Source: an uncultured Aminicenantes bacterium (GTDB lineage Bacteria; Acidobacteriota; Aminicenantia; UBA2199). Taken from it: a stretch of 63,529 bases of DNA. The position numbers and the translations under genes were made by a program. A model generated the notes under the pieces. It made no database searches. It was not told the DNA's origin and saw only the letters and a program-made list of their open reading frames with translations. Location: NCBI GenBank assembly GCA_965195285.1, contig CBDAFS010000006.1, positions 1 to 63,529 on the forward strand, written 5' to 3'. This document shows positions 1 through 63,529 of the stretch, piece by piece. Each line of letters starts with the position of its first letter. Within the stretch, counting starts at the first letter, position 1.

Positions 1-39
1 TGGAATATTAATTGGAAAGAAATAAAACACGTTTGCTAA
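1..39 (+). CDS. 3' end of an upstream (cassette?) ORF, partial
   Basis: Open frame WNINWKEIKHVC* whose TAA (37-39) lies inside the TGCTAAC box of the following attC-like site, as is typical of gene cassettes. Confidence 0.35.
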   Translation, partial: WNINWKEIKHVC

Positions 40-165
40 CACGCGCTCATAATTAATTGCCGTTTCGGTAGTAAATTCAAGGGTTGTAGCCCGCTTCAAG
101 TTCAGTGTAACTCGACAGGAAAGCAACCCACAATCGGCAACTAATCATTGCGCAAACCGTTGAGA
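34..165 (+). mobile_element. attC-like recombination site (long type)
   Basis: Starts TGCTAAC (R''-like) and ends GTTGAGA (R'-like); nested imperfect inverted repeats GCGC/GCGC, TTGCCG/CGGCAA, GGGTTG/CAACCC. Confidence 0.6.
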
Positions 166-183
166 ATAAGAAATGAAAGAAAC

Positions 184-253
184 ACATAACAAATCGTTGT
201 GCCTGACATTTTTTTGCTCCAATCCAAAATGCATGTGAGCTCAGTCGTTTAGT
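184..253 (+). mobile_element. attC-like recombination site (short, degenerate)
   Basis: ACATAAC...CATTTT/AAAATG...GTGAGCTCAGTCGTTTAGT resembles ~70 bp attC sites ending GTGAGCTCAnnCGTTAG. Confidence 0.5.
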
Positions 254-327
254 ATAAATTTTTAAAATTAAAAAAAGTTGACAGATACGTATTGTTATGT
301 TTTATTTAGTACATATGGGAGATAAGG

Positions 328-573
328 ATGGATTCCAAGCTTACCTTGAAATTAGACAAAGACGTCATTAATGCGGCTAAAAAATACGCAAAAGAGAGAA
401 ACATGAGTTTATCTAAAATGATTGAGAAGTATTTTGCATATTTGGTTGAAAGGGAAAAAGGAAATAAAAAATACACACCTTTGGTTAAAGAGCTATCGGG
501 GATTATTCATTTAGAGAAAGACTTTGATTTCAAAAAAGAATATGGCCGATACCTCTCTGAAAAATACAAGTGA
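328..573 (+). CDS. RHH-type antitoxin (DUF6364-like)
   Basis: KLTLKLDKDVINAAKKYAK...SLSKMIEKYF and C-terminal YLSEKYK; overlaps a PIN-like start (GTGA); TTGACA at 278-283 followed by ATACGTAT palindrome 285-292. Confidence 0.8.
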   Translation: MDSKLTLKLDKDVINAAKKYAKERNMSLSKMIEKYFAYLVEREKGNKKYTPLVKELSGIIHLEKDFDFKKEYGRYLSEKYK

Positions 574-620
574 TAAACGAAATCTTCGTTGATACCGATA
601 TCATTTTGGATCTTCTTTGA
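570..620 (+). pseudogene. truncated PIN (VapC-like) toxin remnant
   Basis: GTG at 570 overlapping the antitoxin stop reads (M)INEIFVDTDIILDLL then TGA TGA; matches the PIN N-terminal hhhDT(N/D)hhhD motif. Confidence 0.7.
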
Positions 621-668
621 TGAAAATGATGGATAAATTGCATGTTGAGCAAACTTTTTAAGATCTGG

Positions 669-3437
669 TTAAAAGGATTCACCGATTCTCAGATAGAAGA
701 CGGGCTGATGAGCCGGATGCCGGCCGATGGCCACCCCCCCGGAAATGGTTACCCGCCCTCCCAGAAATAAAACCACATTCAGCTCTGTTCCCAGGGAATA
801 GGCGGGATTTATCTGTTTTTCATCTTCCCACATGTTCCCGACATCAACGAATACCGATATATAGAACCTTTCCACGCGCTGGGAAATAAAGATTGATCTT
901 TCCATTTTTCCCAGGGTTAAACGGTATTCCAGATTCAACAGGAAACCGCCGGTGCCGCTGAAATATCCGGAAGGATATCCTCTCATCAAGTTAAATATGC
1001 TCCCACCGGCAATATGATAGTCCATTTTCGAACTGGCGCCGCCCATATAAATAAATTTTTTCCCCTGTCCCCATGAATCACTGATTCCCAGACGGAGTGC
1101 CAGGACATTGGGTTTGGAAAAGGTGATGTATTGCTTGTATTCCAGGGCCAGTGTGTTTAAATCAAAGTCACTCCCCATGAATTCAAAATCCCTTGAATAG
1201 GTTAGTGACAATGCCAGGCCATCGGTCTGGGAAAAGGAATCATAATAACGTTTTGCAGATTTAAAAAGAAATCCCAATTTCAGGCCATTCAGATTCAATT
1301 GGAATTTCCGGTCTGGAGAAAAATAATTTTCTGTGATTCTTTCGAAATGAATATTGGAGTAAAAATGGGATTGATATTTTTCTGAATAAATCAACGGATA
1401 AAGACACGCCAGCTCCAGCAATTTTGTTGAGTAGTAATATTCTTCATTGTTTTCACCACGGTTGAGATCGGTAAAATCGATGGCATTGAGTATAAGGGTC
1501 GGATACATTCCTTCAAAGGTATATTTGAAACTGAGGTTGACGGAATCGGTGATAAAACCGTAAAATCCCTGAAAAGTGAATGTATGATTGGAGGGGACAT
1601 CATTGCCGGATATGATGATTCCAGGTTGAATTTCATTGCCGGCATATCGAAAATTAAAATTCAGGTATTTGGGTAGCAAGTCTCTTAAAATGTTATATTT
1701 TTTTTCTTTTACGGGTGCGGGGGTTGTTTCCCTTTCTGTTGGTTGGTTTGAGTTCTTCAGGATTAAGTCCTCTTTTTTTAAATCGGATAAATCCAGCAGT
1801 CCCAGGTTGTATCCGCTGGCATCATAATAGGTGAGTAAAACCTCCTCTGGGTTTGGTAATATAGTGAAATATCGAATAGCAGGTAATCCGCTTTTTGTGT
1901 ACACAAAGCCACGCCCGGATTTCAGGTTGACCATTCCCAGCCGATAGTATTGTCGGTGCTCCGAGACAAAATAAATCTCATGATTGTTTTTCCATTGGGG
2001 GTAATAGTTTTTTCCTTCATTGCTCACTAAAGTATTGATCAACTTACCTTCCAGATTAAACAGGGCGATTCCCCAGCTCTCGTTTCTCCTTTTTAAGGAA
2101 ACGGCAATGGTTTGATGGTCAGGAGAAAGAGACAGAAATGACATTCCCTCAAATCCTTTCGAAATGATTTTTTCATTACCTGTATTCAGGTCAAAAATCG
2201 CCAGATATGATTTGCTTTTTTTCCGCTTCACGCAAAAAATATGTTGACTGCCCGGGAGTCGAACCGGGTAAGATAGCCTCCTTCCCTGGCTCAACTTTTT
2301 CAGCTGCTTTGTCTGCAGGTCAAACCGGTACAGGTCTGAAAATTTATAATATGCTTTGTAATAGTCAATGGCAGAAAAATAGATGTTCTGATTCCGGGTG
2401 TCGAAAGACATTCCGTTTATGTTTGATTGATCGAGCAATTTTTTTTTATGTCCGGTTTCCAGATTGATTTCCCAGATGCCCGGATAGTTCTCATAATCCT
2501 GATATACATAAAGGCCTCTGTTATGATCAATGACCAGGGGGAACTTCTTTGACATTCCACATCGGGTCAGGGGAGTGAGATTTTCGTTTATGGCAGCAGT
2601 CTTTGATACCTTTATGCTGTTTCTGAAATCATTCCAGAGGGGCGTTAACCATTTTTTAAAAAATCGCTTATACCGGTATGAGGATGAAAGATAAAAGAAT
2701 TTCCTGGCATAATAGCGGACCAATTCGGGTATTTTTTCTTCCCCGTATCGTTCAATTAAAAAATCGATGAATTTTGAACCAAAGAGATATTTTGATTCCG
2801 GGCCAGGCCAAAAGGTTGGTTCCCCGTAAATGTCATGCCATCTGGGCACTGATTTGGTTCGGGCCATATTTTCCAAAATGATGGAATAATCCGGGGTATT
2901 TAACCGCCCGCCCGGATTTAATCTGGATTCCCCGTATACAGCCATTCCTTCCAGCATCCAGGCAGGCGAGAACATCATGGGATATAGCAGGGGATTATGC
3001 CCCAATATATTTCGGAAAAAACGAATGAATTTTGATCCGGCACTTAAGTTAAAGACATGGGTGAGTTCGTGACTTAATACCATGCGAATCCACTTCCGGC
3101 AATTGCCCAGTGTCGAATCCGGAGAAGGATTGTAAAGGTAGATGACGATCTGATTGAAAGGGAATATAGTGGCGCTTCCGTTCGATCTGTCATAAACATC
3201 GGTAATCAATATTCTGATTTTTTCTGCCACTGAGTTTCCCCAGAGAGAAACAAGTTCAGGATAAAGGGAACGGGCGGTTTGTAATGTATAAGCAGCTTCT
3301 GCTTCATATCCTTCCTGGTAAATGACAATAAAATTTTTTTTACTGATTTCTCTCCATTTTATATCCGGGTGATATTTGGCAAGAAGAGGCAGCACCAGTA
3401 GTGGTAATATCAGAAAAAGAATGACTCCTCTTTTCAC
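669..3437 (-). CDS. Omp85/BamA-like outer-membrane protein with N-terminal HExxH metallopeptidase and beta-propeller domains
   Basis: Start probably GTG 3437 (or TTG 3446) before a signal peptide; LSHELTH plus WMLEG; TolB/PD40-like repeats; MRGY motif and terminal F of a barrel. Confidence 0.7.
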   Translation of the reverse strand: MKRGVILFLILPLLVLPLLAKYHPDIKWREISKKNFIVIYQEGYEAEAAYTLQTARSLYPELVSLWGNSVAEKIRILITDVYDRSNGSATIFPFNQIVIYLYNPSPDSTLGNCRKWIRMVLSHELTHVFNLSAGSKFIRFFRNILGHNPLLYPMMFSPAWMLEGMAVYGESRLNPGGRLNTPDYSIILENMARTKSVPRWHDIYGEPTFWPGPESKYLFGSKFIDFLIERYGEEKIPELVRYYARKFFYLSSSYRYKRFFKKWLTPLWNDFRNSIKVSKTAAINENLTPLTRCGMSKKFPLVIDHNRGLYVYQDYENYPGIWEINLETGHKKKLLDQSNINGMSFDTRNQNIYFSAIDYYKAYYKFSDLYRFDLQTKQLKKLSQGRRLSYPVRLPGSQHIFCVKRKKSKSYLAIFDLNTGNEKIISKGFEGMSFLSLSPDHQTIAVSLKRRNESWGIALFNLEGKLINTLVSNEGKNYYPQWKNNHEIYFVSEHRQYYRLGMVNLKSGRGFVYTKSGLPAIRYFTILPNPEEVLLTYYDASGYNLGLLDLSDLKKEDLILKNSNQPTERETTPAPVKEKKYNILRDLLPKYLNFNFRYAGNEIQPGIIISGNDVPSNHTFTFQGFYGFITDSVNLSFKYTFEGMYPTLILNAIDFTDLNRGENNEEYYYSTKLLELACLYPLIYSEKYQSHFYSNIHFERITENYFSPDRKFQLNLNGLKLGFLFKSAKRYYDSFSQTDGLALSLTYSRDFEFMGSDFDLNTLALEYKQYITFSKPNVLALRLGISDSWGQGKKFIYMGGASSKMDYHIAGGSIFNLMRGYPSGYFSGTGGFLLNLEYRLTLGKMERSIFISQRVERFYISVFVDVGNMWEDEKQINPAYSLGTELNVVLFLGGRVTISGGVAIGRHPAHQPVFYLRIGESF

Positions 3438-3453
3438 TGAATGCAAAAATTTA

Positions 3454-4410
3454 TTATGTAGATAAACCGTTTTGATCAGGTAATATGTTTTCCAGATAGT
3501 GTTCAGCATCCATGGCTGCCATACAACCGCTTCCGGCTGCAGTGATGGCCTGGCGGTAACGAGAATCCTGGACATCGCCACATGCGAAGACTCCGGACAG
3601 ATTGGTTGCGGTAAGCCGGGATTTCTCATTGGAACTGATGATATATCCCTTTTTATCCATATTAATTTGACCTTTGAATAAGTCTGTATTGGGGGTGTGA
3701 CCAATAGCCATGAAAACTCCATCCAGTTTTAGCTCAGATAGTTTGTTGGTTTTGGTATTTTTAAGACGGATTCCGGAGACCAGGTTTTCTCCCAGAATGT
3801 CATCAACTATCGAATCCAGAACAAACTCAATTTTAGGGTTTCCCTTTGCTCTGGAAACCATAATTTTGGAGGCCCGGAAAGCATCCCGACGATGGATGAC
3901 ATACACTTTTTTGGCAAAACGGGTGAGAAAAACGGATTCTTCCATGGCACTGTCCCCGCCTCCCACCACAGCTACTATTTTATCTTTGAAGAAAAAGCCA
4001 TCGCAGGTAGCGCAGGCACTCACGCCCCGTCCCATCAAGGCCCTTTCCCGTTTTAACCCCATCAGGTTGGCGGTTGCGCCAGTTGCAATGATGACACACT
4101 TGGTCTCGTATTTATTACCCCCCTCCCAGATGATTTTGTTGGAGCCGGATAGTTCAACTTTTGTGACATCCGCAGTTATATATTCAGTCCCGAAACGTTC
4201 TGCCTGGGCACGGAATGCAGCCATTAGTTCCGGGCCCAGTATGCCGTCCTTGAAACCCGGAAAGTTTTCGACTTCACTGGTAATCATTAGTTGGCCACCA
4301 GACTGAAACCCTTCAAAGAGAAGTGGCATCAGGTTTGCTCTGGCAGCATATATCGCAGCAGAAAGGCCGGCCGGGCCAGATCCAATAATAATCAGGTTTT
4401 TCTTTTTCAT
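3454..4410 (-). CDS. trxB: thioredoxin-disulfide reductase
   Basis: GSGPAG, CATCDG, GGGDSA, GDV motifs. Confidence 0.97.
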   Translation of the reverse strand: MKKKNLIIIGSGPAGLSAAIYAARANLMPLLFEGFQSGGQLMITSEVENFPGFKDGILGPELMAAFRAQAERFGTEYITADVTKVELSGSNKIIWEGGNKYETKCVIIATGATANLMGLKRERALMGRGVSACATCDGFFFKDKIVAVVGGGDSAMEESVFLTRFAKKVYVIHRRDAFRASKIMVSRAKGNPKIEFVLDSIVDDILGENLVSGIRLKNTKTNKLSELKLDGVFMAIGHTPNTDLFKGQINMDKKGYIISSNEKSRLTATNLSGVFACGDVQDSRYRQAITAAGSGCMAAMDAEHYLENILPDQNGLST

Positions 4411-4453
4411 CGTATAAAATTCACCTCACTTGGAAGGTTGGTTGAAAAATTGA

Positions 4454-4482
4454 ATTTTATTCCATGATATATAAAATGTCAA
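4454..4482 (-). promoter_or_regulatory. sigma70 promoter of trxB
   Basis: TTGACA-17 bp-TAAAAT on the minus strand. Confidence 0.6.
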
Positions 4483-4500
4483 ATAACAGAATGGCTGTAT

Positions 4501-4529
4501 TTGAAAATTAGCTGGTTTCGGCCTATAAT
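4501..4529 (+). promoter_or_regulatory. sigma70 promoter, probably leaderless transcript
   Basis: TTGAAA-17-TATAAT ending 7 nt before ATG 4537; no SD. Confidence 0.6.
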
Positions 4530-4536
4530 GTAATCT

Positions 4537-4986
4537 ATGAATTATGTTTGGTATCACCTAAAACACGATCCCAAATTTTGGGTTAAGGTGGTAATTATTC
4601 CAGCGGTTCTGGCGGCTGCATTATTGGATTTTCTCTCACATATGTTTAAACCCCCGGGGATATTTAATTTATGGTTTATTAAAATAACCGTTGGTGTTGC
4701 GGTTTTGCTGGTCATTGTTTATGGTATATATCTTCATATTAATCCCAGGAGAGAAAAAAAGACGGTTACGGATCAAGCTCTCTTTGAACGTCAGAGGGAA
4801 AGTGATTTCAGAAAGGTCATTGCCCAAAATCCCGGTTTTCAAACATTTTGTTATACCTGCATTCACTTCAACACTGAAATTAAAGCCTGCCGGCTGGATA
4901 TCAGAAACCCAAAGGCCAGGGATATGCCCTTAAATGATCAGTTCAAGTATTGTTTGTACTGGGAGTCGCTGGACCGATCGAGTTAA
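4537..4986 (+). CDS. hypothetical 2-TM membrane protein with C-terminal four-Cys motif
   Basis: Two hydrophobic segments; CYTC...C...C. Confidence 0.7.
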   Translation: MNYVWYHLKHDPKFWVKVVIIPAVLAAALLDFLSHMFKPPGIFNLWFIKITVGVAVLLVIVYGIYLHINPRREKKTVTDQALFERQRESDFRKVIAQNPGFQTFCYTCIHFNTEIKACRLDIRNPKARDMPLNDQFKYCLYWESLDRSS

Positions 4987-4998
4987 ACAGGAGGATAA

Positions 4999-5661
4999 AT
5001 GAAAAAAGTTGCGGTTGTTTTATCCGGTTGCGGGGTCTTTGACGGGGCCGAGATACATGAATCGGTTTTAACCTTACTGGCCCTGGATAGGAAAAATGCA
5101 GATATACGGATGTTTGCTCCGGATACGGAACAGATGGAGGTCATTAATCATTTTTCCGGTGAGTCCACCGGAGAAATCCGAAATGTTCTGGTGGAATCGG
5201 CGAGAATTGCCCGGGGAAACATAAAAAATTTGAAACAGGCCAATATCGAAGATCTGGATGCGGTTATTTTTCCCGGAGGATATGGAGTGGCCAAAAATTT
5301 AAGTAATTTTGCCGTAAAAGGAACCGGATGTGAGGCGAATCCGGTGGTTCAGGAATTTATAGTTAAATGCCTGAATGAAAGAAAAGTAATGGGTTTTATT
5401 TGTATTGCCCCGGCATTATTAGCAAAAATTTCCGGTGATCTGGGCCTGAATATTGATTTGACCATTGGTACGGAAAAACAAACTGCCAATGCCATTAACA
5501 CCATGGGCGCTCATCATATTGACTGTGAAGTCGAAGATATTGTTGTGGATCTGGAAAACCGGATAGTGTCAACTCCCGCCTATATGCTGGGGCAGCGTAT
5601 TGTTGAGGTGGAAACGGGCATTGAAAAGTTGGTCAATAAGGTCCTTGAGTTATGTGAATAA
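4999..5661 (+). CDS. elbB: ElbB/ES1 glyoxalase (DJ-1/PfpI family)
   Basis: LSGCGVFDGAEIHE, PGGYG, CIAP, STPAYM; AGGAGG SD. Confidence 0.93.
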   Translation: MKKVAVVLSGCGVFDGAEIHESVLTLLALDRKNADIRMFAPDTEQMEVINHFSGESTGEIRNVLVESARIARGNIKNLKQANIEDLDAVIFPGGYGVAKNLSNFAVKGTGCEANPVVQEFIVKCLNERKVMGFICIAPALLAKISGDLGLNIDLTIGTEKQTANAINTMGAHHIDCEVEDIVVDLENRIVSTPAYMLGQRIVEVETGIEKLVNKVLELCE

Positions 5662-5723
5662 TTCTCTTTTGGGTCTGTAAAAGGGAATTCTTTTTCAATA
5701 AAAACCGAAAACTAAAAAAAAAG

Positions 5724-5769
5724 TTGACAGAGAGTGGTTTTTATTTTATAATAATGAACAACGTTCTTT
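5724..5769 (+). promoter_or_regulatory. sigma70 promoter plus palindromic operator of tetR-feoB
   Basis: Perfect TTGACA-17-TATAAT, then GAACAACGTTC (5756-5766). Confidence 0.8.
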
Positions 5770-5782
5770 TATGAGGTGATGA

Positions 5783-6406
5783 ATGCAGGTAAAAAAAAGA
5801 GAAATAATGAAAAAAATATTGAAAACCGCCAGGATGGAGTTTAAATTATTAGGATTTGAAAAAACCACCATGCGCTCAGTTGCCAAAAAATCATCTATTG
5901 CCACCAGTAATATTTATAACTATTTCAAAAATAAAGACAAACTTTTTGTCGAAATCGTCAGCCCAACCCTCTCCAAGATAACACTGGCCTTGACCGCTAT
6001 GGAAAAGAAAAAGGATACTCCCGATATTGATTTGCTGAGTTTTGTTTCCATGAAAAAACAGTTAGAAATAGCGATCCGCTTTATTGATACCCATCGGCAG
6101 GACCTTAATTTAATTCTGTTCAAATCATATGGATCCAGTATTCAGAATTTTAAGGAGGAATTTATCAATCGATATTCGGAAATTTTTATCAAGCAGTTGA
6201 AATATTTGGAAAAGACAGGATCTCACTTGAATACACACATATCCCGTTTTTTTCTTCACAACCTGTGTTCTTTTTATGCCAATATTGTGGTTGAAATTAT
6301 CATGCACGATATTTCTTATGAAAAAATGCGGGAATATTCGAGTGAATTTATGACATTTGTTTTTTACGGACAACGGGCCCTGATCGGATTGAAAGATGCG
6401 GAATAA
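5783..6406 (+). CDS. TetR/AcrR family transcriptional regulator
   Basis: N-terminal HTH GFEKTTMRSVAKKSSIATSNIYNYFKNKDKLF. Confidence 0.92.
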   Translation: MQVKKREIMKKILKTARMEFKLLGFEKTTMRSVAKKSSIATSNIYNYFKNKDKLFVEIVSPTLSKITLALTAMEKKKDTPDIDLLSFVSMKKQLEIAIRFIDTHRQDLNLILFKSYGSSIQNFKEEFINRYSEIFIKQLKYLEKTGSHLNTHISRFFLHNLCSFYANIVVEIIMHDISYEKMREYSSEFMTFVFYGQRALIGLKDAE

Positions 6407-6490
6407 CGAATTAAAAAGTCATATTATATCGGCCTTATATATCGAAATAAAAATAGTTGGTTATGAAAGTGCCAACCGTGAGGAATCGTT

Positions 6491-8416
6491 ATGGAATTTA
6501 TACTGGTAGGGCAACCCAATTCCGGAAAGAGCACCATTTTCAACAGTGTTGTAGGATACAAATCTGTGGTATCAAATTTTCCTGGTGTGACGGTAAGTTA
6601 CACCCGAGGTAAAATTTACCTAAATAATGAAAAAATCGATGTGGTTGATATCCCAGGTACTTATTCATTGCAAACTTCGGATGAAGCAGAACTGGTTGCC
6701 GTTGATTATATTCTGAATGCCCCGGCAGAATCGGTTATTGTCAATATTGTGGATGCATCGGTTCTCTCACGAAGCCTCGAGCTAACCCTCCAGTTAATGG
6801 AATTGAAGAGACCGATGGTAATTGTACTTAATATGATGGATGAAGCAGAACGTAAAGGGATCATAATCAGTTATAAAAAGCTGTTCGATATCACCGATGT
6901 TCCAGTAATTGAAACCATAGGAAAAAAAGGTAAGGGCGTTTACAATGTTTTTAAGAAAGCATATAAAGTAGGTAAAGAGAGAATGATTCCCAGAACGATT
7001 GAGGGTCCATTTGAACTTGAAAGGCTTATTTCCAGGCTGGTTGATTTTTTAAAGGTAAAGCGTATCCCTCAAAAATGGAACCATCGATTCATTTCAGTAA
7101 AATTGTTAGAGAGAGATCCGTTAATCAAAAATTTTCTAAAAGATTTTTTTTGCCAATCTGACTGGGAATATATTGATAAAAACCTGGCAGAATTAGAAAA
7201 AAAGCCTAGAAAAAGTTCTGAATTTATCGTTTCATCGGTTCGTCACAACATGGCATTTAAAATTTTCGAGGATATAGCAAGAGTCGGTCACCCTCCCAAA
7301 ATTGGCATTCGGGAAAAAATGGATAATATCTTGATGCATCCGATTTTAGGATATGTGTTTATGATAGGTGCTCTTTATCTTACATTTTCCATTGTATTTG
7401 GTGTTGGTGATGTCATTGAACCTCTGTTTGGCAGCTATTTTGAAAAATTATCGGAATTTTTTGCTTCTCATCTAAAAACCGGCTCATTGCTGTTTTCTGT
7501 GATTGACGGTATTGTCCAGGGTTTTGGCGGAGGGCTTGGTATCGTTATTCCCTATTTGCTTCCATTTTTTATTGTTCTTTCTTTCTTGGAAGACTCCGGC
7601 TATTTGGCTCGAATAGCCTATTTAATCGATAATCTGATGCACCGCATTGGTTTGCATGGCATGTCTGTGGTTCCAATGATATTAGGCTATGGGTGTACCG
7701 TACCGGGTATTATGGCCACCCGCATCCTAAAGTCGCGCAGGGACAAGTTGATTACCGCTACATTGACTACAATGGTTCCCTGTTCTGCGCGTATGATAAT
7801 TATCTTAGGTGTAGCTGGTTCAATTTCAATGGGTGCAGCGGGTCTGGTTTATGTCATCAATATTATCGTCCTGGGTATCACTGGGAAATTGATGTCAATG
7901 GCCATGCCGGAAGTCAGCCCCGGGTTATTATTAGAAATTCCAAAATATCATCTGCCCGGGTTCAAAGCAGTATCAAATAAAGTCTGGTTTCGGATGAAGG
8001 AGTTTGTAATCATTGCCTGGCCTCTTTTAATTATAGGAAGTATTATTCTTGAAATCATTAAATATTTTAATTTATCCGGTTCAATTAACACTTTTTTATC
8101 ACCCTTCACCTCTGGTATTTTAGGGCTTCCAGCGGCAGTAGGTGTGGTTTTACTTTTTGGAATATTGCGAAAGGAATTAGCCTTAATTCTACTAATAACT
8201 GCCCTGGGGACAAAAGAAATTCAAAATATAATGACCACTACCCAAATTTTTACCTTCAGTATTTTTGCCACTTTTTATATCCCCTGCCTGGCCACCTTTG
8301 CAGCACTGGCAAAAGAACTAAAATGGAGAAATGCTTTTTTGATTACGGGGATTACCATTATCATTGCAGTGGTTTTATCTGTGTTCATCCGTTTTGTTTT
8401 TTCATTATTTTTATAA
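6491..8416 (+). CDS. feoB: ferrous iron transporter B
   Basis: GQPNSGKS, DIPG, NMMD G-motifs; LEDSGYLAR, PCSAR, YIPC membrane domain. Confidence 0.96.
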   Translation: MEFILVGQPNSGKSTIFNSVVGYKSVVSNFPGVTVSYTRGKIYLNNEKIDVVDIPGTYSLQTSDEAELVAVDYILNAPAESVIVNIVDASVLSRSLELTLQLMELKRPMVIVLNMMDEAERKGIIISYKKLFDITDVPVIETIGKKGKGVYNVFKKAYKVGKERMIPRTIEGPFELERLISRLVDFLKVKRIPQKWNHRFISVKLLERDPLIKNFLKDFFCQSDWEYIDKNLAELEKKPRKSSEFIVSSVRHNMAFKIFEDIARVGHPPKIGIREKMDNILMHPILGYVFMIGALYLTFSIVFGVGDVIEPLFGSYFEKLSEFFASHLKTGSLLFSVIDGIVQGFGGGLGIVIPYLLPFFIVLSFLEDSGYLARIAYLIDNLMHRIGLHGMSVVPMILGYGCTVPGIMATRILKSRRDKLITATLTTMVPCSARMIIILGVAGSISMGAAGLVYVINIIVLGITGKLMSMAMPEVSPGLLLEIPKYHLPGFKAVSNKVWFRMKEFVIIAWPLLIIGSIILEIIKYFNLSGSINTFLSPFTSGILGLPAAVGVVLLFGILRKELALILLITALGTKEIQNIMTTTQIFTFSIFATFYIPCLATFAALAKELKWRNAFLITGITIIIAVVLSVFIRFVFSLFL

Positions 8417-8457
8417 GTTGCTTTTAAATTGAAAATTTCAAAAAATATATTTTGAGC

Positions 8458-8503
8458 TTGACAAGAGGATGACAATACAATAAAATAAAGAACAACGTTC
8501 TTT
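8458..8503 (+). promoter_or_regulatory. sigma70 promoter plus the same palindromic operator upstream of feoA
   Basis: TTGACA-17-TAAAAT, then AAAGAAC-AAC-GTTCTTT (8487-8503). Confidence 0.8.
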
Positions 8504-8578
8504 TTTTACAGAATGTTGAAACGGGTTTTTACTGAGTTATGATTCACAACCATGAATAATGAAAGGAGCAGGATTTAG

Positions 8579-8806
8579 ATGACCAAGCTGGTTGATTGTA
8601 AAGATAGTATTCAGGTAAAGATTGTAAGCATTAATGCAGGGCGCGGAGCACTGATTAACCTATCCAATCTCGGATTGCATATCGGAAACTTTATTAAACT
8701 CATGAGAAAATCTCCGTTTAAAGGCCCGGTGATTGTTGATCATCAGGGAAGCGAAGTTGCAATCGGGTACGGGCTGGCTCAAAAGATCTATGTTGAAGAA
8801 GTTTAA
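8579..8806 (+). CDS. feoA: FeoA family protein
   Basis: 75 aa with LGL...P.KGP...EVAIG...A.KI.V pattern; next to feoB. Confidence 0.92.
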   Translation: MTKLVDCKDSIQVKIVSINAGRGALINLSNLGLHIGNFIKLMRKSPFKGPVIVDHQGSEVAIGYGLAQKIYVEEV

Positions 8807-8870
8807 TTTCCTGGAAGCAGGGGATTGTTTAAACAAAAAATAAAATGTTCAAACTAAAATACCGAGTCAA

Positions 8871-9152
8871 ATGCAATTGACAAAGAAAAAATTAGTATTC
8901 CTGGGCATTTTAGGATTTATCGCCTTTATATTGTTATTTGCCGAATTTTTTCATACTGAAACCAGTCTGATAGAATCAGATGATTGTCCGATTTGCCTCT
9001 GGAAACACAATGCCATTGCCATTGATAAGGTATTTCTCTTAATTATTTCGATTATATTTATACAGATTCATCAATTGGATTTTTCAAATAAAAAAATCAG
9101 AATCAACTGGATATTTTATCAATTTAGAAACAGAGCCCCTCCTTCTGTTTAA
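8871..9152 (+). CDS. CxxC/RAPP leader protein (DUF2946/CruR/CutF-like putative arrest peptide)
   Basis: N-terminal hydrophobic segment, H..DDCPIC, second hydrophobic stretch, C-terminal RAPP; immediately upstream of a TonB receptor. Confidence 0.75.
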   Translation: MQLTKKKLVFLGILGFIAFILLFAEFFHTETSLIESDDCPICLWKHNAIAIDKVFLLIISIIFIQIHQLDFSNKKIRINWIFYQFRNRAPPSV

Positions 9153-9240
9153 AATCAAGGTAAGTTTATCTCTACCTTATCCCATGGGATTTAATCCCAA
9201 GGAAACTTGGGAAATAATTTGAAACAAACAGGAGGAAAAT

Positions 9241-11526
9241 ATGAAAAAAAAGTTAATATTCATAAATTTATTATTATTCATTTTATCGAGTTTTGTAATG
9301 TCCACTCAGGAACTGGTTAAAATTGATAAGGACAAATACAAGAAAGCCATTGAAGGCCTGGTCGTAGATGGAGATGGAAATGGAATTTTCGATGCAACTG
9401 TAGTCATTATTGAAAAAAACATTGTTACCCGAACCAGCAGAACCGGTCATTTTGTGATTGAATTCCTGGGTGGCGGGGCATTACATCTGGAAGTATCAAA
9501 GCCGGGATATCTTCCTTATTCAACCGGTTTTTTTAAAACCGGGAAAAAAGTGCTTATAAAATTCCCCAAGATTGTTATGATCAATTCCCCTCTGGAGGAA
9601 ATCGTTGTGACTGGAACGGCAACACCCAAAAAGTACCGTGAGGCCCCGGTTAAAACCGCTGTGGCCACCAAAAAGGAAATAGCGAAACAGGGAGCCCAAA
9701 ACCTGGCCGATGCACTGGAAATTTTCACCGGAGTGCGGGTGGAAAATAATTGTCAAAACTGTAATTTCACCCAGGTTCGTATCAATGGGATGGAGGGTAA
9801 GTATTCTCAGATTCTCATTAACAGCCTGCCGGTTTTTTCGGCACTGGCCGGTGTCTATGGTCTGGAACAAATCCCCTCCGGGATGGTAGAGAAAATTGAA
9901 GTGGTTAAAGGCGGAGGATCTGCGCTTTACGGCGGGAATGCAGTGGCCGGAGTGGTCAATGTCATATTAAGAGTACCGGTAAAATCAGGAAGTCAGTTCT
10001 CGTTTAGCCAGGGATTGATTAATAGTACGGAACCGGATACCCTTTTTGATTTTAGCAATGATTATGTATCGAAGGATCTGAATTCCAGAAATACCCTTTT
10101 TGCTCATTATCAGAGACGGGAGCCCATGGATTACGATGAAGACGGGTTCTCTGATCTGGGAGAATTAACCAATGTGTCATTCGGTTCTAACTTCTCCCAT
10201 TTTTTTTCATCGATCAGCGGAAAACTGAAATTGAATGCCAGCGCCATATATGAAGATCGCCGGGGTGGAAACAAATTTGATCTACCACCGCATTCTGCTG
10301 ATATAGCCGAGGCCATTCAAACCTATCGGGTAGATTTGGGTGCGGGCTGGGAGCAAATTTTCGGAAAATCTTCTGTGTTGAAACTCAACCAGGCTTATTC
10401 CTACACCAAGCGGGATTCCTATTATGGAGCGGAACAGGATCCCGATGCTTATGGATTGACCGAGAATCCGGTTTTCCATACCGATATTAAATATAATAAT
10501 TTTTCTTTGAAAAATCATAATGTGTTGGTCGGACTGAATTACAGATCTGACAAATTGAATGACAGCGCACCGGCTTATGGCCGTGTCATCGATGATACCT
10601 ACACAAACCTGGGTTTTTTCATACAGGATGAAATGTCGCTTTTAAATGAGAAAGCAAGTCTGCTTGCTGGCGTAAGGGCTGACAAACATTCTGAAGTTGG
10701 CAATATCATCTTTAGTCCCAGGGCAAGTTTTTTATATAAAGGAATCAGAAATATAACTTTTCGCGCTTCTTATTCCTCTGGTTTCAGGGCTCCCCAGGTG
10801 TTTGATGAAGATCTGCACATCACTCAGGTCGGTGGTGAGGGTATGTTGATTATCAACTCAGATGATTTAAAGGAAGAGCAGTCTCATTCCATCACCCTGG
10901 GAATTGATTTTGGCCTTCAGAAAAATGGGAAATTATATCAATTCAGTGCAGGAGGATTCTATAATCGGCTGACAGACACTTTCACCCTGAGAGAAGTTGA
11001 TGAAATTGAAAATGCCCGGGTGTTCGAACGGTTTAACAGCGGTGGTGCAAGGGTTTATGGTGTAGAGGTTGAAGCCGGTTTCATTCTGGCTGGAAAACTT
11101 GAGCTTTCCACCGGGTGGACCTTCCAGAAGAGCCAATACGATGAACCGGAACCCGACTTTGACAGCGAAGATTTTTTCAGGGCACCTGAATTATATGGAC
11201 ACTTACGTCTGGACTGGCATATTTTCAAAAATTGGGAATTAATTGCTAATCTGAACTATACCGGATCCATGAAAATTCCTCATTTTGCCGGATATATTGA
11301 GGAAGATATACTGGAAGAAAGTGATCCTTTTATGGTTATCAATTTGCATATCAATAAAAAAATCAGTTTCAACAATGGTTCGGTCATTACCCTGATCGCC
11401 TCGGTATTGAATGTCCTGGATGATTTTCAAGAGGATCTGGATAAAGGGATCTTTCGGGATGCGGGTTATGTGTATGGACCCCGGTTACCAAGAACCTTCA
11501 GAATCGGGATTAAATATAATTTTTAA
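9241..11526 (+). CDS. TonB-dependent receptor (metal/cofactor uptake)
   Basis: Signal peptide, carboxypeptidase-regulatory-like N-domain, EIVVTGT box, plug NNCQNC...IEVVKGGGSALYG, terminal YNF. Confidence 0.95.
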   Translation: MKKKLIFINLLLFILSSFVMSTQELVKIDKDKYKKAIEGLVVDGDGNGIFDATVVIIEKNIVTRTSRTGHFVIEFLGGGALHLEVSKPGYLPYSTGFFKTGKKVLIKFPKIVMINSPLEEIVVTGTATPKKYREAPVKTAVATKKEIAKQGAQNLADALEIFTGVRVENNCQNCNFTQVRINGMEGKYSQILINSLPVFSALAGVYGLEQIPSGMVEKIEVVKGGGSALYGGNAVAGVVNVILRVPVKSGSQFSFSQGLINSTEPDTLFDFSNDYVSKDLNSRNTLFAHYQRREPMDYDEDGFSDLGELTNVSFGSNFSHFFSSISGKLKLNASAIYEDRRGGNKFDLPPHSADIAEAIQTYRVDLGAGWEQIFGKSSVLKLNQAYSYTKRDSYYGAEQDPDAYGLTENPVFHTDIKYNNFSLKNHNVLVGLNYRSDKLNDSAPAYGRVIDDTYTNLGFFIQDEMSLLNEKASLLAGVRADKHSEVGNIIFSPRASFLYKGIRNITFRASYSSGFRAPQVFDEDLHITQVGGEGMLIINSDDLKEEQSHSITLGIDFGLQKNGKLYQFSAGGFYNRLTDTFTLREVDEIENARVFERFNSGGARVYGVEVEAGFILAGKLELSTGWTFQKSQYDEPEPDFDSEDFFRAPELYGHLRLDWHIFKNWELIANLNYTGSMKIPHFAGYIEEDILEESDPFMVINLHINKKISFNNGSVITLIASVLNVLDDFQEDLDKGIFRDAGYVYGPRLPRTFRIGIKYNF

Positions 11527-11570
11527 ATATATTGTAACAAGCCTATAATCGGGTATTTGGAATTATTTTT

Positions 11571-13160
11571 TTAATATATTGTGGGTTGTAAAAAATCCGA
11601 AGCACTTTTGCCACTCAACATATCGGTTACCTGAAGAATAATGTCATACCTGCCCTTTTTCATCCAGGGGAACTTGATTGAAATGGAAAAAAAATCCTGC
11701 TGCGTGGTTATGGTTTTCACCTTATTATAACAGATCCGATTATGGGGATCTTGAATCTGAATCTTTATCTTGACATGACCGTTGTTAATTTTATTCTGTT
11801 CTTTTTGCAGGTAGTTTTCAATAATGAAGGACAGGGCATTTTTTTCAAATGTCATTGATTTTATGTATATATCAGGTATTTCCAATTTTTTTCGCTTCAG
11901 GTAAGCCATGATGTAATCGGCTCTCATCTGGTCATCGTAAATGATCCGGTAGTTTTTATTTTTTACTTCGACTTTTACCTTACCGACTTTTTGAGGGTTT
12001 CGAGGCACATAGGTTAATATATAATAAATATCCTCTTTATCCTCAATATTGTCGAGTGCTTTTTCCAGATTTCCAGTTGCCTCCAGACTGCCGCCGGTCC
12101 GTTTGGTGATTTCTCTCAGACTGCTCTCAATTTCAGTGGATATCCTTTTGTACTGAAGGTCCTGGTGGAGTAAATCATGGTTGACGAAAATGAGGATGGC
12201 ATGGAAGGTGGCGTTTACCTTGTAAAACAACTTACTGATTTCATCTCCGGGGAAGCTTTTGGTGGTATGAAGGGCGCTGTCAATATCACGGAGGAGTGCG
12301 GAAATGGTTTTGGCCTTGACATTGTCTTCCGGCCTGAAGCTGGATTGCATAGCCCCGACCAGGTCCCTGACTTGTTCCATTAATTGTCCGGTTATGCTCA
12401 GTTTGGGAAACATTTCGATCTGATAAAAATTGATCACCCATTTTTCCTTTTTGATTTTTTCCAGGTGTTGTGAAAAATAGTAATACCGGTCAACATCGGG
12501 AGTCAGATAATTGCGGCTGTAATCGTTCCATATCAGAAGGTATTTCCGGAGAAAACGGATGATTTCATCCGGCAGATGATAATCACCCCTCCCTAACAGT
12601 GATTGGATTCTGGATAGACTCAATTCATCTTCCACTTTTTTCAAATACTTTAATAATCGAACCCTGGCTTTTTTGCTTTCCTCCTTCATGGCTTTCATGA
12701 GTATTTCCCGGGCGCTTTTCATATTTGACAGACTTTTAAAAAATATGCTCTTGTTGTTGATAAAAACCATCAGCTGATCGTTTTCCATCAATAGTTTGTT
12801 AAATACATAATCAAGCCCTTTTTGTAATTGTTCATTAAATTTGGTGATGCGAAAAACCAGAACAAAGTAACGGGATTTTAAAATTGGTTCCCCTTTTTCA
12901 ATTGTTGCTGGTTGATCCTGCAGACTGATTTTTTTTCTCTTGAGATAAAACCCGTTAATTTCCTGTTCCTCTCCGCCTTCATATAATTTAAAATCACTTT
13001 TTTTCAGATGATCAACCGCTTCTCCCTTTAAAAATACCCGTACCGGGACTTCGACATTGACCACTGAAACGGTTTCGGTTGTGGTGATTTCATCTTCCTG
13101 AGACTGAACCTGAAAGGAAAGTAAAAATATGATAAAGAGAATCAAGAGAGTTTTACCCAT
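11571..13160 (-). CDS. secreted VWA-related hypothetical protein
   Basis: Signal peptide; VVNVEVPVRV..DFKLYE, TGG, YYILTY motifs typical of acidobacterial VWA-related proteins; paralogue of the next gene. Confidence 0.7.
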   Translation of the reverse strand: MGKTLLILFIIFLLSFQVQSQEDEITTTETVSVVNVEVPVRVFLKGEAVDHLKKSDFKLYEGGEEQEINGFYLKRKKISLQDQPATIEKGEPILKSRYFVLVFRITKFNEQLQKGLDYVFNKLLMENDQLMVFINNKSIFFKSLSNMKSAREILMKAMKEESKKARVRLLKYLKKVEDELSLSRIQSLLGRGDYHLPDEIIRFLRKYLLIWNDYSRNYLTPDVDRYYYFSQHLEKIKKEKWVINFYQIEMFPKLSITGQLMEQVRDLVGAMQSSFRPEDNVKAKTISALLRDIDSALHTTKSFPGDEISKLFYKVNATFHAILIFVNHDLLHQDLQYKRISTEIESSLREITKRTGGSLEATGNLEKALDNIEDKEDIYYILTYVPRNPQKVGKVKVEVKNKNYRIIYDDQMRADYIMAYLKRKKLEIPDIYIKSMTFEKNALSFIIENYLQKEQNKINNGHVKIKIQIQDPHNRICYNKVKTITTQQDFFSISIKFPWMKKGRYDIILQVTDMLSGKSASDFLQPTIY

Positions 13161-13241
13161 TCATTCACCTCGACTTCTTATACTCACAGGCGGGTTTGAA
13201 AGTTAGGTTGATATTTAAATTAAACTCTCATCCCTTTAATT

Positions 13242-14834
13242 TTACATGTTTATCTGAATGATATCGCTGTCGGTTTTCTGGGTGAAGAGGTCTTTCACGT
13301 CAATAACAATATCATATTTACCCTTGCCGATTCCGCCAAAATTCAGGGACAGGCTGATCTCTTTCTGTTTGGCGTTTAAATCTTTGCTCTGGTCAAAAAC
13401 AGTGATGTCCTGTCTGTTTTTGATACGAATCCGGATATTGAGTTTGCCTCCGAGATCGTTTTTCATATAGAAATCGGTCAGAGTCAGGGTAAGTGTTTTA
13501 TCTTTAAATGAAGCTTTTTTAATCTTGACCGGGGGCCCTTCAACCACTTTAAGCTTTGTTTCCTGTGGTAATAGACCGGTCCTGAGGGACTCATCATATA
13601 AAACCTTATGCCTTCTTTTATTTACTTTAACCTTGATCTTCCCGAGTTCATCCGGGTTTTCCGGTGCATAGGTGAGCAGATAATAGATATCTTGCTCCTT
13701 ACTGATGGCGTCCAATGCCAGGTCAACTTTTTTAGAATTAACCAGTATACCCCCGCTTTGCTTGCATACTTCATTCAGGTTTGCTTCCATGTCATTGGCC
13801 ATCCGGATATAATCGGTATCCTGTACCAGGGAGGGAATGTTGGTCCGAATAAATATCGAATGATGAATGGCATTTACCCTGGAGAAAATCCGGCTGACTT
13901 CTTCGGAAGGGAAATCATTGGATACTTTCTGGGCACGGTCAATTTCAGTGAGCAGCTTATTGATTAGTCTGGAAAAAATCACAAGTTCCTGTCTGACGCT
14001 GATTTGCCATCCGGCGATCAGAGTTCGCAGGATTCTTCGTATATCAGTGGACAGGATAATCCTGGGAAACAATTCCATCTGATAAAAGTTGATCACCCAT
14101 TTTTCCCTGTTGATTTTTTCCAAAAGTCTGGAAAATTGATAGTATTGCTCAATATCCGGAACCAGATACCTGGTCTTGTAGTCATTCCAGATCATTAAAT
14201 ACCTGGTTAAAAAATCCTTGATTACATAGTGTGTGGATTCCCCTCCTCTTTCAGAACTTCCGCTTCGTCTAATTTCGGTTTCAAATTTGGCCATGTTCAA
14301 TTCCTGCTCAATCTGTTTGATATACTGAAACATCGAAAGTCGGTCATAGTGACTTTCCTTTTTTATCATTTTTTCGATGTCTTCCCGGACCAGATTTTTT
14401 TCTTCCAGATTGTAAAATGCCTGGGTTTTTTTATTGACAATCACCAGAAGTTGGTCTGATTCACTGATAATTTCATTGAAGAGATAATCCAGTCCCTTTT
14501 TAAAATCATCATTGTAGTCAGTGGTTTGAAAGATCAGCACAAAGTAGCGTCCCGCCAGGGTCTGGTACTGGCCGGACTCAGGCCGGATGGTCAGGGTTCC
14601 GATCTTTTTTCTTTTGATGAAGAATCCGTTTATAGTCTGGAGTTTTTTCCCCTCAAATATTTTAAAGTCATCTTTGGTGAGATTATCGACAGGCCTTCCT
14701 TTGTAATGCACCCGAACCGGAACCTCAACATTGACCACATCAATCTTTTCTTTGACTGGCTGGTCCTGTTGTGAATCCAGTACGGGAAAAAGCAGGAGTA
14801 GAATGATGAAGATGAATGCCATTTTATTACTCAT
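13242..14834 (-). CDS. secreted VWA-related hypothetical protein (paralogue)
   Basis: Shares VNVEVPVRV, EKWVINFYQ.E.FP and YYLLTY with 11571..13160. Confidence 0.7.
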   Translation of the reverse strand: MSNKMAFIFIILLLLFPVLDSQQDQPVKEKIDVVNVEVPVRVHYKGRPVDNLTKDDFKIFEGKKLQTINGFFIKRKKIGTLTIRPESGQYQTLAGRYFVLIFQTTDYNDDFKKGLDYLFNEIISESDQLLVIVNKKTQAFYNLEEKNLVREDIEKMIKKESHYDRLSMFQYIKQIEQELNMAKFETEIRRSGSSERGGESTHYVIKDFLTRYLMIWNDYKTRYLVPDIEQYYQFSRLLEKINREKWVINFYQMELFPRIILSTDIRRILRTLIAGWQISVRQELVIFSRLINKLLTEIDRAQKVSNDFPSEEVSRIFSRVNAIHHSIFIRTNIPSLVQDTDYIRMANDMEANLNEVCKQSGGILVNSKKVDLALDAISKEQDIYYLLTYAPENPDELGKIKVKVNKRRHKVLYDESLRTGLLPQETKLKVVEGPPVKIKKASFKDKTLTLTLTDFYMKNDLGGKLNIRIRIKNRQDITVFDQSKDLNAKQKEISLSLNFGGIGKGKYDIVIDVKDLFTQKTDSDIIQINM

Positions 14835-14864
14835 GATGCCTCCTCTTGGTTAATGCCGATTTTA

Positions 14865-16019
14865 TTAATAGTAATATCCCTTAATGGTTCGAATTTTATA
14901 TCTTTTCTTTCCCTTCACACTGACGGTTATCTTGCGAAACCTTTTCAGTTTGCCTTTCTTTTGGGGTTTGAATTGAAGTATATATTTGGCTTTTATATCT
15001 CTGCGGATCTCACGATAGATGGAGGGGATATCGCTAATGTCATCGAAAAGGAAGGTAATCCCACCTGAAGATACAGAAATGTTTTTTAAGATATCCTGAT
15101 AGCGGATGTCATCATAAAAAGAGGTTCTCTTTCCAATCGAATAGATCACGGAATTTGACCGTTCCACTCTTTTGATCAGGGTAAAGGGGTCAATGTAAGA
15201 ACTGTTGTCTTCGCCATCCGAAAAGAGGATGATGATATTCCGACCGGGAACCCCTTTCAGTAGCTTTGTGCAGTAGGCGACGGCATCATAAAGGGCTGTT
15301 GCTCCGAAGGGAAAGGCAATGGATAATGAATTGATGAGTTCATCGATATTGTTGGTAAAATCAGTATCCTCAAAGACCTCATGATTGAACATCACGATAA
15401 TGGCTTTGTCTTTTTTGGTAATCAAGGCTTCCAAAAAGATTTTGGCTGCATCCTTGACATCACCGATTTTATCCTTCATTGAGGAACTGATGTCCATTAG
15501 AAGTACCAGATTAAATTTGGTTTTTCCTTTTTTATCAAAATAAGTGATCTTTTTATCAACGCCCTCTTCGGTGATGATAAAATCATCCAAATTCAGGTCC
15601 TTGATATAATACCCATTCTGGTCGGTCACCACGACCGGAACCACTACCTGGGCAACATCAACCATGCGGGCATCGTCAAATTGATAAGAATTTATTTCGC
15701 TTTCCAGTATGACAATCTTGTGTATATCCTTTACCAGCAGCTTTAAGGTCCGGTTCTTGGGAATTTGACCGAAATCATAGTCTATAACATAAGGGGGAGC
15801 AGAAAGGTCTTTTAGAAATTTACCATCCAGGTAGATTTCCACGGAGCGAATCTTTTTCGGATCAATGTCCCTGAATTTAACTTCAATTTTCCTTTTACCG
15901 ACCCAAATGTCATCATTCAGCGGTGAAGCAAACCAGACTCTGGGGGTTTCCGAGAAAATAACCTGAAATCCAAAAAGAATTATCAATAAAAACCAACCTG
16001 TTTGTTTTAAACGGATCAT
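14865..16019 (-). CDS. VWA domain protein with N-terminal Ig-like domain
   Basis: MIDAS DISSS, GATALYDA, LFSDGED; signal peptide. Confidence 0.85.
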   Translation of the reverse strand: MIRLKQTGWFLLIILFGFQVIFSETPRVWFASPLNDDIWVGKRKIEVKFRDIDPKKIRSVEIYLDGKFLKDLSAPPYVIDYDFGQIPKNRTLKLLVKDIHKIVILESEINSYQFDDARMVDVAQVVVPVVVTDQNGYYIKDLNLDDFIITEEGVDKKITYFDKKGKTKFNLVLLMDISSSMKDKIGDVKDAAKIFLEALITKKDKAIIVMFNHEVFEDTDFTNNIDELINSLSIAFPFGATALYDAVAYCTKLLKGVPGRNIIILFSDGEDNSSYIDPFTLIKRVERSNSVIYSIGKRTSFYDDIRYQDILKNISVSSGGITFLFDDISDIPSIYREIRRDIKAKYILQFKPQKKGKLKRFRKITVSVKGKKRYKIRTIKGYYY

Positions 16020-19000
16020 TTTAACCTCACGTGACCTTTTTCTTGGAGTTTTTTTAGAATTTTTGTTAGGTGTGAATTGTTTAGAATATCAAAAATAAAG
16101 TATGTACTGAAATAATCTTTTATATAGTTCTGGGAAAAATATTTCCTGCATACATTGTACAGGTAATGATACAAGAATTGTCCCAAAAGTCTGGGAGGTA
16201 ACATTTTTTTATGGGAATGATAGGCAGCTTTGATTTTGAATTCATTAATCATTTCTCCTCCGGTCCAGTTGTTATCATAAAGGTTGGAGATTTCCTGGGG
16301 GAAAAGTTGATATTTTTGGGGTCTTAGGTTGCCAAAAGTGTGGTAATATACACCACCGAAATAATCAATTTCTTCTTGAACGCTTTTACTCAGATGGGTC
16401 TTTGTCAGTATGCCCAATTTATCGAAGGCAGAAAATTCTTTAAGGTATTTGTTTTTTCCCAGAAAGTTTTCTCCGAGCCTGAAAATTTCAGTGAAAAATA
16501 GGTAATACTCGTTGCTCTTATCATTGAGAAAATCGATTATTTTCCGATAGTGATAACCGGTGGTTATACTTTTAATTTCCTGGATGACCTCTTGATTGAT
16601 CTGGGTATTGTTTTTGGCCTTTTGAATGAGCTCCAATCCGAATTCAGTCAAAAGACCAATATATGATTGGCTGTTGGAGATAAGGGGAACCGGGTAAAAT
16701 TCAAGAATATTAAGAATAACCGATTGAATCTGCTTCTTGTCGTATATGATGTTCCTACTGAAAAGATGATCCTTCCAGCTTTGAGAAAACAAGATGTTGA
16801 GTCTTGAAAGTCCTCCCTGAAAGTAAAATCCCGAAAAGCGGTTTTTTATGGTGGGGGTTTTACAGTAATTCCAGGGTGTATACTCCTTGGTTTCTTCGAA
16901 ATCATGAAGGCGGGTAAAATTGGGATTTAAAAAGATTCTTAACCGTTCATTTTTGGCATTGAGGGCATAGGTCAGGGCCAGGAGATAATCCTGTAATTGG
17001 TGGATTAAATAATCGGATTTCAGTTTGGCAATGATGTTATTGATTTCCGTTGAAGGTGCTTTGGACTCCAATTTTAAAGCCAGATTTTGGACATCTCTTT
17101 CCAGATCTTCTCTAACATATTTTTTAATCCGGGAAATAATAAATCTGGGGGCATCATCACTGATGTCGGGATGGGGCAGTTGATTGAAGGCCTCAACTAG
17201 CTGAATTTTATAGGCGGGAATATTCAGCTTGTCCCCTTGTTCTGCTCTTTTCAATATTTGTTTCACTTCAATCAGGGTTGAGAGAGGGCAAACCTCTTGT
17301 GACTGAAGAATGTCATTGATGGTGGTTCTGGTACTGTCTTGAATCATGAATTTGTGTTGTCGGTTATTTATCTGAATGTACTGGTTGGGTATACCCTTTA
17401 AAATACTGGAAATCATGGCGTTGTCAATGGTATTCCGGTTGGGGTAGATGTTCATCTGGGTTTTGAAGAAATCAAAAATTTGATCGAAGCATTGTGATTT
17501 ATCAAGCGGAATCTTTATCAATTTATCGATTATCGTATCATAGTCCAGAAGATGGGAAGCGTATTTGGCCTGATAAGAGAGAATTTCGAACAGGGATTGG
17601 AAAATCGCTGTGAAAAGGATTCGGTCTTTCCGATTCTGCTTATCAAGCCGGATTACCCAGTCAATTATTTGACTGACCAGCTGGGGGTTTTTTACAGGGA
17701 TTTTTTCAATAAAATCTATTAGTATATTGTAATCCTGATAGTGTTCAAATAATTTGTGTATATTATCATCTGTCATAATTTCCGGTCGATGGTGAAACTT
17801 GGAATACAGAGAGATGAATTTTTGCAGGGAAGTCAACTCTTTTTTGTTGCTTGAATTCTCCAGTAAAGCCTTATACAGATGGAACAGTTCCGGTTTGTCG
17901 GTATCTGGCCTGGAAGCAGGTATAGGTCGACCACTGATTGTATCAATCCAGGATTCAAGTTTACCGGGAAAGGTCACTTTTCCATCCTTTACTTTCAATG
18001 CGTAAAGCAGGGTGAAAAAGTTAAAATTACCCAGTCTGGGGAATCTGGAGGTCTGCAGCTTTCCCTTTTTGCCAAGGGAAATTTTGTCTAAGATGGTTTG
18101 CATTTTTTCTGAATTAAAATCCAAAAGCAGGATTTTCCGGCTAGATTCCGGCAGGAAGAATGAGAAAACATAGAGATAGTTGAGTTTCCCATCCTGTTTG
18201 GTGGCAATTCCCTTGATAAATCCAAACGGGTCATGGGAAAGATCACTGCCACATAGTTGGGACCAGAAAGAGGCGGCTTCATCACCACCGGGCAAAATCA
18301 ATTTGTTATCATTGCTGCGTAAGGCATGGGATAATAGATACATCCCCATCAGCAATTTCTTGTCCTGGTATATCTGCTTCCAGGCCTGGGATTGAGGGGC
18401 GAGAGAATTGATATAGTTGATCTCATCTTCTGAAAAGCGATATAAAACCGCCATCAACAGAGAGAATCGTTCATTCATTAAGAGATATTCAAAAAAGGAA
18501 TGGGCATTGATTTCCAGGCCGGTGATGGTTTTCAGAAACTTAAAATCCCAGGGTATCTGAGTGGTTGATCCACTCAACCTGAAGTAGAGACGCTTGGTTT
18601 GGTTGATTTGCCTCTCCATCTTCTCGATGTCGATCCGAGAAAAACGATAATAATCGATGATTCCGGTTGACGCATCAATCATGATTTTATACTGACCGTT
18701 TTCCTCCTTTCTCAATTCCAGGCCCAGGAATCCCATTAACCGGATAGCCTGTTTCATCCCCTCATCCTGGCTGATATCAATGGTCATATGGGGTTTGCCA
18801 TCGGTGGTTTTTTTTCGGACGATCTGTCTTAGTTTTTTATGAATCATGGTGACATTCAGAAGTTTTCTTCTGATACCGGAGTCGAACAACTCTTCATTCG
18901 GGGGGTCTGAAAATAACAACCGGTCGTTCAGATAGTAAATGAAGTCGTTATCGGGCAGGTTATAGAAAAAATCCGTATAGTAGCAAATGTGATGAATATT

Positions 19001-19096
19001 TCCCGGCAGGATGATGGTCTTATCGGCCATCAAATGAATACTGAATATTGAAAGCAGAAAAATAAGGATGCATTTCTTGATGGGTCTAACCTTCAT
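16016..19096 (-). CDS. large secreted helical hypothetical protein
   Basis: 1026-aa ORF with signal peptide; 4-bp overlap with the VWA gene. Confidence 0.75.
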   Translation of the reverse strand: MKVRPIKKCILIFLLSIFSIHLMADKTIILPGNIHHICYYTDFFYNLPDNDFIYYLNDRLLFSDPPNEELFDSGIRRKLLNVTMIHKKLRQIVRKKTTDGKPHMTIDISQDEGMKQAIRLMGFLGLELRKEENGQYKIMIDASTGIIDYYRFSRIDIEKMERQINQTKRLYFRLSGSTTQIPWDFKFLKTITGLEINAHSFFEYLLMNERFSLLMAVLYRFSEDEINYINSLAPQSQAWKQIYQDKKLLMGMYLLSHALRSNDNKLILPGGDEAASFWSQLCGSDLSHDPFGFIKGIATKQDGKLNYLYVFSFFLPESSRKILLLDFNSEKMQTILDKISLGKKGKLQTSRFPRLGNFNFFTLLYALKVKDGKVTFPGKLESWIDTISGRPIPASRPDTDKPELFHLYKALLENSSNKKELTSLQKFISLYSKFHHRPEIMTDDNIHKLFEHYQDYNILIDFIEKIPVKNPQLVSQIIDWVIRLDKQNRKDRILFTAIFQSLFEILSYQAKYASHLLDYDTIIDKLIKIPLDKSQCFDQIFDFFKTQMNIYPNRNTIDNAMISSILKGIPNQYIQINNRQHKFMIQDSTRTTINDILQSQEVCPLSTLIEVKQILKRAEQGDKLNIPAYKIQLVEAFNQLPHPDISDDAPRFIISRIKKYVREDLERDVQNLALKLESKAPSTEINNIIAKLKSDYLIHQLQDYLLALTYALNAKNERLRIFLNPNFTRLHDFEETKEYTPWNYCKTPTIKNRFSGFYFQGGLSRLNILFSQSWKDHLFSRNIIYDKKQIQSVILNILEFYPVPLISNSQSYIGLLTEFGLELIQKAKNNTQINQEVIQEIKSITTGYHYRKIIDFLNDKSNEYYLFFTEIFRLGENFLGKNKYLKEFSAFDKLGILTKTHLSKSVQEEIDYFGGVYYHTFGNLRPQKYQLFPQEISNLYDNNWTGGEMINEFKIKAAYHSHKKMLPPRLLGQFLYHYLYNVCRKYFSQNYIKDYFSTYFIFDILNNSHLTKILKKLQEKGHVRLK

Positions 19097-19162
19097 AGTT
19101 GATCTCCGTTTAAAATGAAATTTGTTCTGATATTATTCTTTGCATGATTGGGCATGTAATAT

Positions 19163-19191
19163 ATACGGTTCATAAAGCCGGAATCGGATAA
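19163..19191 (-). promoter_or_regulatory. candidate ECF-type promoter TTATCC-N18-CGTAT
   Basis: Same motif and spacing found at 20636-20664; a sigma70-like TTGACA-16-TATGAT also lies at 19234-19261. Confidence 0.5.
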
Positions 19192-19280
19192 ACCATTTTT
19201 TTTCAGTTGCGGATTATGTTTACCAAAGTATGTATCATAATGATTCAGGTCCTGATGTCAACAATGAACGGCAAAATTAT

Positions 19281-20612
19281 TTAATTTTCTTTTACAATAC
19301 GGAATCCGTAATCATAATCTTTTTCATAAGGATCTTTGGATCTACGGTTGGCCGACCGAATATCACTGGCTGGTGAGGTAATGCCTCCGCCTCTTATTAC
19401 CCGGTATATACCACTCGTCGGTCCCTGGGGGTTTTGATAGGGGGATTGGGAATAATAGGTGGGACTGTAGTAATCCTGGCACCATTCCCATACATTCCCG
19501 GCCATTTGATAGATACCGCTGGGGGTTGCTCCCGCACCATAGTTGTATGTATTTCTGACGCCTCTACCACAATCAAGAAAATTGGCAAGGTCACAGTTCG
19601 GAGGGGTGTTGCCCCAGGGGTAGCGATTTTGATTGGTCCCCCGGGCAGCCCGTTCCCATTGGGCCTCGGTGGGAAGGCGGATGTTCTCCCCGGTTTTCTG
19701 GGAAAGCCACTGGCAAAAGGCATTGGCTTCCTCCCAGCTGACATAGATTGCGGCATAATCTTTTTGCGAGGTTCTCAGATAATATTCATTGGACAGGGTT
19801 TGTCTTCCCGTATCCATACAGAATCGATCATACTGCGATACTGAAATTTCATATTTGGAAATATAATAGTCATCCAGATATACTTTATGTACCGGGGTTT
19901 CATCCGAATCACCTTCGTTAAAATCATCTCCCATCAGAAACTCTCCGGAAGGAATGTAAACCCAGTCGATCTCCGGGGTTTCAATATCGATGTCATCCTG
20001 GTCTTTTTTATTCAGTAAAAAATAAATAACCACGCCGACAATGATTACCCCGGCAATAACTGCAATCCAGGGAAATTTTTTTCTTTTTTCCTTTCTGCCT
20101 TGATATTGAATGACAGCCTTTTTATCAATGGGTTTAACCGGCTCGGGTTCCTTGAACTTGAAATGATATTCATCAATTTCTTCCTCTTCACCCAAAAGCG
20201 GATCGGTCTCCACTTCAGTTTCCATTAAATCTTTTTTGATAATGCGGATGGCATTCGAATCAAATCCGTTGATTTCCGGTAATTCCTCAATCTGGCCGTT
20301 ATTCAGCATTCGTTGAATCTTAGCCGAAAATGCCCTGGCCAGGTTTTCCTTGTCCATTTTTTCATAGCAGGCACAAAAAAGAATATAGATTTTGGCTTTG
20401 AAGATGAATTCTTCTGTCCCCAGCAGGTTTTCGGCTTCCTCCAAAAAGGAAGTCGCCTCTTCATAATGTCCCTGATTATACAATTTTAATGCCTGGGAAA
20501 ATTTTTCCTGTTTGGCATTCTGTGAACTGAGATTTAGGTTCCCCAAAAAAAGCAACATCATCAGCATAAATGAAACAAATTTGGTCATGGGGTAATTTTT
20601 AAAGTCTGTCAT
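19281..20612 (-). CDS. FGE-sulfatase (SUMF1/GldK-like) domain protein with N-terminal TPR-like region
   Basis: RLPTEAQWE, MAGNVWEW, RGG, GFR motifs; internal KKFPW-TM segment. Confidence 0.88.
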   Translation of the reverse strand: MTDFKNYPMTKFVSFMLMMLLFLGNLNLSSQNAKQEKFSQALKLYNQGHYEEATSFLEEAENLLGTEEFIFKAKIYILFCACYEKMDKENLARAFSAKIQRMLNNGQIEELPEINGFDSNAIRIIKKDLMETEVETDPLLGEEEEIDEYHFKFKEPEPVKPIDKKAVIQYQGRKEKRKKFPWIAVIAGVIIVGVVIYFLLNKKDQDDIDIETPEIDWVYIPSGEFLMGDDFNEGDSDETPVHKVYLDDYYISKYEISVSQYDRFCMDTGRQTLSNEYYLRTSQKDYAAIYVSWEEANAFCQWLSQKTGENIRLPTEAQWERAARGTNQNRYPWGNTPPNCDLANFLDCGRGVRNTYNYGAGATPSGIYQMAGNVWEWCQDYYSPTYYSQSPYQNPQGPTSGIYRVIRGGGITSPASDIRSANRRSKDPYEKDYDYGFRIVKEN

Positions 20613-20635
20613 GCTTTTTTCCTCATATATTGATA

Positions 20636-20664
20636 ATACGATAATAAGAAGTGATAGTGGATGA
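20636..20664 (-). promoter_or_regulatory. candidate ECF-type promoter TCATCC-N18-CGTAT
   Basis: Matches the 19163-19191 motif; sits just upstream of the SD and ATG at 20612. Confidence 0.5.
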
Positions 20665-20721
20665 TGGAAATTATTTTTTTTCAGTAGTTGCTACCCGGGT
20701 CAGGTTACTTTATAATATATC

Positions 20722-23592
20722 GTGAATCCAATGAAAAAAATTATTCCAATTTTAGTTATATTGTTGACGGTCCTGTTATGGGGATGCAGGCAGAAACCGG
20801 TTTTGGCTCCGGTCAAGCCGGTTACGGCTCCCAATCCTTTTGATATAACCGCTCAAAAGTTAGCCGAAGAAGCCCAATTTAAAAGTTCATCCTATTATTT
20901 GAAAAAGGCAATCGAAATATATCAAAACCGGGAACACTGGGGTAAGGTCATTCAGTGCCATATCAAGATTGCCAATAATTACCATCAAATGGGTAATGAC
21001 CGGAAAGCCATGGGCCATTTGAACCAGGCATTAACCCTGGTTTTAAAATATTCCGGACATGAATTCACAGACCTGGCCAATCAATTCAAAAAACTGGCCC
21101 ATACACATTTTTCAAATAAAGATTATGATAAAGCTCTGGAATTGTATGAAAAGGCGCTGAAACTTCAGTTAAAGGTTTTCAGTGAAAATCATCTCCAGAT
21201 TGCCAAAATTTATAACAGTATTGCCCTTGTTTACTGGAACAAGGACAATATCCGAAAAGCAAAGGAATACTATGACAAATCACTGTCGATAAAATTGAGA
21301 GGATTCTATGACTTCCGGATGGATCTAACCAAGAAGTATGCTTACATTAATGGTGGTGAAACCCATTATACCAGTTTTCGCCAACTCAGGGACCAGTTGG
21401 AGAAATCTCTGAAAATTTACAATGAAACCTATGGGAGTTTTCATCCGCTGATGGCCACTCTTTATGAAAGAATCGGGATTTTACACAGTTTCGAGGGTTC
21501 CTTTGAAAGGGCCATGCAGTACTTTCGGAAATCCCTGAATGTCAGAATCGAAACTTTTGGCGATGAAAACATGGCGGTTGCCAGCAGCTATCATAATATT
21601 GGTGTTTGCCTTCGCTTGCAAAAGGAATATCTCGAAGCTGAAAAGTTCTTGGAACAGTCACTTCAAATAAAAAATGTTAAATACGGGGAGAGTCATCCCT
21701 TTGTAGCTGATTCATATTATCAGTTGGGCAAGGTTCACTTTTTTCAGAATCAATTTGAAAGAGCGCTTCATTTTTTTCAAAAATCCCTGATTGCCATGGT
21801 TCCCCAGTTTTCTGACCTTCGAATCAATTCCAACCCCAGGTTGGAGAAAGTTTTTGTCAAAAGCGAATTATTAAAGGTGCTGGCCGACAAAGCGGAAACA
21901 TTGAACAAACAATATTTATTTGATCCGAAACAAACAAAAGCCCTGAAAATATCCTTTGAAACCTATAAGCTCATGTCTCATTTGATTGATATGATTCGAA
22001 GGGAATATAGATCTGCCGATTATAAATTGGTTTTTGGAGAAAAGTCACATGAAATTTACAATAAAGCCATTCAGGTCGCTTTAACCCTCTATGAGTTAAC
22101 CGGGGAAAAAATATTCAAAAAAGAAGCGTTTGGTTTTTCAGAAAAAAGTAAGGCAGCCCTTTTGTATGAATCTGTCATTGAATCGAATGCCCGAAAATTT
22201 GCCGGGATACCTCTGGAACTGCTGGAAAAAGAGAGAAAGTTAAAAAAGGAGCTGGCTTTTTTCGGGACCAATCTTGAAAAAGAATATAGAAAAGAGTCCA
22301 ACATGAATCTGCAAAAAGTTGCCCAATTGGAAACCGATTACTTTCAAAAAAAAAATGAATACCAGAAGTTAATAAAATATTTTGAAGAAAATTATAAAAA
22401 ATACTTTCAGTTGAAATATCAACATCTTCCGGTTGCAATTTCAGATTTACAGAAACGGTTGGATTCAAACACTGCCCTGGTTGAATATTTTTGGGGAAAC
22501 AAAGTAATCATCGCTTTTGTTGTAACCAAAGAAAGTCATCAAATATTCTCTCAACCCGTTGATGCTGATTTTAACCGGATTGTTCAATCCTATTACCGCT
22601 CGATAAAAAAAATTGAGGAAAAATCTTTTCTGTATTTAAGCCGGAAATTACACCAAATTTTAATTGAACCCATTCTCAAATGGATTGGAGACAAAAAAAA
22701 ACTGATCATCATTCCCCATGGAGATTTATATTACGTTCCCTTTGAGTCTTTGGCTTCTGAAGGCAGTCAGGAAAATGATTTTCAATATGTTGATTATTTA
22801 ATCAGACATTACTCTATTTCCTATCACTATTCAGCAAGTTTGTGGTTTTTTAAAGATCTGTCTGTTGCCTCCAAGCGGAAAAAATCCTTTATTGGATTTG
22901 CACCGGTATTCAACGAGAAAGGAAATCAGGGCTATATCCTTTCCAGTGAGGAACCGGTACGGTCCCATCAGGAGAACTACCCGGATTCCCGTTCTTCAAA
23001 CCTAGAGGGGAGAAAGTTCCCTCCATTACATGCTTCAGAAAATGAGATACTTGATATTATTGAATTATTCAGAAAAAACCGGAAAAGAGCTGTCGGTTAT
23101 TTTCATAAACAGGCAACCGAAAGCAATTTCAAATTATCAGAAACCAAAGATTACAATTATATCCATATTGCCACCCATAGCCTGAGTGATAGGATAAATC
23201 CAAAACTCTCCGGGCTTCTTTTTTTTCATGACAAGGATAAAATGATCAGTGAGGATGGAATTTTATATTCAGAGGAAACTTTCAACCTGGATCTGGATGC
23301 AGAATTGATTGTACTGAGCAGCTGTGAAAGCGGGATCGGAAAACTGGTAAAGGGTGAAGGTATGATCGCCCTGAACCGGGGGTTTTTTTATTCTGGAGCA
23401 AATCACATCGTTTTTTCTTTATGGAAAGTAGAAGATAAAGCAACCTGTCGTTTAATGATTGAATTGTATAGGAATATTTTAAAGAATATACCTCTGTCGT
23501 CGGCCCTTCAGCAGGCAAAATTAACTTTAATCAAGGATCGATTTACGGCTTTTCCAAAATATTGGAGCGGATTTATTTTGGTTGGGCGGTAA
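20722..23592 (+). CDS. TPR-CHAT (caspase-like) protease, lipoprotein
   Basis: Lipobox LLWGC; kinesin-light-chain-like TPRs; IIIPHG, HIATHS (His), LSSCESG (Cys), SLWKVED, P.YWSGF. Confidence 0.93.
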   Translation: MNPMKKIIPILVILLTVLLWGCRQKPVLAPVKPVTAPNPFDITAQKLAEEAQFKSSSYYLKKAIEIYQNREHWGKVIQCHIKIANNYHQMGNDRKAMGHLNQALTLVLKYSGHEFTDLANQFKKLAHTHFSNKDYDKALELYEKALKLQLKVFSENHLQIAKIYNSIALVYWNKDNIRKAKEYYDKSLSIKLRGFYDFRMDLTKKYAYINGGETHYTSFRQLRDQLEKSLKIYNETYGSFHPLMATLYERIGILHSFEGSFERAMQYFRKSLNVRIETFGDENMAVASSYHNIGVCLRLQKEYLEAEKFLEQSLQIKNVKYGESHPFVADSYYQLGKVHFFQNQFERALHFFQKSLIAMVPQFSDLRINSNPRLEKVFVKSELLKVLADKAETLNKQYLFDPKQTKALKISFETYKLMSHLIDMIRREYRSADYKLVFGEKSHEIYNKAIQVALTLYELTGEKIFKKEAFGFSEKSKAALLYESVIESNARKFAGIPLELLEKERKLKKELAFFGTNLEKEYRKESNMNLQKVAQLETDYFQKKNEYQKLIKYFEENYKKYFQLKYQHLPVAISDLQKRLDSNTALVEYFWGNKVIIAFVVTKESHQIFSQPVDADFNRIVQSYYRSIKKIEEKSFLYLSRKLHQILIEPILKWIGDKKKLIIIPHGDLYYVPFESLASEGSQENDFQYVDYLIRHYSISYHYSASLWFFKDLSVASKRKKSFIGFAPVFNEKGNQGYILSSEEPVRSHQENYPDSRSSNLEGRKFPPLHASENEILDIIELFRKNRKRAVGYFHKQATESNFKLSETKDYNYIHIATHSLSDRINPKLSGLLFFHDKDKMISEDGILYSEETFNLDLDAELIVLSSCESGIGKLVKGEGMIALNRGFFYSGANHIVFSLWKVEDKATCRLMIELYRNILKNIPLSSALQQAKLTLIKDRFTAFPKYWSGFILVGR

Positions 23593-24394
23593 TGTCATTT
23601 TCAATGAAAAATTTTCCGACATAGAGTAAATCAGTTTGATTTTCAAGTTTCCAGTAATATAATCCAGGGGGCAATATTTCTTTTAAAACAAACTGGTTGG
23701 CTTGAATTGTGTATTCGAATATTACCTCATTATGGTTGCTGAGAATTTTTAACTGAGAGGGCTTGTCTGTAAATGATTCCCAGGCGAATATAATATTATC
23801 GATTAAAGTGGAATTATTGGCTGGTGAATTCACTTTTATGGTCTCATTGCGGAACTGGCTGTTGATCATATATTCCAGATTGGGATTGATGGCGAAATTT
23901 TTGTTTTGGCTGTCTTCCACAGACCTTTTTTCCGTCTGGGAGTGTTTTATATTTTCTATTCGGGGTAATAATTTTATTGAAGTATGGGAATTCTGGCTGG
24001 CCGGGTTTGAGATGGAGGCGGAATTACCTTTTAAATCTATTTTGTTTTGAAAAAGTTGTCTATCGATAATGGTAAAATAAAAAGTCAAGAACAGTGCCAT
24101 GAAAAAGAAAGAGGCAGCAATCCTTTTCAGATATGTATATTGTTTCCGGGGAGATTTCTCAATGGTCAGCTCTGGAATCATATCTTTAAAAGGTCTTTGC
24201 TTTTGTAGTGACCGGGAATTTTTCAGACACAAAAACACATCCAAAATATTGTCTTTACAAATCGGGCAGCTCTCCACATGATTTAATATATTTTCAGTTG
24301 GTTTCGATGATTTTTCATTTAATAAATAGTCCACATAAATTGCTGTTTGATGATCATTTAAATGGCTTGTGTTGATATCATTTTTTGTTTCCAT
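23573..24394 (-). CDS. zinc-finger (HxxxCxxC) membrane anti-sigma factor-like protein
   Basis: HVESCPIC, one TM, C-terminal beta-rich domain (PGLYYWKL); coupled to the sigma-like gene. Confidence 0.75.
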   Translation of the reverse strand: METKNDINTSHLNDHQTAIYVDYLLNEKSSKPTENILNHVESCPICKDNILDVFLCLKNSRSLQKQRPFKDMIPELTIEKSPRKQYTYLKRIAASFFFMALFLTFYFTIIDRQLFQNKIDLKGNSASISNPASQNSHTSIKLLPRIENIKHSQTEKRSVEDSQNKNFAINPNLEYMINSQFRNETIKVNSPANNSTLIDNIIFAWESFTDKPSQLKILSNHNEVIFEYTIQANQFVLKEILPPGLYYWKLENQTDLLYVGKFFIENDITAQPK

Positions 24395-25383
24395 TATTGA
24401 TCCCCTTTAAATAAGTTCTTATTTTGATAATATAGATTGACTAAATCGGGTATGTTTTTTTGGTTATAAACCTGGTCATTATGGGTGCGGTTGAGATGTA
24501 AAATGATTTCGTCGATTTTCACAGTAATCCATTTCCTGAGGGTATCGCTTTTATTCTGTTTCCCTTCATTGCGATTGAATATACCAATGATACTTTCAAA
24601 TACCCGTTTGTCTTTTTTAAATCTAAAATCCTGAGATAATTGATTGATATCAGCGGCAGAGCAGTGAGGAAAATATTTTAATATGTCATCCGGTGTCATG
24701 GGGATACGAAACTTGATTTTCAGGCACAATTCAATTTTGGGTTGGGATTTATAATACATCCTGAATATAAAATGAAGTTTGGTTAGTTCCTCTTCAATGA
24801 ATAATTTATTGCTGGTGAATTCAAAATTTGTTTCCGGTAAAGGCTGCCTTATATCATCAAGATTAACCGTACTTAACATTTTATTTTTCCCCTCTCTGAT
24901 AATATCTATATATATATTACGGACGGTCACCATAAAATAGGATGTAAAAGAGGGGTTTTTTTTAAATTTAAAATCGTACAGTTCCTGAATCTTACCCATT
25001 TTATTCGATAACAATCGGGTAATAACCTCTTGAAGAATATCCTCTCGTTCATGAAAGATCATGTGTTTTGAATAAATATATCGGGAAATTAACCTCCGAT
25101 ATATTAAAATGATGATCTGAGGATAATCCCCCAAAATACTTTCAAAGCAAAGTATATCATTTATCATTTCCTTTAATTCCTCATCATTTCTGCTCAACTG
25201 GAAGGAATTTCGCCTGTTTGTATTGGCTTTGAGAAAATCTGTGAAATGCTTTAAAAGTATTTGATCCAAATCGGGGAAAAGGGTTCTGGGAAAAACATTG
25301 GCTGGGTAAAGTTGGTTTTTAATTACATCGCGGATCAATGCCTGTATTTCATTCAAATTAAAGTCCTTTACTTCAGCGGCCAC
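24394..25383 (-). CDS. atypical ECF-like sigma factor
   Basis: Region 2-like EDILQEVITRL...SFTSYFMVTVRNIYIDIIR; stop overlaps the anti-sigma start. Confidence 0.7.
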   Translation of the reverse strand: MAAEVKDFNLNEIQALIRDVIKNQLYPANVFPRTLFPDLDQILLKHFTDFLKANTNRRNSFQLSRNDEELKEMINDILCFESILGDYPQIIILIYRRLISRYIYSKHMIFHEREDILQEVITRLLSNKMGKIQELYDFKFKKNPSFTSYFMVTVRNIYIDIIREGKNKMLSTVNLDDIRQPLPETNFEFTSNKLFIEEELTKLHFIFRMYYKSQPKIELCLKIKFRIPMTPDDILKYFPHCSAADINQLSQDFRFKKDKRVFESIIGIFNRNEGKQNKSDTLRKWITVKIDEIILHLNRTHNDQVYNQKNIPDLVNLYYQNKNLFKGDQ

Positions 25384-25501
25384 TCTTTTTTTATAGCATA
25401 CCCCAGAGGTGTTTTCAATTATATTTTTTCCAGAGTGATCGAGTAGATTGTCCTTCCCATCTTATATGAATTATTTACCCGCTTGAAAAAAGAGAGAACT
25501 C

Positions 25502-27079
25502 TTAGTTGATATAGCCCAGGCGTTTCAATTTTTCAAGCTTTTTTCGATTGATATTTTTCTTTCCGAATTTTTGCTGCCCGATTTTTTTCTTTTGTTTAAG
25601 AGAATCCGAGAGAAAAAAAGAAAAGAACTCTCGTTCAGCTGATATAAGGTTTTTCCGATCAATTTGAGCCATAGGTGAAAATGAATCATCCAGAATCAAG
25701 TTGTACAGTTCTTTATTCCGGGAGTTGTTTTTCCAGTAATAAATTCCCTGATAGGGCCATTTGATGATGGATATTTTATTGGTTTTGGATCCGGGAAGAT
25801 AAGTGAATGAATAAATATTTTCATTTGGGGTATCTTCTTTTTCTAATAGATTAATAAATGAATGTTGAAAATTTTCATTTTTCAGGTTTAAAAGTTCAAG
25901 TACGGTAGAAGAAAGGCCCGACATTGAGACCGGTGATGTTATGATTTTTTGAGTTTTTCCAGGAATATATATCATGAGTGGCACTCTGATGAATTGCTGG
26001 TTTAAATATTCAACATGCCCCACCAATCCATCCCGTTCCCCCAGGCCTTCTCCGTGGTCGGAGAAGATAGCGATTATAGTATTATCAAACAAATTGAATT
26101 CCTCAACCTCTTGAAGAAATTCGCCGATGTGTTTATCCATATATTCCACTTCCTGCTGGTACATGATCCGAGCCGCTTTGATTTTAAGTTTGGGTAAAAC
26201 CTGAAGATGGATCCACTCTTCCTCTTCACATTCCAGGTTTATCCATCCACTTTGGCCAGTAAGAAAATGGCAGCCTGAAAAAATATCTTTTCTAAATTTT
26301 ATGTTTTCTGATTTTGCGGTGATATTGGCATCTGAAGTCAATTCGATAATTCCGATCCCCTGAAAATCGGAAGTCGGGTAATCTATATCAAATCTGAATC
26401 GGTGAGTTCCCGGCAGAAGTTTTATCTTGGGTAATATTTTACCCTTGTATGGGTTTAGCTCATTTATTTTTTTGCCATCCTGATAGATATTCATGATCGC
26501 TTTTACGGTTGGGGGGCCGTAGGGATAGTGGGGGTCCGAAAAGTGAACAAACATAAAAAATTTCTTGTTTTTTATATCTCTTAATTTTTGCCGGGCATGA
26601 AGGGAAATTTTGTCCGCGGTCAGAAATAAATGATGGATCTCTTCTGAGCAGAGTTTGGAATTGAACTCATCAAAACCCTTCCAAAACCCCGGTTCAATCA
26701 GAGACATAAGGGATATGATCCCATAGGTAAAGTATCCGTTATGCTTGAGAATCTCCTGTATTAATTTATATTTACCATCATATCGAAAATGGTTTTGGAT
26801 GACCCCAAGTTGATGGGGATAATATGATGTAAATATGGACAGATGAGAGGGCAGGGTCTCGGGTATGGTCACAAATGCTTTTTCAAATACTTGAGCCTTT
26901 TTTGAGAAATTTTTCAAGGCTGGAGTTTTTGATTTTGCCCCCCAACCGCTATCAACATAGTCAAAACGGGTGGTGTCCAGGCTTATAAAAATGAGGTTTG
27001 CCCCCCTGGTTCTGTTTTGATTTTGACAGCCGCCTACAATAGACATGGATATAACAATTAAGAGAAACCTGGTTGTCAT
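25502..27079 (-). CDS. sulfatase-like hydrolase/transferase
   Basis: ISLDTTR, TLPSH, DPHYPY, SDHGE, GH, LKRLGYI; start probably ATG 27079. Confidence 0.85.
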   Translation of the reverse strand: MTTRFLLIVISMSIVGGCQNQNRTRGANLIFISLDTTRFDYVDSGWGAKSKTPALKNFSKKAQVFEKAFVTIPETLPSHLSIFTSYYPHQLGVIQNHFRYDGKYKLIQEILKHNGYFTYGIISLMSLIEPGFWKGFDEFNSKLCSEEIHHLFLTADKISLHARQKLRDIKNKKFFMFVHFSDPHYPYGPPTVKAIMNIYQDGKKINELNPYKGKILPKIKLLPGTHRFRFDIDYPTSDFQGIGIIELTSDANITAKSENIKFRKDIFSGCHFLTGQSGWINLECEEEEWIHLQVLPKLKIKAARIMYQQEVEYMDKHIGEFLQEVEEFNLFDNTIIAIFSDHGEGLGERDGLVGHVEYLNQQFIRVPLMIYIPGKTQKIITSPVSMSGLSSTVLELLNLKNENFQHSFINLLEKEDTPNENIYSFTYLPGSKTNKISIIKWPYQGIYYWKNNSRNKELYNLILDDSFSPMAQIDRKNLISAEREFFSFFLSDSLKQKKKIGQQKFGKKNINRKKLEKLKRLGYIN

Positions 27080-27135
27080 CACTCTTGATAATAAGGCTTG
27101 TTTCCCTGCGATCATATTACACGTAAGTATGGAGT

Positions 27136-27402
27136 TTATTCTTCTGTTTTTTCAACGATGATGGTCAGTTTTGCCACCAGTGCTCCAATGGCACCCACTG
27201 CAGCCAGTACCGGAGCCAATGCCGCACCGACCAGGCCAATGATAAGAGGGATTTCAATAAGGGTCTTCCCTTCTTCATTTTTTATGATGATGCGGCGAAT
27301 ATTACCCTGATGGATTAGCTCCTGTATTTTACTGATGATTTCACTGCCATCCAATTTGAATTCTTGGGATTTGTTCCTGCCTGTTTCTTTCTTTTCTGAC
27401 AT
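27136..27402 (-). CDS. DUF4342 family protein
   Basis: ELIHQGNIRRIIIK...LIEIPL...LAPVLAAVGAIGAL. Confidence 0.85.
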   Translation of the reverse strand: MSEKKETGRNKSQEFKLDGSEIISKIQELIHQGNIRRIIIKNEEGKTLIEIPLIIGLVGAALAPVLAAVGAIGALVAKLTIIVEKTEE

Positions 27403-27701
27403 GATGATTCTCCTTGTATTGAGATGGTATCAGTTTAACAGGTATTGACACGCACTGCAATCCATATTTGGATCATTTTTCCCGATCCAAAAAAGTACGG
27501 GGGCAATGATACTTGAGGTGAACAACCAGACAGTCATTTCAATCCTGTAGGGTTTATTTTATCATAAAAATACTATTCGGGCTGTTGCTGCTGCATACGC
27601 TTATATCATTGGGAGACTGGCCGCTAATTTTTTCCTGTTGCCTTTTCAACATCAAGCAGTGGTTTGACACGCACCGTCGATTAAGCTAAAATTGAACGAT
27701 A

Positions 27702-28550
27702 ATGGGGCTTGTCACCAATAAATCTTATCAGCGATATGTGTATGCCATTTCTGATGCCACGGGAAAAACTTGCGAGACGGTGGTTCAGGCAGCCCTCAGT
27801 CAGTTTACAACCACTCAGATTATTTTAAAGACCATTTCCAATGTGCGATCCCTTAAACAGATAAATGAGGTGGTTGAAATGGCGGTTGCTGTTGATGGTA
27901 TTATCATTTATACAATGGTTTCCACCGAGTTAAGGCAAAAGTTATCAGAAATGGGTCGTCTGCATGCGGTACCGACGGTAGATATCCTGGGACCGGTACT
28001 CACCCGTTTTACGGATTTTTTTGAAATTTCACCTCTGGCTCAGCCGGGACTGTTTCGCCAGTTGGATAGCGATTATTTTAAACGGATTGAATCCCTGGAC
28101 TATACAATCAAACATGATGATGGCATTGGTGTTTCGGCTCTTAATGAGGCAGAGATTGTCATTCTGGGTGTATCAAGAACCACCAAAACCCCTGTAAGTA
28201 TTTATCTTTCCTACCGGGGATGGAAGGTTGCCAACATTCCCGTTATTCCGGGTTTTCAATTGCCCAAGGAACTTTTTTCTATTGACCAGGATAAAATAAT
28301 TGGCCTGAATATTAATCCCAACCGCCTTCACCTGATCCGGATGGAACGTCAATCAAAACTGAATAATTATGATCTGGGTGATTACACCGATCCGGAAAAA
28401 ATCAAGAGTGAAATTGCTTATGGATTGAGAATCTATCAAGAGAATTGCTGGCCGGTGGTAAGTGTCACCTATAAATCGATTGAAGAGACCGCAACTGATA
28501 TTATGCGAATTATTTATGCCAAAAAAGGTATAAAAAAGGGCAAAATGTAG
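27702..28550 (+). CDS. ppsR: PEP synthase/PPDK regulatory kinase-pyrophosphorylase (DUF299)
   Basis: ISDATG.T, HDDG, GVSRTTKTP, SIEETA; TTGACA-17-TAAAAT upstream. Confidence 0.92.
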   Translation: MGLVTNKSYQRYVYAISDATGKTCETVVQAALSQFTTTQIILKTISNVRSLKQINEVVEMAVAVDGIIIYTMVSTELRQKLSEMGRLHAVPTVDILGPVLTRFTDFFEISPLAQPGLFRQLDSDYFKRIESLDYTIKHDDGIGVSALNEAEIVILGVSRTTKTPVSIYLSYRGWKVANIPVIPGFQLPKELFSIDQDKIIGLNINPNRLHLIRMERQSKLNNYDLGDYTDPEKIKSEIAYGLRIYQENCWPVVSVTYKSIEETATDIMRIIYAKKGIKKGKM

Positions 28551-28556
28551 AATTCT

Positions 28557-29594
28557 ATGCTTATTCTGGGTATAGAAACCTCCTGTGATGAAACGGCTGC
28601 TTCTCTGATTGAGCGTGGTTCATCAAACCGGGTTCTGAATGAAAAAATTAAATCTCAAATCCCCCTGCATGCCAAGTATGGAGGTGTGGTTCCGGAAATC
28701 GCTTCCAGGAGTCACCTGGAATATATTGATTTAATTACCGATCAGGTTTTAAAAGAATCGGGTCGAACAATGAAGGAGGTTGATCTGCTGAGTGTTACCC
28801 AGGGGCCCGGCCTGATTGGCTCTCTGCTGGTCGGACTTTCCTTTGCCAAGGGATTGTCATATCAAAACCAAATCCCTCTGGTACCGGTTGACCATATTTT
28901 CTCTCATATTGAATCCGCATTCATTGATTACCCGGATATTGCCTATCCGCTGGTCGCTTTGGTGGTTTCAGGCGGCCACACATCACTATTCTTTCAAAAA
29001 TCGAAATTTGATCGCCGGCTCATATCCAAGACCCGGGATGATGCGGTTGGAGAGATTATGGATAAAATTGCCAAATTTTTTGGTCTAGGATATCCCGGAG
29101 GACCGGTTCTGGATAAAATATATCATTCCGGTGATCCCGCCTGTTTTACCTTCACTTTCCCCAGAATGAGTGATGGTTCAAATGATTTTTCCTTTTCCGG
29201 ATATAAAACAGCGGTATTGCGCCTGGCAAAGGAGAAATGCATTCTCTCCGAATCGCAGTTGTTTACCGATTTGATCGCCTCTTTTTTGCATTCGATTGTT
29301 GATTACTTACTGTTGAAAACCACTGAAGCTGTTAATCAATATTCAGCCAAATCCGTCATAGTGGCTGGCGGGGTTAGTAGGAATTCGCTGTTGAGGAAAA
29401 AATTTCAGGATGCCTTTAATAGAAAAAATACCCCAATTTATTTGCCATTACCCAAGTTTTGTACTGACAATGCATCAATGGTTGCCTGGATGGGATATGA
29501 AACCTTCAATCATTATCCGGACAGGAATTATTTCGATTATTATTTAAATGCCTACTCACGCGCATATTTCCGGGAGAGTGGTAAACATCGCTAG
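28557..29594 (+). CDS. tsaD: tRNA t6A threonylcarbamoyltransferase
   Basis: LGIETSCDET, GGVVPEIASR, VSGGHT, DDAVGE, TDNA. Confidence 0.97.
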   Translation: MLILGIETSCDETAASLIERGSSNRVLNEKIKSQIPLHAKYGGVVPEIASRSHLEYIDLITDQVLKESGRTMKEVDLLSVTQGPGLIGSLLVGLSFAKGLSYQNQIPLVPVDHIFSHIESAFIDYPDIAYPLVALVVSGGHTSLFFQKSKFDRRLISKTRDDAVGEIMDKIAKFFGLGYPGGPVLDKIYHSGDPACFTFTFPRMSDGSNDFSFSGYKTAVLRLAKEKCILSESQLFTDLIASFLHSIVDYLLLKTTEAVNQYSAKSVIVAGGVSRNSLLRKKFQDAFNRKNTPIYLPLPKFCTDNASMVAWMGYETFNHYPDRNYFDYYLNAYSRAYFRESGKHR

Positions 29595-29660
29595 TTGCTG
29601 ATTGAACATTCCGTGCTATTCTCTAAAAAAGATAATGAAGTACGGACCTGAAATGGTGAT

Positions 29661-31388
29661 TTAAATAAAAAGCAATCTTATTTGAAAATAGATTTTTTTT
29701 TCAATTTCACGATGACTAATATCTTTTATGGTACCCTCTCGATCAATCCCCTGATAAGATAGTAACAGGATAATGGGTGTTTGAGGTATACGGTAACCCA
29801 ACCCGATTTGATACACCAGCCTCGAATCGGTAAGATGGAAGTCATCCTGGATAGAATCCTGAAAGCGGTCCAGTCCCTCTATGGAATCGAATTGATGGTA
29901 TTTAACCATTCCTTCAAGATGGAAATTCCCTCTTTGAATGATCAGACTTGATGCTGAGGTAAATCCATAGGCATAATAATAACCGTATTTTCCCAGAGTG
30001 GATTTGATACTGTATAGCGGATTTTCTTTTGAATATTCGGTTAATGCAAATGAATTTACCAGGGCAAAATCAAAATAGGACTCAATGGTCAGTTTGAGTT
30101 TTGTCTTGGCCAGGAAAAGGGTAAATTCCAGCATTGGCCCGAATGTATTGATGATCGCCATTTTATCGGAAAAATCTGTTGGGCTGGTTATTTCAATATA
30201 TTCACTATGGGAGGAGCCACTGGTGATGGTATCATAGGGGGCTTTGGAAGTTTTTCTGAACATATCGAAAGCTGAACCCAGGGCCAGAAAGAATTGAAAT
30301 CCCTTTAACCGGTTTTGTTTCTTTTTGAGATTTTTTTTAAAAAATCCAAAAAGGGTGGCTTTGGTGATGATGTTGAATTCTTCAATATGTTTTGGACCCA
30401 AGGTCATATCTGCAAAAATCTCACTGAAAAAAGTGGTTTTTAATTTTTTTTGACTTTCCCCGGACTGCTTGTATCCGGGAATGGAAATCAGTGAACTTTT
30501 AAATCCAATATTAAAATAGTTGTATCCTGGAGTGGTACCTGAAAAATCACCTTGAATTGGCCCGAAAAGCAAGTGGCTTTCAAGTTGATAAAGACTAAGC
30601 GGGTTGCTGTTTTTTATCCGTTTTTTCCCGTCCAGCCAGTTATTCAATGCCAGAATCGGATTGACGATTACGGCCAAAACCTTACTGAAGGGTTCTTCTC
30701 TGTGGCTTAGGTATTTTCCCAGCTGGTAAAGGGGTTCTCCCATGGAAAAGCCCAGAAAGGAATTAAATAAATTGTCGTTGATTGATACGATTTCTTTGTA
30801 TTCAATTACATATTCCCAGAATAGGGAAGAGGTAATGGCAAAGAGATAAGATTCACCAACGGTCAGGTTATTGGTCCTGGCGATATTGTAGAAAATGGCC
30901 CCATTGGGACCATGAGAGAAGTTGGTCATAAATGAATTTGAATCGAATTTGGTGGCTTCAAGAGTGAAAAAACGAATTCTTTGTTCTTCCCAGGTGAAAG
31001 AATATTGCCAATCTTCGGCCCACAATCCCCAGCGCCACCAGTAAAGGGCAGCAGAAACGCCCATAAAAACAAAACTTTCTATCAGGGCCCGCCCGGTGTT
31101 TTTGGGGGATTGATTTTCAGTTATGAAAGCAGATTTTTCCTCAGGTCCCTTTTGAAGGTCCAACTCAGGTTGAAAAATTGAATTTCTATTGATCTGATTA
31201 CAGAAAACGATAACACCGGTTCCATCAATGCAGGTGAATATGGCTGGCTGAAAATCGTAGAGTTTTAAATAAAATTGGCTGATCGTGTAATCTTTGATTT
31301 TTATCAGGTCAGGGTTTCCCGGATTACACAATAATAAGTACCCATTCAGACAAGAGGAAATCAGCACGAACAGAAAGGGTTTTTTCAT
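29661..31388 (-). CDS. DUF3943-like outer-membrane/secreted protein
   Basis: N..HG..GA..YN.AR, S.FWEY..E...SINDN motif; beta-rich C-terminus. Confidence 0.7.
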   Translation of the reverse strand: MKKPFLFVLISSCLNGYLLLCNPGNPDLIKIKDYTISQFYLKLYDFQPAIFTCIDGTGVIVFCNQINRNSIFQPELDLQKGPEEKSAFITENQSPKNTGRALIESFVFMGVSAALYWWRWGLWAEDWQYSFTWEEQRIRFFTLEATKFDSNSFMTNFSHGPNGAIFYNIARTNNLTVGESYLFAITSSLFWEYVIEYKEIVSINDNLFNSFLGFSMGEPLYQLGKYLSHREEPFSKVLAVIVNPILALNNWLDGKKRIKNSNPLSLYQLESHLLFGPIQGDFSGTTPGYNYFNIGFKSSLISIPGYKQSGESQKKLKTTFFSEIFADMTLGPKHIEEFNIITKATLFGFFKKNLKKKQNRLKGFQFFLALGSAFDMFRKTSKAPYDTITSGSSHSEYIEITSPTDFSDKMAIINTFGPMLEFTLFLAKTKLKLTIESYFDFALVNSFALTEYSKENPLYSIKSTLGKYGYYYAYGFTSASSLIIQRGNFHLEGMVKYHQFDSIEGLDRFQDSIQDDFHLTDSRLVYQIGLGYRIPQTPIILLLSYQGIDREGTIKDISHREIEKKIYFQIRLLFI

Positions 31389-31476
31389 TTGGATGTTATC
31401 TTACCAAATATCCAAATGGTTTTACAGGTGAATAAAGTTGGAACTGTTTTGTTCTAATGACCCGGGTGGTAAAAAC

Positions 31477-31902
31477 TTACATTACTTTTGTTGCATTCCA
31501 GGTTAGGTTATGTAATCCATAATCGTCATCAAAGGTTCCGTTTCCGTTCATGGAAGTGTCGCTGGTTAAGGTTCCGTTAAAAACCACACTGGTTTGGCCC
31601 CAAACACTATCAACATAATTATAGAGCATTTGGACAGCGGTGCAGTTGGTTACCGAATAGGTTCCGGTTTGACCCGGCATATAGTTCCAGCCCATAATGG
31701 TACCGCTCTCTTCAGTGCCGCTGAAAGTCAGGGTTTCGACCCAGGCATAAGGGGGAGCCGCGTCCCAGCCGGGAATATTGATGCTAACGCTCCAGGTGCC
31801 CAGGATGCTGAACTCACATCCTTCCTCGCTCTTACAGGCCGGGTGAAACAATAATCCCATGATAGCAATAGAAACGATTAGAAAAAGAATTTTGACTTTC
31901 AT
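31477..31902 (-). CDS. hypothetical lipoprotein
   Basis: ATG 31902 with AGGAGG SD; signal peptide ending PAC. Confidence 0.7.
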   Translation of the reverse strand: MKVKILFLIVSIAIMGLLFHPACKSEEGCEFSILGTWSVSINIPGWDAAPPYAWVETLTFSGTEESGTIMGWNYMPGQTGTYSVTNCTAVQMLYNYVDSVWGQTSVVFNGTLTSDTSMNGNGTFDDDYGLHNLTWNATKVM

Positions 31903-32043
31903 ATATAACCTCCTTTTTAACCTCTTCAAATTAGTAACATACTGAGATTTTAAAATCAATATTTAAATGAAAATTTTTTTTCAGGCTAATACCTGATTTT
32001 GGGTTTCATTGACAGGGGTTTTTGATTATAATAATATGGTTTC

Positions 32044-32529
32044 ATGAAATTGTTCTCTCTAGTGGGCTGGTCGGGCAGTGGAAAGACCACATTAATTGCC
32101 CGGTTGATTTCTTATTATAAAAAGAAAAAAATGTCAGTTGCCGCTGTTAAGAGGGTTCCCCATGGGTATTCACTTCAGCCGGAAGGCAAGGACTCATTCA
32201 GGTTTCTCAGAGCCGGAGCCGATAGTGTTTATCTGGCCAGCCAGAGGGAAATTATGTCCATTAAGCCCAAACAAGCACATGAAGATGCCTGGCATCTGAT
32301 CAAATCTGATTTGAAGGATCATGATTTTGTCTTGCTGGAAGGTTTAATTCTGGATCAGGTACCGGTAGCAGAGGTGTTTGATTCCAGAAGGCATAAGCTT
32401 TTGAAATTCCCTTTGAAAAAGTTATCATTAATCATTTCTGATGAGCAATTGCAGAAAAAAATTCCCTGGTTTCATGTGGATGATATAAAAGGCATAGCCG
32501 AATATTTGGAGGAATATGCATATGAGTGA
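32044..32529 (+). CDS. mobB: molybdopterin-guanine dinucleotide biosynthesis protein B
   Basis: GWSGSGKTT, GKDS...AGA, D.VLLEG. Confidence 0.9.
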   Translation: MKLFSLVGWSGSGKTTLIARLISYYKKKKMSVAAVKRVPHGYSLQPEGKDSFRFLRAGADSVYLASQREIMSIKPKQAHEDAWHLIKSDLKDHDFVLLEGLILDQVPVAEVFDSRRHKLLKFPLKKLSLIISDEQLQKKIPWFHVDDIKGIAEYLEEYAYE

Positions 32530-32686
32530 AAAAAAGGAAAGATCAATTGTGCTTAAAGTCAATGACAGGGTGATTCCCCTGAATCCTTTTGTGGATACCA
32601 TATTTATAAATGTCATTGATGGTTTGATTCAATCTCTGGATAAAATTCCCGACGATAAAAGCGAAATTGAAATTCTCATAAAATAA
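32522..32686 (+). CDS. small protein resembling the C-terminal extension of long MobB proteins
   Basis: 54-aa ORF absent from the track, overlapping the mobB stop: MSEKKERSIVLKVNDRVIPLNPFVDTIFINVIDGLIQSLDKIPDDKSEIEILIK. Confidence 0.7.
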   Translation: MSEKKERSIVLKVNDRVIPLNPFVDTIFINVIDGLIQSLDKIPDDKSEIEILIK

Positions 32687-32871
32687 AAATAATTCGAAGA
32701 AGACGGATAATCGGCTGTCTTTTACAGGCCATCCATGGTTTCTGATTCATGTTTGACCCCGTTGCTTCGATTATAATTCAAACCAGCTGATTGTGCTTTT
32801 TGATGACTTGACAATTTTCTTTGAACAAATTAAGATCAAAATAGGCTTAAATTGAAATTATATGCCTCTCA

Positions 32872-33513
32872 GTGATGACCAAAAACCAAAAATTTAAAAA
32901 TATCGCACAGATTTTTAAAAGAAATGTTCCGGGGCTTACCGATATTCTTTCAAAAAAAACTGCAGGCATTGCCGGACTGGGTGGTCTGGGATCCAATGTG
33001 GCGGTTTCTCTGGTTCGCTCCGGTCTGGGAAAACTCATTGTTGCTGACTATGACACAGTAGAGCTTTCCAATTTGAATCGGCAATTTTATTTTCTTGAAG
33101 ATATTGGAAAAAAAAAGACCGAGGCCCTGGCTGTCTATCTTAAAAAGATAAATCCCGGGTTGATACTGGAGGCCCACTGGATCAAGCTAGACAGAAAAAA
33201 TGTCTGCAATGTTTTCAAAGACGCAACCATATTAATCGAAGCTTTTGATAAAGCAGAGGAAAAGGCCTGGTTGATTGAGACCTGGAGTGAATGCTTCCCG
33301 GAAAAACCGATAATTGTTGCCAGTGGCCTGGCCGGGTATGGAAAAACGGATCTGCTGAGAGTTGAACGATCGGGAAACATTTTTATTTGTGGTGATGGTA
33401 AAAGTGACAGTAGTATGGGACTCAATGCGGCCAGAGTGGCCATAGTTGCCAACATCCAGGCAAATGTAGCCATTGAAATCCTGGCCAATGAGGAACTTCA
33501 AAAGGAGTCATGA
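32872..33513 (+). CDS. thiF: ThiS adenylyltransferase (ThiF family)
   Basis: GIAGLGGLGS, D.D.VELSNLNRQ, EAFD. Confidence 0.88.
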   Translation: MMTKNQKFKNIAQIFKRNVPGLTDILSKKTAGIAGLGGLGSNVAVSLVRSGLGKLIVADYDTVELSNLNRQFYFLEDIGKKKTEALAVYLKKINPGLILEAHWIKLDRKNVCNVFKDATILIEAFDKAEEKAWLIETWSECFPEKPIIVASGLAGYGKTDLLRVERSGNIFICGDGKSDSSMGLNAARVAIVANIQANVAIEILANEELQKES

Positions 33514-34430
33514 TGAAAGATAGTGTTTTCTTATTTCCAGGGCAGGGATCTCAGGTGGTCGGAATGGGGGAAGATCTTTATCGGGAGACCGAACTGGGGA
33601 AAAACGTATTCAAAAGGGTAGATGAGATCCTGGGGTATCATTTTTCAAGAATTTGTTTTGAAGGCCCAGAGGATGAGTTGAAGCTCACTTTCAATACCCA
33701 GCCGGCTCTATTAACGGTTTCATTTGTTTTGAGTTCTCTGCTGGGCTTGAAGCCATCTTTTGCAGCCGGGCACAGCCTTGGTGAGTACTCTGCCCTTCTG
33801 AGCAGCGGTTGTCTGGAGTTTGATGATGCTGTTTTGCTGGTCCATAAAAGAGGCATGTATATGCAGGAGGCAGTACCAGTGGGCCGGGGAGCCATGGCCG
33901 CAGTTATTGGAGCGGATATTCAAAAGGTACAAGAAGCCATTCAAGCGGTTGAGGGTGTAGTCAGTTTGGCCAACTGGAACAGTTCGTCACAGTTCGTTCT
34001 GTCCGGTGACAAAAAGGCTGTTGAGCAAGCAGTGGAAAGAATCTCTGCCCCCAGGACGGTTTTTTTATCGGTATCTGCCCCCTTTCATTCTCAGTTGATG
34101 CTTCCGGCTGAAAAAAAATTGTCTGTTGATCTGGATCACACAGAATTCAAGGATTTAAATTTCCCTGTACTAAACAATGTTGAAGCCCAAGAAATGTCCA
34201 CTGGTGACCAGGCCCGTGAAGCATTAAAAAGGCAGGTTTCAAGACCGGTTTTATGGCACACATCAATGTTAAAATTTCTTCAAGATTATCAAATTAAAAA
34301 ATTTGTTGAAATCGGTTCCGGAAAAGTATTATCCGGATTAATCATCAGAACTGCTCGAGAACTTGGGTATGAAATTGAAGTTCATAATATTCAAACTCTG
34401 GCAGATTTGAAAAATTTTGAGAGATCGTAG
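33510..34430 (+). CDS. fabD: malonyl-CoA:ACP transacylase
   Basis: FPGQGSQ, GHSLGE, SAPFHS. Confidence 0.96.
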   Translation: MMKDSVFLFPGQGSQVVGMGEDLYRETELGKNVFKRVDEILGYHFSRICFEGPEDELKLTFNTQPALLTVSFVLSSLLGLKPSFAAGHSLGEYSALLSSGCLEFDDAVLLVHKRGMYMQEAVPVGRGAMAAVIGADIQKVQEAIQAVEGVVSLANWNSSSQFVLSGDKKAVEQAVERISAPRTVFLSVSAPFHSQLMLPAEKKLSVDLDHTEFKDLNFPVLNNVEAQEMSTGDQAREALKRQVSRPVLWHTSMLKFLQDYQIKKFVEIGSGKVLSGLIIRTARELGYEIEVHNIQTLADLKNFERS

Positions 34431-34462
34431 CCGATTTTTTCCAGATTTCGAAAATAGATAAT

Positions 34463-35026
34463 TTAATCAGAAAAAGAATCCAGAAACCGATCTTTGATCT
34501 GATCGGCAGTAAAGGGAAGGCGGGGGCATTCTCTGTTGACCTGAGTATTTACCTTGAAGAGAATAAAATGGGGACCTGATTGAGTGTTTATCCTGGAAAA
34601 AGTGTTGATAAATTCGTTTGATGAATTGATTTGATGCGAACTCCTGTATCCCGATGCCCGGGCGATTCCGACCAAATCAATTTCAGGAGATAGGGTAGGC
34701 TGATTACCTGTGGTTCCGTAAACTTCATTGTCCAGTACAAAATGAAAAAAATTCTCAGGTTTAAGAGTACCGATCATGGCCAGATTTCCGAATCCCATTA
34801 ATATATTTCCATCACCGTCAAAAACAAACACTTTCTGATGGGGTTTTCCCATAGCAATTCCCAGGCCAACCGAGGATGCCAGCCCCATTGAACCCAATAA
34901 ATAGAAATTTTTTTTTCGGTTGTTACAGTAAAAGGATTCCCGGTTGATCGCCCCGTTGGCATGAATAATCACATCCTCTTCTGAAAGATGACTGGTAATC
35001 AATTTAATAGCTTCCAGGCGATTCAT
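34463..35026 (-). CDS. phosphono-/sulfopyruvate decarboxylase beta subunit (TPP-binding)
   Basis: GSMG, DGDG..LM, LDN..YGTTGNQ. Confidence 0.85.
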   Translation of the reverse strand: MNRLEAIKLITSHLSEEDVIIHANGAINRESFYCNNRKKNFYLLGSMGLASSVGLGIAMGKPHQKVFVFDGDGNILMGFGNLAMIGTLKPENFFHFVLDNEVYGTTGNQPTLSPEIDLVGIARASGYRSSHQINSSNEFINTFSRINTQSGPHFILFKVNTQVNRECPRLPFTADQIKDRFLDSFSD

Positions 35027-35511
35027 ACCAGTCTCCCCTTTTTTATGAGCAGAAAATACGGTAATTTTTTTTTGAGCATAGTCTCTTTTATAGCTGTAAA
35101 TCCTTTGGGATCAATGTCTTTGGCGAGAATAGAGTAATCAAGGCTGAAGGATTTTAAAATATCCCCGGTGTGTTTTCCCATTATCTGATGTTCTTCCATC
35201 CCCTGATCCTGGGGGCCTCGAAAACTAACCAGCACCAGAACCGGGATATGGTAAATCATATGAATTGAAGCAAAGGCCTCCAGGGAGTATCCCAGACCTG
35301 AATTTTGCATATAAATGACCGGGAGTTTTCCGGAAAGAAAAGCACCGGCACTCATTCCAACAGCAATATCCTCTCTTACCGCAGGAAAATGGGAGAAATA
35401 CGGGTTCTGATAAAAAGTATCAATCAACGAAATGAAATATGAACAGGGAACCCCGGTAATAAAATTGAATTTATTCTGCTTTAATAATTCGGCAAAACGG
35501 GCTGCTTTCAT
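35023..35511 (-). CDS. phosphono-/sulfopyruvate decarboxylase alpha subunit
   Basis: GVPCS, RED.AVG, MQNSGLG, RG...EH..MG. Confidence 0.85.
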   Translation of the reverse strand: MKAARFAELLKQNKFNFITGVPCSYFISLIDTFYQNPYFSHFPAVREDIAVGMSAGAFLSGKLPVIYMQNSGLGYSLEAFASIHMIYHIPVLVLVSFRGPQDQGMEEHQIMGKHTGDILKSFSLDYSILAKDIDPKGFTAIKETMLKKKLPYFLLIKKGRLV

Positions 35512-35639
35512 ATGAGTATTATAGCAGTTGGCTAACCAAAGAAAAAGGGTGCCTCAAAATGTCATAAACATGAGGAGTTCTATATGTAAAAAACCCGTCC
35601 CGGTTTGATTTTTATATTCTTTTTATTTATTATTGAAGC

Positions 35640-37145
35640 ATGAAAAGGATTACGAAATATATTCTTTTCAATTTGATCATATCTTTAAGCATATTTCTGG
35701 CTTCCTCAGATGGTGTAATTATTTATATAAGAGGGATAGATTCCACCACTCTGGAGCCCGGGGAATCAGAGGATCTGTATTCCAGTGAAGTCATCGCCAA
35801 TATATTTGAGGGGTTGGTTCGTTTCAAGAAGGGCACCTATGAGGTAGAACCCTGCCTGGCCACAAAATGGGAGATGAATAAAAATCAAAGGGAGTGGGTT
35901 TTTTATTTGAGAAGGGGGGTTCGCTTTCATAACCGTAAAGTTTTTGATTCCGGATCAGTGGTGGCGACTTTTAAGAGAAGGTTGGGAACAGAAAGAGCGG
36001 CCTTGAAAAGAATATGGTATTTCTTTCCCTTTATTGAAAATGTTGAAGCCGTTGATCGCTTTACGGTGAAGATTTTATTGAAGAAGCCTTATGCCCCTCT
36101 TCTTTCTGCTTTGACTGATCCCACAGCTTTCATTGTCGCCCCTGAATCTTATCAACAGGACGGAGTCTTCAAACCCATCGGAACCGGACCATTTGTTTTT
36201 GATAGCTGGGAAAAAGGGAATAGTCTGGTATTAAAGAAAAATCCGGAGTACTGGGATGGAAAAATTCCTGTTTCAAGAGTCATATTCAAAATCATCACCA
36301 GTCCTGCCAGTCGAACGCTTCAACTCAGAAACGGAAATGCGGATGTTTTAAGAATTAATTCTGCGGTTGAATTTGAGGAATTATTAGGAAGAAAGGAAAT
36401 TAAAACCTTTACCGCCCCATCCCGGGATGTTCATTACCTGGTTTTTAATACTCAAAAACACCATCTGTCAAGGATTGAGGTTCGGCGGGCATTTGCTCAT
36501 TTAATCAATAAGGAGGGCCTGGTAAAGCATATCTATCAAAAAGTTGCTATACCGGCAGTTACTCCGATCCCGCCATCTTTTTTGGGATTCAATCCTGAAA
36601 TAAAGGATTATGAATATGATGTTGCAAAGGCCAGAAACTTATTGAAAAAAGCCGGATTGAAAGCCGGTTTCAGTATAAATCTCTTTTTTGCTGAGAAAAA
36701 TTTGGGTCAGCTCAAAATCGCCAATATTCTTACCACCAATGCCAGACATGTATATATCAAGGTGAATAAGGTGCCATTACCATTTAAACAACTGGTCAAA
36801 CGGTGTGATAGGGGAGAGCATGATATTGCTTTATTGGCTTGGGTAGGTCCGCCGGATCCGGATTTCTTTTTCTATCCCCTGTTTACCATGACTCAGGGAA
36901 ATAAAAATCGGGCATTTTATCAGAATCCCCATTTGCTTGCTCTTCTGGATAAGGGCAGAGAGACCTTTGATCGGGATCACCGGGTTGCTTATTACCGGGA
37001 AGCCCAGGAAATTATCCATGAAGATATCCCCTGGGTTCCTCTTTTTCATCAATTGCCCATTGTTGCATATCGAAAAAATATTGAAAATCTTTATGTCTCT
37101 TCAAATAATTACATTGTTTTTAAACATGTGATCAAACATGAGTAA
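35640..37145 (+). CDS. family 5 (DppA/OppA-like) solute-binding protein
   Basis: IFEGLV, P.LA..W, LRRGVRFH, PIGTGPF. Confidence 0.9.
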   Translation: MKRITKYILFNLIISLSIFLASSDGVIIYIRGIDSTTLEPGESEDLYSSEVIANIFEGLVRFKKGTYEVEPCLATKWEMNKNQREWVFYLRRGVRFHNRKVFDSGSVVATFKRRLGTERAALKRIWYFFPFIENVEAVDRFTVKILLKKPYAPLLSALTDPTAFIVAPESYQQDGVFKPIGTGPFVFDSWEKGNSLVLKKNPEYWDGKIPVSRVIFKIITSPASRTLQLRNGNADVLRINSAVEFEELLGRKEIKTFTAPSRDVHYLVFNTQKHHLSRIEVRRAFAHLINKEGLVKHIYQKVAIPAVTPIPPSFLGFNPEIKDYEYDVAKARNLLKKAGLKAGFSINLFFAEKNLGQLKIANILTTNARHVYIKVNKVPLPFKQLVKRCDRGEHDIALLAWVGPPDPDFFFYPLFTMTQGNKNRAFYQNPHLLALLDKGRETFDRDHRVAYYREAQEIIHEDIPWVPLFHQLPIVAYRKNIENLYVSSNNYIVFKHVIKHE

Positions 37146-37191
37146 TATGAAAAAGCTTAATATAACCCCAAAGCTATAGTAAGGATATAAA

Positions 37192-38730
37192 ATGAAAAAA
37201 AAATACAACTATTTGATGTGGGCATTAATTTTTTTAATTTTTCCGGTTGTTTTATCATCAGCCAACAATGTGATTTTCTGGGGCAGCACCTTGAGTCCGG
37301 AAACCCTGGATCCGGCTCAGGCCTGGGATGACACTTCGGTCTTATTTACCTTCAATATTTATGAGACCCTGATTAAATTAAACCCTGAAACTTTCGAAAT
37401 TGAGCCCTTGCTTGCGGTATCCTGGAAAGCCAAAAACCAGGGGAAGATGTGGATATTTAAGTTAAGGCAAGGTGTAAAATTTCATGACGGCACTGATTTT
37501 AATGCCAGTTCGGTTGTGTTTTCTTTCCAGCGGCAGCTGGATAAAAATTTCAAATACCGCTATTATGATTTCCCCATATTTGAGGAAATATTCAGGAATA
37601 TCAAATCAGTAATAGCGGTTGATTCTCATACCGTAGCCTTCGCCCTTAAAGAGCCTTTTTATCCATTTCTGGCCACCCTGTCCAGTTCCGGTGCTTCAAT
37701 TATCTCTCCAACTGCAGCCAAAAAGTATAGAGCCAAATTCTTTCAGAATCCGGTTGGGACCGGTCCATTTATATTGAAGTCCTGGGAAATGGGTGAACGG
37801 GTTGTTTTGGTTTCCAATCCTTTATACTGGAGGGGAAAGCCCGCCTTAGATAAATTTGTTCATAAGCATGTTTCCAAGCATGACCAATTGCATAAATTAT
37901 TCAGACAGGGTGATATCGATATCATTGACAGTATTTCGATTTCACGTACAGTGGGATTAAAGAATATACAATGGGTTACGATTGAACGAGTGCCCACACT
38001 TTCGGTGAATTTTATTGCTTTTAACTTTAATAATAAATACCTGCAAAGGGAAAATATCCGGAGGGCAATCAGGTATTTATGGGAAGATCGGGTTTTAAAA
38101 TATGTGTTTCAGGATTTTGTGGTCCCACTCAATTCTGTTTTACCCAGGGGTATCCCGGGTTATAGGGAAATCTTGGCGGAAAAAAAATTTTCTTTATCCA
38201 AAAGCAAAGATCTTTTAAATAAAGAGCAAATAGATGAAAAAATAAAACTGACATTTTTATTGCGCAGTGATTCCGGACTGCAACGTAAGTTGGTTCAGTG
38301 GTTTTCTAAAAACCTTAAGCGAGTGGGAATTGAACTGAGCATACAGAGCTTTTCCAACCAAGAATATCTTAAAAAGGTTGAGAAAGGTGAATTTGATTTG
38401 ACGATTTCAGGCTGGATTGTGGATTATCCGGATTCGCATGACCTCATTTCTGCTTTATTTAATGCTCAGCTCCAGAAAAGCGGATTTGTCAACCTGTCCG
38501 GGTATGAAGATGAAGTGTTGAGGAAACAAATCGATAAAATTGCCATTGAGAACAATATGGTTGAAAGAAGAAAAATGATTGAACGGATAATACAGAAAAT
38601 TGACAACAAAGCTCTGTGCATTCCGATATACCAAAATACTTCCGTACTAATATATAATAATAAGCGAATTAAAAAGGTGAGTGTTTCTCCCTATGGAAAC
38701 ATTTCACTTTTTGATATTGTGAGAAAATGA
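37192..38730 (+). CDS. family 5 solute-binding protein
   Basis: LDPA, IYETL, LRQGVKFHDG, PVGTGPF. Confidence 0.9.
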   Translation: MKKKYNYLMWALIFLIFPVVLSSANNVIFWGSTLSPETLDPAQAWDDTSVLFTFNIYETLIKLNPETFEIEPLLAVSWKAKNQGKMWIFKLRQGVKFHDGTDFNASSVVFSFQRQLDKNFKYRYYDFPIFEEIFRNIKSVIAVDSHTVAFALKEPFYPFLATLSSSGASIISPTAAKKYRAKFFQNPVGTGPFILKSWEMGERVVLVSNPLYWRGKPALDKFVHKHVSKHDQLHKLFRQGDIDIIDSISISRTVGLKNIQWVTIERVPTLSVNFIAFNFNNKYLQRENIRRAIRYLWEDRVLKYVFQDFVVPLNSVLPRGIPGYREILAEKKFSLSKSKDLLNKEQIDEKIKLTFLLRSDSGLQRKLVQWFSKNLKRVGIELSIQSFSNQEYLKKVEKGEFDLTISGWIVDYPDSHDLISALFNAQLQKSGFVNLSGYEDEVLRKQIDKIAIENNMVERRKMIERIIQKIDNKALCIPIYQNTSVLIYNNKRIKKVSVSPYGNISLFDIVRK

Positions 38731-40838
38731 ATATCAGGTTAAAACTTTTTCTTTCATTTATTGTTATTGCCCTTCTATCGTCTTTTTTAGCAACCATTTT
38801 TTCTATTTATTCCATTTCACATAATTATGAAGAAACAGCTATCGAGGAAACCCTATTTAAAAAAAATAATGTTGAAAATATATTTTATGAATATCTGGGT
38901 GACCTGACCCGGAAAGCAGTCTTTATCTCAGAGTTGAGTGATGTGGTCAGTAATATTGAAAACCCAAATGATCTTTTTATTATGCTTGAGGATAAAGGAT
39001 TTTTTCTTTACAACATCAACACCAAAATTATCGACCCGGAGTTACGGGTTATAACATCCTTTGAGAATTCTTCAGAAAGTCTTTTTTCAGAAAAAAAATT
39101 AAAGGAGCTTCCATTTTTTAAAGAGGACAAGGATCCTTTAATCCGGGATACAGGCCTCTTTGAATTTAACAATCAAATATGTATATTAACGGTTTCTCCA
39201 ATCGTTGATCCGACAAACTTTAAATTCAAAGGTTATGTTTTTTTTGAATTCTACCTGAATTCTGAATTTGCCGATCAGTTAAAGGAGAAATCCGGATGCG
39301 AAATTATCATTACATCCAGCAAAGAAAAACTTGCATCCTCTTTCCAGGATGATGAAGGTAAACGTTTTTTTCCTTTATTTTCTGATGATTATGGGAAAAA
39401 GGGTAAAAGACTGGAGATATTTAAGGAAAATTATCTAATTGATACTTTCCAGATTTTTGATTATTTTGAAAAGAATATCGGTGCCATTTCGATTGCAGTT
39501 AATATAAAAAACATTGTGGTTGCCAAAAGTGAACAAATAACCAATCTCATAATTGTTGTTTTCATTGTGCTCATATTGGTTCTTGTGATCAGCCTTTTTA
39601 TTGGTCGAATACTCACGCGTCCGATTTTATTGCTGTCCCAGAGTGCGGAATCTATTTCCAAGGGGAAGTATGATGTAGAAGTTGATCTTAATTCCAAAGA
39701 TGAAATCGGTCATTTATCCGAAGTCTTTTCAAAGATGGCTACATCCCTTAAATCCCAGAGGGAAGAGATTCTTGATTTAAAGATGTTTTTTGAAAAGGTT
39801 ATAACCAATTCCCCCTCTGCCCTGATTATCTGTGATGAAATAGGGGGAATTATCAATATCAATCCGGCTGCAGAAAAAATCTTTAAGCTGGATTTTAATG
39901 ATATTAAAGGTAAAGATGTTTTTGAATCTTTTCACTTCCCTCCTTCAATCAAGGCAGATTTTTATAAGGTCATTTTTAGCGGAAACCCTGCCTATCATGA
40001 TTCCTATTCGCTTTTTTTACCCAGCAAAGAGGAAAAGATATTTCGGTTGACCCTTTATAAGATAATACTGAAAAAAGGGGTATCGGTTGCCATGCAAATC
40101 GAGGATGTGACTGAAAGATTGCAGATGGAAGAGGAATTGACCCATGCCCAGAAATTGGGAACACTTGGAGAAGTTTTGGGCCGTTTTACTCATGAGTTCA
40201 ATAACTTGATGACCGGAATTATCGGGCATATCAGTCTGCTGAGACTGGAAACCGAAAAAAGTGACGCCAGGTATTCTCGAATTGCAGCCATTGAAGAGTT
40301 GGCTTCTAAAGCACATAATCTCGGTAAGAATATTCTGGGTTTTTCAAGAAAAGAAAAATATGAAGCCGAAAGAGTCAATATTACCGAACTGATTGATTCG
40401 GTTTTAAATTTGATTGAAAAAACAGTTTTGAAAAATGTAAAGATTGAAAAAAAATATTCTGATGATGTTCTGGATATAGTTTTCAATAAGGAAAGGCTCT
40501 CATTGGCATTTTTTAATTTGCTGATCAATGCCAAGGATGCCATAACCGAAGCCGGAGTATCGACAGGAAGGATTTCCATTCAGGTGGAACTTGAAACCGA
40601 GAAGACAACAAGTAATAAATATGTAAAAATTTGTTTTAGTGACAATGGTATTGGGATTAATAATAAAAATCTGGATAAGATTTTTCTGCCCTATTTTTCC
40701 ACCAAAGGACGAAAGGGAACCGGGATCGGCCTTTCCACGGTTAAACAAATTGTTGAGAGCTGCGATGGAAAAATTTCTGTTTCCAGCAGATTTAAGTATG
40801 GGGCAACTTTTTGTATTAAAATTCCCTCTGCCCAATAA
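38727..40838 (+). CDS. membrane sensor histidine kinase (periplasmic sensor, HAMP, PAS, HisKA, HATPase)
   Basis: 2 TM, DEIG HAMP, HEFNN, NLLINA, DNGIG, GTGIGL; ATGA overlap with the SBP gene. Confidence 0.93.
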   Translation: MNIRLKLFLSFIVIALLSSFLATIFSIYSISHNYEETAIEETLFKKNNVENIFYEYLGDLTRKAVFISELSDVVSNIENPNDLFIMLEDKGFFLYNINTKIIDPELRVITSFENSSESLFSEKKLKELPFFKEDKDPLIRDTGLFEFNNQICILTVSPIVDPTNFKFKGYVFFEFYLNSEFADQLKEKSGCEIIITSSKEKLASSFQDDEGKRFFPLFSDDYGKKGKRLEIFKENYLIDTFQIFDYFEKNIGAISIAVNIKNIVVAKSEQITNLIIVVFIVLILVLVISLFIGRILTRPILLLSQSAESISKGKYDVEVDLNSKDEIGHLSEVFSKMATSLKSQREEILDLKMFFEKVITNSPSALIICDEIGGIININPAAEKIFKLDFNDIKGKDVFESFHFPPSIKADFYKVIFSGNPAYHDSYSLFLPSKEEKIFRLTLYKIILKKGVSVAMQIEDVTERLQMEEELTHAQKLGTLGEVLGRFTHEFNNLMTGIIGHISLLRLETEKSDARYSRIAAIEELASKAHNLGKNILGFSRKEKYEAERVNITELIDSVLNLIEKTVLKNVKIEKKYSDDVLDIVFNKERLSLAFFNLLINAKDAITEAGVSTGRISIQVELETEKTTSNKYVKICFSDNGIGINNKNLDKIFLPYFSTKGRKGTGIGLSTVKQIVESCDGKISVSSRFKYGATFCIKIPSAQ

Positions 40839-40996
40839 TACAATTCGGTAAGGTCACAGATTTTTCCCACCTATTTTCAGGACATGACCGGTTAAATTGG
40901 AATTATAGTATTCGTTTTTGATCCATGATTAAATGGATATAGAAAGATATTGCGGGAGGTGAGAATGGATTGATATCTGAACGGGATAAATGTGGA

Positions 40997-41200
40997 TTAT
41001 TCTACTAAATTCACATTTGATGCTTGAGGACCCTTATCACTGTCAACAATTTCAAATGTGACTTTTTGACCTTCTTCCAAACTTTTGAATCCGTCTCCTT
41101 CAATACTTGAAAAATGAACGAAGACATCGTCGCCCTCGTCCCTCTCAATAAAACCAAACCCTTTTTTAGGGTCAAACCATTTTACTTTTCCTTCAAACAT
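40997..41200 (-). CDS. csp: cold-shock protein
   Basis: GKVKWF, KGFGFI, VFVHF. Confidence 0.96.
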
Positions 41201-41323
41201 ATATAATCCTTATCAATTTAAGTACTTGTTACAATCAATTTGATTATAATGAGAAAATTGAAAAAGTCAAGGCTTTTTCAGATTTGCCTCCTGAAAATTC
41301 CATTGGATTCGGGCTGGATTTTG

Positions 41324-42238
41324 TCAAATTAATATCGATAATTCCTTGGGAAGGACCTTGAGTTTCAAAGGGGTTTCACCCAGCAATTCTCCATCTGCCA
41401 TAAAAAGTTGTTGGGGATCAGCGGTTATCTGGATTTCTTTGGCATTAAATACTTCTACCCGGTCATGATGGATATGATTCCCCTTGAAAACATTCATGAA
41501 AATATTGATGATATCTCTTCTATTGACTTCCTTGAAAACAATGATATCTACTTTTCCATCATCGGTTTCAGCCATGGGGGCCATTTTCATCTTGCCTCCA
41601 GTATATTTGGAGTTGGATATGGCCAATGCACTGTCTTTTAATTCCATGGATTGCTGGTCGGCTTTCAGGGTGAAGTGATTGTCAATCCCCTTAAATAATC
41701 GGATCAAGACGGCCAGGCTATAGCCCATGGACCCGAATCCCTTGAGCTTTTCATTGGTGAGTTTTAAGATATCGGCTATCAAACCGATACCCATAATATT
41801 CAGACAATATTGCTTGATCGGTCCGTTTTTGTTGTATTGGAATTCAATCAAATCCACTTGTCTGCATTTTCCATCCAGTATTGCCCGCACACAATTTTCT
41901 TCATCGGGATTATCCATGAAATCGCGAAGAAAAGAGTTTCCTGTACCGGATGGTATCATGCCCAACTGAATCTCGTATTCCGGTTTCCCAGAAGAATAGA
42001 GCCCATTGATGAGCTCAAAGGGAGTACCATCGCCCCCGATGGTGATGATTTTCTGATACCCTTCTCGAATGGCATTTTGGCCGATTTCATATATATGGCC
42101 CGGATAGAGTGATGTTTCAACCTTAAGGGAATCAATGTTTTTTTTGAGAAGAGAATGAATTTTTGAAAATATTTTTTTACCCTTGCCTTTCCCGGCTGCC
42201 GGATTGAGAATAAGCAGGGTTTTCATCTGGCTGGTCAT
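41324..42238 (-). CDS. diacylglycerol kinase family (YegS/BmrU) lipid kinase
   Basis: NPAAG, GGDGT, GTGN, DGE; start uncertain. Confidence 0.9.
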   Translation of the reverse strand: MTSQMKTLLILNPAAGKGKGKKIFSKIHSLLKKNIDSLKVETSLYPGHIYEIGQNAIREGYQKIITIGGDGTPFELINGLYSSGKPEYEIQLGMIPSGTGNSFLRDFMDNPDEENCVRAILDGKCRQVDLIEFQYNKNGPIKQYCLNIMGIGLIADILKLTNEKLKGFGSMGYSLAVLIRLFKGIDNHFTLKADQQSMELKDSALAISNSKYTGGKMKMAPMAETDDGKVDIIVFKEVNRRDIINIFMNVFKGNHIHHDRVEVFNAKEIQITADPQQLFMADGELLGETPLKLKVLPKELSILI

Positions 42239-42339
42239 TAACAATTTATAGCATAATGAAAATTGATTTTCAAATTGGTTTTATTGAATGGTTGAATCCC
42301 AATCAAATTTGTATTACATTTGAAGATGGGATTTATAAA

Positions 42340-43056
42340 ATGAATATTGTATCCATAAACTCTCTGCTGGAAAGTTTAAATGGAGATCAGGCATTTCAGC
42401 GGATTTTTATCAGTCAGGACCGCAAGGATAAAAAAATTGATCTGATCAAGCAATTATGCCGTCAGAAGGGAGTGATTTTTCAAATGGTACCCCAGAGTGC
42501 CATTGATCGAAAAGCAGGGAAACAAAATCAGGGTATATTTGCTCAGCTACCGCCTGTCCGATTTTTTACTGTTTCAGAAATTCTGAATGACATCCGGACC
42601 GGGTTGATTCTCATCCTGGATCAATTGAATGATATGGGAAATGTCGGGGCCATAATCAGAAGCGCTGTTGCTGCCGGCGTGGATGGAATCATTGTTTCTT
42701 CTCGAAGATCAGCTCCAATCAATGAAACCGTATTGAAAACCTCTGCTGGTAGCCTGATACAGGCCAGGATTATTCTGTCAAAAAATTTGGCTACCGATAT
42801 TCGAATTTTGAAAGAAAGGAATTTTTGGGTGGTGGGAACCGATGTCCGTGAGGGAAGTGACTATACCGAGTTTAATTTCAAATATAATACAGCTCTCATT
42901 ATTGGAAATGAAGAGAAGGGTATATCTACAATGCTAAAGAAAATGTCGGATTTTTTAATAACCATTCCCCATTCATCAAAAGTCGAATCATTAAATGTGT
43001 CGGTTTCAACAGCGGTTATTTTGTTCGAGGCCCTCAGGCAGAAAAGTAAACCTTGA
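42340..43056 (+). CDS. rlmB: 23S rRNA Gm2251 methyltransferase (SpoU)
   Basis: N.GAIIRSA, GNEEKG, ESLNVS; start probably ATG 42340. Confidence 0.88.
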   Translation: MNIVSINSLLESLNGDQAFQRIFISQDRKDKKIDLIKQLCRQKGVIFQMVPQSAIDRKAGKQNQGIFAQLPPVRFFTVSEILNDIRTGLILILDQLNDMGNVGAIIRSAVAAGVDGIIVSSRRSAPINETVLKTSAGSLIQARIILSKNLATDIRILKERNFWVVGTDVREGSDYTEFNFKYNTALIIGNEEKGISTMLKKMSDFLITIPHSSKVESLNVSVSTAVILFEALRQKSKP

Positions 43057-43120
43057 AAAGACCGGTTTCATTTGAGAAAAAATTGGTGTATAGTTTATTG
43101 CAGGCTATCAATATCGGGGA

Positions 43121-43921
43121 ATGAGAAGCAGAATGAGTTTTAAAAAAATCGAGATTCTGAAAAAAAAAATAAAAGACTATCAAAAAGTGGCGGTTGCTTT
43201 TTCCGGTGGAAAGGATTCTTTTTTCTTATTGAAGATGTCGGTTGAATCCCTGGGCAAACAAAATGTCATGGCTTTTTTTGCCGTTAGTCCCTTTACTTCC
43301 ATGAACGATCAAAAGAGGATTGATTATTTAAGGAAGCAACTGGATTTCGATTTGAAAACCCTTATGGTGGATTTTACCCCGGAAAAAAATATTTGGTCTA
43401 ATCCGAGAGATCGATGTTATCACTGCAAAAAGTTTATATTCAAACATATTCAGAGAGAAGCCCAAAAAAAGGGATTCAATACTCTATTTGATGGCACTTC
43501 ATTTTCAGATCTGTCTGAATATCGGCCGGGCTTGATGGCTGTTGAAGAGCTGCAGATTGTTTCCCCCTTAAAAGATTCGGGGATTAAATCTGAGGAAATA
43601 GTAAACTACTTGGCTCAAAACGAAATTGAGCCATATTATTTGTCATCTTCAACCTGCCTGGCCACTCGGTTTCCCTATGATGTGAATTTGTCTAAAGCAG
43701 ATATCCGGAAATTTGACGAAATAGAGTCATATTTGCTTGAATTGAATGTCTTTCCGGTCCGGGTCAGGTATATTTCCCAGGGAATTCGGATTGAAACCGG
43801 CGAAAGTCATTTTAAAGAAATACTGAATTCAAAGAGAGAGTTGATTGCCTTTTGTGAAAGAAGGGGATTCAAATTCATCACTCTGGATATCGGTGGCTTG
43901 AAATCCGGATCCTGGGATTGA
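43121..43921 (+). CDS. larE: LarE-like PP-loop sulfur transferase
   Basis: AFSGGKDS, CYHCK, RPG, CLATRFPY. Confidence 0.8.
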   Translation: MRSRMSFKKIEILKKKIKDYQKVAVAFSGGKDSFFLLKMSVESLGKQNVMAFFAVSPFTSMNDQKRIDYLRKQLDFDLKTLMVDFTPEKNIWSNPRDRCYHCKKFIFKHIQREAQKKGFNTLFDGTSFSDLSEYRPGLMAVEELQIVSPLKDSGIKSEEIVNYLAQNEIEPYYLSSSTCLATRFPYDVNLSKADIRKFDEIESYLLELNVFPVRVRYISQGIRIETGESHFKEILNSKRELIAFCERRGFKFITLDIGGLKSGSWD

Positions 43922-43946
43922 CAAAACCTCCATTTTTTTGTATGAT
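43918..43946 (+). promoter_or_regulatory. sigma70 promoter of rpsT
   Basis: TTGACA-17-TATGAT. Confidence 0.7.
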
Positions 43947-43973
43947 AGGGTTTAAATTACCGGAGGATTAACC

Positions 43974-44246
43974 ATGGCAACTCACGAATCGGCTGAAAAG
44001 AAGTATAGACGAGATGAGAAGAGAAAAATGATCAATAAAATGAATCGCTCCAAGATGAGAAATAAAATCAAGTTATTCAGAGCCAAAATAAAAGCCGGTG
44101 AGGTTGAGGAAGCCCAGAAGATGTTCCCTGAAGTCATAGCCAGTATTGATAAAACCATTTCCAAGGGTACCATTCACCAGAATACAGGTGCCAGATATAA
44201 ATCCAGATTGAATGTTTTATTAATGAATACAGGTGCCAAAACCTAG
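43974..44246 (+). CDS. rpsT: 30S ribosomal protein S20
   Basis: H.SA.K, IDK..SKG.IH.N..ARYKSRL. Confidence 0.95.
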   Translation: MATHESAEKKYRRDEKRKMINKMNRSKMRNKIKLFRAKIKAGEVEEAQKMFPEVIASIDKTISKGTIHQNTGARYKSRLNVLLMNTGAKT

Positions 44247-44249
44247 TTT

Positions 44250-45011
44250 TTGATGGACCTTCCCCGGGGTTATATATCTTACAGTCAGATTAATACGTAC
44301 CAGAATTGTCCCCAGAAATATTTCTATTCCTATATTGAGGAGAAGGATATTCCTTTAAATGAGAAAATCCTGCTGGGCATTGTCTTTCATTCTACCTTGG
44401 AATACTTTTTCAATAAAAAGATTGAAGGTAAGCAAGTTAAAAAGGAAAAGCTTATCAATGTGTTCCAATCCAAATTTGAGTCACTGTGTATTGAAAAAGA
44501 TGTAATCTGGGATGGTAATCGCCAGGAAATAGGAAACCGGGGGATACGATTTCTCGATTATTTTATCACTGTTTTGGCTCCCCATATTAATCCCCTGATG
44601 GTTGAAAAGAAACTGGAAATCAAAATAGATGAAATGGATGTGATGCTGAAGGGTATCATTGATCTGGTTGAGCAGGACTATACCATAACCGATTTTAAGA
44701 CCACCAACTCCAAATGGTCTAACAGCCGGATGAAACGCTCCTATCTTCAGATGGTCATTTACAAATATTTGTTTGAAAAATCCTTTGGGACCATGAATCC
44801 GGAACTGAAACTGAAAATACTTTATTCCAGCAAAAAAAATGAGATTGGTCATCAGGAAGTTATCCTGAAACCCGGTGATATAGATCTGGGTAAGATGTTT
44901 AAGATCATCCAGTATGTGGTGGATAATATTCGAAAGGAGATATTCTATAGAAACGAAAGTTATTTTTGTGGTTTCTGTGAATTTAAGCCTATTTGTTTTC
45001 AGTCCAAATAA
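44250..45011 (+). CDS. PD-(D/E)XK RecB/Cas4-like nuclease with Fe-S Cys motif
   Basis: SYSQI..Y..CP, GIID, DFKT, Q..IY, C..C.F...C. Confidence 0.85.
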   Translation: MMDLPRGYISYSQINTYQNCPQKYFYSYIEEKDIPLNEKILLGIVFHSTLEYFFNKKIEGKQVKKEKLINVFQSKFESLCIEKDVIWDGNRQEIGNRGIRFLDYFITVLAPHINPLMVEKKLEIKIDEMDVMLKGIIDLVEQDYTITDFKTTNSKWSNSRMKRSYLQMVIYKYLFEKSFGTMNPELKLKILYSSKKNEIGHQEVILKPGDIDLGKMFKIIQYVVDNIRKEIFYRNESYFCGFCEFKPICFQSK

Positions 45012-45029
45012 ATTGCATGTGAGGGGAAA

Positions 45030-45224
45030 ATGAAAAAACTCATGAGATCCCGAAAGGATAAAATGATTGCCGGAGTTTGCGGAGGTATTGCCGATTATTT
45101 TAACATGGATCCCACTCTGGTCAGAATCATCTATGTTTTGGTTTCGATTTTCAGCATTGCCTTTCCCGGTATTCTGGTTTATATCATTTTATGGTTGGTT
45201 ATTCCTGAATCTGAAGTCAGCTAA
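45030..45224 (+). CDS. pspC: PspC domain protein
   Basis: L.RSR.D.MIAGVCGGIA.YF..DPT.VR. Confidence 0.93.
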   Translation: MKKLMRSRKDKMIAGVCGGIADYFNMDPTLVRIIYVLVSIFSIAFPGILVYIILWLVIPESEVS

Positions 45225-45348
45225 TCATTTTTTTCCGGTTCATTGGCCGACAGGACTATTATTACTCGAGCCGCTTGACAATAATTTTTATTGGTTTAAA
45301 CTTAATTTTATTTTAAAAGCTAAGATTGATATGATTTGAGGAGACAAG

Positions 45349-45927
45349 ATGAAGATTGAAATAGAATCAGAACATTTGAATGGATTGGTGGTCCTGTCCC
45401 CGGAAGTATTTGAAGATGCGCGTGGCTTTTTTCTGGAATCCTTCCGTGCCGATCAATTTAAAGAATTGGGGCTGCCCCATACCTTTGTACAGGACAATCA
45501 TTCCGGTTCCCAAAAAGGAGTTATAAGGGGCTTGCATTTTCAATGGAATCCTCCCATGGGAAAATTAATGCGGGTGACGGCGGGGAAAGCATTTCTGGTT
45601 GCTGTTGATATCCGCAAAGGTTCTCCAAGTCTGGGTGATTGGTTCGGTGTTGAGGTGTCTGAAGAAAACAAGAAGCAGGTTTGGGCTCCAGCAGGTTTTG
45701 CCAGAGGTTTTTGTGTTCTTTCAGATTTTGCCGAAATCCTATATAAATGCACCGGAACATACAACAATCAAGGGGAATCGGGAATTCTATGGAATGATCC
45801 GGAAATCGGAATTGAATGGCCTGTAATTGATCCTGTGCTTTCGGATAAAGACAGGCAAGCCCAAACACTTTCCCAATGGTTAAATAATAAGGAGTCTGAT
45901 TTTTTTCGTTATGAGGACAAGGAGTAA
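45349..45927 (+). CDS. rmlC: dTDP-4-dehydrorhamnose 3,5-epimerase
   Basis: D.RGFF, QDNHS, RGLHFQ, WNDP. Confidence 0.95.
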   Translation: MKIEIESEHLNGLVVLSPEVFEDARGFFLESFRADQFKELGLPHTFVQDNHSGSQKGVIRGLHFQWNPPMGKLMRVTAGKAFLVAVDIRKGSPSLGDWFGVEVSEENKKQVWAPAGFARGFCVLSDFAEILYKCTGTYNNQGESGILWNDPEIGIEWPVIDPVLSDKDRQAQTLSQWLNNKESDFFRYEDKE

Positions 45928-45931
45928 TAAA

Positions 45932-46894
45932 ATGAAAATTCTGGTTGTCGGAGGGGCCGGTTATATCGGATCGGTTTTGCTCCCTGAGCTTCTTGAAAGG
46001 GGGTATGATATAGATGTCATTGATCTTTTCTGGTTTGGAAATCACTTGCCACCGGGGATCAATGCAATCAACAAGGATATTTTCGATCTTAAGGAAAAAG
46101 ATTTGGAATCCTATGAAATCGTTGTTTTCATGGCTGGTCTTTCAAATGATCCCATGGCTGAATATGCACCGGCTGAAAATTTTATTTCCAATGCATCGGC
46201 ACCCGCTTTTCTGGGTTATATTGCCAAAAAGGCCGGAGTAAGACGGTTTATTTACGCTGGCTCATGTTCTGTTTATGGTTATACGGTGAATGAGTTGTAT
46301 GATGAAGAATCTCCGGCCATTTCCGATTATCCATACGGAATATCCAAATTGCAGGGTGAAAATTCAGTGATGCAGATGAATAGCGGTTCTTTTTCGGTTA
46401 TTGCTTTTCGTCAGGGTACTGTAAGTGGATACAGTCCCAGGATGAGATTGGATTTGGTTGTGAATACCATGTTTAAAACAGCGGTAATGGAAAAAACAAT
46501 AATGGTAAATAATCCGGCTATCTGGAGGCCTGTATTGAGTATCCAGGATGCCGCCACCGCTTATATCCGAGCCATAGAGGCCAATACTGATATTTCAGGT
46601 GTGTTTAACATTGCTTCTGGAAATTATACCGTGGGAGAAATCGGAGACCTGGTAAAGAGCGGGATTAAGCGTAATCTAAATCTTGAAATAAAATTAAATA
46701 TAAAGTATATAGAGGACTACCGGAATTACAAGGTGAGTATTGAGAAGGCAAAAAAGGTCCTCAGTTTCCACCCCAAATATGATGTGGATGATATTGTTGA
46801 AAATCTGGTAGAAAACCTGGAAAAATTCAAAGATTTTGAAAACCCCAACTACTACAATATTCAGGTTTTCAAAAAACTCAAGAACAAGGGATGA
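45932..46894 (+). CDS. extended SDR NAD-dependent epimerase/dehydratase
   Basis: GGAGYIGS, YGISK, MRLDLVVN; start ATG 45932. Confidence 0.9.
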   Translation: MKILVVGGAGYIGSVLLPELLERGYDIDVIDLFWFGNHLPPGINAINKDIFDLKEKDLESYEIVVFMAGLSNDPMAEYAPAENFISNASAPAFLGYIAKKAGVRRFIYAGSCSVYGYTVNELYDEESPAISDYPYGISKLQGENSVMQMNSGSFSVIAFRQGTVSGYSPRMRLDLVVNTMFKTAVMEKTIMVNNPAIWRPVLSIQDAATAYIRAIEANTDISGVFNIASGNYTVGEIGDLVKSGIKRNLNLEIKLNIKYIEDYRNYKVSIEKAKKVLSFHPKYDVDDIVENLVENLEKFKDFENPNYYNIQVFKKLKNKG

Positions 46895-46928
46895 ACAACT
46901 CATTGTTTCCAATCCTAGAGATTGCCCC

Positions 46929-47786
46929 ATGACAAGGAAAATTTGCGTAATCGGTGCCAATGGCCAACTGGGTTCTGATATTTGTCATTCCTTTGAGAAA
47001 AATGGTGATCAGATTTTTGGTTTGGATCATATAAGTATTGAAATAACCGATATAAATACAGTAAAAAAGGTGCTGCATGAGATCCACGCCGATTTGGTTA
47101 TCAATACCGCAGCCATGCATCATGTGGGAAATTGTGAGGTCGATCCCCAGAAGGCTTTTCTGGTCAATGGAATTGGTTCCAGAAATCTTGCTCTGATCTG
47201 CCGGGAAATCCAGAGTCCCCTGGTTCACATCAGCACAGATTATGTTTTTGACGGCAAAAAGGAAACCCCTTATATTGAAACCGATAGGCCGGTTCCCCTG
47301 AATGTTTACGGAAATACCAAGCTTTCCGGTGAGTATTTTATCGAATCAATTGCTGAAAAATTTTTTATATTAAGGGTATCGGGTATTTATGGTAAAAACC
47401 CCTGCCGGGCCAAGGGGAGTAATTTTGCGCAGACCATGTTAAGATTGGCTAAAGAAAAAAGTGAAATCCGGGTTGTTGATGATGAAATACTGACCCCCAC
47501 CTTTACCGGGGATATTGCTGACCAGATTGTTAAACTTCTCAGTGGTGTGTCTGAGTATGGTCTATATCATGTTACTGCAGAAGGGGAATGTTCATGGTAT
47601 GAATTTGCAGCTGAAATTTTTTCGATTACAGGAACCGATGTGGTCTTAAATCCCGCCGAACCCGGTGAATTTGCCGGAAATGTAATGAGACCCAAACGTT
47701 GTGTGCTGGAGAACAGACATTTAAAAGACCAAAATCTCAATATGATGTCCCATTGGAAAGAAGGGCTAAGAAGATATTTGACCTGA
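46929..47786 (+). CDS. rmlD: dTDP-4-dehydrorhamnose reductase
   Basis: GANGQLG, ISTDYVFDG, YGNTK; start ATG 46929. Confidence 0.95.
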   Translation: MTRKICVIGANGQLGSDICHSFEKNGDQIFGLDHISIEITDINTVKKVLHEIHADLVINTAAMHHVGNCEVDPQKAFLVNGIGSRNLALICREIQSPLVHISTDYVFDGKKETPYIETDRPVPLNVYGNTKLSGEYFIESIAEKFFILRVSGIYGKNPCRAKGSNFAQTMLRLAKEKSEIRVVDDEILTPTFTGDIADQIVKLLSGVSEYGLYHVTAEGECSWYEFAAEIFSITGTDVVLNPAEPGEFAGNVMRPKRCVLENRHLKDQNLNMMSHWKEGLRRYLT

Positions 47787-47795
47787 ATAAAGATC

Positions 47796-47830
47796 AAAAA
47801 AAATAGGGTTGGGATAACCCAACCCTATTT
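47796..47830. terminator. intrinsic terminator, stronger on the minus strand
   Basis: 13-bp perfect stem AAATAGGGTTGGG-ATAA-CCCAACCCTATTT with an A8 tract on the left. Confidence 0.85.
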
Positions 47831-47868
47831 ATCAAAAATGATTTTGACAAGACACACACAGTGTCTAT
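47796..47868 (-). ncRNA. candidate ~70-nt three-hairpin small RNA
   Basis: TTGAAA-16-TATACT (47900-47873) upstream; hairpins AGACAC/GTGTCT, TCAAAA/TTTTGA, then the terminator. Confidence 0.35.
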
Positions 47869-47980
47869 TTTAAGTATATTTCAAAATAAATTTTTTTCAA
47901 ATAAAAAATTTATTTTATTTTTTTGTCTTGACCAAACGATTTACTTTAGCCTGGAAATCTTTGATTTTTGGAGTGCAATT

Positions 47981-48835
47981 CTATTCGGCTTCTGAGGAAA
48001 AGGCCATGAGATTGACCTCGGTATTCATCAGTATCGCCTTTAGATAATATTTTAAGATAATGAATATTTGATAAATAAAAACCATTATATAAACAGGAAG
48101 TCTGTTTTCAATTTGATTCAGCATAATAGAAAACAGTAAATGTAGAGCACCTGTTAAAGCAATGATGGTGGTGAAAATAACCAGCATCGACACTTTCCTG
48201 GACCATACAAAAGCCAGACCCTTTCTGAAGCAAAATAAAATATTTCGCTCATGTTTAATCTTGATGATTCTGGAAAAATCATATACGGCCGTGGCAAAAA
48301 TCATGATCAAGGCGGTAATAATTATCCACAGGTAGAAAATTAGCTGAACCAGTATCGCATTTCCGATCTGATCCCGCATTTTCAAAATTAGATATAACAG
48401 AAATCCGGAAGCAAAAACGGCCAGAGAGAAGTTTATCAAATTAATAAGAAAAATTTTCAGGAATTTAAAAAAATTGGCAACCGAAAAGGAAAACAGATTT
48501 TTGAACGTTGCTTTTTCTTCATTGGCGAATACTGAATAAATACCGGCAGAGATAAAAATTGAAATGAAACCAAATACCAGAAAAAAAATGAAAACAAAGG
48601 TTGAAAGTATTGTCAAACTTGGGCTACTGGTATGGAAAATGTCGATGAGAATTTCCAGGCAGTCCTGAGAACCAAATCGGTTTGAAATAATAGATTTCTC
48701 GGTAAAGGCTGAGACAAATTGGTATAGAAAATAAAAAAGGGTTATGCTGATAACAAAATTGAACATCCATATGTAGAATGCCACTTTCAGGTTTTGAATT
48801 GTAATGCTCTTCAAGAGTGACTTGATTAATCCCAT
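47981..48835 (-). CDS. multi-pass membrane protein
   Basis: About 6 hydrophobic helices; follows the M1 peptidase gene. Confidence 0.8.
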   Translation of the reverse strand: MGLIKSLLKSITIQNLKVAFYIWMFNFVISITLFYFLYQFVSAFTEKSIISNRFGSQDCLEILIDIFHTSSPSLTILSTFVFIFFLVFGFISIFISAGIYSVFANEEKATFKNLFSFSVANFFKFLKIFLINLINFSLAVFASGFLLYLILKMRDQIGNAILVQLIFYLWIIITALIMIFATAVYDFSRIIKIKHERNILFCFRKGLAFVWSRKVSMLVIFTTIIALTGALHLLFSIMLNQIENRLPVYIMVFIYQIFIILKYYLKAILMNTEVNLMAFSSEAE

Positions 48836-48842
48836 TTTAATT

Positions 48843-50789
48843 TTACAGAAATACCAAACTCAATAAATCCTGGAAATACAATCCCAGTTTGACGGCCATG
48901 TTTTTCAATCCTTTTTTCGATGTTTTAATGCTTTTCGAATTGTTAAATCGGTTCTTATCCAGGGGAATTTTGTTTTGGGGATCTAAGATTACATAATCCA
49001 GGGGGGAATCATTTTCCAATATAAACTTTTTCCAGTTCTCTCTTTCATTCCAGTAATATTTTATTTCTTTTCCATCTTTGAGCTTGATCAGTATTTCAAC
49101 CGGGAAATATCCTTCTCTTCGCATGCAAATAATTTCGTTTCGATATTTGGCGGGATTACGGTTGATTTTGGTAGATTCAATAAAAAAAACCGATTGATCA
49201 AGGTTGAGTTTGTCATTGATAAATTGATCAAAAGCCCAGGAATAATCCGCATTGAAAAACTGATTGAAAGCGTTGATAAAATCATTGGTCGTTGGATGTT
49301 TAATTTTGAATCTTTTGGCATAAAATCTGAAGAAATCAGTCATCTTTTTCTGGCCAACATGATTTTTAAGGCTTCTGAGTAAAATTCCGGATTTGTAGAT
49401 AGCATTTTTCCTGAATGAGGCTTGATTGACAAATTTCCAGGAATACTGATTGACCGGATCAGGAGATGGTAAGGAAAGATATTTCCAGCGGTAGTATTTA
49501 TCTATACTGACTCCTAAAAATATCCAATTGATATGATTTTTACTGTTCTGGGAAAATTTTTCCATAATCTCCATGTCAAAAAAAGCATTAATACCCTCAT
49601 CCAGCCATGCTTCTCTGACTTCATCCGTTCCGATGAAACCGTACCAGTATTGATGTCCGAATTCATGTATTGTCTTCAACTCTATTGGCATGGACAATTT
49701 GGGCAGCGGTTTCAAATGAGAGATGCAGATGAGTCCCGGGTAGGCTTGGTTACCTGACCGGATACCCTTTAGGGGGGGGGTAACCAAGGTGATTTTTTTT
49801 AATGGATAGGGGAAAATATTTTCCGCATAATATTTCATGGCGAATTTCAGGCTTTCGAGGTATTGGGTTTTTTTATTCTGGTCATCAGGTGATAACAGCA
49901 GAACAATGTTTGTGTTCTCTCTATTTCCGTTAAGTTTGATTTTTTCAGCTATTTCCCGGAATTCCGGGTAGGCTGTCCAGGCAAAATCATGAATATTTTT
50001 CTCCATGAACAAAAAGGTATAGGTGCCGTCCGCGTTTTTGATTTTCTTTTCCAGATTTCCAGTAGCACCAATTGTAAATTTTTCAGGGAGGGTAATGGCA
50101 ACTTCATAATTACTGAAATTGGCAAAAAAGCCAGAATCCCGGTGATACTGGTGGCAATTCCAACTTCCATCACTCTGGAGTACCCCGAGCTGGGGATACC
50201 ATTGGCTCATGAAGAAGAAGTCCTCAACCTGACCGGATTTGAAAATGATTTCCGGAATGCGCAGAACATAATCTATTTTTATGGTAATGGATTGGTCCGG
50301 TTTGATGGATTCCTTTAATCTTACTTCCATTACAGTTTTGTCATGGGAATTTTGATCATCAGGTGAGATGTATTTCATTTTTGGGGTCAATTCTTCCCCT
50401 TCCACGATTCTGATTTCATTGATCTTAATCTCACCGAACTGATGATTATCAAGTTCATGCTCGGTTTTTGCGAAATATTTTAATTCTTTTAGAAGGGTGG
50501 TTTTTTCATTTGCAAAAGCATTATAGTAGAGATGAAATCGGAGAGAAGTGATGTCGTATTTGGACTCATTGGTCCATTTGATGGTGGTCGATCCCAAAAG
50601 CTTTTTTTCCTGTGGTAGAAGTTGGGCCTCGATATTATAATGAAGTATAGTTTCCAGGGAGTGGATGGATATTTGATTGGAATGGGGAGTCTTATTTGAA
50701 ATTTTTGCTGAAGGCAGCGGGTATAGATTAATGAATAAAAGATTGAAAAGAATAACCAGAATGGGAATGAATGGTTTTTTTCGGGTCAT
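48843..50789 (-). CDS. M1-family (gluzincin) metallopeptidase, secreted
   Basis: QWYP, HDFAW, HEFGH...WLDEG; start ATG 50789 overlaps the galE stop. Confidence 0.88.
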   Translation of the reverse strand: MTRKKPFIPILVILFNLLFINLYPLPSAKISNKTPHSNQISIHSLETILHYNIEAQLLPQEKKLLGSTTIKWTNESKYDITSLRFHLYYNAFANEKTTLLKELKYFAKTEHELDNHQFGEIKINEIRIVEGEELTPKMKYISPDDQNSHDKTVMEVRLKESIKPDQSITIKIDYVLRIPEIIFKSGQVEDFFFMSQWYPQLGVLQSDGSWNCHQYHRDSGFFANFSNYEVAITLPEKFTIGATGNLEKKIKNADGTYTFLFMEKNIHDFAWTAYPEFREIAEKIKLNGNRENTNIVLLLSPDDQNKKTQYLESLKFAMKYYAENIFPYPLKKITLVTPPLKGIRSGNQAYPGLICISHLKPLPKLSMPIELKTIHEFGHQYWYGFIGTDEVREAWLDEGINAFFDMEIMEKFSQNSKNHINWIFLGVSIDKYYRWKYLSLPSPDPVNQYSWKFVNQASFRKNAIYKSGILLRSLKNHVGQKKMTDFFRFYAKRFKIKHPTTNDFINAFNQFFNADYSWAFDQFINDKLNLDQSVFFIESTKINRNPAKYRNEIICMRREGYFPVEILIKLKDGKEIKYYWNERENWKKFILENDSPLDYVILDPQNKIPLDKNRFNNSKSIKTSKKGLKNMAVKLGLYFQDLLSLVFL

Positions 50790-51784
50790 TTCACCTTCGT
50801 GGCTTCCAGCTTCTTTTCCCAATCCCAGGCGGTTTTCAATATATAGTCAAGATCGTCGTACCGGGGTTTCCAGTTCAATTCTTTTTTGATCTGTTTTGAG
50901 TCTGCTATTAGGGATGGAGGATCTCCTTCTCTTCTGCTGGAATGAATGACGCTGAAATCAATTCCAGTAATTCTTTTGACTCCCTGGACAACTTCTGAAA
51001 CCGAATAACCCTGACCATAACCGCAGTTGAAAACTCTACTTTCCCCTTTTTTTTTCAGATGGTTCAGAGCCAGTAGATGGGCACTGGATAAATCATCAAT
51101 GTGGATGTAATCTCTTACTGCGGTCCCGTCCCGGGTTTCATAATCGGTTCCGAAGATCTTTAACTGAGGGTAATACCCCAGAGCTGTCTTCAAGGCCAAG
51201 GTGATGAGATGGGTGGGCTTTTTATAGTTTTGCCCGATGCGCGAAAGGCTATCCGCGCCAGCAACATTAAAGTATCTTAGGGCAATATAGTTGAAATCCT
51301 TGGTGGTCCTGGAAACATCTTGCAACAATATTTCGGTAAACATTTTTGAACATCCATACGGATTGATGGGGTTTAATCGGGTTTCTTCATCGATGGGAAG
51401 TTTTTCGGGAATGCCATATACAGCCGCAGTTGAAGAGAATACGAAATTTTCTACTCCCTGTTCGATACAGGTGGAAATAAGGTTATGGGAATTAATGAAA
51501 TTGTTTTGATAGTATCTTAATGGATGGGAAACCGATTCTTCAACCACTATGAAGGCGGCAAAATGAATCACACTTTTAATATTGTAGTTCTTGATTACTT
51601 CAATCAAATCTGTTTTATCCCTCAGGTCTCCCTTGATAAAAGTTCCGTACAGAACCGCCTCTTTGTTCCCGGTTGACAAGTTGTCAAACACAATGGGATG
51701 ATAGCCCTGCTCTCCCAGGTCCCGAACCACATGACTGCCTATATAGCCGGCACCGCCGGTAACCAAAATGGTTTCTTTATTCAT
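50786..51784 (-). CDS. galE: UDP-glucose 4-epimerase
   Basis: TGGAGYIGSH, FSSTAAVYG, LRYFNVAGA, RDYIH. Confidence 0.96.
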   Translation of the reverse strand: MNKETILVTGGAGYIGSHVVRDLGEQGYHPIVFDNLSTGNKEAVLYGTFIKGDLRDKTDLIEVIKNYNIKSVIHFAAFIVVEESVSHPLRYYQNNFINSHNLISTCIEQGVENFVFSSTAAVYGIPEKLPIDEETRLNPINPYGCSKMFTEILLQDVSRTTKDFNYIALRYFNVAGADSLSRIGQNYKKPTHLITLALKTALGYYPQLKIFGTDYETRDGTAVRDYIHIDDLSSAHLLALNHLKKKGESRVFNCGYGQGYSVSEVVQGVKRITGIDFSVIHSSRREGDPPSLIADSKQIKKELNWKPRYDDLDYILKTAWDWEKKLEATKVK

Positions 51785-51835
51785 TTTTATTGTCCTGTAT
51801 TTGATTTCAGATAGAATGTCATTTAAGGCTGATTA

Positions 51836-52546
51836 CTAAATAGAGTTTTCTACAACTTTTACTTTCAGTTTTGATAAAAACTCGGTGATATTAATATTCT
51901 TGGGGCAAGCCTCCATACAATTGAATATGGTATGACACCGCCATATACCGTTTTTATCATTAATGATATCAATTCGTTCAATGGCCCCATCGTCTCGAGA
52001 ATCAAAAATAAAACGATAGGCTTTTAGCAGGGAAGCCGGTCCCAGATATTCGGGGTTACTCCATAAACTCGGGCATGAAGATGTGCAGGCACCACAAAGG
52101 ATGCACAGGACACTTTCACTGATGTCACTGAATTGTTCTGGTGATTGACTGAATTCCTTATCCGGTATTGATTTTTTCAAGATCAAGAAAGGTTTAATTT
52201 GTTTGAGTTTTTCGAAAAAATTATCCATATCAACTACCAGGTCTTTAATGATCCGGAATCCGGGGAGTGGTTCGATTTTCAGTTTTTTGGTTTTGAATTT
52301 ATGCATGGGGGTTTCACAGGCAAGTACATTTTGGCCATTTACTTTCATGGCACAACTTCCGCAAATTGCGCTTCGACATGATCTTCTGTAAGATAATGAT
52401 CCGTCAATATTCCAGCGAATCTCATTCAGAATATCCAGAATTGTGGAATCATGCTCTGCCTCCAACTGGTAAGAGAACCAATGGGGTTTATTATCTTTCT
52501 CAGGGTTGTATCTTAAAATTTTGACACTGATTTTCTGTTTTGACAT
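51836..52546 (-). CDS. sdhB: succinate dehydrogenase Fe-S subunit
   Basis: SCRSAICGSC, CILCGACTSSCP, CHTIFNCMEACP; start ATG 52546. Confidence 0.96.
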   Translation of the reverse strand: MSKQKISVKILRYNPEKDNKPHWFSYQLEAEHDSTILDILNEIRWNIDGSLSYRRSCRSAICGSCAMKVNGQNVLACETPMHKFKTKKLKIEPLPGFRIIKDLVVDMDNFFEKLKQIKPFLILKKSIPDKEFSQSPEQFSDISESVLCILCGACTSSCPSLWSNPEYLGPASLLKAYRFIFDSRDDGAIERIDIINDKNGIWRCHTIFNCMEACPKNINITEFLSKLKVKVVENSI

Positions 52547-52557
52547 CAAAAAACTCC

Positions 52558-54294
52558 TTAATACTTTCTTTCTTGAGGCGGGAAGCGATCCCAATATATG
52601 ATGACTTTTTTGGAATGATCGAGTTTTACGCCGGTTTCGGTTTTCCAGGCCATGGTATGCTTCAACCAATGCTCATCATCTCTCTTGGGATAATCTATGC
52701 GATAGTGGGCCCCCCTTGATTCCCTTCTGGCCAGTGCACTTTCAATTAATACCTCTGAAAAATCCAGAAGATTTCCCAATTCAAAGGCTTCAATAAGATC
52801 GAGATTAAAAACTTCACCTTTATCCTCGATGACCACCTGCCGGTATTTTTCCTGAAGTTCTTTAATCTTTTTCTTCATTATGAGCATGTCTTTTTCATTT
52901 CTGAAAACACCAAGGTATCGAGTCATATTTTCCTGGAGTTCCTCTCTTATCGGGGCATGTTTTTCCTTCCCCTTTCCATCAATTAACCGGGATATTTTTT
53001 TTTGGGCTTGATCCAGCGGTTCCGGAATTAAAGATTCATAGGAAGCGGATTTGGTAAATTCAGACATGCTCTCACCGGCAATTCTTCCAAAGGTGGTGGC
53101 TCCCTGAACCGAATTGGTACCCAGGCGGTTTGCTCCGTGAAGTGACAAACAGGAGGCTTCGCCAGCCGTATAAAGTCCCTTGATGATCTCACCATTCACA
53201 TTCCTGATGACTTCTGTTTTTATATTTGCCGGAATGCCACCCATGGAGTAATGAGCCGTGGGTTGAATGGCAATAGGTTCTTTGGTGCAATCGGTCTTGA
53301 TATAATTAAGCGCAAGCTCACGGACCTGGGGAAGTCTCTCCATGATTTTTGAATGGCCCAGGTGACGCAAGTCGAGGTGAACGCATGCTTCCCCGTTGAT
53401 TCCCCTTCCTTCGTTTATCTCGGTTTGCTCGGCTCTTGATACCACATCCCGGGGTGCCAATTCCATCTTTTCGGCAGCGTAATGTTTCATGAAACGTTCG
53501 CCTTTGTTATTGGTTATATAAGCGCCCTCCCCTCTTGCCGCTTCCGAGAGCAAAATACCGTGTTTGTAAAGTCCGGTAGGGTGAAATTGAACAAACTCCA
53601 TGTCCTCCAAAGGTAAATGGTTTTCCAGAATTAAACCCAGGCTGTCTCCGGTATTGGCAAAGGCGTTGGAAGAAATTTTGAAGGCCCTTCCGTATCCCCC
53701 TGTTGCCAGCAGGACCGCTTTGGAATGAAAAATATGCAGGCCGCCATTTCTGATATCCCAGGCCACAACGCCTCGGGAGATATTATCCTTGATCAGAAGG
53801 GAAAAGACCTGGTATTCATTGAAAAAGTGGACATGATGCTTCAGGCATTGCTCGTACAAAGTGTGAAGCAGGACATGTCCGGTTATGTCAGCTGAAAAAC
53901 AGGCCCGGGGTGAACTGTGGCCGCCGAAAGGTCTTTGGTTGATTTTGCCGTCCCCGGTTCTGGAAAAAGGAACACCCATATGTTCAAATTCGTAAACGGT
54001 TTTAATGGATTCATTGACAAACAATTCAATGACATCCTGATCTCCCAGGTAATCACTTCCCTTTATGGTATCAAACATATGAAGTTCAGTGGAGTCCTCG
54101 GCAACATTGGCCAGTGCGGCGGCGATACCTCCTTGGGCTGCGCCCGAATGGGACCGGGTGGGATAAACTTTGGTAATAACTCCCACTTCCTGATTGTTTT
54201 TGGCGAGTTCCAGTGCGGCTCTCAAGCCCGCCAGACCGGCCCCGACTATAACTGCGTCAATCCGATGATAATGCTTTGCTTCTTCAATTTTCAT
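52558..54294 (-). CDS. sdhA: succinate dehydrogenase flavoprotein
   Basis: [36 protein letters not shown]. Confidence 0.97.
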
Positions 54295-54307
54295 TTACTG
54301 CCTCTTT

Positions 54308-54670
54308 TTATAAATTTGCCGTCTTGAAAATGGTTAACATGCCAATAAAGAACAAACTGAATGCGACGATAAGAATAGTGCTGAACAATCCTATTCTGAC
54401 CAATTTCACCTGGATATAGTCTTCAACGATGCTCCAGATTCCGTTGAATCCATGGTATACGGCAATTAAAAGGAAAATAAACTGCACTAGATTAAACCAG
54501 GGTGATTTCATTTTTTCAACGATGTCCGCATGCTTAATAATACCCATACTGATGAAATGATAGGTGATGAAATGCAAAATCAGAAGTACAAAAAGAATGA
54601 CAGCTGAGATCCTTTGCAGTAGCCAGCCCCTGGCACCGCTCTTAGAGGTTTCCTTAAAATTTTTTTTCAT
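54308..54670 (-). CDS. sdhD: succinate dehydrogenase membrane anchor
   Basis: WLLQRISA, H...G....EDY; 3 TM. Confidence 0.9.
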   Translation of the reverse strand: MKKNFKETSKSGARGWLLQRISAVILFVLLILHFITYHFISMGIIKHADIVEKMKSPWFNLVQFIFLLIAVYHGFNGIWSIVEDYIQVKLVRIGLFSTILIVAFSLFFIGMLTIFKTANL

Positions 54671-54679
54671 GTTATTGTC

Positions 54680-55054
54680 CTAATTAATATGAGTAATGAT
54701 AATGTAACTTCCGGTTGCCCACATAATGAAAGCAATGGCAATGAGTAGGAAAAATATTTTCTTTTGCGCAAATGAGCCTTTAAAAAAATCAACAATGATA
54801 ATTCGGACACCGTTAAAGGCATGAAAGAGAATAATACCCCATAATCCAACTTCCAAATATTTAAATAGGGGGGAATTCAAAAAATTCATTATGGTGTCGA
54901 ATTTTTCAGGCCCCTGGGTTAGCGTATTGATTACCCATATATGTAAGGTGATATAGAAAACCAGGGCCAGGCCTGATAGACGGTGAAGGATCCATGCCCA
55001 GGATCCGATAAAATTATAGTAACTCAGATCATAAATTTTTGTTCTTTTATACAA
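54680..55054 (-). CDS. sdhC: succinate dehydrogenase cytochrome b subunit
   Basis: WILHRLSG, HAFNGVR; 3 TM. Confidence 0.9.
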   Translation of the reverse strand: MYKRTKIYDLSYYNFIGSWAWILHRLSGLALVFYITLHIWVINTLTQGPEKFDTIMNFLNSPLFKYLEVGLWGIILFHAFNGVRIIIVDFFKGSFAQKKIFFLLIAIAFIMWATGSYIIITHIN

Positions 55055-55182
55055 TGTTTTCCTCCATTTTGATAAAAGACTTTCAGTATAATGTGAATTT
55101 CATTCTAATTCTTTCTGGTTATTTATGCAACAGGATATTTGATTTCTAAAAAATAAAATTGTTTTATGTTATAGTATCCAAA

Positions 55183-56331
55183 ATGAATGGTCAGGAAATA
55201 TTTGAATTTCCCGAACCGGACAGAATCCATCTCGATATTAACCTGGCCAAGGCTCGATGGCTTATTCGGATCAGATGGATTTACAGTTTTTTTATCCTTG
55301 TATTTTTTATTGTTCATACTTTTATACTCAATAAAATATATATCAATTTCCCGATATTCTTTTTCATACTTTTTCTCTCCATTCTGGGAAATGCCATCTT
55401 CATTCTATACCTGAAAAAAAATAGTGCATTGATATCTGGGAATCTTAAGTTGCTTGCGTATCTGGCAGCCATTCAGCTGGCATTTGATTTTATGGTTCTA
55501 TTTTTGTATGTGATATTTTCAGGAGGGTTTGAGAGTCCGGTACTGGTTTTGTTTATTTTTTATATTTTGGTATCCACATTTGTCATACACCACAAAAAAG
55601 CCTTGCTGTATACCATTGCTACGGTTATTCTAATTACGGTTATTTTTTTTCTGGATCAGGGGTTGGTTGTATCCTCGCCAAAATTGGCCAACCTGGTGAC
55701 CTTCGATATTCTCCTGGTTTTTTCCTTTTTGATATCTTCTTTTCTCTCCAGTAATATGAAGGAGAATGAAATATTATTGCAGCGACTTTTCAATCAAACC
55801 AGAGAATTATCCATTACCGATGGCTTAACCTTTTTATACAATCAGACCTATTTTTTCGAAAGGTTGAAACAGGAGATCCAACAATCCAAACGGTATAAAT
55901 ATCAGCTTTCTGTCATTATCCTGGATGTCGATGATTTCAAAAAGTACAATGATGCCAACGGTCATATTTATGGTTCAAAGGCCTTAAAGCAAATCGGATC
56001 GATCATGAAGGCGATGTTCAGATCCAGTGATATCCTGGCCAGATACGGTGGGGATGAGTTCGTGGCGATGTTGCCCCATACCGATAAGGTGGGGGCTTTT
56101 TTGGCTGCTGATCGCTTGAGGGAAATAGTCGAGCAGGAAAGCTTTGGGGGAGAAGAGAGTTTACCCCGGGGGAAGATTACTATCTCGCTGGGGGTTACCA
56201 GTTTTCCGGATTTCGGTGATAGTGTCGAGGGGGTTCTAAGTTATGCGGATAAGGCATTGTATCATGCCAAAAAACTGGGGAGAAACAGAACGATTTTATA
56301 TTCTGAAGAAATAGAAGAAAACAACTCTTGA
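55183..56331 (+). CDS. membrane diguanylate cyclase (GGDEF)
   Basis: About 6 TM; DGLT, RSSD I-site, RYGGDEF; start probably ATG 55183. Confidence 0.93.
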   Translation: MNGQEIFEFPEPDRIHLDINLAKARWLIRIRWIYSFFILVFFIVHTFILNKIYINFPIFFFILFLSILGNAIFILYLKKNSALISGNLKLLAYLAAIQLAFDFMVLFLYVIFSGGFESPVLVLFIFYILVSTFVIHHKKALLYTIATVILITVIFFLDQGLVVSSPKLANLVTFDILLVFSFLISSFLSSNMKENEILLQRLFNQTRELSITDGLTFLYNQTYFFERLKQEIQQSKRYKYQLSVIILDVDDFKKYNDANGHIYGSKALKQIGSIMKAMFRSSDILARYGGDEFVAMLPHTDKVGAFLAADRLREIVEQESFGGEESLPRGKITISLGVTSFPDFGDSVEGVLSYADKALYHAKKLGRNRTILYSEEIEENNS

Positions 56332-56371
56332 GTACAATATATTTAAAGTCAACCGGCGCATTTCTCTTTTC

Positions 56372-56400
56372 TTGACAATTTAAAATTTTTTTTATATGAT
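56372..56400 (+). promoter_or_regulatory. sigma70 promoter of pepD
   Basis: TTGACA-17-TATGAT. Confidence 0.65.
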
Positions 56401-56539
56401 GAACTTTCGCATTTCACTTGCGTAAAAAACAGAATGAGGTGAGTATTCTCTAACTAGGTTTTGGCATTATTGAAACAGATTTGTTTTCAAAAAAAATCAT
56501 TTCAAGGGAATGTATTGACTCCCCATTAAGGAGAAGCAT

Positions 56540-57991
56540 ATGAATTTTGAACATGAAAAAACAAATGATATTTTGAAGTGGTTTGAAGAGATTAGCAAGA
56601 TTCCACGATGCTCGAAGAAAGAAGAAAAAATTTGTCAGTGGCTTATGAATTGGGCCAAAGAAAATGATTTTGATGCCAAAATGGACAACACCGGAAATAT
56701 ATTGATTAAAGTGCCGGCATCCCCAGGGTATGAAAATTCTCCCGGGGTCGTTATTCAGGGGCATGTGGATATGGTATGTGAAAAAACCCCGGACTCAACC
56801 CATGATTTTAACCAGGATCCGATAAAGCTAATCTATGACGGTGAATGGTTGACCGCTGATAAGACTACCCTGGGTGCTGACAATGGTATTGCCATTGCCA
56901 TGGCCATTGTTGTGGCCCTTGATAAAGACATACAACATCCACCGCTTGAGCTTCTCTTTACGGTTGATGAAGAGACCGGTTTAACCGGAGCCAATACCCT
57001 CGAACCGGGATTTATTGAAGGCAAGATATTATTAAATGTGGATTCAGAGGATGAAGGTTATTTTACGGTTGGTTGTGCCGGAGGAATTAATACCTATCTG
57101 TCATTACCCTTGAATTTTTCAGAGGCGAATCCCGCGATCAAGCATTTTAAATTAAAGGCAGGTGGTATGAAAGGCGGACATTCCGGGATTGATATAAATG
57201 CTGAAAAAGCCAATGCCATTAGGATTTTGGGCAGAACGCTTCTACATGTCAAAAAAGAGATTGATATTTATCTGACAGATATCAAGGGAGGAAGTGCGCA
57301 TAATGCCATTCCCAGGGATGCCGAAGCATCCTTTTTCATGTCCCCGGATGGATTCGAAAAGGCGAAATCCCTGATCGCCGAGAGTGAAAGTATTTTTCGA
57401 AATGAATTCTGCACTACCGATCCGGATATTAAATTAATTCTGGCTGAGGATAATACAAATCCATCCAATACCTTGTCCACTGAAGAATCCCAGAAGGTCA
57501 TTGAATTCACTCTGGCCGTTCCGCATGGTGTGTCTGCCATGTCAGCAGATATTGAAAATCTGGTTGAAACATCTAATAATTTTGCCAATATAAAAATTGA
57601 AGACAACATTCTGAAAGTTCTGACCAGTCAGAGAAGTTCAATTGTATCCCGTTTACAGGGACTGACCCAGGGTGTTGAAGCCGTAGCCCGGATTGCCGGT
57701 GGTGCTGCGCATAGCGGAGATGGATATCCTCCCTGGCAGCCCAATATGGATTCTCCCCTTCTGAAAAAGAGCACCGAATTATATGAAAGACTTTACAACA
57801 AAAAGCCTGTGGTTGAGGTCATCCATGCGGGACTGGAATGTGGTATCATCGGGGATAAATATCCGGGTATGGATATGATTTCAATCGGTCCGACCCTGAA
57901 GTTTCCCCACTCCCCGGATGAAAAAATTCATATCGGATCTATTGGAAAAGTTTGGGATTTCATGCTGGCTTTACTGAAGGAATTGAAGTAG
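56540..57991 (+). CDS. pepD: aminoacyl-histidine dipeptidase (M20C)
   Basis: QGHVDMV, TTLGADNG, DEETG, HAGLECG, HSPDE. Confidence 0.96.
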   Translation: MNFEHEKTNDILKWFEEISKIPRCSKKEEKICQWLMNWAKENDFDAKMDNTGNILIKVPASPGYENSPGVVIQGHVDMVCEKTPDSTHDFNQDPIKLIYDGEWLTADKTTLGADNGIAIAMAIVVALDKDIQHPPLELLFTVDEETGLTGANTLEPGFIEGKILLNVDSEDEGYFTVGCAGGINTYLSLPLNFSEANPAIKHFKLKAGGMKGGHSGIDINAEKANAIRILGRTLLHVKKEIDIYLTDIKGGSAHNAIPRDAEASFFMSPDGFEKAKSLIAESESIFRNEFCTTDPDIKLILAEDNTNPSNTLSTEESQKVIEFTLAVPHGVSAMSADIENLVETSNNFANIKIEDNILKVLTSQRSSIVSRLQGLTQGVEAVARIAGGAAHSGDGYPPWQPNMDSPLLKKSTELYERLYNKKPVVEVIHAGLECGIIGDKYPGMDMISIGPTLKFPHSPDEKIHIGSIGKVWDFMLALLKELK

Positions 57992-57993
57992 TT

Positions 57994-59751
57994 CTATTTG
58001 ATTTTGTATTTGTCCAATTTTTGATAAAGGGCCGTCCGGCTAATTTGTATTTCTTTTGCCACCAGGGTTTTGTTCCATTTGTGTTTTTCCAGTAATTCAA
58101 TGATTCGTTGTTTTTCGGTTTTGATATTCGATACGGGAGTTGGTTTTCGTTCCTGGTAAAAATGTTGAATGGATTCCTTTAGCCTCGAAAGATGAATCAT
58201 CTCATTATTATCGGCCAGTGAAATTACTTTTTTTATTTCATTCTGGAGTTCGCGGATATTGCCTGGCCAATCATATAATTCCAAGGCGGTAATGGCTTCC
58301 TGGGAAAAACCCCTGATGGTTATTTGGTTTTCATGGGAAAAGAGTCTGACAAAATAATTGATCAGGGGAACAATGTCTTCCTTTCTTTCTCTCAGGGGTA
58401 ATATTCTCAGGGTGACATGATTGAGCCGGTAATACAAGTCTTCTCTGAAAATATTAGTTTTCACCATTTCTTCTATATCGGTATGGGTTAAACAGATGAT
58501 TCTAAATTTTACCCGGATCGGCTGGTTACCGCCAATTCGATAAAATTGTTCTTCCTGGATGGCCCTGAGCAGTTTTTTTTGCAGACTCAAGGGCATATCT
58601 CCGATTTCATCCAGGACCAAAGTACCCCCGGATGACAATTCCAGTTTTCCTTTTCTTTGATTTTTGGCATCCGTGAATGCGCCTTTTTCATGTCCGAACA
58701 ACTCAACTTCCATCAGATTTTCGGGTATGGCTGCGCAATTCAAGGCAATAAAATTCCTTGACTTTTGTTTGGAATGAAAATGGATAAACTTGGCAATCAA
58801 TTCTTTACCGGTGCCGGTTTCTCCCTCGATGATCACAAACAGATCGCTATTGGCGATTTTCTTGCATTTGGACAAAAAATTGAGCATGATTTGATTGTTG
58901 GTGATGATATGGGGAGAGAATTGATCCCCACTTTCAGACAGGGGTTTATTTTGCTGGATAAGCGAGTCAATGATCGAAATTTCCACTGATAAATCCTTAA
59001 GGAATTCAATCTTTTTTTGGATGATTGGTTTTTTGGTTTTCTGTAAATAAATCATTAACATGGAGCGGGAACTCAAAACAAAGGGGAAAGAGCAAAAATG
59101 AAAGGATTCGGTAATTTGTTCATTGATATGGGTTTTTTCAAAAATATTTTCGAATTGAAATATTTCGAATAAAACCGGATAGTAGGTTTCATTATAATTC
59201 CATTTTGACTCGATGATGTTATTGCTGTTCTCCCGGGTGATTAAGACCAGGCACCCATTTTCCAGTGTTTGATCAAATACCGGAGTGGCAAAAATAAACA
59301 TATCGCTGAATTCTTCCAGTTTAAAACCGATCTGGAGCATTTCAATCATGGGCTCGGTATATAACAGGTTAATCGCTTCTTGGGTCTTGTCTGCCTGGGT
59401 GGTTAAAATAGTTGAGATTCGGTTTAAAATCGGCTGTGCCTTTTTGGATAGAATAAAGTCCTGGGGATTCCCCTGCTTGAGAAAAATATTGATGTACCCG
59501 ATACGGAAATGCTGATTGATTTTTATTTTTGATTTTAGAATTTTTTTGGTTTCGATAAATATACCGTTTGTGGAACCAAGGTCTTCAATAAAAACATGGT
59601 CCTTAAAGACGGTTATTCTGGCATGTTTTTGGCTAACAAGTGATTCATTTAGAAGGAAATCACTATTGGCTGACCGTCCGATGGTGATGGTCTTTTTGAT
59701 CAGGGGAAATTTTTTTATGAAACCGCTTTTTAGATATAACAGATACAGCAT
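57994..59751 (-). CDS. FHA-domain sigma54-dependent enhancer-binding protein
   Basis: FHA IGR..VS..HA..DLGSTNG; GETGTGKE, GAFTDA, LDEI, WPGNIREL, Fis HTH; start ATG 59751 after TTGACA-17-TACAAT. Confidence 0.92.
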   Translation of the reverse strand: MLYLLYLKSGFIKKFPLIKKTITIGRSANSDFLLNESLVSQKHARITVFKDHVFIEDLGSTNGIFIETKKILKSKIKINQHFRIGYINIFLKQGNPQDFILSKKAQPILNRISTILTTQADKTQEAINLLYTEPMIEMLQIGFKLEEFSDMFIFATPVFDQTLENGCLVLITRENSNNIIESKWNYNETYYPVLFEIFQFENIFEKTHINEQITESFHFCSFPFVLSSRSMLMIYLQKTKKPIIQKKIEFLKDLSVEISIIDSLIQQNKPLSESGDQFSPHIITNNQIMLNFLSKCKKIANSDLFVIIEGETGTGKELIAKFIHFHSKQKSRNFIALNCAAIPENLMEVELFGHEKGAFTDAKNQRKGKLELSSGGTLVLDEIGDMPLSLQKKLLRAIQEEQFYRIGGNQPIRVKFRIICLTHTDIEEMVKTNIFREDLYYRLNHVTLRILPLRERKEDIVPLINYFVRLFSHENQITIRGFSQEAITALELYDWPGNIRELQNEIKKVISLADNNEMIHLSRLKESIQHFYQERKPTPVSNIKTEKQRIIELLEKHKWNKTLVAKEIQISRTALYQKLDKYKIK

Positions 59752-60100
59752 GTACAAATTGTAAAGTTTGAACGGATATTTGTCAACCCAACTTGTCAGA
59801 GGGAAATTTATCCAAAACCTGAAATAATTCAATAATAACAGTGTGATTGGTCGGTCTCGAATTTTCAAATATGATAGGTTGACAACATGTTAAGCTTCAG
59901 GAGACGCCGGACCGGGTTGTGTTCTGCAAAATTTGTCAATACTTGAAAAAGTATGGCCGAAATGGACACATACCTGGATTCGTTTAAGCGGGTTCGGTTC
60001 TGAAGTTGTTTTTATGACAAATTTTGTTAATACTTTTGACAAATTTTTAATCCTATTTTATAATAGGGGTGGATTTACCTGGTTGATGAGCATGTTTTGG

Positions 60101-60117
60101 TTGGAATCAATCTTGCA
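60101..60117 (+). promoter_or_regulatory. sigma54 (-24/-12) promoter
   Basis: TTGGAATCAATCTTGCA has the exact GG-N10-GC spacing; divergent from a bEBP gene. Confidence 0.7.
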
Positions 60118-60184
60118 TATATATAATAAATGCATAAAACAATTTATAAAATTCGATTAAGTAGAATTTCGGAGGCAACAAACA

Positions 60185-63100
60185 ATGAATAAATTAGCGA
60201 CAATTTTATTTATTCTGGTTTTTCTTATACCCGGATTAATTCTGGCTCAGAGCCCATATAATCTGGGAGTCAGTTCCTATAATTATGACATGGTTACCGA
60301 CAGCAGCAATAATATCTATCTGTTATGGAAGACCGGTATCAGTACAATTAATATCGGAAAAATCGTTAACAATGCCCTGACCGAGGTAGACAGTTACACT
60401 GCTTCGATCAGCATTCATGTCCGGTTTACCCGGCCCCGGTTGGCCGTGAAGCCGGATGGCACTGAAATCCATACCGCCTATTTGAGCGGTAATCGGAATA
60501 ACATTGTTCATGTCTGGCGAAACAGCAGTGGAATCTGGAATCAAACCGTGATCTGGACCTATGCCAATGATGACTGGCGCATGGCTTTCCCGGCCATTGG
60601 TGTGGATGCCAGCGGCAATGTGCATGTCACCTGCCAACGCTATAATACGGTTGAACACAACAACCCCGACATGCCCCATGATTTTATTGTGTACTGGAGG
60701 AAAACAGGTTCCTGGTCAGGCCCGGTGAATATCCAGACCAATGATTATCCCTACCGGGACACTTCCATGTATACCGATAAAAACGGCGGGGTGCACGCCA
60801 CCTGGAAGAGTCGTTATACCTTGGGTAAATACCGATATGCAGCCAGCGGGGACAGCCTGGCTGATTCTTCAACCATATTGATTCCCAATGTGTCCGGGAG
60901 TCCCAGTTTGTCGGACATTGTTTCATTCGGCGATAGTTATGTGGACAATGTGGGAAACGTTCACCATGCCTATTTTCATTTTCCCGATGAAACCCTTCAT
61001 CATGTCATAAAACCGGTGGGTTCCGGATCTTTCGGCAGCCGGACCCAGGCGGCTTCGGTGGATAACTGCGAAAGTTGTACCGGATGCACGGTTTATGAAA
61101 ACCCATGGCCTTCTGTTGGAGTGGCAACCGATGGCAAGGTATATGTGACCTGGGCTGAAAACCGTTGCTCGGGCGCCATCAATCATGTGATGCTGGCCAT
61201 CAAGGATGGATCAAGCTGGAGCATTGCCGAGGTAACCAGTACGGCGGCTATCTCCTCGGATGGAAGGCCGGTAATCGCTGTAACCGACACGGATTATTTT
61301 ATCGTTTGGCGCAGCAATACCGGCACCCTGATGTTGAGTACCGAAGCTGCCGGTGGTCCCACCCCGTCCATTACGGTGTTGACCCCCACCGGCGGAGAAG
61401 TGTATGAGATCGGATCTCAAATTCCAATTGCCTGGACTACAGAAAGTATATCAGGTGATGTCAAAATTGCTCTTAGGACAAGTGATGATTCATCCGGTTA
61501 TCTGGTGGTTAAAGATTTACCCTACGACAACTCTCCTTATAACTATATTATTCCCTCTGATATCCCCACCGGATATTATTTTATTCGAATTTTGAACATG
61601 GCTAGAACTGTGTTAGATGAGTCCGCTATTTTTGAGATTGTTCCGGTTGGATCTGGAGAAAACATGACCATCACCTATCCAAACGGCGGAGAATCGATTG
61701 CAGCGGGTTCCACCGCCACCTTTACCTGGACCTCCAGCGGTGTCATTTCCAATGTGAAGATTGAATTTTCACCGGATAACGGCTCAAATTGGAGCACCCT
61801 GTTTGCCTCGGTTCCCAATACCGGAAGCTATACCGATACCATACCGGCAGAGACCCCCGCTTCCTCCACCTGTCTGATGAGAATTTCGGATGCAGCCGAC
61901 GGTTCCCCTTCTGATATCAGCGATGCTGTTTTTACCATTACTTCCGGAGGGACCGATTCCATTACGGTCAGCTATCCCAACGGAGGCGAGTCTTTTGCGG
62001 CCGGCGCCGGGGTCACCTTTGCCTGGAATTCAACCGGTAGTATAACCAATGTGCGGATCGAGTTATCCACCAATAATGGATCTAACTGGAGTACTCTCTA
62101 TAGTTCGGTTCCCAATACCGGCAGTTATAGTGGTACTATTCCTTTAGCCACCACTCCCTCCACCATTTGCCTGATACGCATTTCCGATGCAGCCGATGGA
62201 ACTCCATCTGATACCAGTAACGCTGTATTCACCATTACATCTTCAGGTGGAACCGATTCCATTACCGTGACCCTTCCCAATGGGGGTGAGATCGAACGGG
62301 CCGGCACCATGCAAACCATGACCTGGGAGTCCACCGGAACCATTGCCAATGTGAAGATTGAGTTTTCACCGGATAATGGCTCCTATTGGGGGACCCTCTT
62401 TGATTCGGTTCCCAATACCGGTAGTTATTCCGGTATTATTCCCCCGGATACACCGCCCTCGGATTATTGTTTAATCCGGATTTCGGATGCGGCTGACGGA
62501 GTCCCGTCAGATGTCAGTGATGCGGTTTTCTCCATTCTTCCGGCCTATCCGATCAGTATCGCCACTCCGGCAGGAGGGGAAAACTACACATTGGGTGTGG
62601 ATACCATTCCCATAACCTGGACTACTTTCGGAATTACTGGAAATATAAAGATATCTCTCCGGTGGTATGATGATTCAAGTGGCCAACTGATTGTCAAAGA
62701 CCTTCCTCATGATACCGGTACTTATAATTTTCCCATCCCATCAGATATAACACCGGGAACCTATTTTATAAGGATTTTGACCATGGACAGAACAACCTTT
62801 GAAAATTCTCAAAATTTTACTATTTCTGAACCTGGTGTCGAAGACTCTATTACCGTTACCTATCCCAACGGAGGAGAGAGTGTTTATGCAGGCGATCCAT
62901 TAACTGTAACCTGGACTTCAATCGGAGCTATTTCAAATGTAAGAATTGAATTGTCTACTGATAACGGAGGCTTTTGGTCGGAAATAATCAATTCAACTCC
63001 CAATGATGGCAGTTTTACCTATCTTATTCCGCCTGATACTGCTTCTTCTTCCGATTGTTTAATACGCATTTCAGATGCCTCGGATGGTTCTCCATCGGAT

Positions 63101-63418
63101 ATGAGTAATAGTGTATTTTCGATACTTCCTCAGTTACCTATCTCTATAACCAATCCGATTGGCGGTGAGACCTATACCAGAGGGAGCAGTACAATACCCA
63201 TTACTTGGGTAACATCAGGTATAACCGGCAATATAAAGATATCTCTCCGCTGGCATGATGATTCAACCGGCCAACTGATTGTATTAGACATTCCTCATGA
63301 TACCGGCACCTATAACTATTCCATCCCTGCTGATGTTACTCAGGGAATTTATTTTATCAGAATTTTGACCATGGATCGTACAACGTATGATGATTCCGAA
63401 CAGATTATTATCAATTAA
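60185..63418 (+). CDS. secreted protein: beta-propeller-like N-domain plus seven Ig-like PNGGE repeats
   Basis: Signal peptide; repeated D..G.VH..W blades; seven ~95-aa I.V..P.GGE...I.W repeats. Confidence 0.85.
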   Translation: MNKLATILFILVFLIPGLILAQSPYNLGVSSYNYDMVTDSSNNIYLLWKTGISTINIGKIVNNALTEVDSYTASISIHVRFTRPRLAVKPDGTEIHTAYLSGNRNNIVHVWRNSSGIWNQTVIWTYANDDWRMAFPAIGVDASGNVHVTCQRYNTVEHNNPDMPHDFIVYWRKTGSWSGPVNIQTNDYPYRDTSMYTDKNGGVHATWKSRYTLGKYRYAASGDSLADSSTILIPNVSGSPSLSDIVSFGDSYVDNVGNVHHAYFHFPDETLHHVIKPVGSGSFGSRTQAASVDNCESCTGCTVYENPWPSVGVATDGKVYVTWAENRCSGAINHVMLAIKDGSSWSIAEVTSTAAISSDGRPVIAVTDTDYFIVWRSNTGTLMLSTEAAGGPTPSITVLTPTGGEVYEIGSQIPIAWTTESISGDVKIALRTSDDSSGYLVVKDLPYDNSPYNYIIPSDIPTGYYFIRILNMARTVLDESAIFEIVPVGSGENMTITYPNGGESIAAGSTATFTWTSSGVISNVKIEFSPDNGSNWSTLFASVPNTGSYTDTIPAETPASSTCLMRISDAADGSPSDISDAVFTITSGGTDSITVSYPNGGESFAAGAGVTFAWNSTGSITNVRIELSTNNGSNWSTLYSSVPNTGSYSGTIPLATTPSTICLIRISDAADGTPSDTSNAVFTITSSGGTDSITVTLPNGGEIERAGTMQTMTWESTGTIANVKIEFSPDNGSYWGTLFDSVPNTGSYSGIIPPDTPPSDYCLIRISDAADGVPSDVSDAVFSILPAYPISIATPAGGENYTLGVDTIPITWTTFGITGNIKISLRWYDDSSGQLIVKDLPHDTGTYNFPIPSDITPGTYFIRILTMDRTTFENSQNFTISEPGVEDSITVTYPNGGESVYAGDPLTVTWTSIGAISNVRIELSTDNGGFWSEIINSTPNDGSFTYLIPPDTASSSDCLIRISDASDGSPSDMSNSVFSILPQLPISITNPIGGETYTRGSSTIPITWVTSGITGNIKISLRWHDDSTGQLIVLDIPHDTGTYNYSIPADVTQGIYFIRILTMDRTTYDDSEQIIIN
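61367..63415 (+). repeat. seven tandem intragenic domain repeats of two types (A-B-B-B-A-B-A)
   Basis: Type B has NVKIEFS.DNG..W and CLIRISDAADG.PSD; type A has G.IKISLR..DDS.G.L and Y.IRIL.M.RT. Confidence 0.85.
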
Positions 63419-63434
63419 TTTTATTAGTTAGCGA

Positions 63435-63527
63435 TTATCTTTTGGCGCTTTTTTTATTGTATAGATTGGCTGCCACATTCCGGACCACGTAGTGTACATT
63501 TTTGTCATAGGTGATATGCTTCAAATC
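63435..63527 (-). CDS. 3' end of a hypothetical protein (partial)
   Basis: Open frame DLKHITYDKNVHYVVRNVAANLYNKKSAKR* entering from the window edge. Confidence 0.55.
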   Translation of the reverse strand, partial: DLKHITYDKNVHYVVRNVAANLYNKKSAKR

Positions 63528-63529
63528 CT

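Follow-up and report, generated by a model that had tools for sequence, protein, structure and literature searches.

Genes at the locus

The window, by which we mean the whole stretch of 63,529 nucleotides analysed here, comes from an uncultured Aminicenantes bacterium and carries a putative three-gene switch at positions 20722-25383. A gene for a TPR-CHAT lipoprotein (20722-23592, + strand) converges with a gene for an anti-sigma (23573-24394, - strand), the two open reading frames overlapping by 20 bp (23573-23592), and the anti-sigma follows a gene for a sigma-like protein (24394-25383, - strand) whose stop codon overlaps the anti-sigma start in the sequence TAATG. The original prediction had described a TPR-CHAT with a lipobox and a His/Cys dyad, convergent with a translationally coupled sigma/anti-sigma pair in which the anti-sigma has an HxxxCxxC motif, a transmembrane (TM) helix and an extracytoplasmic domain. 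Open reading frame coordinates, the TAATG overlap, the Pfam CHAT match, the invariant residues and the anti-sigma elements given below all agree with this description and confirm the observation; the interpretation placed on it is, taken as a whole, partly supported.

Read from GTG 20722, the CHAT protein has 956 residues. Pfam CHAT (PF12770, clan CD) matches residues 640-956 (E = 5e-59, 200.5 bits against a cut-off of 24) and TPR families match residues ~60-360. The signal peptide terminates in LLWGC, and the lipobox Cys22 is kept in 12 of 12 orthologues, as is each of His815, His819 and Cys868. From their motifs (HIATHS and SSCESG) we take His819 and Cys868 to be the catalytic dyad; both are retained in all 45 metagenome relatives. 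Among 34 more distant full-length relatives a regular expression found a lipobox in 10, and the other 24 have N-terminal hydrophobic, signal-like segments as judged by eye. Because a TATAAT -10-like hexamer, also read from the sequence by eye, sits just 5' of the gene at 20711-20716 (+ strand), translation may in fact begin at ATG 20731 rather than at GTG 20722. Related loci have TATAAT-like hexamers 5-20 nt before the CHAT start, and the CHAT gene here has no ECF-type promoter in front of it.

The 273-residue product of the second gene is recognised as a single-pass ZAS-type anti-sigma from alignments and a structural model (pLDDT 69). Its cytoplasmic domain has three predicted helices (14-25, 34-42 and 44-64) and the zinc motif H39-x3-C43-x2-C46, with H11 as a fourth, upstream ligand; these residues are conserved in 75 (H11), 77 (H39), 77 (C43) and 78 (C46) of 79 relatives. 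A hydrophobic helix at ~84-116 forms the TM segment, and the higher frequency of basic residues on its N-side places the C-terminal domain outside. The periplasmic part consists of a disordered linker (115-164), a conserved L173-E174-x7-R182 segment and an Ig-like β-sandwich (~181-267). R182 is invariant in 79 of 79 relatives, and F203, Y247, W248 and K249 are also conserved. No Pfam family matches the protein, zf-HC2 (PF13490) included, which is detected in 1 of 14 relatives (E = 0.018) and in 2 of 19 in another set (best 1.5e-8). The anti-sigma profile retrieved no anti-sigma or sigma among PDB sequences, and Foldseek gave no match to the model at E <= 0.001. Fold-search matches, all taken up by the C-terminal sandwich, are to generic β-sandwich folds (Z up to 8.2). 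In environmental data the family comprises 1807 clusters at 50% identity. The invariant lipobox Cys of the CHAT protein and the N-in topology of the anti-sigma support an extracytoplasmic location for both the CHAT protein and the C-domain of the anti-sigma; the sharing of a compartment, on which the original prediction depended, thus appears sound.

The third protein (329 residues) appears to be a very divergent ECF-like sigma that lies below all curated cut-offs, an assignment resting on weak region 2 matches in 12 of 14 orthologues and on the predicted fold. It has an N-terminal extension (~1-78), a sigma-2 domain (~79-169), a disordered linker (167-192) and sigma-4-like C-terminal helices; the model (pLDDT 80) carries additional C-terminal helices beyond the sigma-2/sigma-4 plan. 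Sigma70_r2 matches at E = 0.026 (14.8 bits against a cut-off of 24) and TIGR02937 at 3.8e-6 (26.6 against 42.9), and region 4 models do not match the protein. In the 12 orthologues the Sigma70_r2 matches are below or near threshold (best E 3.2e-5). A VIA fold search aligned the sigma-2 domain with SigW and SigK (79-82 residues, rmsd 2.6-3.0 Å) at Z 7.9, within the range of 7-9 that VIA grades as middling. Two-domain alignments, again with middling Z, were obtained with AlgU (153/168 residues) and BldN (132/138). The best 25 rows are all sigma factors, sigma fragments or initiation-complex chains, several of them spanning both domains. A search of PDB sequences with the sigma profile brought up neither a sigma nor an anti-sigma, and Foldseek found no match to the model at E <= 0.001.

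Conservation of the gene trio

Of the 36 genomes of the family, 17 have the sigma-like gene, and it is absent from all 24 genomes taken from the class's other families. These 17 are also precisely the genomes of the family that have a CHAT orthologue (E <= 1.8e-122). In related genomes, a convergent CHAT gene adjoins the anti-sigma in 20 of 24 loci, and in the 4 remaining the orthologue is encoded at another place in the genome. A downstream stretch of at least 400 nt makes a metagenome locus informative for CHAT adjacency; of 61 such loci, 51 have the convergent CHAT gene next to the anti-sigma and 10 lack it there. Sigma lies upstream of the anti-sigma in 64 of 71 metagenome loci. Only these three genes recur (in 80, 65 and 51 loci), the next most frequent neighbour occurring in 7, and the CHAT gene still converges on the anti-sigma gene where anti-sigma identity has fallen to 25-28%. 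Neighbourhood conservation had been proposed as a check on the trio, and these patterns bear it out. The accompanying statement that similar trios might occur elsewhere was right; a characterised relative nearer than Craspase, the fused DdvA, also exists.

Predicted contact between CHAT and the anti-sigma

Complex prediction for the CHAT/anti-sigma pair gave a score of 0.72 (median of three runs), against 0.00 for the best of 3 controls. In a benchmark, this value was attained for 58 out of 80 complexes of solved structure and for 2 out of 110 mismatched pairs, a calibration that is only rough here because the score was obtained from custom alignments. The runs share at least 51% of contacts, with a partner pLDDT of at least 65. 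The predicted interface comprises CHAT residues 817-820 and 866-869 and anti-sigma residues 171-176 and 179-183, that is, the CHAT stretches around His819 and Cys868 and the anti-sigma segment with Arg182. The interaction that the original prediction had called for is thereby favoured by the modelling, which supports binding of the periplasmic part of the anti-sigma near the putative active site of the CHAT protein.

A conserved promoter motif before genes for exported proteins

The motif TYATCC-N18-CGTAT, named in the original prediction as a reporter sequence, occurs twice in the window as an exact match, each time 5' of a gene on the - strand. One (TTATCC-N18-CGTAT, 19163-19191, - strand) is an ECF-type promoter 66 nt 5' of a gene for a 1026-residue protein, and the other (TCATCC-N18-CGTAT, 20636-20664, - strand) lies 23 nt 5' of a gene for an FGE-sulfatase-domain protein; the second copy is also present in a same-genus locus, L020 (93-95% identical). 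The motif count by itself is not above chance (1.46 expected with up to one mismatch), and the motif carries weight because it is conserved across orthologous loci: TCC[G/A]-N15-18-CGTA is found upstream of the 1026-aa gene in 15 of 16, compared with 0.11 on average and never more than 2 in 2000 shuffles, and with 0 of 16 on the opposite strand. Its conservation before the adjoining envelope genes agrees with the expectation raised at the outset. Since most loci have no such promoter before the sigma gene itself, the sigma is tied to the motif by linkage alone.

The genes downstream of the first motif are likely its target operon. The first of them (16016-19096, - strand) encodes the exported 1026-aa protein, which has an N-terminal hydrophobic signal-like segment and no Pfam or NCBIfam family, PDB-sequence or Atlas match; every one of the family's 17 sigma-bearing genomes has it, as do 2 other, incomplete genomes. 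Overlapping its stop is the gene for a 384-aa VWA protein of the acidobacterial VWFA type (14865-16019, - strand; Pfam VWA 3.4e-12; TIGR03436 5.3e-46, above cut-off), which is syntenic in L030-L035. The last gene of the likely operon encodes an exported, VWFA-related protein of 530 aa (13242-14834, - strand; TIGR03436 2.2e-14, below cut-off), and a paralogue of this protein on contig C27 (43% identical) has the same motif 41 nt upstream of its gene. The 1026-aa/VWA neighbours are missing from most distant loci, occurring in 7 of 80. The FGE-sulfatase-domain membrane protein (19281-20612, - strand; 443 aa, Pfam FGE-sulfatase 9.1e-48) is encoded next to CHAT in L020, L024, L041, L078, L091 and L134, and its gene probably belongs to the regulon, both in this genus and in certain others.

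Proposed mechanism and alternatives

We are evenly divided on whether the locus, as a whole, encodes a self-contained trans-envelope switch, a split, two-protein form of the DdvA/DdvS type. In the resting state of such a switch, the cytoplasmic zinc three-helix domain (H11, H39, C43, C46) would hold the ECF-like sigma, while the L-E-x7-R segment and the Ig-like sandwich of the anti-sigma are predicted to dock on CHAT at or beside His819/Cys868. A signal, presumably sensed by the TPR half, would then lead CHAT to cut the anti-sigma in the periplasm, with the invariant Arg182 as a guess for the P1 residue. An RseP-type site-2 protease of the same genome (an M50 site-2 protease is present, 221.7 bits) would clear the membrane stub and so release the sigma, although with a cut at 182 the remaining periplasmic stub, at ~65 residues, would be long for entry of the RseP type. 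The freed sigma would read TCC[G/A]-N15-18-CGTA before the 1026-aa/VWA/530-aa operon, the FGE-sulfatase-domain gene and the 530-aa paralogue. We hold a more specific claim more tentatively, at somewhat short of even confidence: that a large undescribed family of ZAS anti-sigmas has the CHAT lipoprotein as its dedicated, signal-gated site-1 protease, the cut falling behind an invariant Arg placed before an Ig-like handle docked in the active-site cleft.

The predicted docking at the active-site region fits a substrate or an inhibitor alike, and the contact may be real without a site-1 cut. The L-E-x7-R segment and Ig domain could be a securin-like pseudo-substrate or tether that silences CHAT, or CHAT/TPR could shield the anti-sigma; a signal separating the pair would then allow a conventional site-1 protease to reach the anti-sigma and would free CHAT to act on other exported proteins, for instance the 1026-aa/VWA set. 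Precedents exist in separase, held by its inhibitor securin (as cited in the accessible part of PMC11506125), and in TonB-dependent transducers that shield an anti-sigma from proteolysis (as stated in the title of PMC11637429), and co-inherited exported proteins do adjoin the module (the 1026-aa gene, in 17 sigma genomes). Against this, strict retention of the dyad in 45 of 45 relatives argues that activity matters, a cleavage site is the more natural reading of an invariant Arg that immediately precedes a folded domain, and the occurrence of 1026-aa/VWA in only 7 of 80 loci rules these neighbours out as the general substrate. We regard this explanation as unlikely, while ranking it above those that follow.

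RsrA and ChrR are ZAS-type sensors, and a redox or thiol switch of their kind would release the sigma by oxidation of the zinc site, leaving CHAT as merely a co-located or co-regulated envelope protease that acts on substrates of its own. The conserved H/H/C/C zinc ligands would suit such a switch, and the DdvA paper suggests a possible ROS input to its ZAS domain (accessible part of PMC11506125). A cytoplasmic sensor, however, needs neither a TM segment nor a periplasmic domain with invariant R182, F203, Y247, W248 and K249, nor does it account for the shared phyletic pattern and convergent position of CHAT down to 25-28% anti-sigma identity or for the predicted binding (0.72 vs 0.00); the CHAT gene, moreover, stands behind a TATAAT and not behind an ECF-type promoter. 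We consider this switch quite improbable. Slightly more improbable still is that the 329-aa protein does not function as a sigma and is either a relic with a sigma fold or a helical regulator of another sort, in a module whose role is not transcription control. Its sequence matches all fall under curated cut-offs, it has no PDB sequence match or Foldseek match at E <= 0.001, and it exceeds the usual length of an ECF sigma by ~130-150 residues; yet the best 25 fold-search rows are all sigma-related, several spanning both domains, its gene is translationally coupled to that of an HxxxCxxC membrane protein, and an ECF-type -35/-10 motif is conserved next door.

Comparison with known systems

In proteolysis of the RseA/DegS/RseP type, a single-pass anti-sigma receives a first cut in the periplasm and is then processed by an M50 site-2 protease. 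The first protease there is a serine protease or a signal peptidase, whereas here it would be a caspase-fold CHAT protein encoded with the pair. If the proposed mechanism is true, the locus would be the first case in which a caspase-type enzyme opens the way to regulated intramembrane proteolysis. By analogy, the CHAT protein and the anti-sigma also resemble PorU, a clan-CD cysteine protease, and the CTDs of T9SS, in that a clan-CD protease stands beside a small C-terminal β-sandwich. The anti-sigma C-domain aligns with the mirolase CTD (76/88 residues, rmsd 2.1 Å) at a middling Z of 7.5 that reflects a generic Ig-like fold, and Por_Secre_tail and CHU_C are detected in 2 and 1 of 19 anti-sigma relatives; the present locus has no T9SS context. 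In ECF54, as here, CHAT-domain proteins occur in the sigma neighbourhood and control by a protease has been proposed, but the accessible text of PMC8999054 describes that group without an anti-sigma, whereas here a ZAS-type anti-sigma is always present.

The original prediction cited type III-E CRISPR (Craspase: Csx29 TPR-CHAT, Csx30 and CASP-sigma) as a known parallel and proposed a CRISPR-independent version. Independence from CRISPR agrees with the gene content, as a scan of 13 ORFs between 13242 and 31959 detected no cas families. Membership in Craspase is rejected on this ground, on the export signal of CHAT and on the score of the CAS_III-E_sigma model against the window sigma (12.8 bits, cut-off 100). 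Both systems link a TPR-CHAT to release of an ECF-like sigma (for Craspase, PMC10028731), but Craspase is cytoplasmic, RNA-guided via Cas7-11 and without a membrane anti-sigma, whereas the CHAT protein here is exported.

The closest parallel is DdvA/DdvS of M. xanthus, the one studied example with a fused TPR-CHAT, for which site-1 cleavage by CHAT has already been proposed (PMC11506125, accessible part). DdvA combines a ZAS anti-sigma and a periplasmic TPR-CHAT in one fusion, and the two systems have in common an ECF-type sigma, a single-pass ZAS anti-sigma and a periplasmic TPR-CHAT (PMC11506125, PMC6061681, both in part); likened by description, they also share a His/Cys dyad facing the anti-sigma linker. 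According to the same part of PMC11506125, CHAT self-cleavage at site 1 followed by RseP was proposed without demonstration, dyad mutants behaved like wild type, the signal behind DdvA is not known, and DdvA-like fusions are reported solely in Myxococcota and one Comamonas. In DdvA the TPR-CHAT lies within the anti-sigma chain and would act on the partner protomer of a dimer, whereas at the present locus it is a separate lipoprotein encoded on the opposite strand and not part of a DdvA-type single polypeptide; the present anti-sigma, unlike DdvA, has a small Ig-like domain at its C-terminal end. At lengths of only 162-333 aa, none of the best 150 anti-sigma relatives is fused to TPR-CHAT either. 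As for targets, DdvS drives a CBASS/CRISPR defence island, while those here are likely exported VWA-type proteins, the regulation of which in uncultured Aminicenantes is what this locus points to. We found no paper on a split TPR-CHAT/anti-sigma form in the literature searched; what is new is the split, trans-acting arrangement, the idea of CHAT site-1 cleavage being already known from DdvA. An answer on the mechanism would annotate thousands of genes, given the 1807 clusters and a trio kept to about 25% identity. Protease and presumed substrate share one chain in DdvA, as it is described, and a natural split version removes that obstacle: with enzyme separated from substrate, the mechanism proposed for DdvA becomes open to a direct test in trans.

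Architecture of the locus

The interval 20722-25383 of the window, which is contig C6 of a 3.28-Mb metagenome-assembled genome (MAG) of 94.9% completeness, is filled by three ORFs. The + strand carries the gene of a 956-aa protein (20722-23592) with many TPR family matches at residues ~60-360 and a Pfam CHAT match at residues 640-956 (5e-59). On the - strand lie the genes of a 273-aa anti-sigma (23573-24394), for which no Pfam family match was found, and of a 329-aa sigma-like protein (24394-25383) with weak matches (Sigma70_r2, E 0.026; TIGR02937, E 3.8e-6, 26.6 bits against a cut-off of 42.9). The original prediction described a CHAT gene converging, with a 20-bp 3' overlap, on a coupled sigma/anti-sigma pair, and the ORFs are arranged in just that way: the CHAT and 273-aa frames are convergent and overlap at 23573-23592, and the stop codon of the 329-aa frame overlaps the start of the 273-aa frame in TAATG. 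Each of the three genes is a single-copy family in this genome, the exception being a second, unrelated CHAT frame of 1444 aa on contig C31.

Two sulfatase-related genes flank the trio. Immediately upstream of the sigma gene, and on its strand, is a sulfatase gene (25502-27115, - strand; Pfam Sulfatase 6.3e-33), which keeps this position only within the genus (loci L020-L022). On the opposite side is the gene of a membrane protein with an FGE-sulfatase domain (19281-20612, - strand); GldK, PvdO and EgtB models score above true FGE on this domain.

Conservation of the trio

Among the genomes of 60 relatives, which are kin and whose counts are not independent events, the sigma-like gene was found in 17 of 36 from the same family (8 of 32 genera, counting the window's own genome) and in none of 24 that represent the class's eight other families. 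A CHAT orthologue (E <= 1.8e-122) is present in exactly the 17 sigma-bearing genomes; paralogue-level CHAT matches, 28-34% identical, occur in three genomes of another family. The CHAT gene is adjacent and convergent in 13 of the 16 loci cut from sigma-bearing genomes; in one of the other three the contig stops short, and in two no CHAT gene adjoins. A pattern scan that took a single genome for each species yielded 26 loci, many of which come from genomes already represented among the 16, and 20 of the 24 that hold both sigma and anti-sigma have an adjacent convergent CHAT gene. All four exceptions have an orthologue-level CHAT elsewhere (38-52% identity): one 6.7 kb off, two at contig ends and one on another contig.

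A metagenome scan with the anti-sigma recovered 80 loci (23-62% identity). In 51 of the 61 loci that extend 400 nt or more downstream, a convergent CHAT gene ends beside the anti-sigma gene, mostly at a gap of -13 to +40 nt; a sigma-like gene is present in 64 of the 71 that extend as far upstream. When all ORFs of the 80 loci were clustered, only the trio genes recurred (80, 65 and 51 loci), the next neighbour being found in 7. The recurrence of the trio in other genomes, on which the original prediction depended, was thus found in both collections, and the module is real and strongly conserved. At E <= 0.001 the anti-sigma profile matched 1807 clusters built at 50% identity; tightening the threshold to 1e-10 left 1187, and to 1e-30, 273. 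The top 150 of the 1807 range from 162 to 333 aa in length, so there is no fused form among these 150. In a sample of 401 genomes drawn evenly from the phylum, the anti-sigma family was detected in 5 of the 11 from the window's own family, with one weak partial match, and in 0 of 389 outside it.

In a GC-rich MAG labelled Bacteroidota (locus L059, 7980-8845), a truncated sigma-like ORF of 217 aa is followed by a 112-aa ORF holding only a zinc-binding anti-sigma (ZAS) domain. Since the latter has no TM helix, C-terminal domain or adjoining CHAT gene, the pair is probably a decayed copy.

The three proteins

In an alignment of 12 CHAT orthologues (31-64% identity), the N-terminal hydrophobic segment ends in an invariant Cys22 (LWGC in the window protein), and His815, His819 and Cys868 are likewise invariant, a pattern from which we read the protein as an exported lipoprotein with its dyad intact. 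H819 and C868 were each kept in 45/45 metagenome relatives. A lipobox was matched by regular expression in 10 of 34 full-length distant relatives, and most of the others open with hydrophobic segments that, judged by eye only, are signal-like. Searching PDB sequences with the CHAT profile (A3) gave an output swamped by TPR proteins.

A TATAAT hexamer (20711-20716, + strand) lies 5 nt before the GTG start of the CHAT gene and 14 nt before an ATG at 20731, and in many loci (L021, L024, L028, L029, L032, L034 and L035) a like hexamer precedes the CHAT start by 5-20 nt. Because it is so near, ATG 20731 may be the true start, with little or no leader; the arrangement suggests constitutive expression from a leaderless or near-leaderless mRNA. 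We rejected CHAT as a target of the sigma: TATAAT, not an ECF-type motif, precedes the gene, which is convergent to the sigma/anti-sigma pair.

The anti-sigma keeps H11, D22, H39, C43 and C46 in 14 orthologues; a hydrophobic helix comes next, then a variable linker, and the C-terminal domain beyond it is conserved. Among 79 metagenome relatives, H11 is kept in 75, H39 and C43 in 77 each, C46 in 78, L173 in 74, E174 in 69 (with D in 9 more) and R182 in all 79. The structural model (mean pLDDT 69) has N-terminal helices at 14-25, 34-42 and 44-64, a TM helix at 84-116, disorder at 115-164 and a beta-sandwich at ~181-267. From the five basic residues ahead of the TM helix, the zinc domain is predicted to be cytoplasmic and the sandwich extracytoplasmic. 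The CHAT protein, through its Cys22 lipobox, and the anti-sigma C-terminal domain would then share the extracytoplasmic compartment, in keeping with the trans-envelope pairing first proposed.

Foldseek found no match in the PDB at E <= 0.001 for the anti-sigma model, and the family profile (A2) gave no sigma or anti-sigma match among PDB sequences. In a structure search the sandwich resembled only generic Ig/FN3-like domains (best Z 8.2). T9SS C-terminal domains were among these matches (mirolase CTD, Z 7.5, rmsd 2.1 Å, 76/88 residues), and sandwich relatives (alignment A5) gave weak hits to T9SS sorting-domain models (Por_Secre_tail 2/19, CHU_C 1/19). PorU-type cleavage beside a C-terminal domain would offer an analogy with the anti-sigma sandwich, not membership.

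For the sigma-like protein (model mean pLDDT 80), Foldseek against the PDB likewise returned no match at E <= 0.001, and the family profile (A1) no sigma or anti-sigma match among PDB sequences. In an exhaustive VIA search, the top 25 rows were all sigma factors, sigma fragments or initiation-complex chains. Residues 79-169 aligned with the sigma-2 domains of SigW (Z 7.9, rmsd 3.0 Å, 82 residues) and SigK (Z 7.9, rmsd 2.6 Å, 79 residues), and several rows covered residues 79-300, as for AlgU (153/168 aligned) and BldN (132/138); the Z values of the search are ones that the tool calls middling. Twelve of the 14 orthologues gave weak Sigma70_r2 matches (best E 3.2e-5). We read the protein as an ECF-like sigma that has diverged and that carries an N-terminal extension of ~78 residues, parts of which align with region 1.2 of larger sigmas (VIA rows 2, 7 and 16).

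This extension (residues 1-78) is conserved, with the pattern LYP...FP..LFPDL and helices at 10-25, 39-53, 55-63 and 67-78. Distant metagenome sigmas seem to lack it, as their tblastn matches begin at about residue 60-90.

Promoter motif and likely targets

A promoter motif, TYATCC-N18-CGTAT, had been proposed beside envelope genes. It matches exactly at two sites of the window's - strand: 19163-19191, 66 nt before the gene of a 1026-aa protein (16016-19096, - strand), and 20636-20664, 23 nt before the FGE-sulfatase-domain gene. This count is not above chance, since 1.46 matches are expected with up to one mismatch allowed, but the motif is conserved. In 16 distinct 200-nt regions upstream of 1026-aa orthologues (proteins 32-42% identical), TCC[G/A]-N15-18-CGTA was found on the coding strand in 15, usually as TCCGTTTT...CGTA, 13-125 nt from the start, and on the opposite strand in 0 of 16; 2000 shuffles of these regions gave a mean of 0.11 and a maximum of 2 motif-bearing regions. 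The weight of the motif comes from its conservation, not its window count, and from linkage alone we infer that this sigma reads it.

A 43% identical paralogue of the gene for a 530-aa protein encoded near the 1026-aa gene, found elsewhere in the genome on contig C27, has TCCGTTTTTTTTTTTATTTTCGTAT 41 nt upstream. A loose genome-wide regular expression gave 49 matches, mostly in coding DNA, and 9 after an intergenic filter; we trust only the two window sites and that of the C27 paralogue. In most loci the motif is absent upstream of the sigma gene, where it would indicate autoregulation.

In loci L048 (8904-8934) and L049 (5862-5892), from a genus in which the 1026-aa gene is not next door, the 3' end of the sigma gene carries TCCGTTTTT...CGTA, immediately ahead of the anti-sigma gene; such a site would make anti-sigma expression sigma-dependent, a negative feedback.

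The likely target operon comprises, on the - strand, the 1026-aa gene, a VWA gene (14865-16019) and the 530-aa gene (13242-14834). For the exported 1026-aa protein we found no Pfam or NCBIfam family, no match among PDB sequences (profile A4) and no usable ESM Atlas hit. The VWA protein is of the acidobacterial VWFA type (TIGR03436, 5.3e-46), and the 530-aa protein is related to it. The 1026-aa gene is present in all 17 sigma-bearing genomes and in two incomplete ones (73% and 82% completeness). Among the 80 metagenome loci, only 7 have it beside CHAT; the output is therefore lineage-specific.

Near the C27 paralogue (locus L161) are genes at 652-2814 (+ strand) and 3179-5827 (- strand) for a 720-aa prokaryotic E2-ThiF (E1)-JAB fusion and an 882-aa TIR-TPR protein, which look like a ubiquitin-like/TIR conflict system.

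Predicted complex and proposed mechanism

Complex modelling of CHAT with the anti-sigma had been named as a check in the original prediction. With CHAT 121-956 and anti-sigma 113-273, each with its own supplied alignment, the score was 0.72 (median of 0.73, 0.72 and 0.72), against 0.00 for the best of 3 controls. That mark is attained by 58/80 solved complexes and 2/110 mismatched pairs, a calibration that is only rough because we supplied our own alignments. Contacts agree between runs to 51% or more, and the partner pLDDT is 65 or higher. The confident interface comprises CHAT residues 626, 629-633, 685, 687, 765-767, 769, 772, 817-820, 866-869, 901-908, 940-944 and 946-947, and anti-sigma residues 171-176, 179-183, 187, 208, 222, 249, 251, 254-256 and 259. 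By these lists the model sets the conserved L-E-x7-R segment of the anti-sigma and one sandwich face on the CHAT domain, with both dyad neighbourhoods in contact. The prediction supports binding of CHAT to the periplasmic part of the anti-sigma. The output gives no residue facing Cys868, so that Arg182 is, by inference, a candidate cut site.

We propose that the anti-sigma would hold the sigma through its ZAS domain and bind the CHAT lipoprotein through its periplasmic handle; once the TPR half senses a signal, the anti-sigma would be cut near Arg182, an RseP-type M50 protease would complete release, and the freed sigma would turn on TCCG-N-CGTA promoters. The genome encodes such an M50 protease (221.7 bits). 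Whether the trio is a DdvA-like switch split in this way and worked by proteolysis is, in our judgement, an even call. A securin-like contact, in which the docked segment is a non-cleaving tether or shield, would give much the same picture, as substrate and inhibitor look alike in the model; we consider it unlikely. It is quite improbable that the ZAS domain, with its conserved His and Cys residues, works as a redox switch and that CHAT, convergent on the pair in most loci, is a bystander. A shade less probable still is that the 329-aa protein is no sigma at all, a reading in which its weak family scores stand beside a structure search whose top 25 rows are sigma factors, sigma fragments or initiation-complex chains. 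The proteolytic step is put forward as a hypothesis, one open to a sharp test now that the segment with the invariant Arg is predicted to dock in the active-site region of CHAT.

Comparison with known systems

Craspase is reportedly cytoplasmic and CRISPR-bound. We rejected a Craspase-like system here, there being no cas genes among the 13 ORFs scanned from 13242 to 31959 and the protease carrying an export signal; the CRISPR-independent, exported version originally envisaged agrees with this absence and with the export signal of the CHAT protein. Our full-text literature search found no paper on a separate exported TPR-CHAT protein paired with an anti-sigma. A review describes ECF54 sigmas as having no anti-sigmas but CHAT, subtilase and carboxypeptidase genes near them (PMC8999054). 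The word 'CHAT' does not occur in the main text of the paper that re-classified the ECF sigmas, whose supplementary group descriptions may bear on this (PMC7826278). Kaur et al. mention systems of another, cytoplasmic setting that combine a caspase with an ECF sigma and a TPR protein (PMC8195603).

The closest parallel is DdvA/DdvS of Myxococcus xanthus. The anti-sigma DdvA spans the membrane; its N-terminal domain is a zinc three-helix fold of CHCC type, and the active site of its periplasmic TPR-CHAT looks towards the linker of the other protomer. In the proposal made for it, CHAT would cleave DdvA in trans and RseP would act next; no signal and no phenotype for dyad mutants are reported (PMC11506125). 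In DdvA the anti-sigma and TPR-CHAT are in one chain, whereas here the same parts are on two polypeptides: we read the trio as a DdvA-type switch in split form, whose Ig-tailed ZAS anti-sigmas make up a new family.

Follow-up and report, generated by a model that had tools for sequence, protein, structure and literature searches.

A conserved TPR-CHAT, anti-sigma and sigma gene trio in an Aminicenantes genome and its possible role in trans-envelope signalling

In the stretch of DNA analysed here (63,529 nucleotides from an uncultured Aminicenantes bacterium, hereafter the window), a gene for a TPR-CHAT protein converges on a sigma/anti-sigma gene pair. The three genes and their main features are as follows.

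20688-20716, + strand: sigma-70-like promoter TTGCTA-17-TATAAT directly 5' of the CHAT gene, found by consensus scan only
20722-23592, + strand: TPR-CHAT gene, open reading frame of 956 aa; the probable true start is the ATG at 20731
20785-20787, + strand: CHAT lipobox Cys22, kept in at least 90% of 81 sequences
23176-23178, + strand: CHAT His819, invariant in 81 sequences
23323-23325, + strand: CHAT Cys868, invariant in 81 sequences
23573-24394, - strand: predicted anti-sigma gene, open reading frame of 273 aa
23597-23905, - strand: conserved helix NPNLEYM..R182 and the beta-sandwich after it, anti-sigma residues 164-266 (alignments and AF2 model)
24053-24139, - strand: anti-sigma transmembrane helix, residues 86-114 (AF2 model)
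24257-24280, - strand: anti-sigma zinc motif H39xxxC43xxC46 (alignment)
24394-25383, - strand: gene for a divergent, ECF-like sigma-70-family protein, open reading frame of 329 aa (TIGR02937 below cut-off, weak Sigma70_r2, fold search, hhalign)

The CHAT stop codon (TAA, 23590-23592) and the anti-sigma stop codon (23573-23575) define a convergent overlap of 20 nt. The sigma and anti-sigma genes are coupled in translation, and a single base of TAATG belongs both to the stop codon of the sigma gene and to the start codon of the anti-sigma gene. The motif scan found no ECF-type motif directed at the CHAT gene. The open reading frames, the 20-nt overlap, the lipobox, the His/Cys dyad, the HxxxCxxC motif, the transmembrane helix and the outside domain (a beta-sandwich) named in a preliminary description of this DNA were all found.

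In the TPR-CHAT protein, the Pfam CHAT model (PF12770) matches residues 640-956 with an E-value of 5e-59 (200.5 bits, where the cut-off is 24; 286 of the 289 positions in the model are covered), and several TPR families match residues ~50-360. H815 and H819 (IHIATHS) and C868 (LSSCESG) do not vary in either of two orthologue sets, of 13 and of 81 sequences, which bears out the earlier statement that the His/Cys dyad is intact. Of H815 and H819, the catalytic residue is assigned from the known motif. The dyad pattern is matched in 63 of 68 CHAT-bearing loci, and one gene is truncated by a contig end. The lipobox Cys22 is retained in at least 90% of the 81 orthologues. Translation probably starts at the ATG at 20731, since a 93%-identical relative begins MKKIVP. 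Hydrophobic N-terminal signal sequences, judged by eye, are present in nearly all full-length CHAT partners across loci. In profile searches of PDB sequences, the whole protein retrieves TPR proteins only and the CHAT domain alone has no match; no solved CHAT chain of similar sequence is detected.

The AF2 model of the anti-sigma contains three N-terminal helices, the transmembrane helix at residues 86-114, a disordered segment (120-163) and a beta-sandwich with an Ig/FnIII-like fold (188-264). The topology in this model is N-in with the C-terminal domain outside. The N-terminal helical domain carries HxxxCxxC with an upstream ligand, the pattern that defines ZAS (zf-HC2) proteins; across 62 sequences C43 and C46 never vary, and conservation of H11 and H39 is 90% or higher. 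The Pfam zf-HC2 model matches only two of 16 members, weakly. Arg182, at the junction of the conserved helix and the sandwich, is invariant. The protein is predicted to be a zinc-type, single-pass anti-sigma factor, and its inhibition of the sigma is predicted from the one-base overlap and from adjacency; the sigma gene adjoins the anti-sigma gene in 16 of 16 Aminicenantes loci. Profile searches of PDB sequences with the sigma and with the anti-sigma retrieve nothing meaningful. The C-terminal domain is newly defined here. It is unannotated, has no Pfam model and, at E≤1e-10, occurs in 1190 or more sequence clusters. For both the CHAT protein (from its signal sequence) and the anti-sigma C-terminal domain (from the AF2 model and topology), an extracytoplasmic location is predicted, as the preliminary description supposed.

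The sigma protein is very divergent. No Pfam model matches it at E≤0.01, and TIGR02937 matches at 3.8e-6 with 26.6 bits, below the cut-off of 42.9. At E≤1, 13 of the 15 members give weak Sigma70_r2 matches (best 1.6e-5), and precomputed PF04542 matches are present on 9 of 102 homologues. In the VIA-align fold search, the top matches are sigma-2 domains with Z of 7-8.7 and rmsd of 2.1-3.5 (best Z 8.7, rmsd 2.1 over 81 residues); Foldseek with the sigma model has no match at E≤1e-3. The hhalign comparison with canonical ECFs gives 87.6% (E 3.5e-6). A sigma-2 domain is supported by the weak Pfam matches, the fold search and hhalign, and to this extent the original sigma assignment stands, for a protein that falls outside the Pfam threshold. 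The architecture consists of a helical N-terminal extension of ~78 residues, sigma-2 at ~79-170, a disordered linker (168-189) and a divergent C-terminal helical domain. This last domain weakly matches a sigma-4 structure (Z 5.1), is left unaligned by hhalign and has no Pfam region-4 match. An ECF-type motif, sought 5' of the sigma genes as a sign of autoregulation, was not found there; most loci show an extended -10 element, TGnTATAAA, upstream of these genes.

In the Aminicenantes, the convergent CHAT gene adjoins the sigma/anti-sigma pair in 13 of 16 loci. All four genomes without an adjacent CHAT gene on the contig (G007, G022 and G029, which account for the other three loci, and G005) encode a CHAT orthologue elsewhere. 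In G007 the orthologue is 6.7 kb downstream on the same contig, and in G005 the anti-sigma gene is on a 1.6-kb contig. Across 61 related genomes, the anti-sigma is present in 18, with one further weak match at 8e-4. Seventeen of these 18 contain a CHAT orthologue at E≤1e-70; the eighteenth is G011, where the CHAT gene is adjacent. No CHAT orthologue is found in the other 43 genomes. One genome (G019) contains neither CHAT nor anti-sigma, and both of its congeners contain both genes.

A TPR-CHAT gene is present in 68 of 80 genome loci found via the anti-sigma (59 convergent, 8 co-directional and 1 upstream), and the gap to it is 100 nt or less in 49 loci. Six of the 12 loci without a CHAT gene have less than 1.8 kb of downstream sequence. 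In the reciprocal search, 58 of 77 metagenome loci found via CHAT have an adjacent open reading frame with the anti-sigma C-terminal domain, and 5 of the 77 are too short to judge. The partner is absent despite enough flanking sequence in 6 of the 80 anti-sigma-found loci and 14 of the 77 CHAT-found loci. Counting informative loci in both directions, the partner is adjacent in 81-92%. In all 68 CHAT-bearing loci, CHAT and the anti-sigma are separate genes.

The window-type sigma is found in 57 of the 80 anti-sigma-found loci. In loci where it was not detected, the 19 anti-sigmas examined have a different zinc N-terminal domain and the same C-terminal domain. Among the genes 5' of these anti-sigmas, 11 of the 17 tested match a Pfam model for the sigma-70 family; they encode ~196-218 aa, an ordinary ECF size, and CHAT still adjoins in most such loci. 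The CHAT gene follows the anti-sigma C-terminal domain and not the sigma type. Judged from these gene neighbourhoods, the trio is a conserved module that spans several bacterial phyla, in keeping with the earlier suggestion that similar trios may occur elsewhere. The module was also described as independent of CRISPR; its independence from CRISPR and from other known defence systems is supported by the absence of PADLOC hits for the five proteins tested and of a CRISPR array in the window. Tandem Repeats Finder gave two short repeats, neither of them an array.

Adjacency is not function, and the CHAT gene could be a mere conserved neighbour or a regulon member with no signalling link to the pair. 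In the window, its promoter is sigma-70-like and no ECF motif or operon structure ties it to the pair. This explanation is nonetheless very improbable, given that adjacency runs in both directions at the informative loci of several phyla and persists through gene inversion, that the presence or absence of CHAT and anti-sigma agrees across the 61 genomes, and that the linkage tracks the C-terminal domain and not the sigma type.

The genes between 11571 and 20664 contain the candidate output of the module.

11571-16019, - strand: rest of the probable target operon (VWA protein and paralogous exported proteins)
13242-14834 and 11571-13160, - strand: paralogous exported proteins of the probable target operon
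14865-16019, - strand: VWA-domain protein (VWA 3.4e-12)
16016-19096, - strand: 1026-aa exported protein that belongs to no known family; its gene heads the probable target operon
19164-19189, - strand: ECF-type promoter-like motif ATCCG-N17-CGTA, 67 nt 5' of the 1026-aa gene
19281-20612, - strand: FGE-sulfatase-domain membrane protein, 443 aa (Pfam 9.1e-48), inserted between the 1026-aa gene and CHAT
20636-20664, - strand: motif TCATCCA-N17-CGTAT of the FGE-sulfatase gene (motif scan)

The promoter first proposed for this sigma, TYATCC-N18-CGTAT, had been built from its only two sites. Its count is not significant (43 of 100 shuffles give two or more sites at one mismatch or fewer), so it was replaced by a phylogenetically conserved core, WTCCR-N16-17-CGTA. 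This refined core is conserved 5' of the co-occurring 1026-aa/VWA operon in five genera, against a background of 134 matches in 2 x 3.28 Mb. The motif precedes the 1026-aa orthologues in L033, L034, L035, L037, L038, L049, L051 and L052. The FGE-sulfatase orthologue in L029 likewise has the motif, at 11145-11169, and another paralogue, on contig C27, has the same motif. It is absent 5' of the extra 1026-aa gene copies in genus g11 (L053, L055 and L056). The 1026-aa protein has no Pfam family, and an Atlas search gave no usable match. Its gene is present in the 18 genomes with the trio and in two more of the 61, is divergent beside CHAT in six Aminicenantes loci and is followed by a VWA gene in 10 of 11 loci. 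From co-occurrence alone, it can be inferred that the sigma reads WTCCR-N16-17-CGTA. The conserved upstream motif accords with the earlier proposal of adjacent envelope genes as the output, and a conserved Aminicenantes operon of large exported proteins gains a likely regulator.

In the preferred reading, the locus would be a trans-envelope switch. The sigma/anti-sigma pair is apparently expressed from a housekeeping-type promoter without autoregulation. The cytoplasmic zinc domain of the anti-sigma would hold the sigma, while its disordered linker, short conserved helix and small beta-sandwich would be presented to the periplasm. The exported TPR-CHAT cysteine protease would have this beta-sandwich as its dedicated partner. 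An envelope signal, presumably sensed by the TPR part, would trigger CHAT to cut the periplasmic segment of the anti-sigma in trans (site-1 cleavage), with the invariant Arg182 as candidate P1 residue. An RseP-type site-2 protease would then remove the membrane stub; the genome encodes an M50 site-2 protease. The released sigma would transcribe the 1026-aa/VWA exported operon and a few other envelope genes from WTCCR-N16-17-CGTA promoters.

The evidence obtained here consists of gene linkage, co-occurrence, topology, dyad conservation and a promoter footprint, and on this basis the switching on of envelope genes by CHAT as a trans-acting site-1 protease is given an even chance. After a cut at Arg182, the periplasmic stub would still be ~68 residues long, and this would count against the site-1 model; DegS leaves a shorter stub on RseA. 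The best 150 of 2674 C-domain relatives include no fused anti-sigma-CHAT protein, and there is therefore no Rosetta-stone support for CHAT cleavage.

The linkage data also fit CHAT as a sensor or co-regulator that docks on the beta-sandwich, as RseB does on RseA or the transducer on FecR, and signals by binding and release. A different site-1 protease would then degrade the anti-sigma, and the CHAT active site would cut other proteins, such as the exported 1026-aa and VWA proteins, or itself. The resemblance of the sandwich to a generic Ig/FnIII binding module and the head-to-head arrangement of CHAT with the exported operon in Aminicenantes are consistent with this. The dyad is invariant in 81 sequences, however, and proteolysis is therefore under selection. 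The operon adjoins only in Aminicenantes-type loci, and the trio persists in phyla without it, so the sole constantly nearby partner of CHAT is the anti-sigma. Docking without cleavage of the anti-sigma by CHAT is a rather unlikely account.

Less likely still is a reversed arrangement, in which the anti-sigma linker and sandwich keep CHAT inactive as a pseudosubstrate or inhibitor, and release of a periplasmic protease is the main output with sigma release secondary. Securin is described as inhibiting separase, a structural relative of TPR-CHAT, by occupying the active site (PMC11506125), and the conserved helix and invariant Arg ahead of the sandwich would suit such a role. The constant fusion of the inhibitor to a zinc anti-sigma domain behind a sigma gene is left unexplained, with the window-type sigma in 57 of 80 loci and a canonical ECF in most of the tested remainder.

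If the preferred site-1 reading is extended beyond this locus, exported TPR-CHATs would make up a large class, not recognised before, of caspase-like site-1 proteases that act in trans. Each would be dedicated to one ECF anti-sigma via a cognate C-terminal beta-sandwich that acts as a docking or degron domain. The two would form a portable input pair that in Acidobacteriota, Bacteroidota, Ignavibacteriota, KSB1 and relatives has been joined to two or more types of sigma/anti-sigma domain. This generalisation falls slightly short of an even chance; if true, the CHAT/anti-sigma module would be the envelope counterpart of separase-securin and craspase-Csx30. Bacteria rely heavily on ECF sigma/anti-sigma pairs for trans-envelope signalling, and for most ECF families we know of no identified site-1 protease or signal. 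What this locus suggests is a widespread family whose protease, a caspase-like CHAT with a TPR sensor, is encoded beside its presumed substrate. The split form parts enzyme from substrate, and the idea of CHAT as a site-1 protease is therefore directly testable.

Several known systems share parts of this arrangement. In craspase (Cas7-11-Csx29/Csx30/CASP-sigma), Csx29 cleaves Csx30 and relieves inhibition of an ECF-like sigma (PMC10028731); a TPR-CHAT thus cuts a loop of a sigma inhibitor, as is proposed here. Craspase is described as cytoplasmic, RNA-guided and Cas7-11-bound (PMC10028731), whereas the protease and target domain here are predicted to lie outside the cytoplasm. The present locus also has no cas genes, CRISPR array or PADLOC match, and its anti-sigma is a ZAS/transmembrane protein unrelated to Csx30. 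In the RseA-DegS-RseP (sigma-E) pathway, as outlined in the same source (PMC10028731), a periplasmic site-1 protease that responds to a signal acts on a membrane anti-sigma before an M50 site-2 protease does, the order proposed here. DegS is a PDZ serine protease, whereas the site-1 step here would fall to a cysteine protease of clan CD that has a TPR sensor and is encoded beside its substrate. In ECF54, a genomic association of an ECF sigma with CHAT proteins is recorded and proteolytic control is proposed (PMC8999054). The account of ECF54 is without an anti-sigma and has the protease acting on the sigma itself (PMC8999054), whereas the anti-sigma domain is the constant partner here. The word CHAT is absent from the main text of the ECF reclassification paper.

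The preliminary description knew of no characterised trio of this kind, which the ECF54 context and, above all, Myxococcus xanthus DdvA/DdvS contradict. In DdvA, described as a ZAS anti-sigma, a periplasmic TPR-CHAT is part of the same polypeptide, and self-cleavage is proposed (PMC11506125). Like the present trio, DdvA/DdvS comprises an ECF-type sigma, a single-pass anti-sigma with a cytoplasmic zinc domain (CHCC in DdvA) and a periplasmic TPR-CHAT with an intact His/Cys dyad, and CHAT is proposed to make the site-1 cut in a flexible linker before RseP acts (PMC11506125). Removal of the periplasmic TPR-CHAT domain exposes DdvA to RseP; CHAT-dependent cleavage is described as undemonstrated, with dyad mutation having no effect in unperturbed cells (PMC11506125). 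Unlike here, the TPR-CHAT of DdvA is its own C-terminal domain, in a dimer with self-cleavage in trans between protomers, and the output is a CBASS/CRISPR island (PMC11506125) instead of the envelope proteins predicted for the present locus. The protease here is a separate exported protein, and a small beta-sandwich forms the C-terminal end of the anti-sigma. The DdvA distribution given by its authors is Myxococcota and one Comamonas only (PMC11506125), whereas the present family occurs in many lineages. DdvA/DdvS is the closest precedent and the sole one studied, and the present locus is a split, trans-acting and far more widespread variant of it.

The three open reading frames of the trio have exactly the coordinates assigned to them in the preliminary description. 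The CHAT and anti-sigma genes are convergent and share 20 nt at their 3' ends, and the sigma stop codon and anti-sigma start codon have one base in common (TAATG). The genes and elements of the region are as follows.

11571-19096, minus strand: four-exported-protein operon encoding a 1026-aa protein without a family, a VWA protein and two ~530-aa paralogues opening ...VVNVEVPVRV
19281-20612, minus strand: membrane protein with an FGE-sulfatase (formylglycine-generating-enzyme-like) domain, flanking the trio
20722-23592, plus strand: TPR-CHAT gene (956 aa)
23573-24394, minus strand: anti-sigma gene (273 aa), convergent with the CHAT gene
24394-25383, minus strand: sigma gene (329 aa), preceding the anti-sigma gene on the same strand
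25390-25398, minus strand: extended -10 of the sigma gene (TGCTATAAA), ending 6 nt before the annotated GTG start
25502-27115, minus strand: sulfatase, flanking the trio on the side opposite the FGE gene
9241-11526 (plus), 27136-27402 (minus) and 27702-29594 (plus): ordinary neighbours, namely a TonB-dependent receptor, a DUF4342 protein, a kinase/pyrophosphorylase-family protein (Pfam Kinase-PPPase) and an unannotated 345-aa ORF

Conservation of the sulfatase as a neighbour is limited to the genus (loci L023 and L024). A 300-bp tandem repeat (61744-62442; 2.3 copies, 71% matches) lies inside a 1077-aa ORF at 60185-63418.

The CHAT domain is full-length (Pfam, residues 640-956, E 5e-59), and several TPR families match N-terminal to it. 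H815 and H819 (IHIATHS) and C868 (LSSCESG) are invariant across 81 CHAT orthologues and likewise in 13 Aminicenantes sequences. The lipobox cysteine, C22 (LLWGC), is conserved in at least 90% of the 81. Translation probably begins at the ATG at 20731, as a 93%-identical relative (L059) opens with MKKIVP. A second CHAT-domain gene occurs outside the trio module in the same genome (G000, contig C31:20418-21458; open frame 1444 aa, E 4.4e-41).

In the Aminicenantes, 16 loci from 16 related genomes all have the sigma gene next to the anti-sigma gene, and in 13 of the 16 the CHAT gene is convergent and abutting. A genome search for CHAT covered the three genomes with no adjacent CHAT gene on the contig (G007, G022 and G029) and one whose anti-sigma lies on a contig of just 1.6 kb (G005). 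All four encode a full-length orthologue (46-52% identity). In G007 it shares the contig with the pair, 6.7 kb further downstream; the other three, whose assemblies are fragmented, have it on a different contig. The anti-sigma is present in 18 of 61 genomes, with one additional weak match. Seventeen of these 18 carry a CHAT orthologue at E<=1e-70, the eighteenth has an adjacent CHAT gene (L037), and no CHAT orthologue was found in the remaining 43 genomes. G019, which is 93% complete, contains neither gene, and both of its congeners carry both. Relatives being non-independent, the 61-genome pattern is read as eight genera with the pair versus 24 without, and not as a statistic.

A scan of one genome per species recovered 130 anti-sigma relatives, of which 80 loci were kept. 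Their record titles, some of which carry MAG labels that look unreliable, include Aminicenantes, Acidobacteriota, Bacteroidota (Chitinophagaceae, Saprospiraceae and Lewinellaceae), Ignavibacteriota, KSB1, Calditrichaceae and Neomarinimicrobiota. A TPR-CHAT gene is found in the flank of 68 of these loci (59 convergent downstream, 8 co-directional downstream and 1 upstream), and the gap between the two genes is 100 nt or less in 49 of the 68. Half of the 12 loci without CHAT have less than 1.8 kb of sequence downstream. In the reciprocal test, 77 metagenome loci were picked by CHAT-subfamily patterns and an HMM of the anti-sigma C-domain (the periplasmic helix and beta-sandwich) was run on the neighbouring genes. 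A C-domain ORF adjoins CHAT in 58 of the 77 (55 convergent, 3 co-directional). Five loci are too short to judge, and no C-domain ORF is present in 14 despite at least 900 nt of downstream sequence. The neighbourhood conservation proposed as a check in the preliminary description is seen from both the anti-sigma and the CHAT side. For a functional link among the three genes, the evidence is close to the strongest that comparative genomics can give.

A hydrophobic signal sequence, judged by eye, opens nearly all full-length CHAT genes of the 68 CHAT-bearing loci, in five of which the CHAT ORF extends past the contig end. The lipobox occurs chiefly in Aminicenantes, and the other groups have signals of the signal-peptidase-I type. 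The catalytic dyad (His819/Cys868) is matched by regular expression in 63 of the 68; four of the others fail one of two strict patterns and one is cut at the contig end.

The anti-sigma matched no Pfam or NCBIfam family, and the zf-HC2 model gives weak matches in just 2 of 16 members. In the alignment, C43 and C46 are invariant and H39 and H11 are conserved at 90% or more. This H...HxxxCxxC pattern is, by sequence, the arrangement of a zinc anti-sigma domain. The AlphaFold model (mean pLDDT 73, above 90 within both folded parts) consists of three N-terminal helices, a TM helix (86-114), a disordered stretch (120-163), a short conserved helix (171-178, NPNLEYMI) and an eight-strand beta-sandwich (188-264). 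In the fold search, generic Ig/FnIII-like domains match the sandwich (best Z 8.6, rmsd 2.3, 85 residues), none of them outstanding. Because the modelled anti-sigma is oriented N-in/C-out and its CHAT partners carry signal sequences, both the CHAT protease and the beta-sandwich are predicted to be periplasmic. The preliminary description had considered that the two might lie in different compartments; the export signals and the predicted orientation place them in the same one.

The window-type sigma is undetected in 23 of the 80 loci. Nineteen anti-sigmas inspected from these loci retain the C-terminal helix and the beta-sandwich (…P.LE.M….RS…GLYYWKLE…) after the TM segment, together with a different zinc N-domain (EHCFxCxxC). 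The gene upstream, of ordinary ECF size (~196-218 aa), has a Pfam sigma-70 family match in 11 of 17 tested (Sigma70_r2, r4 and/or Sigma70_ECF at E<=1e-4; one via r2 alone). CHAT adjoins the anti-sigma in most of these loci, and the linkage therefore tracks the C-domain. What stays constant in these comparisons is the pairing of the CHAT protein with the anti-sigma periplasmic domain, a pair joined to at least two types of sigma and anti-sigma domain. The C-domain family is large, with 2674 cluster representatives at a threshold of E<=1e-3 and 1190 when this is tightened to E<=1e-10. Among the best 150 of the 2674, nearly all are ~100-340 residues long with the domain at the extreme C-terminus. 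Three proteins from the same family search (P0282, P0294 and P0383; 3729, 1435 and 949 aa) contain 7-14 tandem domain copies, each matching the beta-sandwich core alone, and the fold therefore also serves as a repeat module elsewhere.

The 329-aa sigma protein matches nothing in Pfam at E<=0.01 and matches TIGR02937 at E 3.8e-6, under the family cut-off. Weak Sigma70_r2 matches occur in 13 of 15 family members, and the same model is a precomputed annotation for 9 of 102 homologues. Profile-profile comparison with canonical ECF sigmas gives a probability of 87.6% (E 3.5e-6, residues 97-203). In the AF2 model (pLDDT 85), residues 79-170 are matched by the sigma-2 domains of SigB, RpoE, SigH, AlgU, SigW and others (Z 7-8.7, rmsd 2-3.5 A). 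The C-terminal helical domain is weakly sigma-4-like (Z 5.1), and there is an additional conserved N-terminal extension of ~78 residues. With four sources backing its sigma-2 domain, the protein is, by sequence comparison and modelling, a genuine but divergent sigma. It is an ECF-like member of the sigma-70 family; the label stops short of strict ECF membership, as the likeness to sigma-4 is weak and the N-terminal extension is extra.

The promoter motif TYATCC-N18-CGTAT of the preliminary description occurs exactly twice, both times on the minus strand, a short way ahead of the 1026-aa gene and the FGE gene; the corresponding candidate promoters are at 19164-19189 and 20636-20664. This count is not significant, and the consensus was built from its own two sites; what holds is the conservation of a core, WTCCR-N16-17-CGTA, at orthologues. 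The core is at the equivalent position upstream of the 1026-aa orthologues in L033, L034, L035, L037 and L038, in otherwise AT-rich, unconserved intergenic sequence. It is also found upstream of 1026-aa orthologues located away from the trio (G001, G005 and G022) and of an FGE-domain orthologue (L029). It is absent upstream of three extra copies of the 1026-aa gene in genus g11 and upstream of the sigma gene. The background is 134 matches in 2 x 3.28 Mb, and eight matches genome-wide are intergenic with an ORF downstream. Four of the eight lead into genes for, respectively, a paralogue (44% identity) of the third gene of the operon, a protein weakly related to the N-terminal part of the FGE protein, an OmpA-family protein and a beta-lactamase-fold protein. 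The 1026-aa gene, present in all 18 trio-bearing genomes and in two incomplete ones, comes first in its operon, followed by the VWA gene in 10 of 11 loci and accompanied by the two paralogous exported proteins. In Aminicenantes the operon as a whole accompanies the trio.

An extended -10 (TGnTATAAA) lies just before the sigma start in most loci, including L024, L027-L032 and L037. This proximity suggests that the sigma mRNA is leaderless or has a very short leader, or that the start codon is further downstream. A consensus scan finds a sigma-70-like promoter match for the CHAT gene. The sensor parts are inferred to be expressed constitutively and an envelope regulon to be sigma-dependent, with the trio sigma as the putative reader of the core motif. 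L034, L035, L037 and L038 have, upstream of the ECF-type motif, a TTGACA-N17-TATAAA-like element that is directed toward the 1026-aa gene and shares bases with the CHAT start codon (ATGTCAA on the opposite strand); it may be a second promoter or a by-product of coding sequence.

In the proposed mechanism, the CHAT protein would act in trans as a site-1 protease on the anti-sigma. We favour this reading with moderate confidence on three grounds: the invariance of the dyad, the constancy of the partner domain and the fit with the logic of DdvA and craspase. The main alternatives are that the CHAT protein is a non-cleaving sensor or co-regulator, which seems less likely, and a reversed, securin-like relationship, which seems unlikely.

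The CRISPR-independence assumed in the preliminary description is borne out in the window, where no defence-system match, among the five proteins searched, and no repeat array was detected. In type III-E systems, Csx29 cuts Csx30, lifting inhibition of an ECF-like sigma (PMC10028731). CHAT proteins are described in the conserved gene context of ECF54, which has no anti-sigma (reviewed in PMC8999054), and the word CHAT is absent from the main text of the ECF reclassification paper (PMC7826278). A full-text literature search turned up no account of a free-standing exported TPR-CHAT with an anti-sigma as its partner. The one studied system in the literature found that has a periplasmic CHAT is DdvA/DdvS of Myxococcus (PMC11506125). 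There the zinc anti-sigma DdvA itself carries, as its periplasmic domain, a TPR-CHAT that is dimeric and has an intact dyad. In the model proposed by the authors, a signal induces DdvA to cleave its own linker, and RseP acts next; removal of the TPR-CHAT leaves DdvA exposed to RseP, and CHAT-dependent cleavage awaits validation, as they state (PMC11506125). They report fusions of this type in Myxococcota and one Comamonas only (PMC11506125). Whereas the TPR-CHAT of DdvA is fused to the anti-sigma, the two are split in the trio, which is a far more widespread relative of the same DdvA-like logic.
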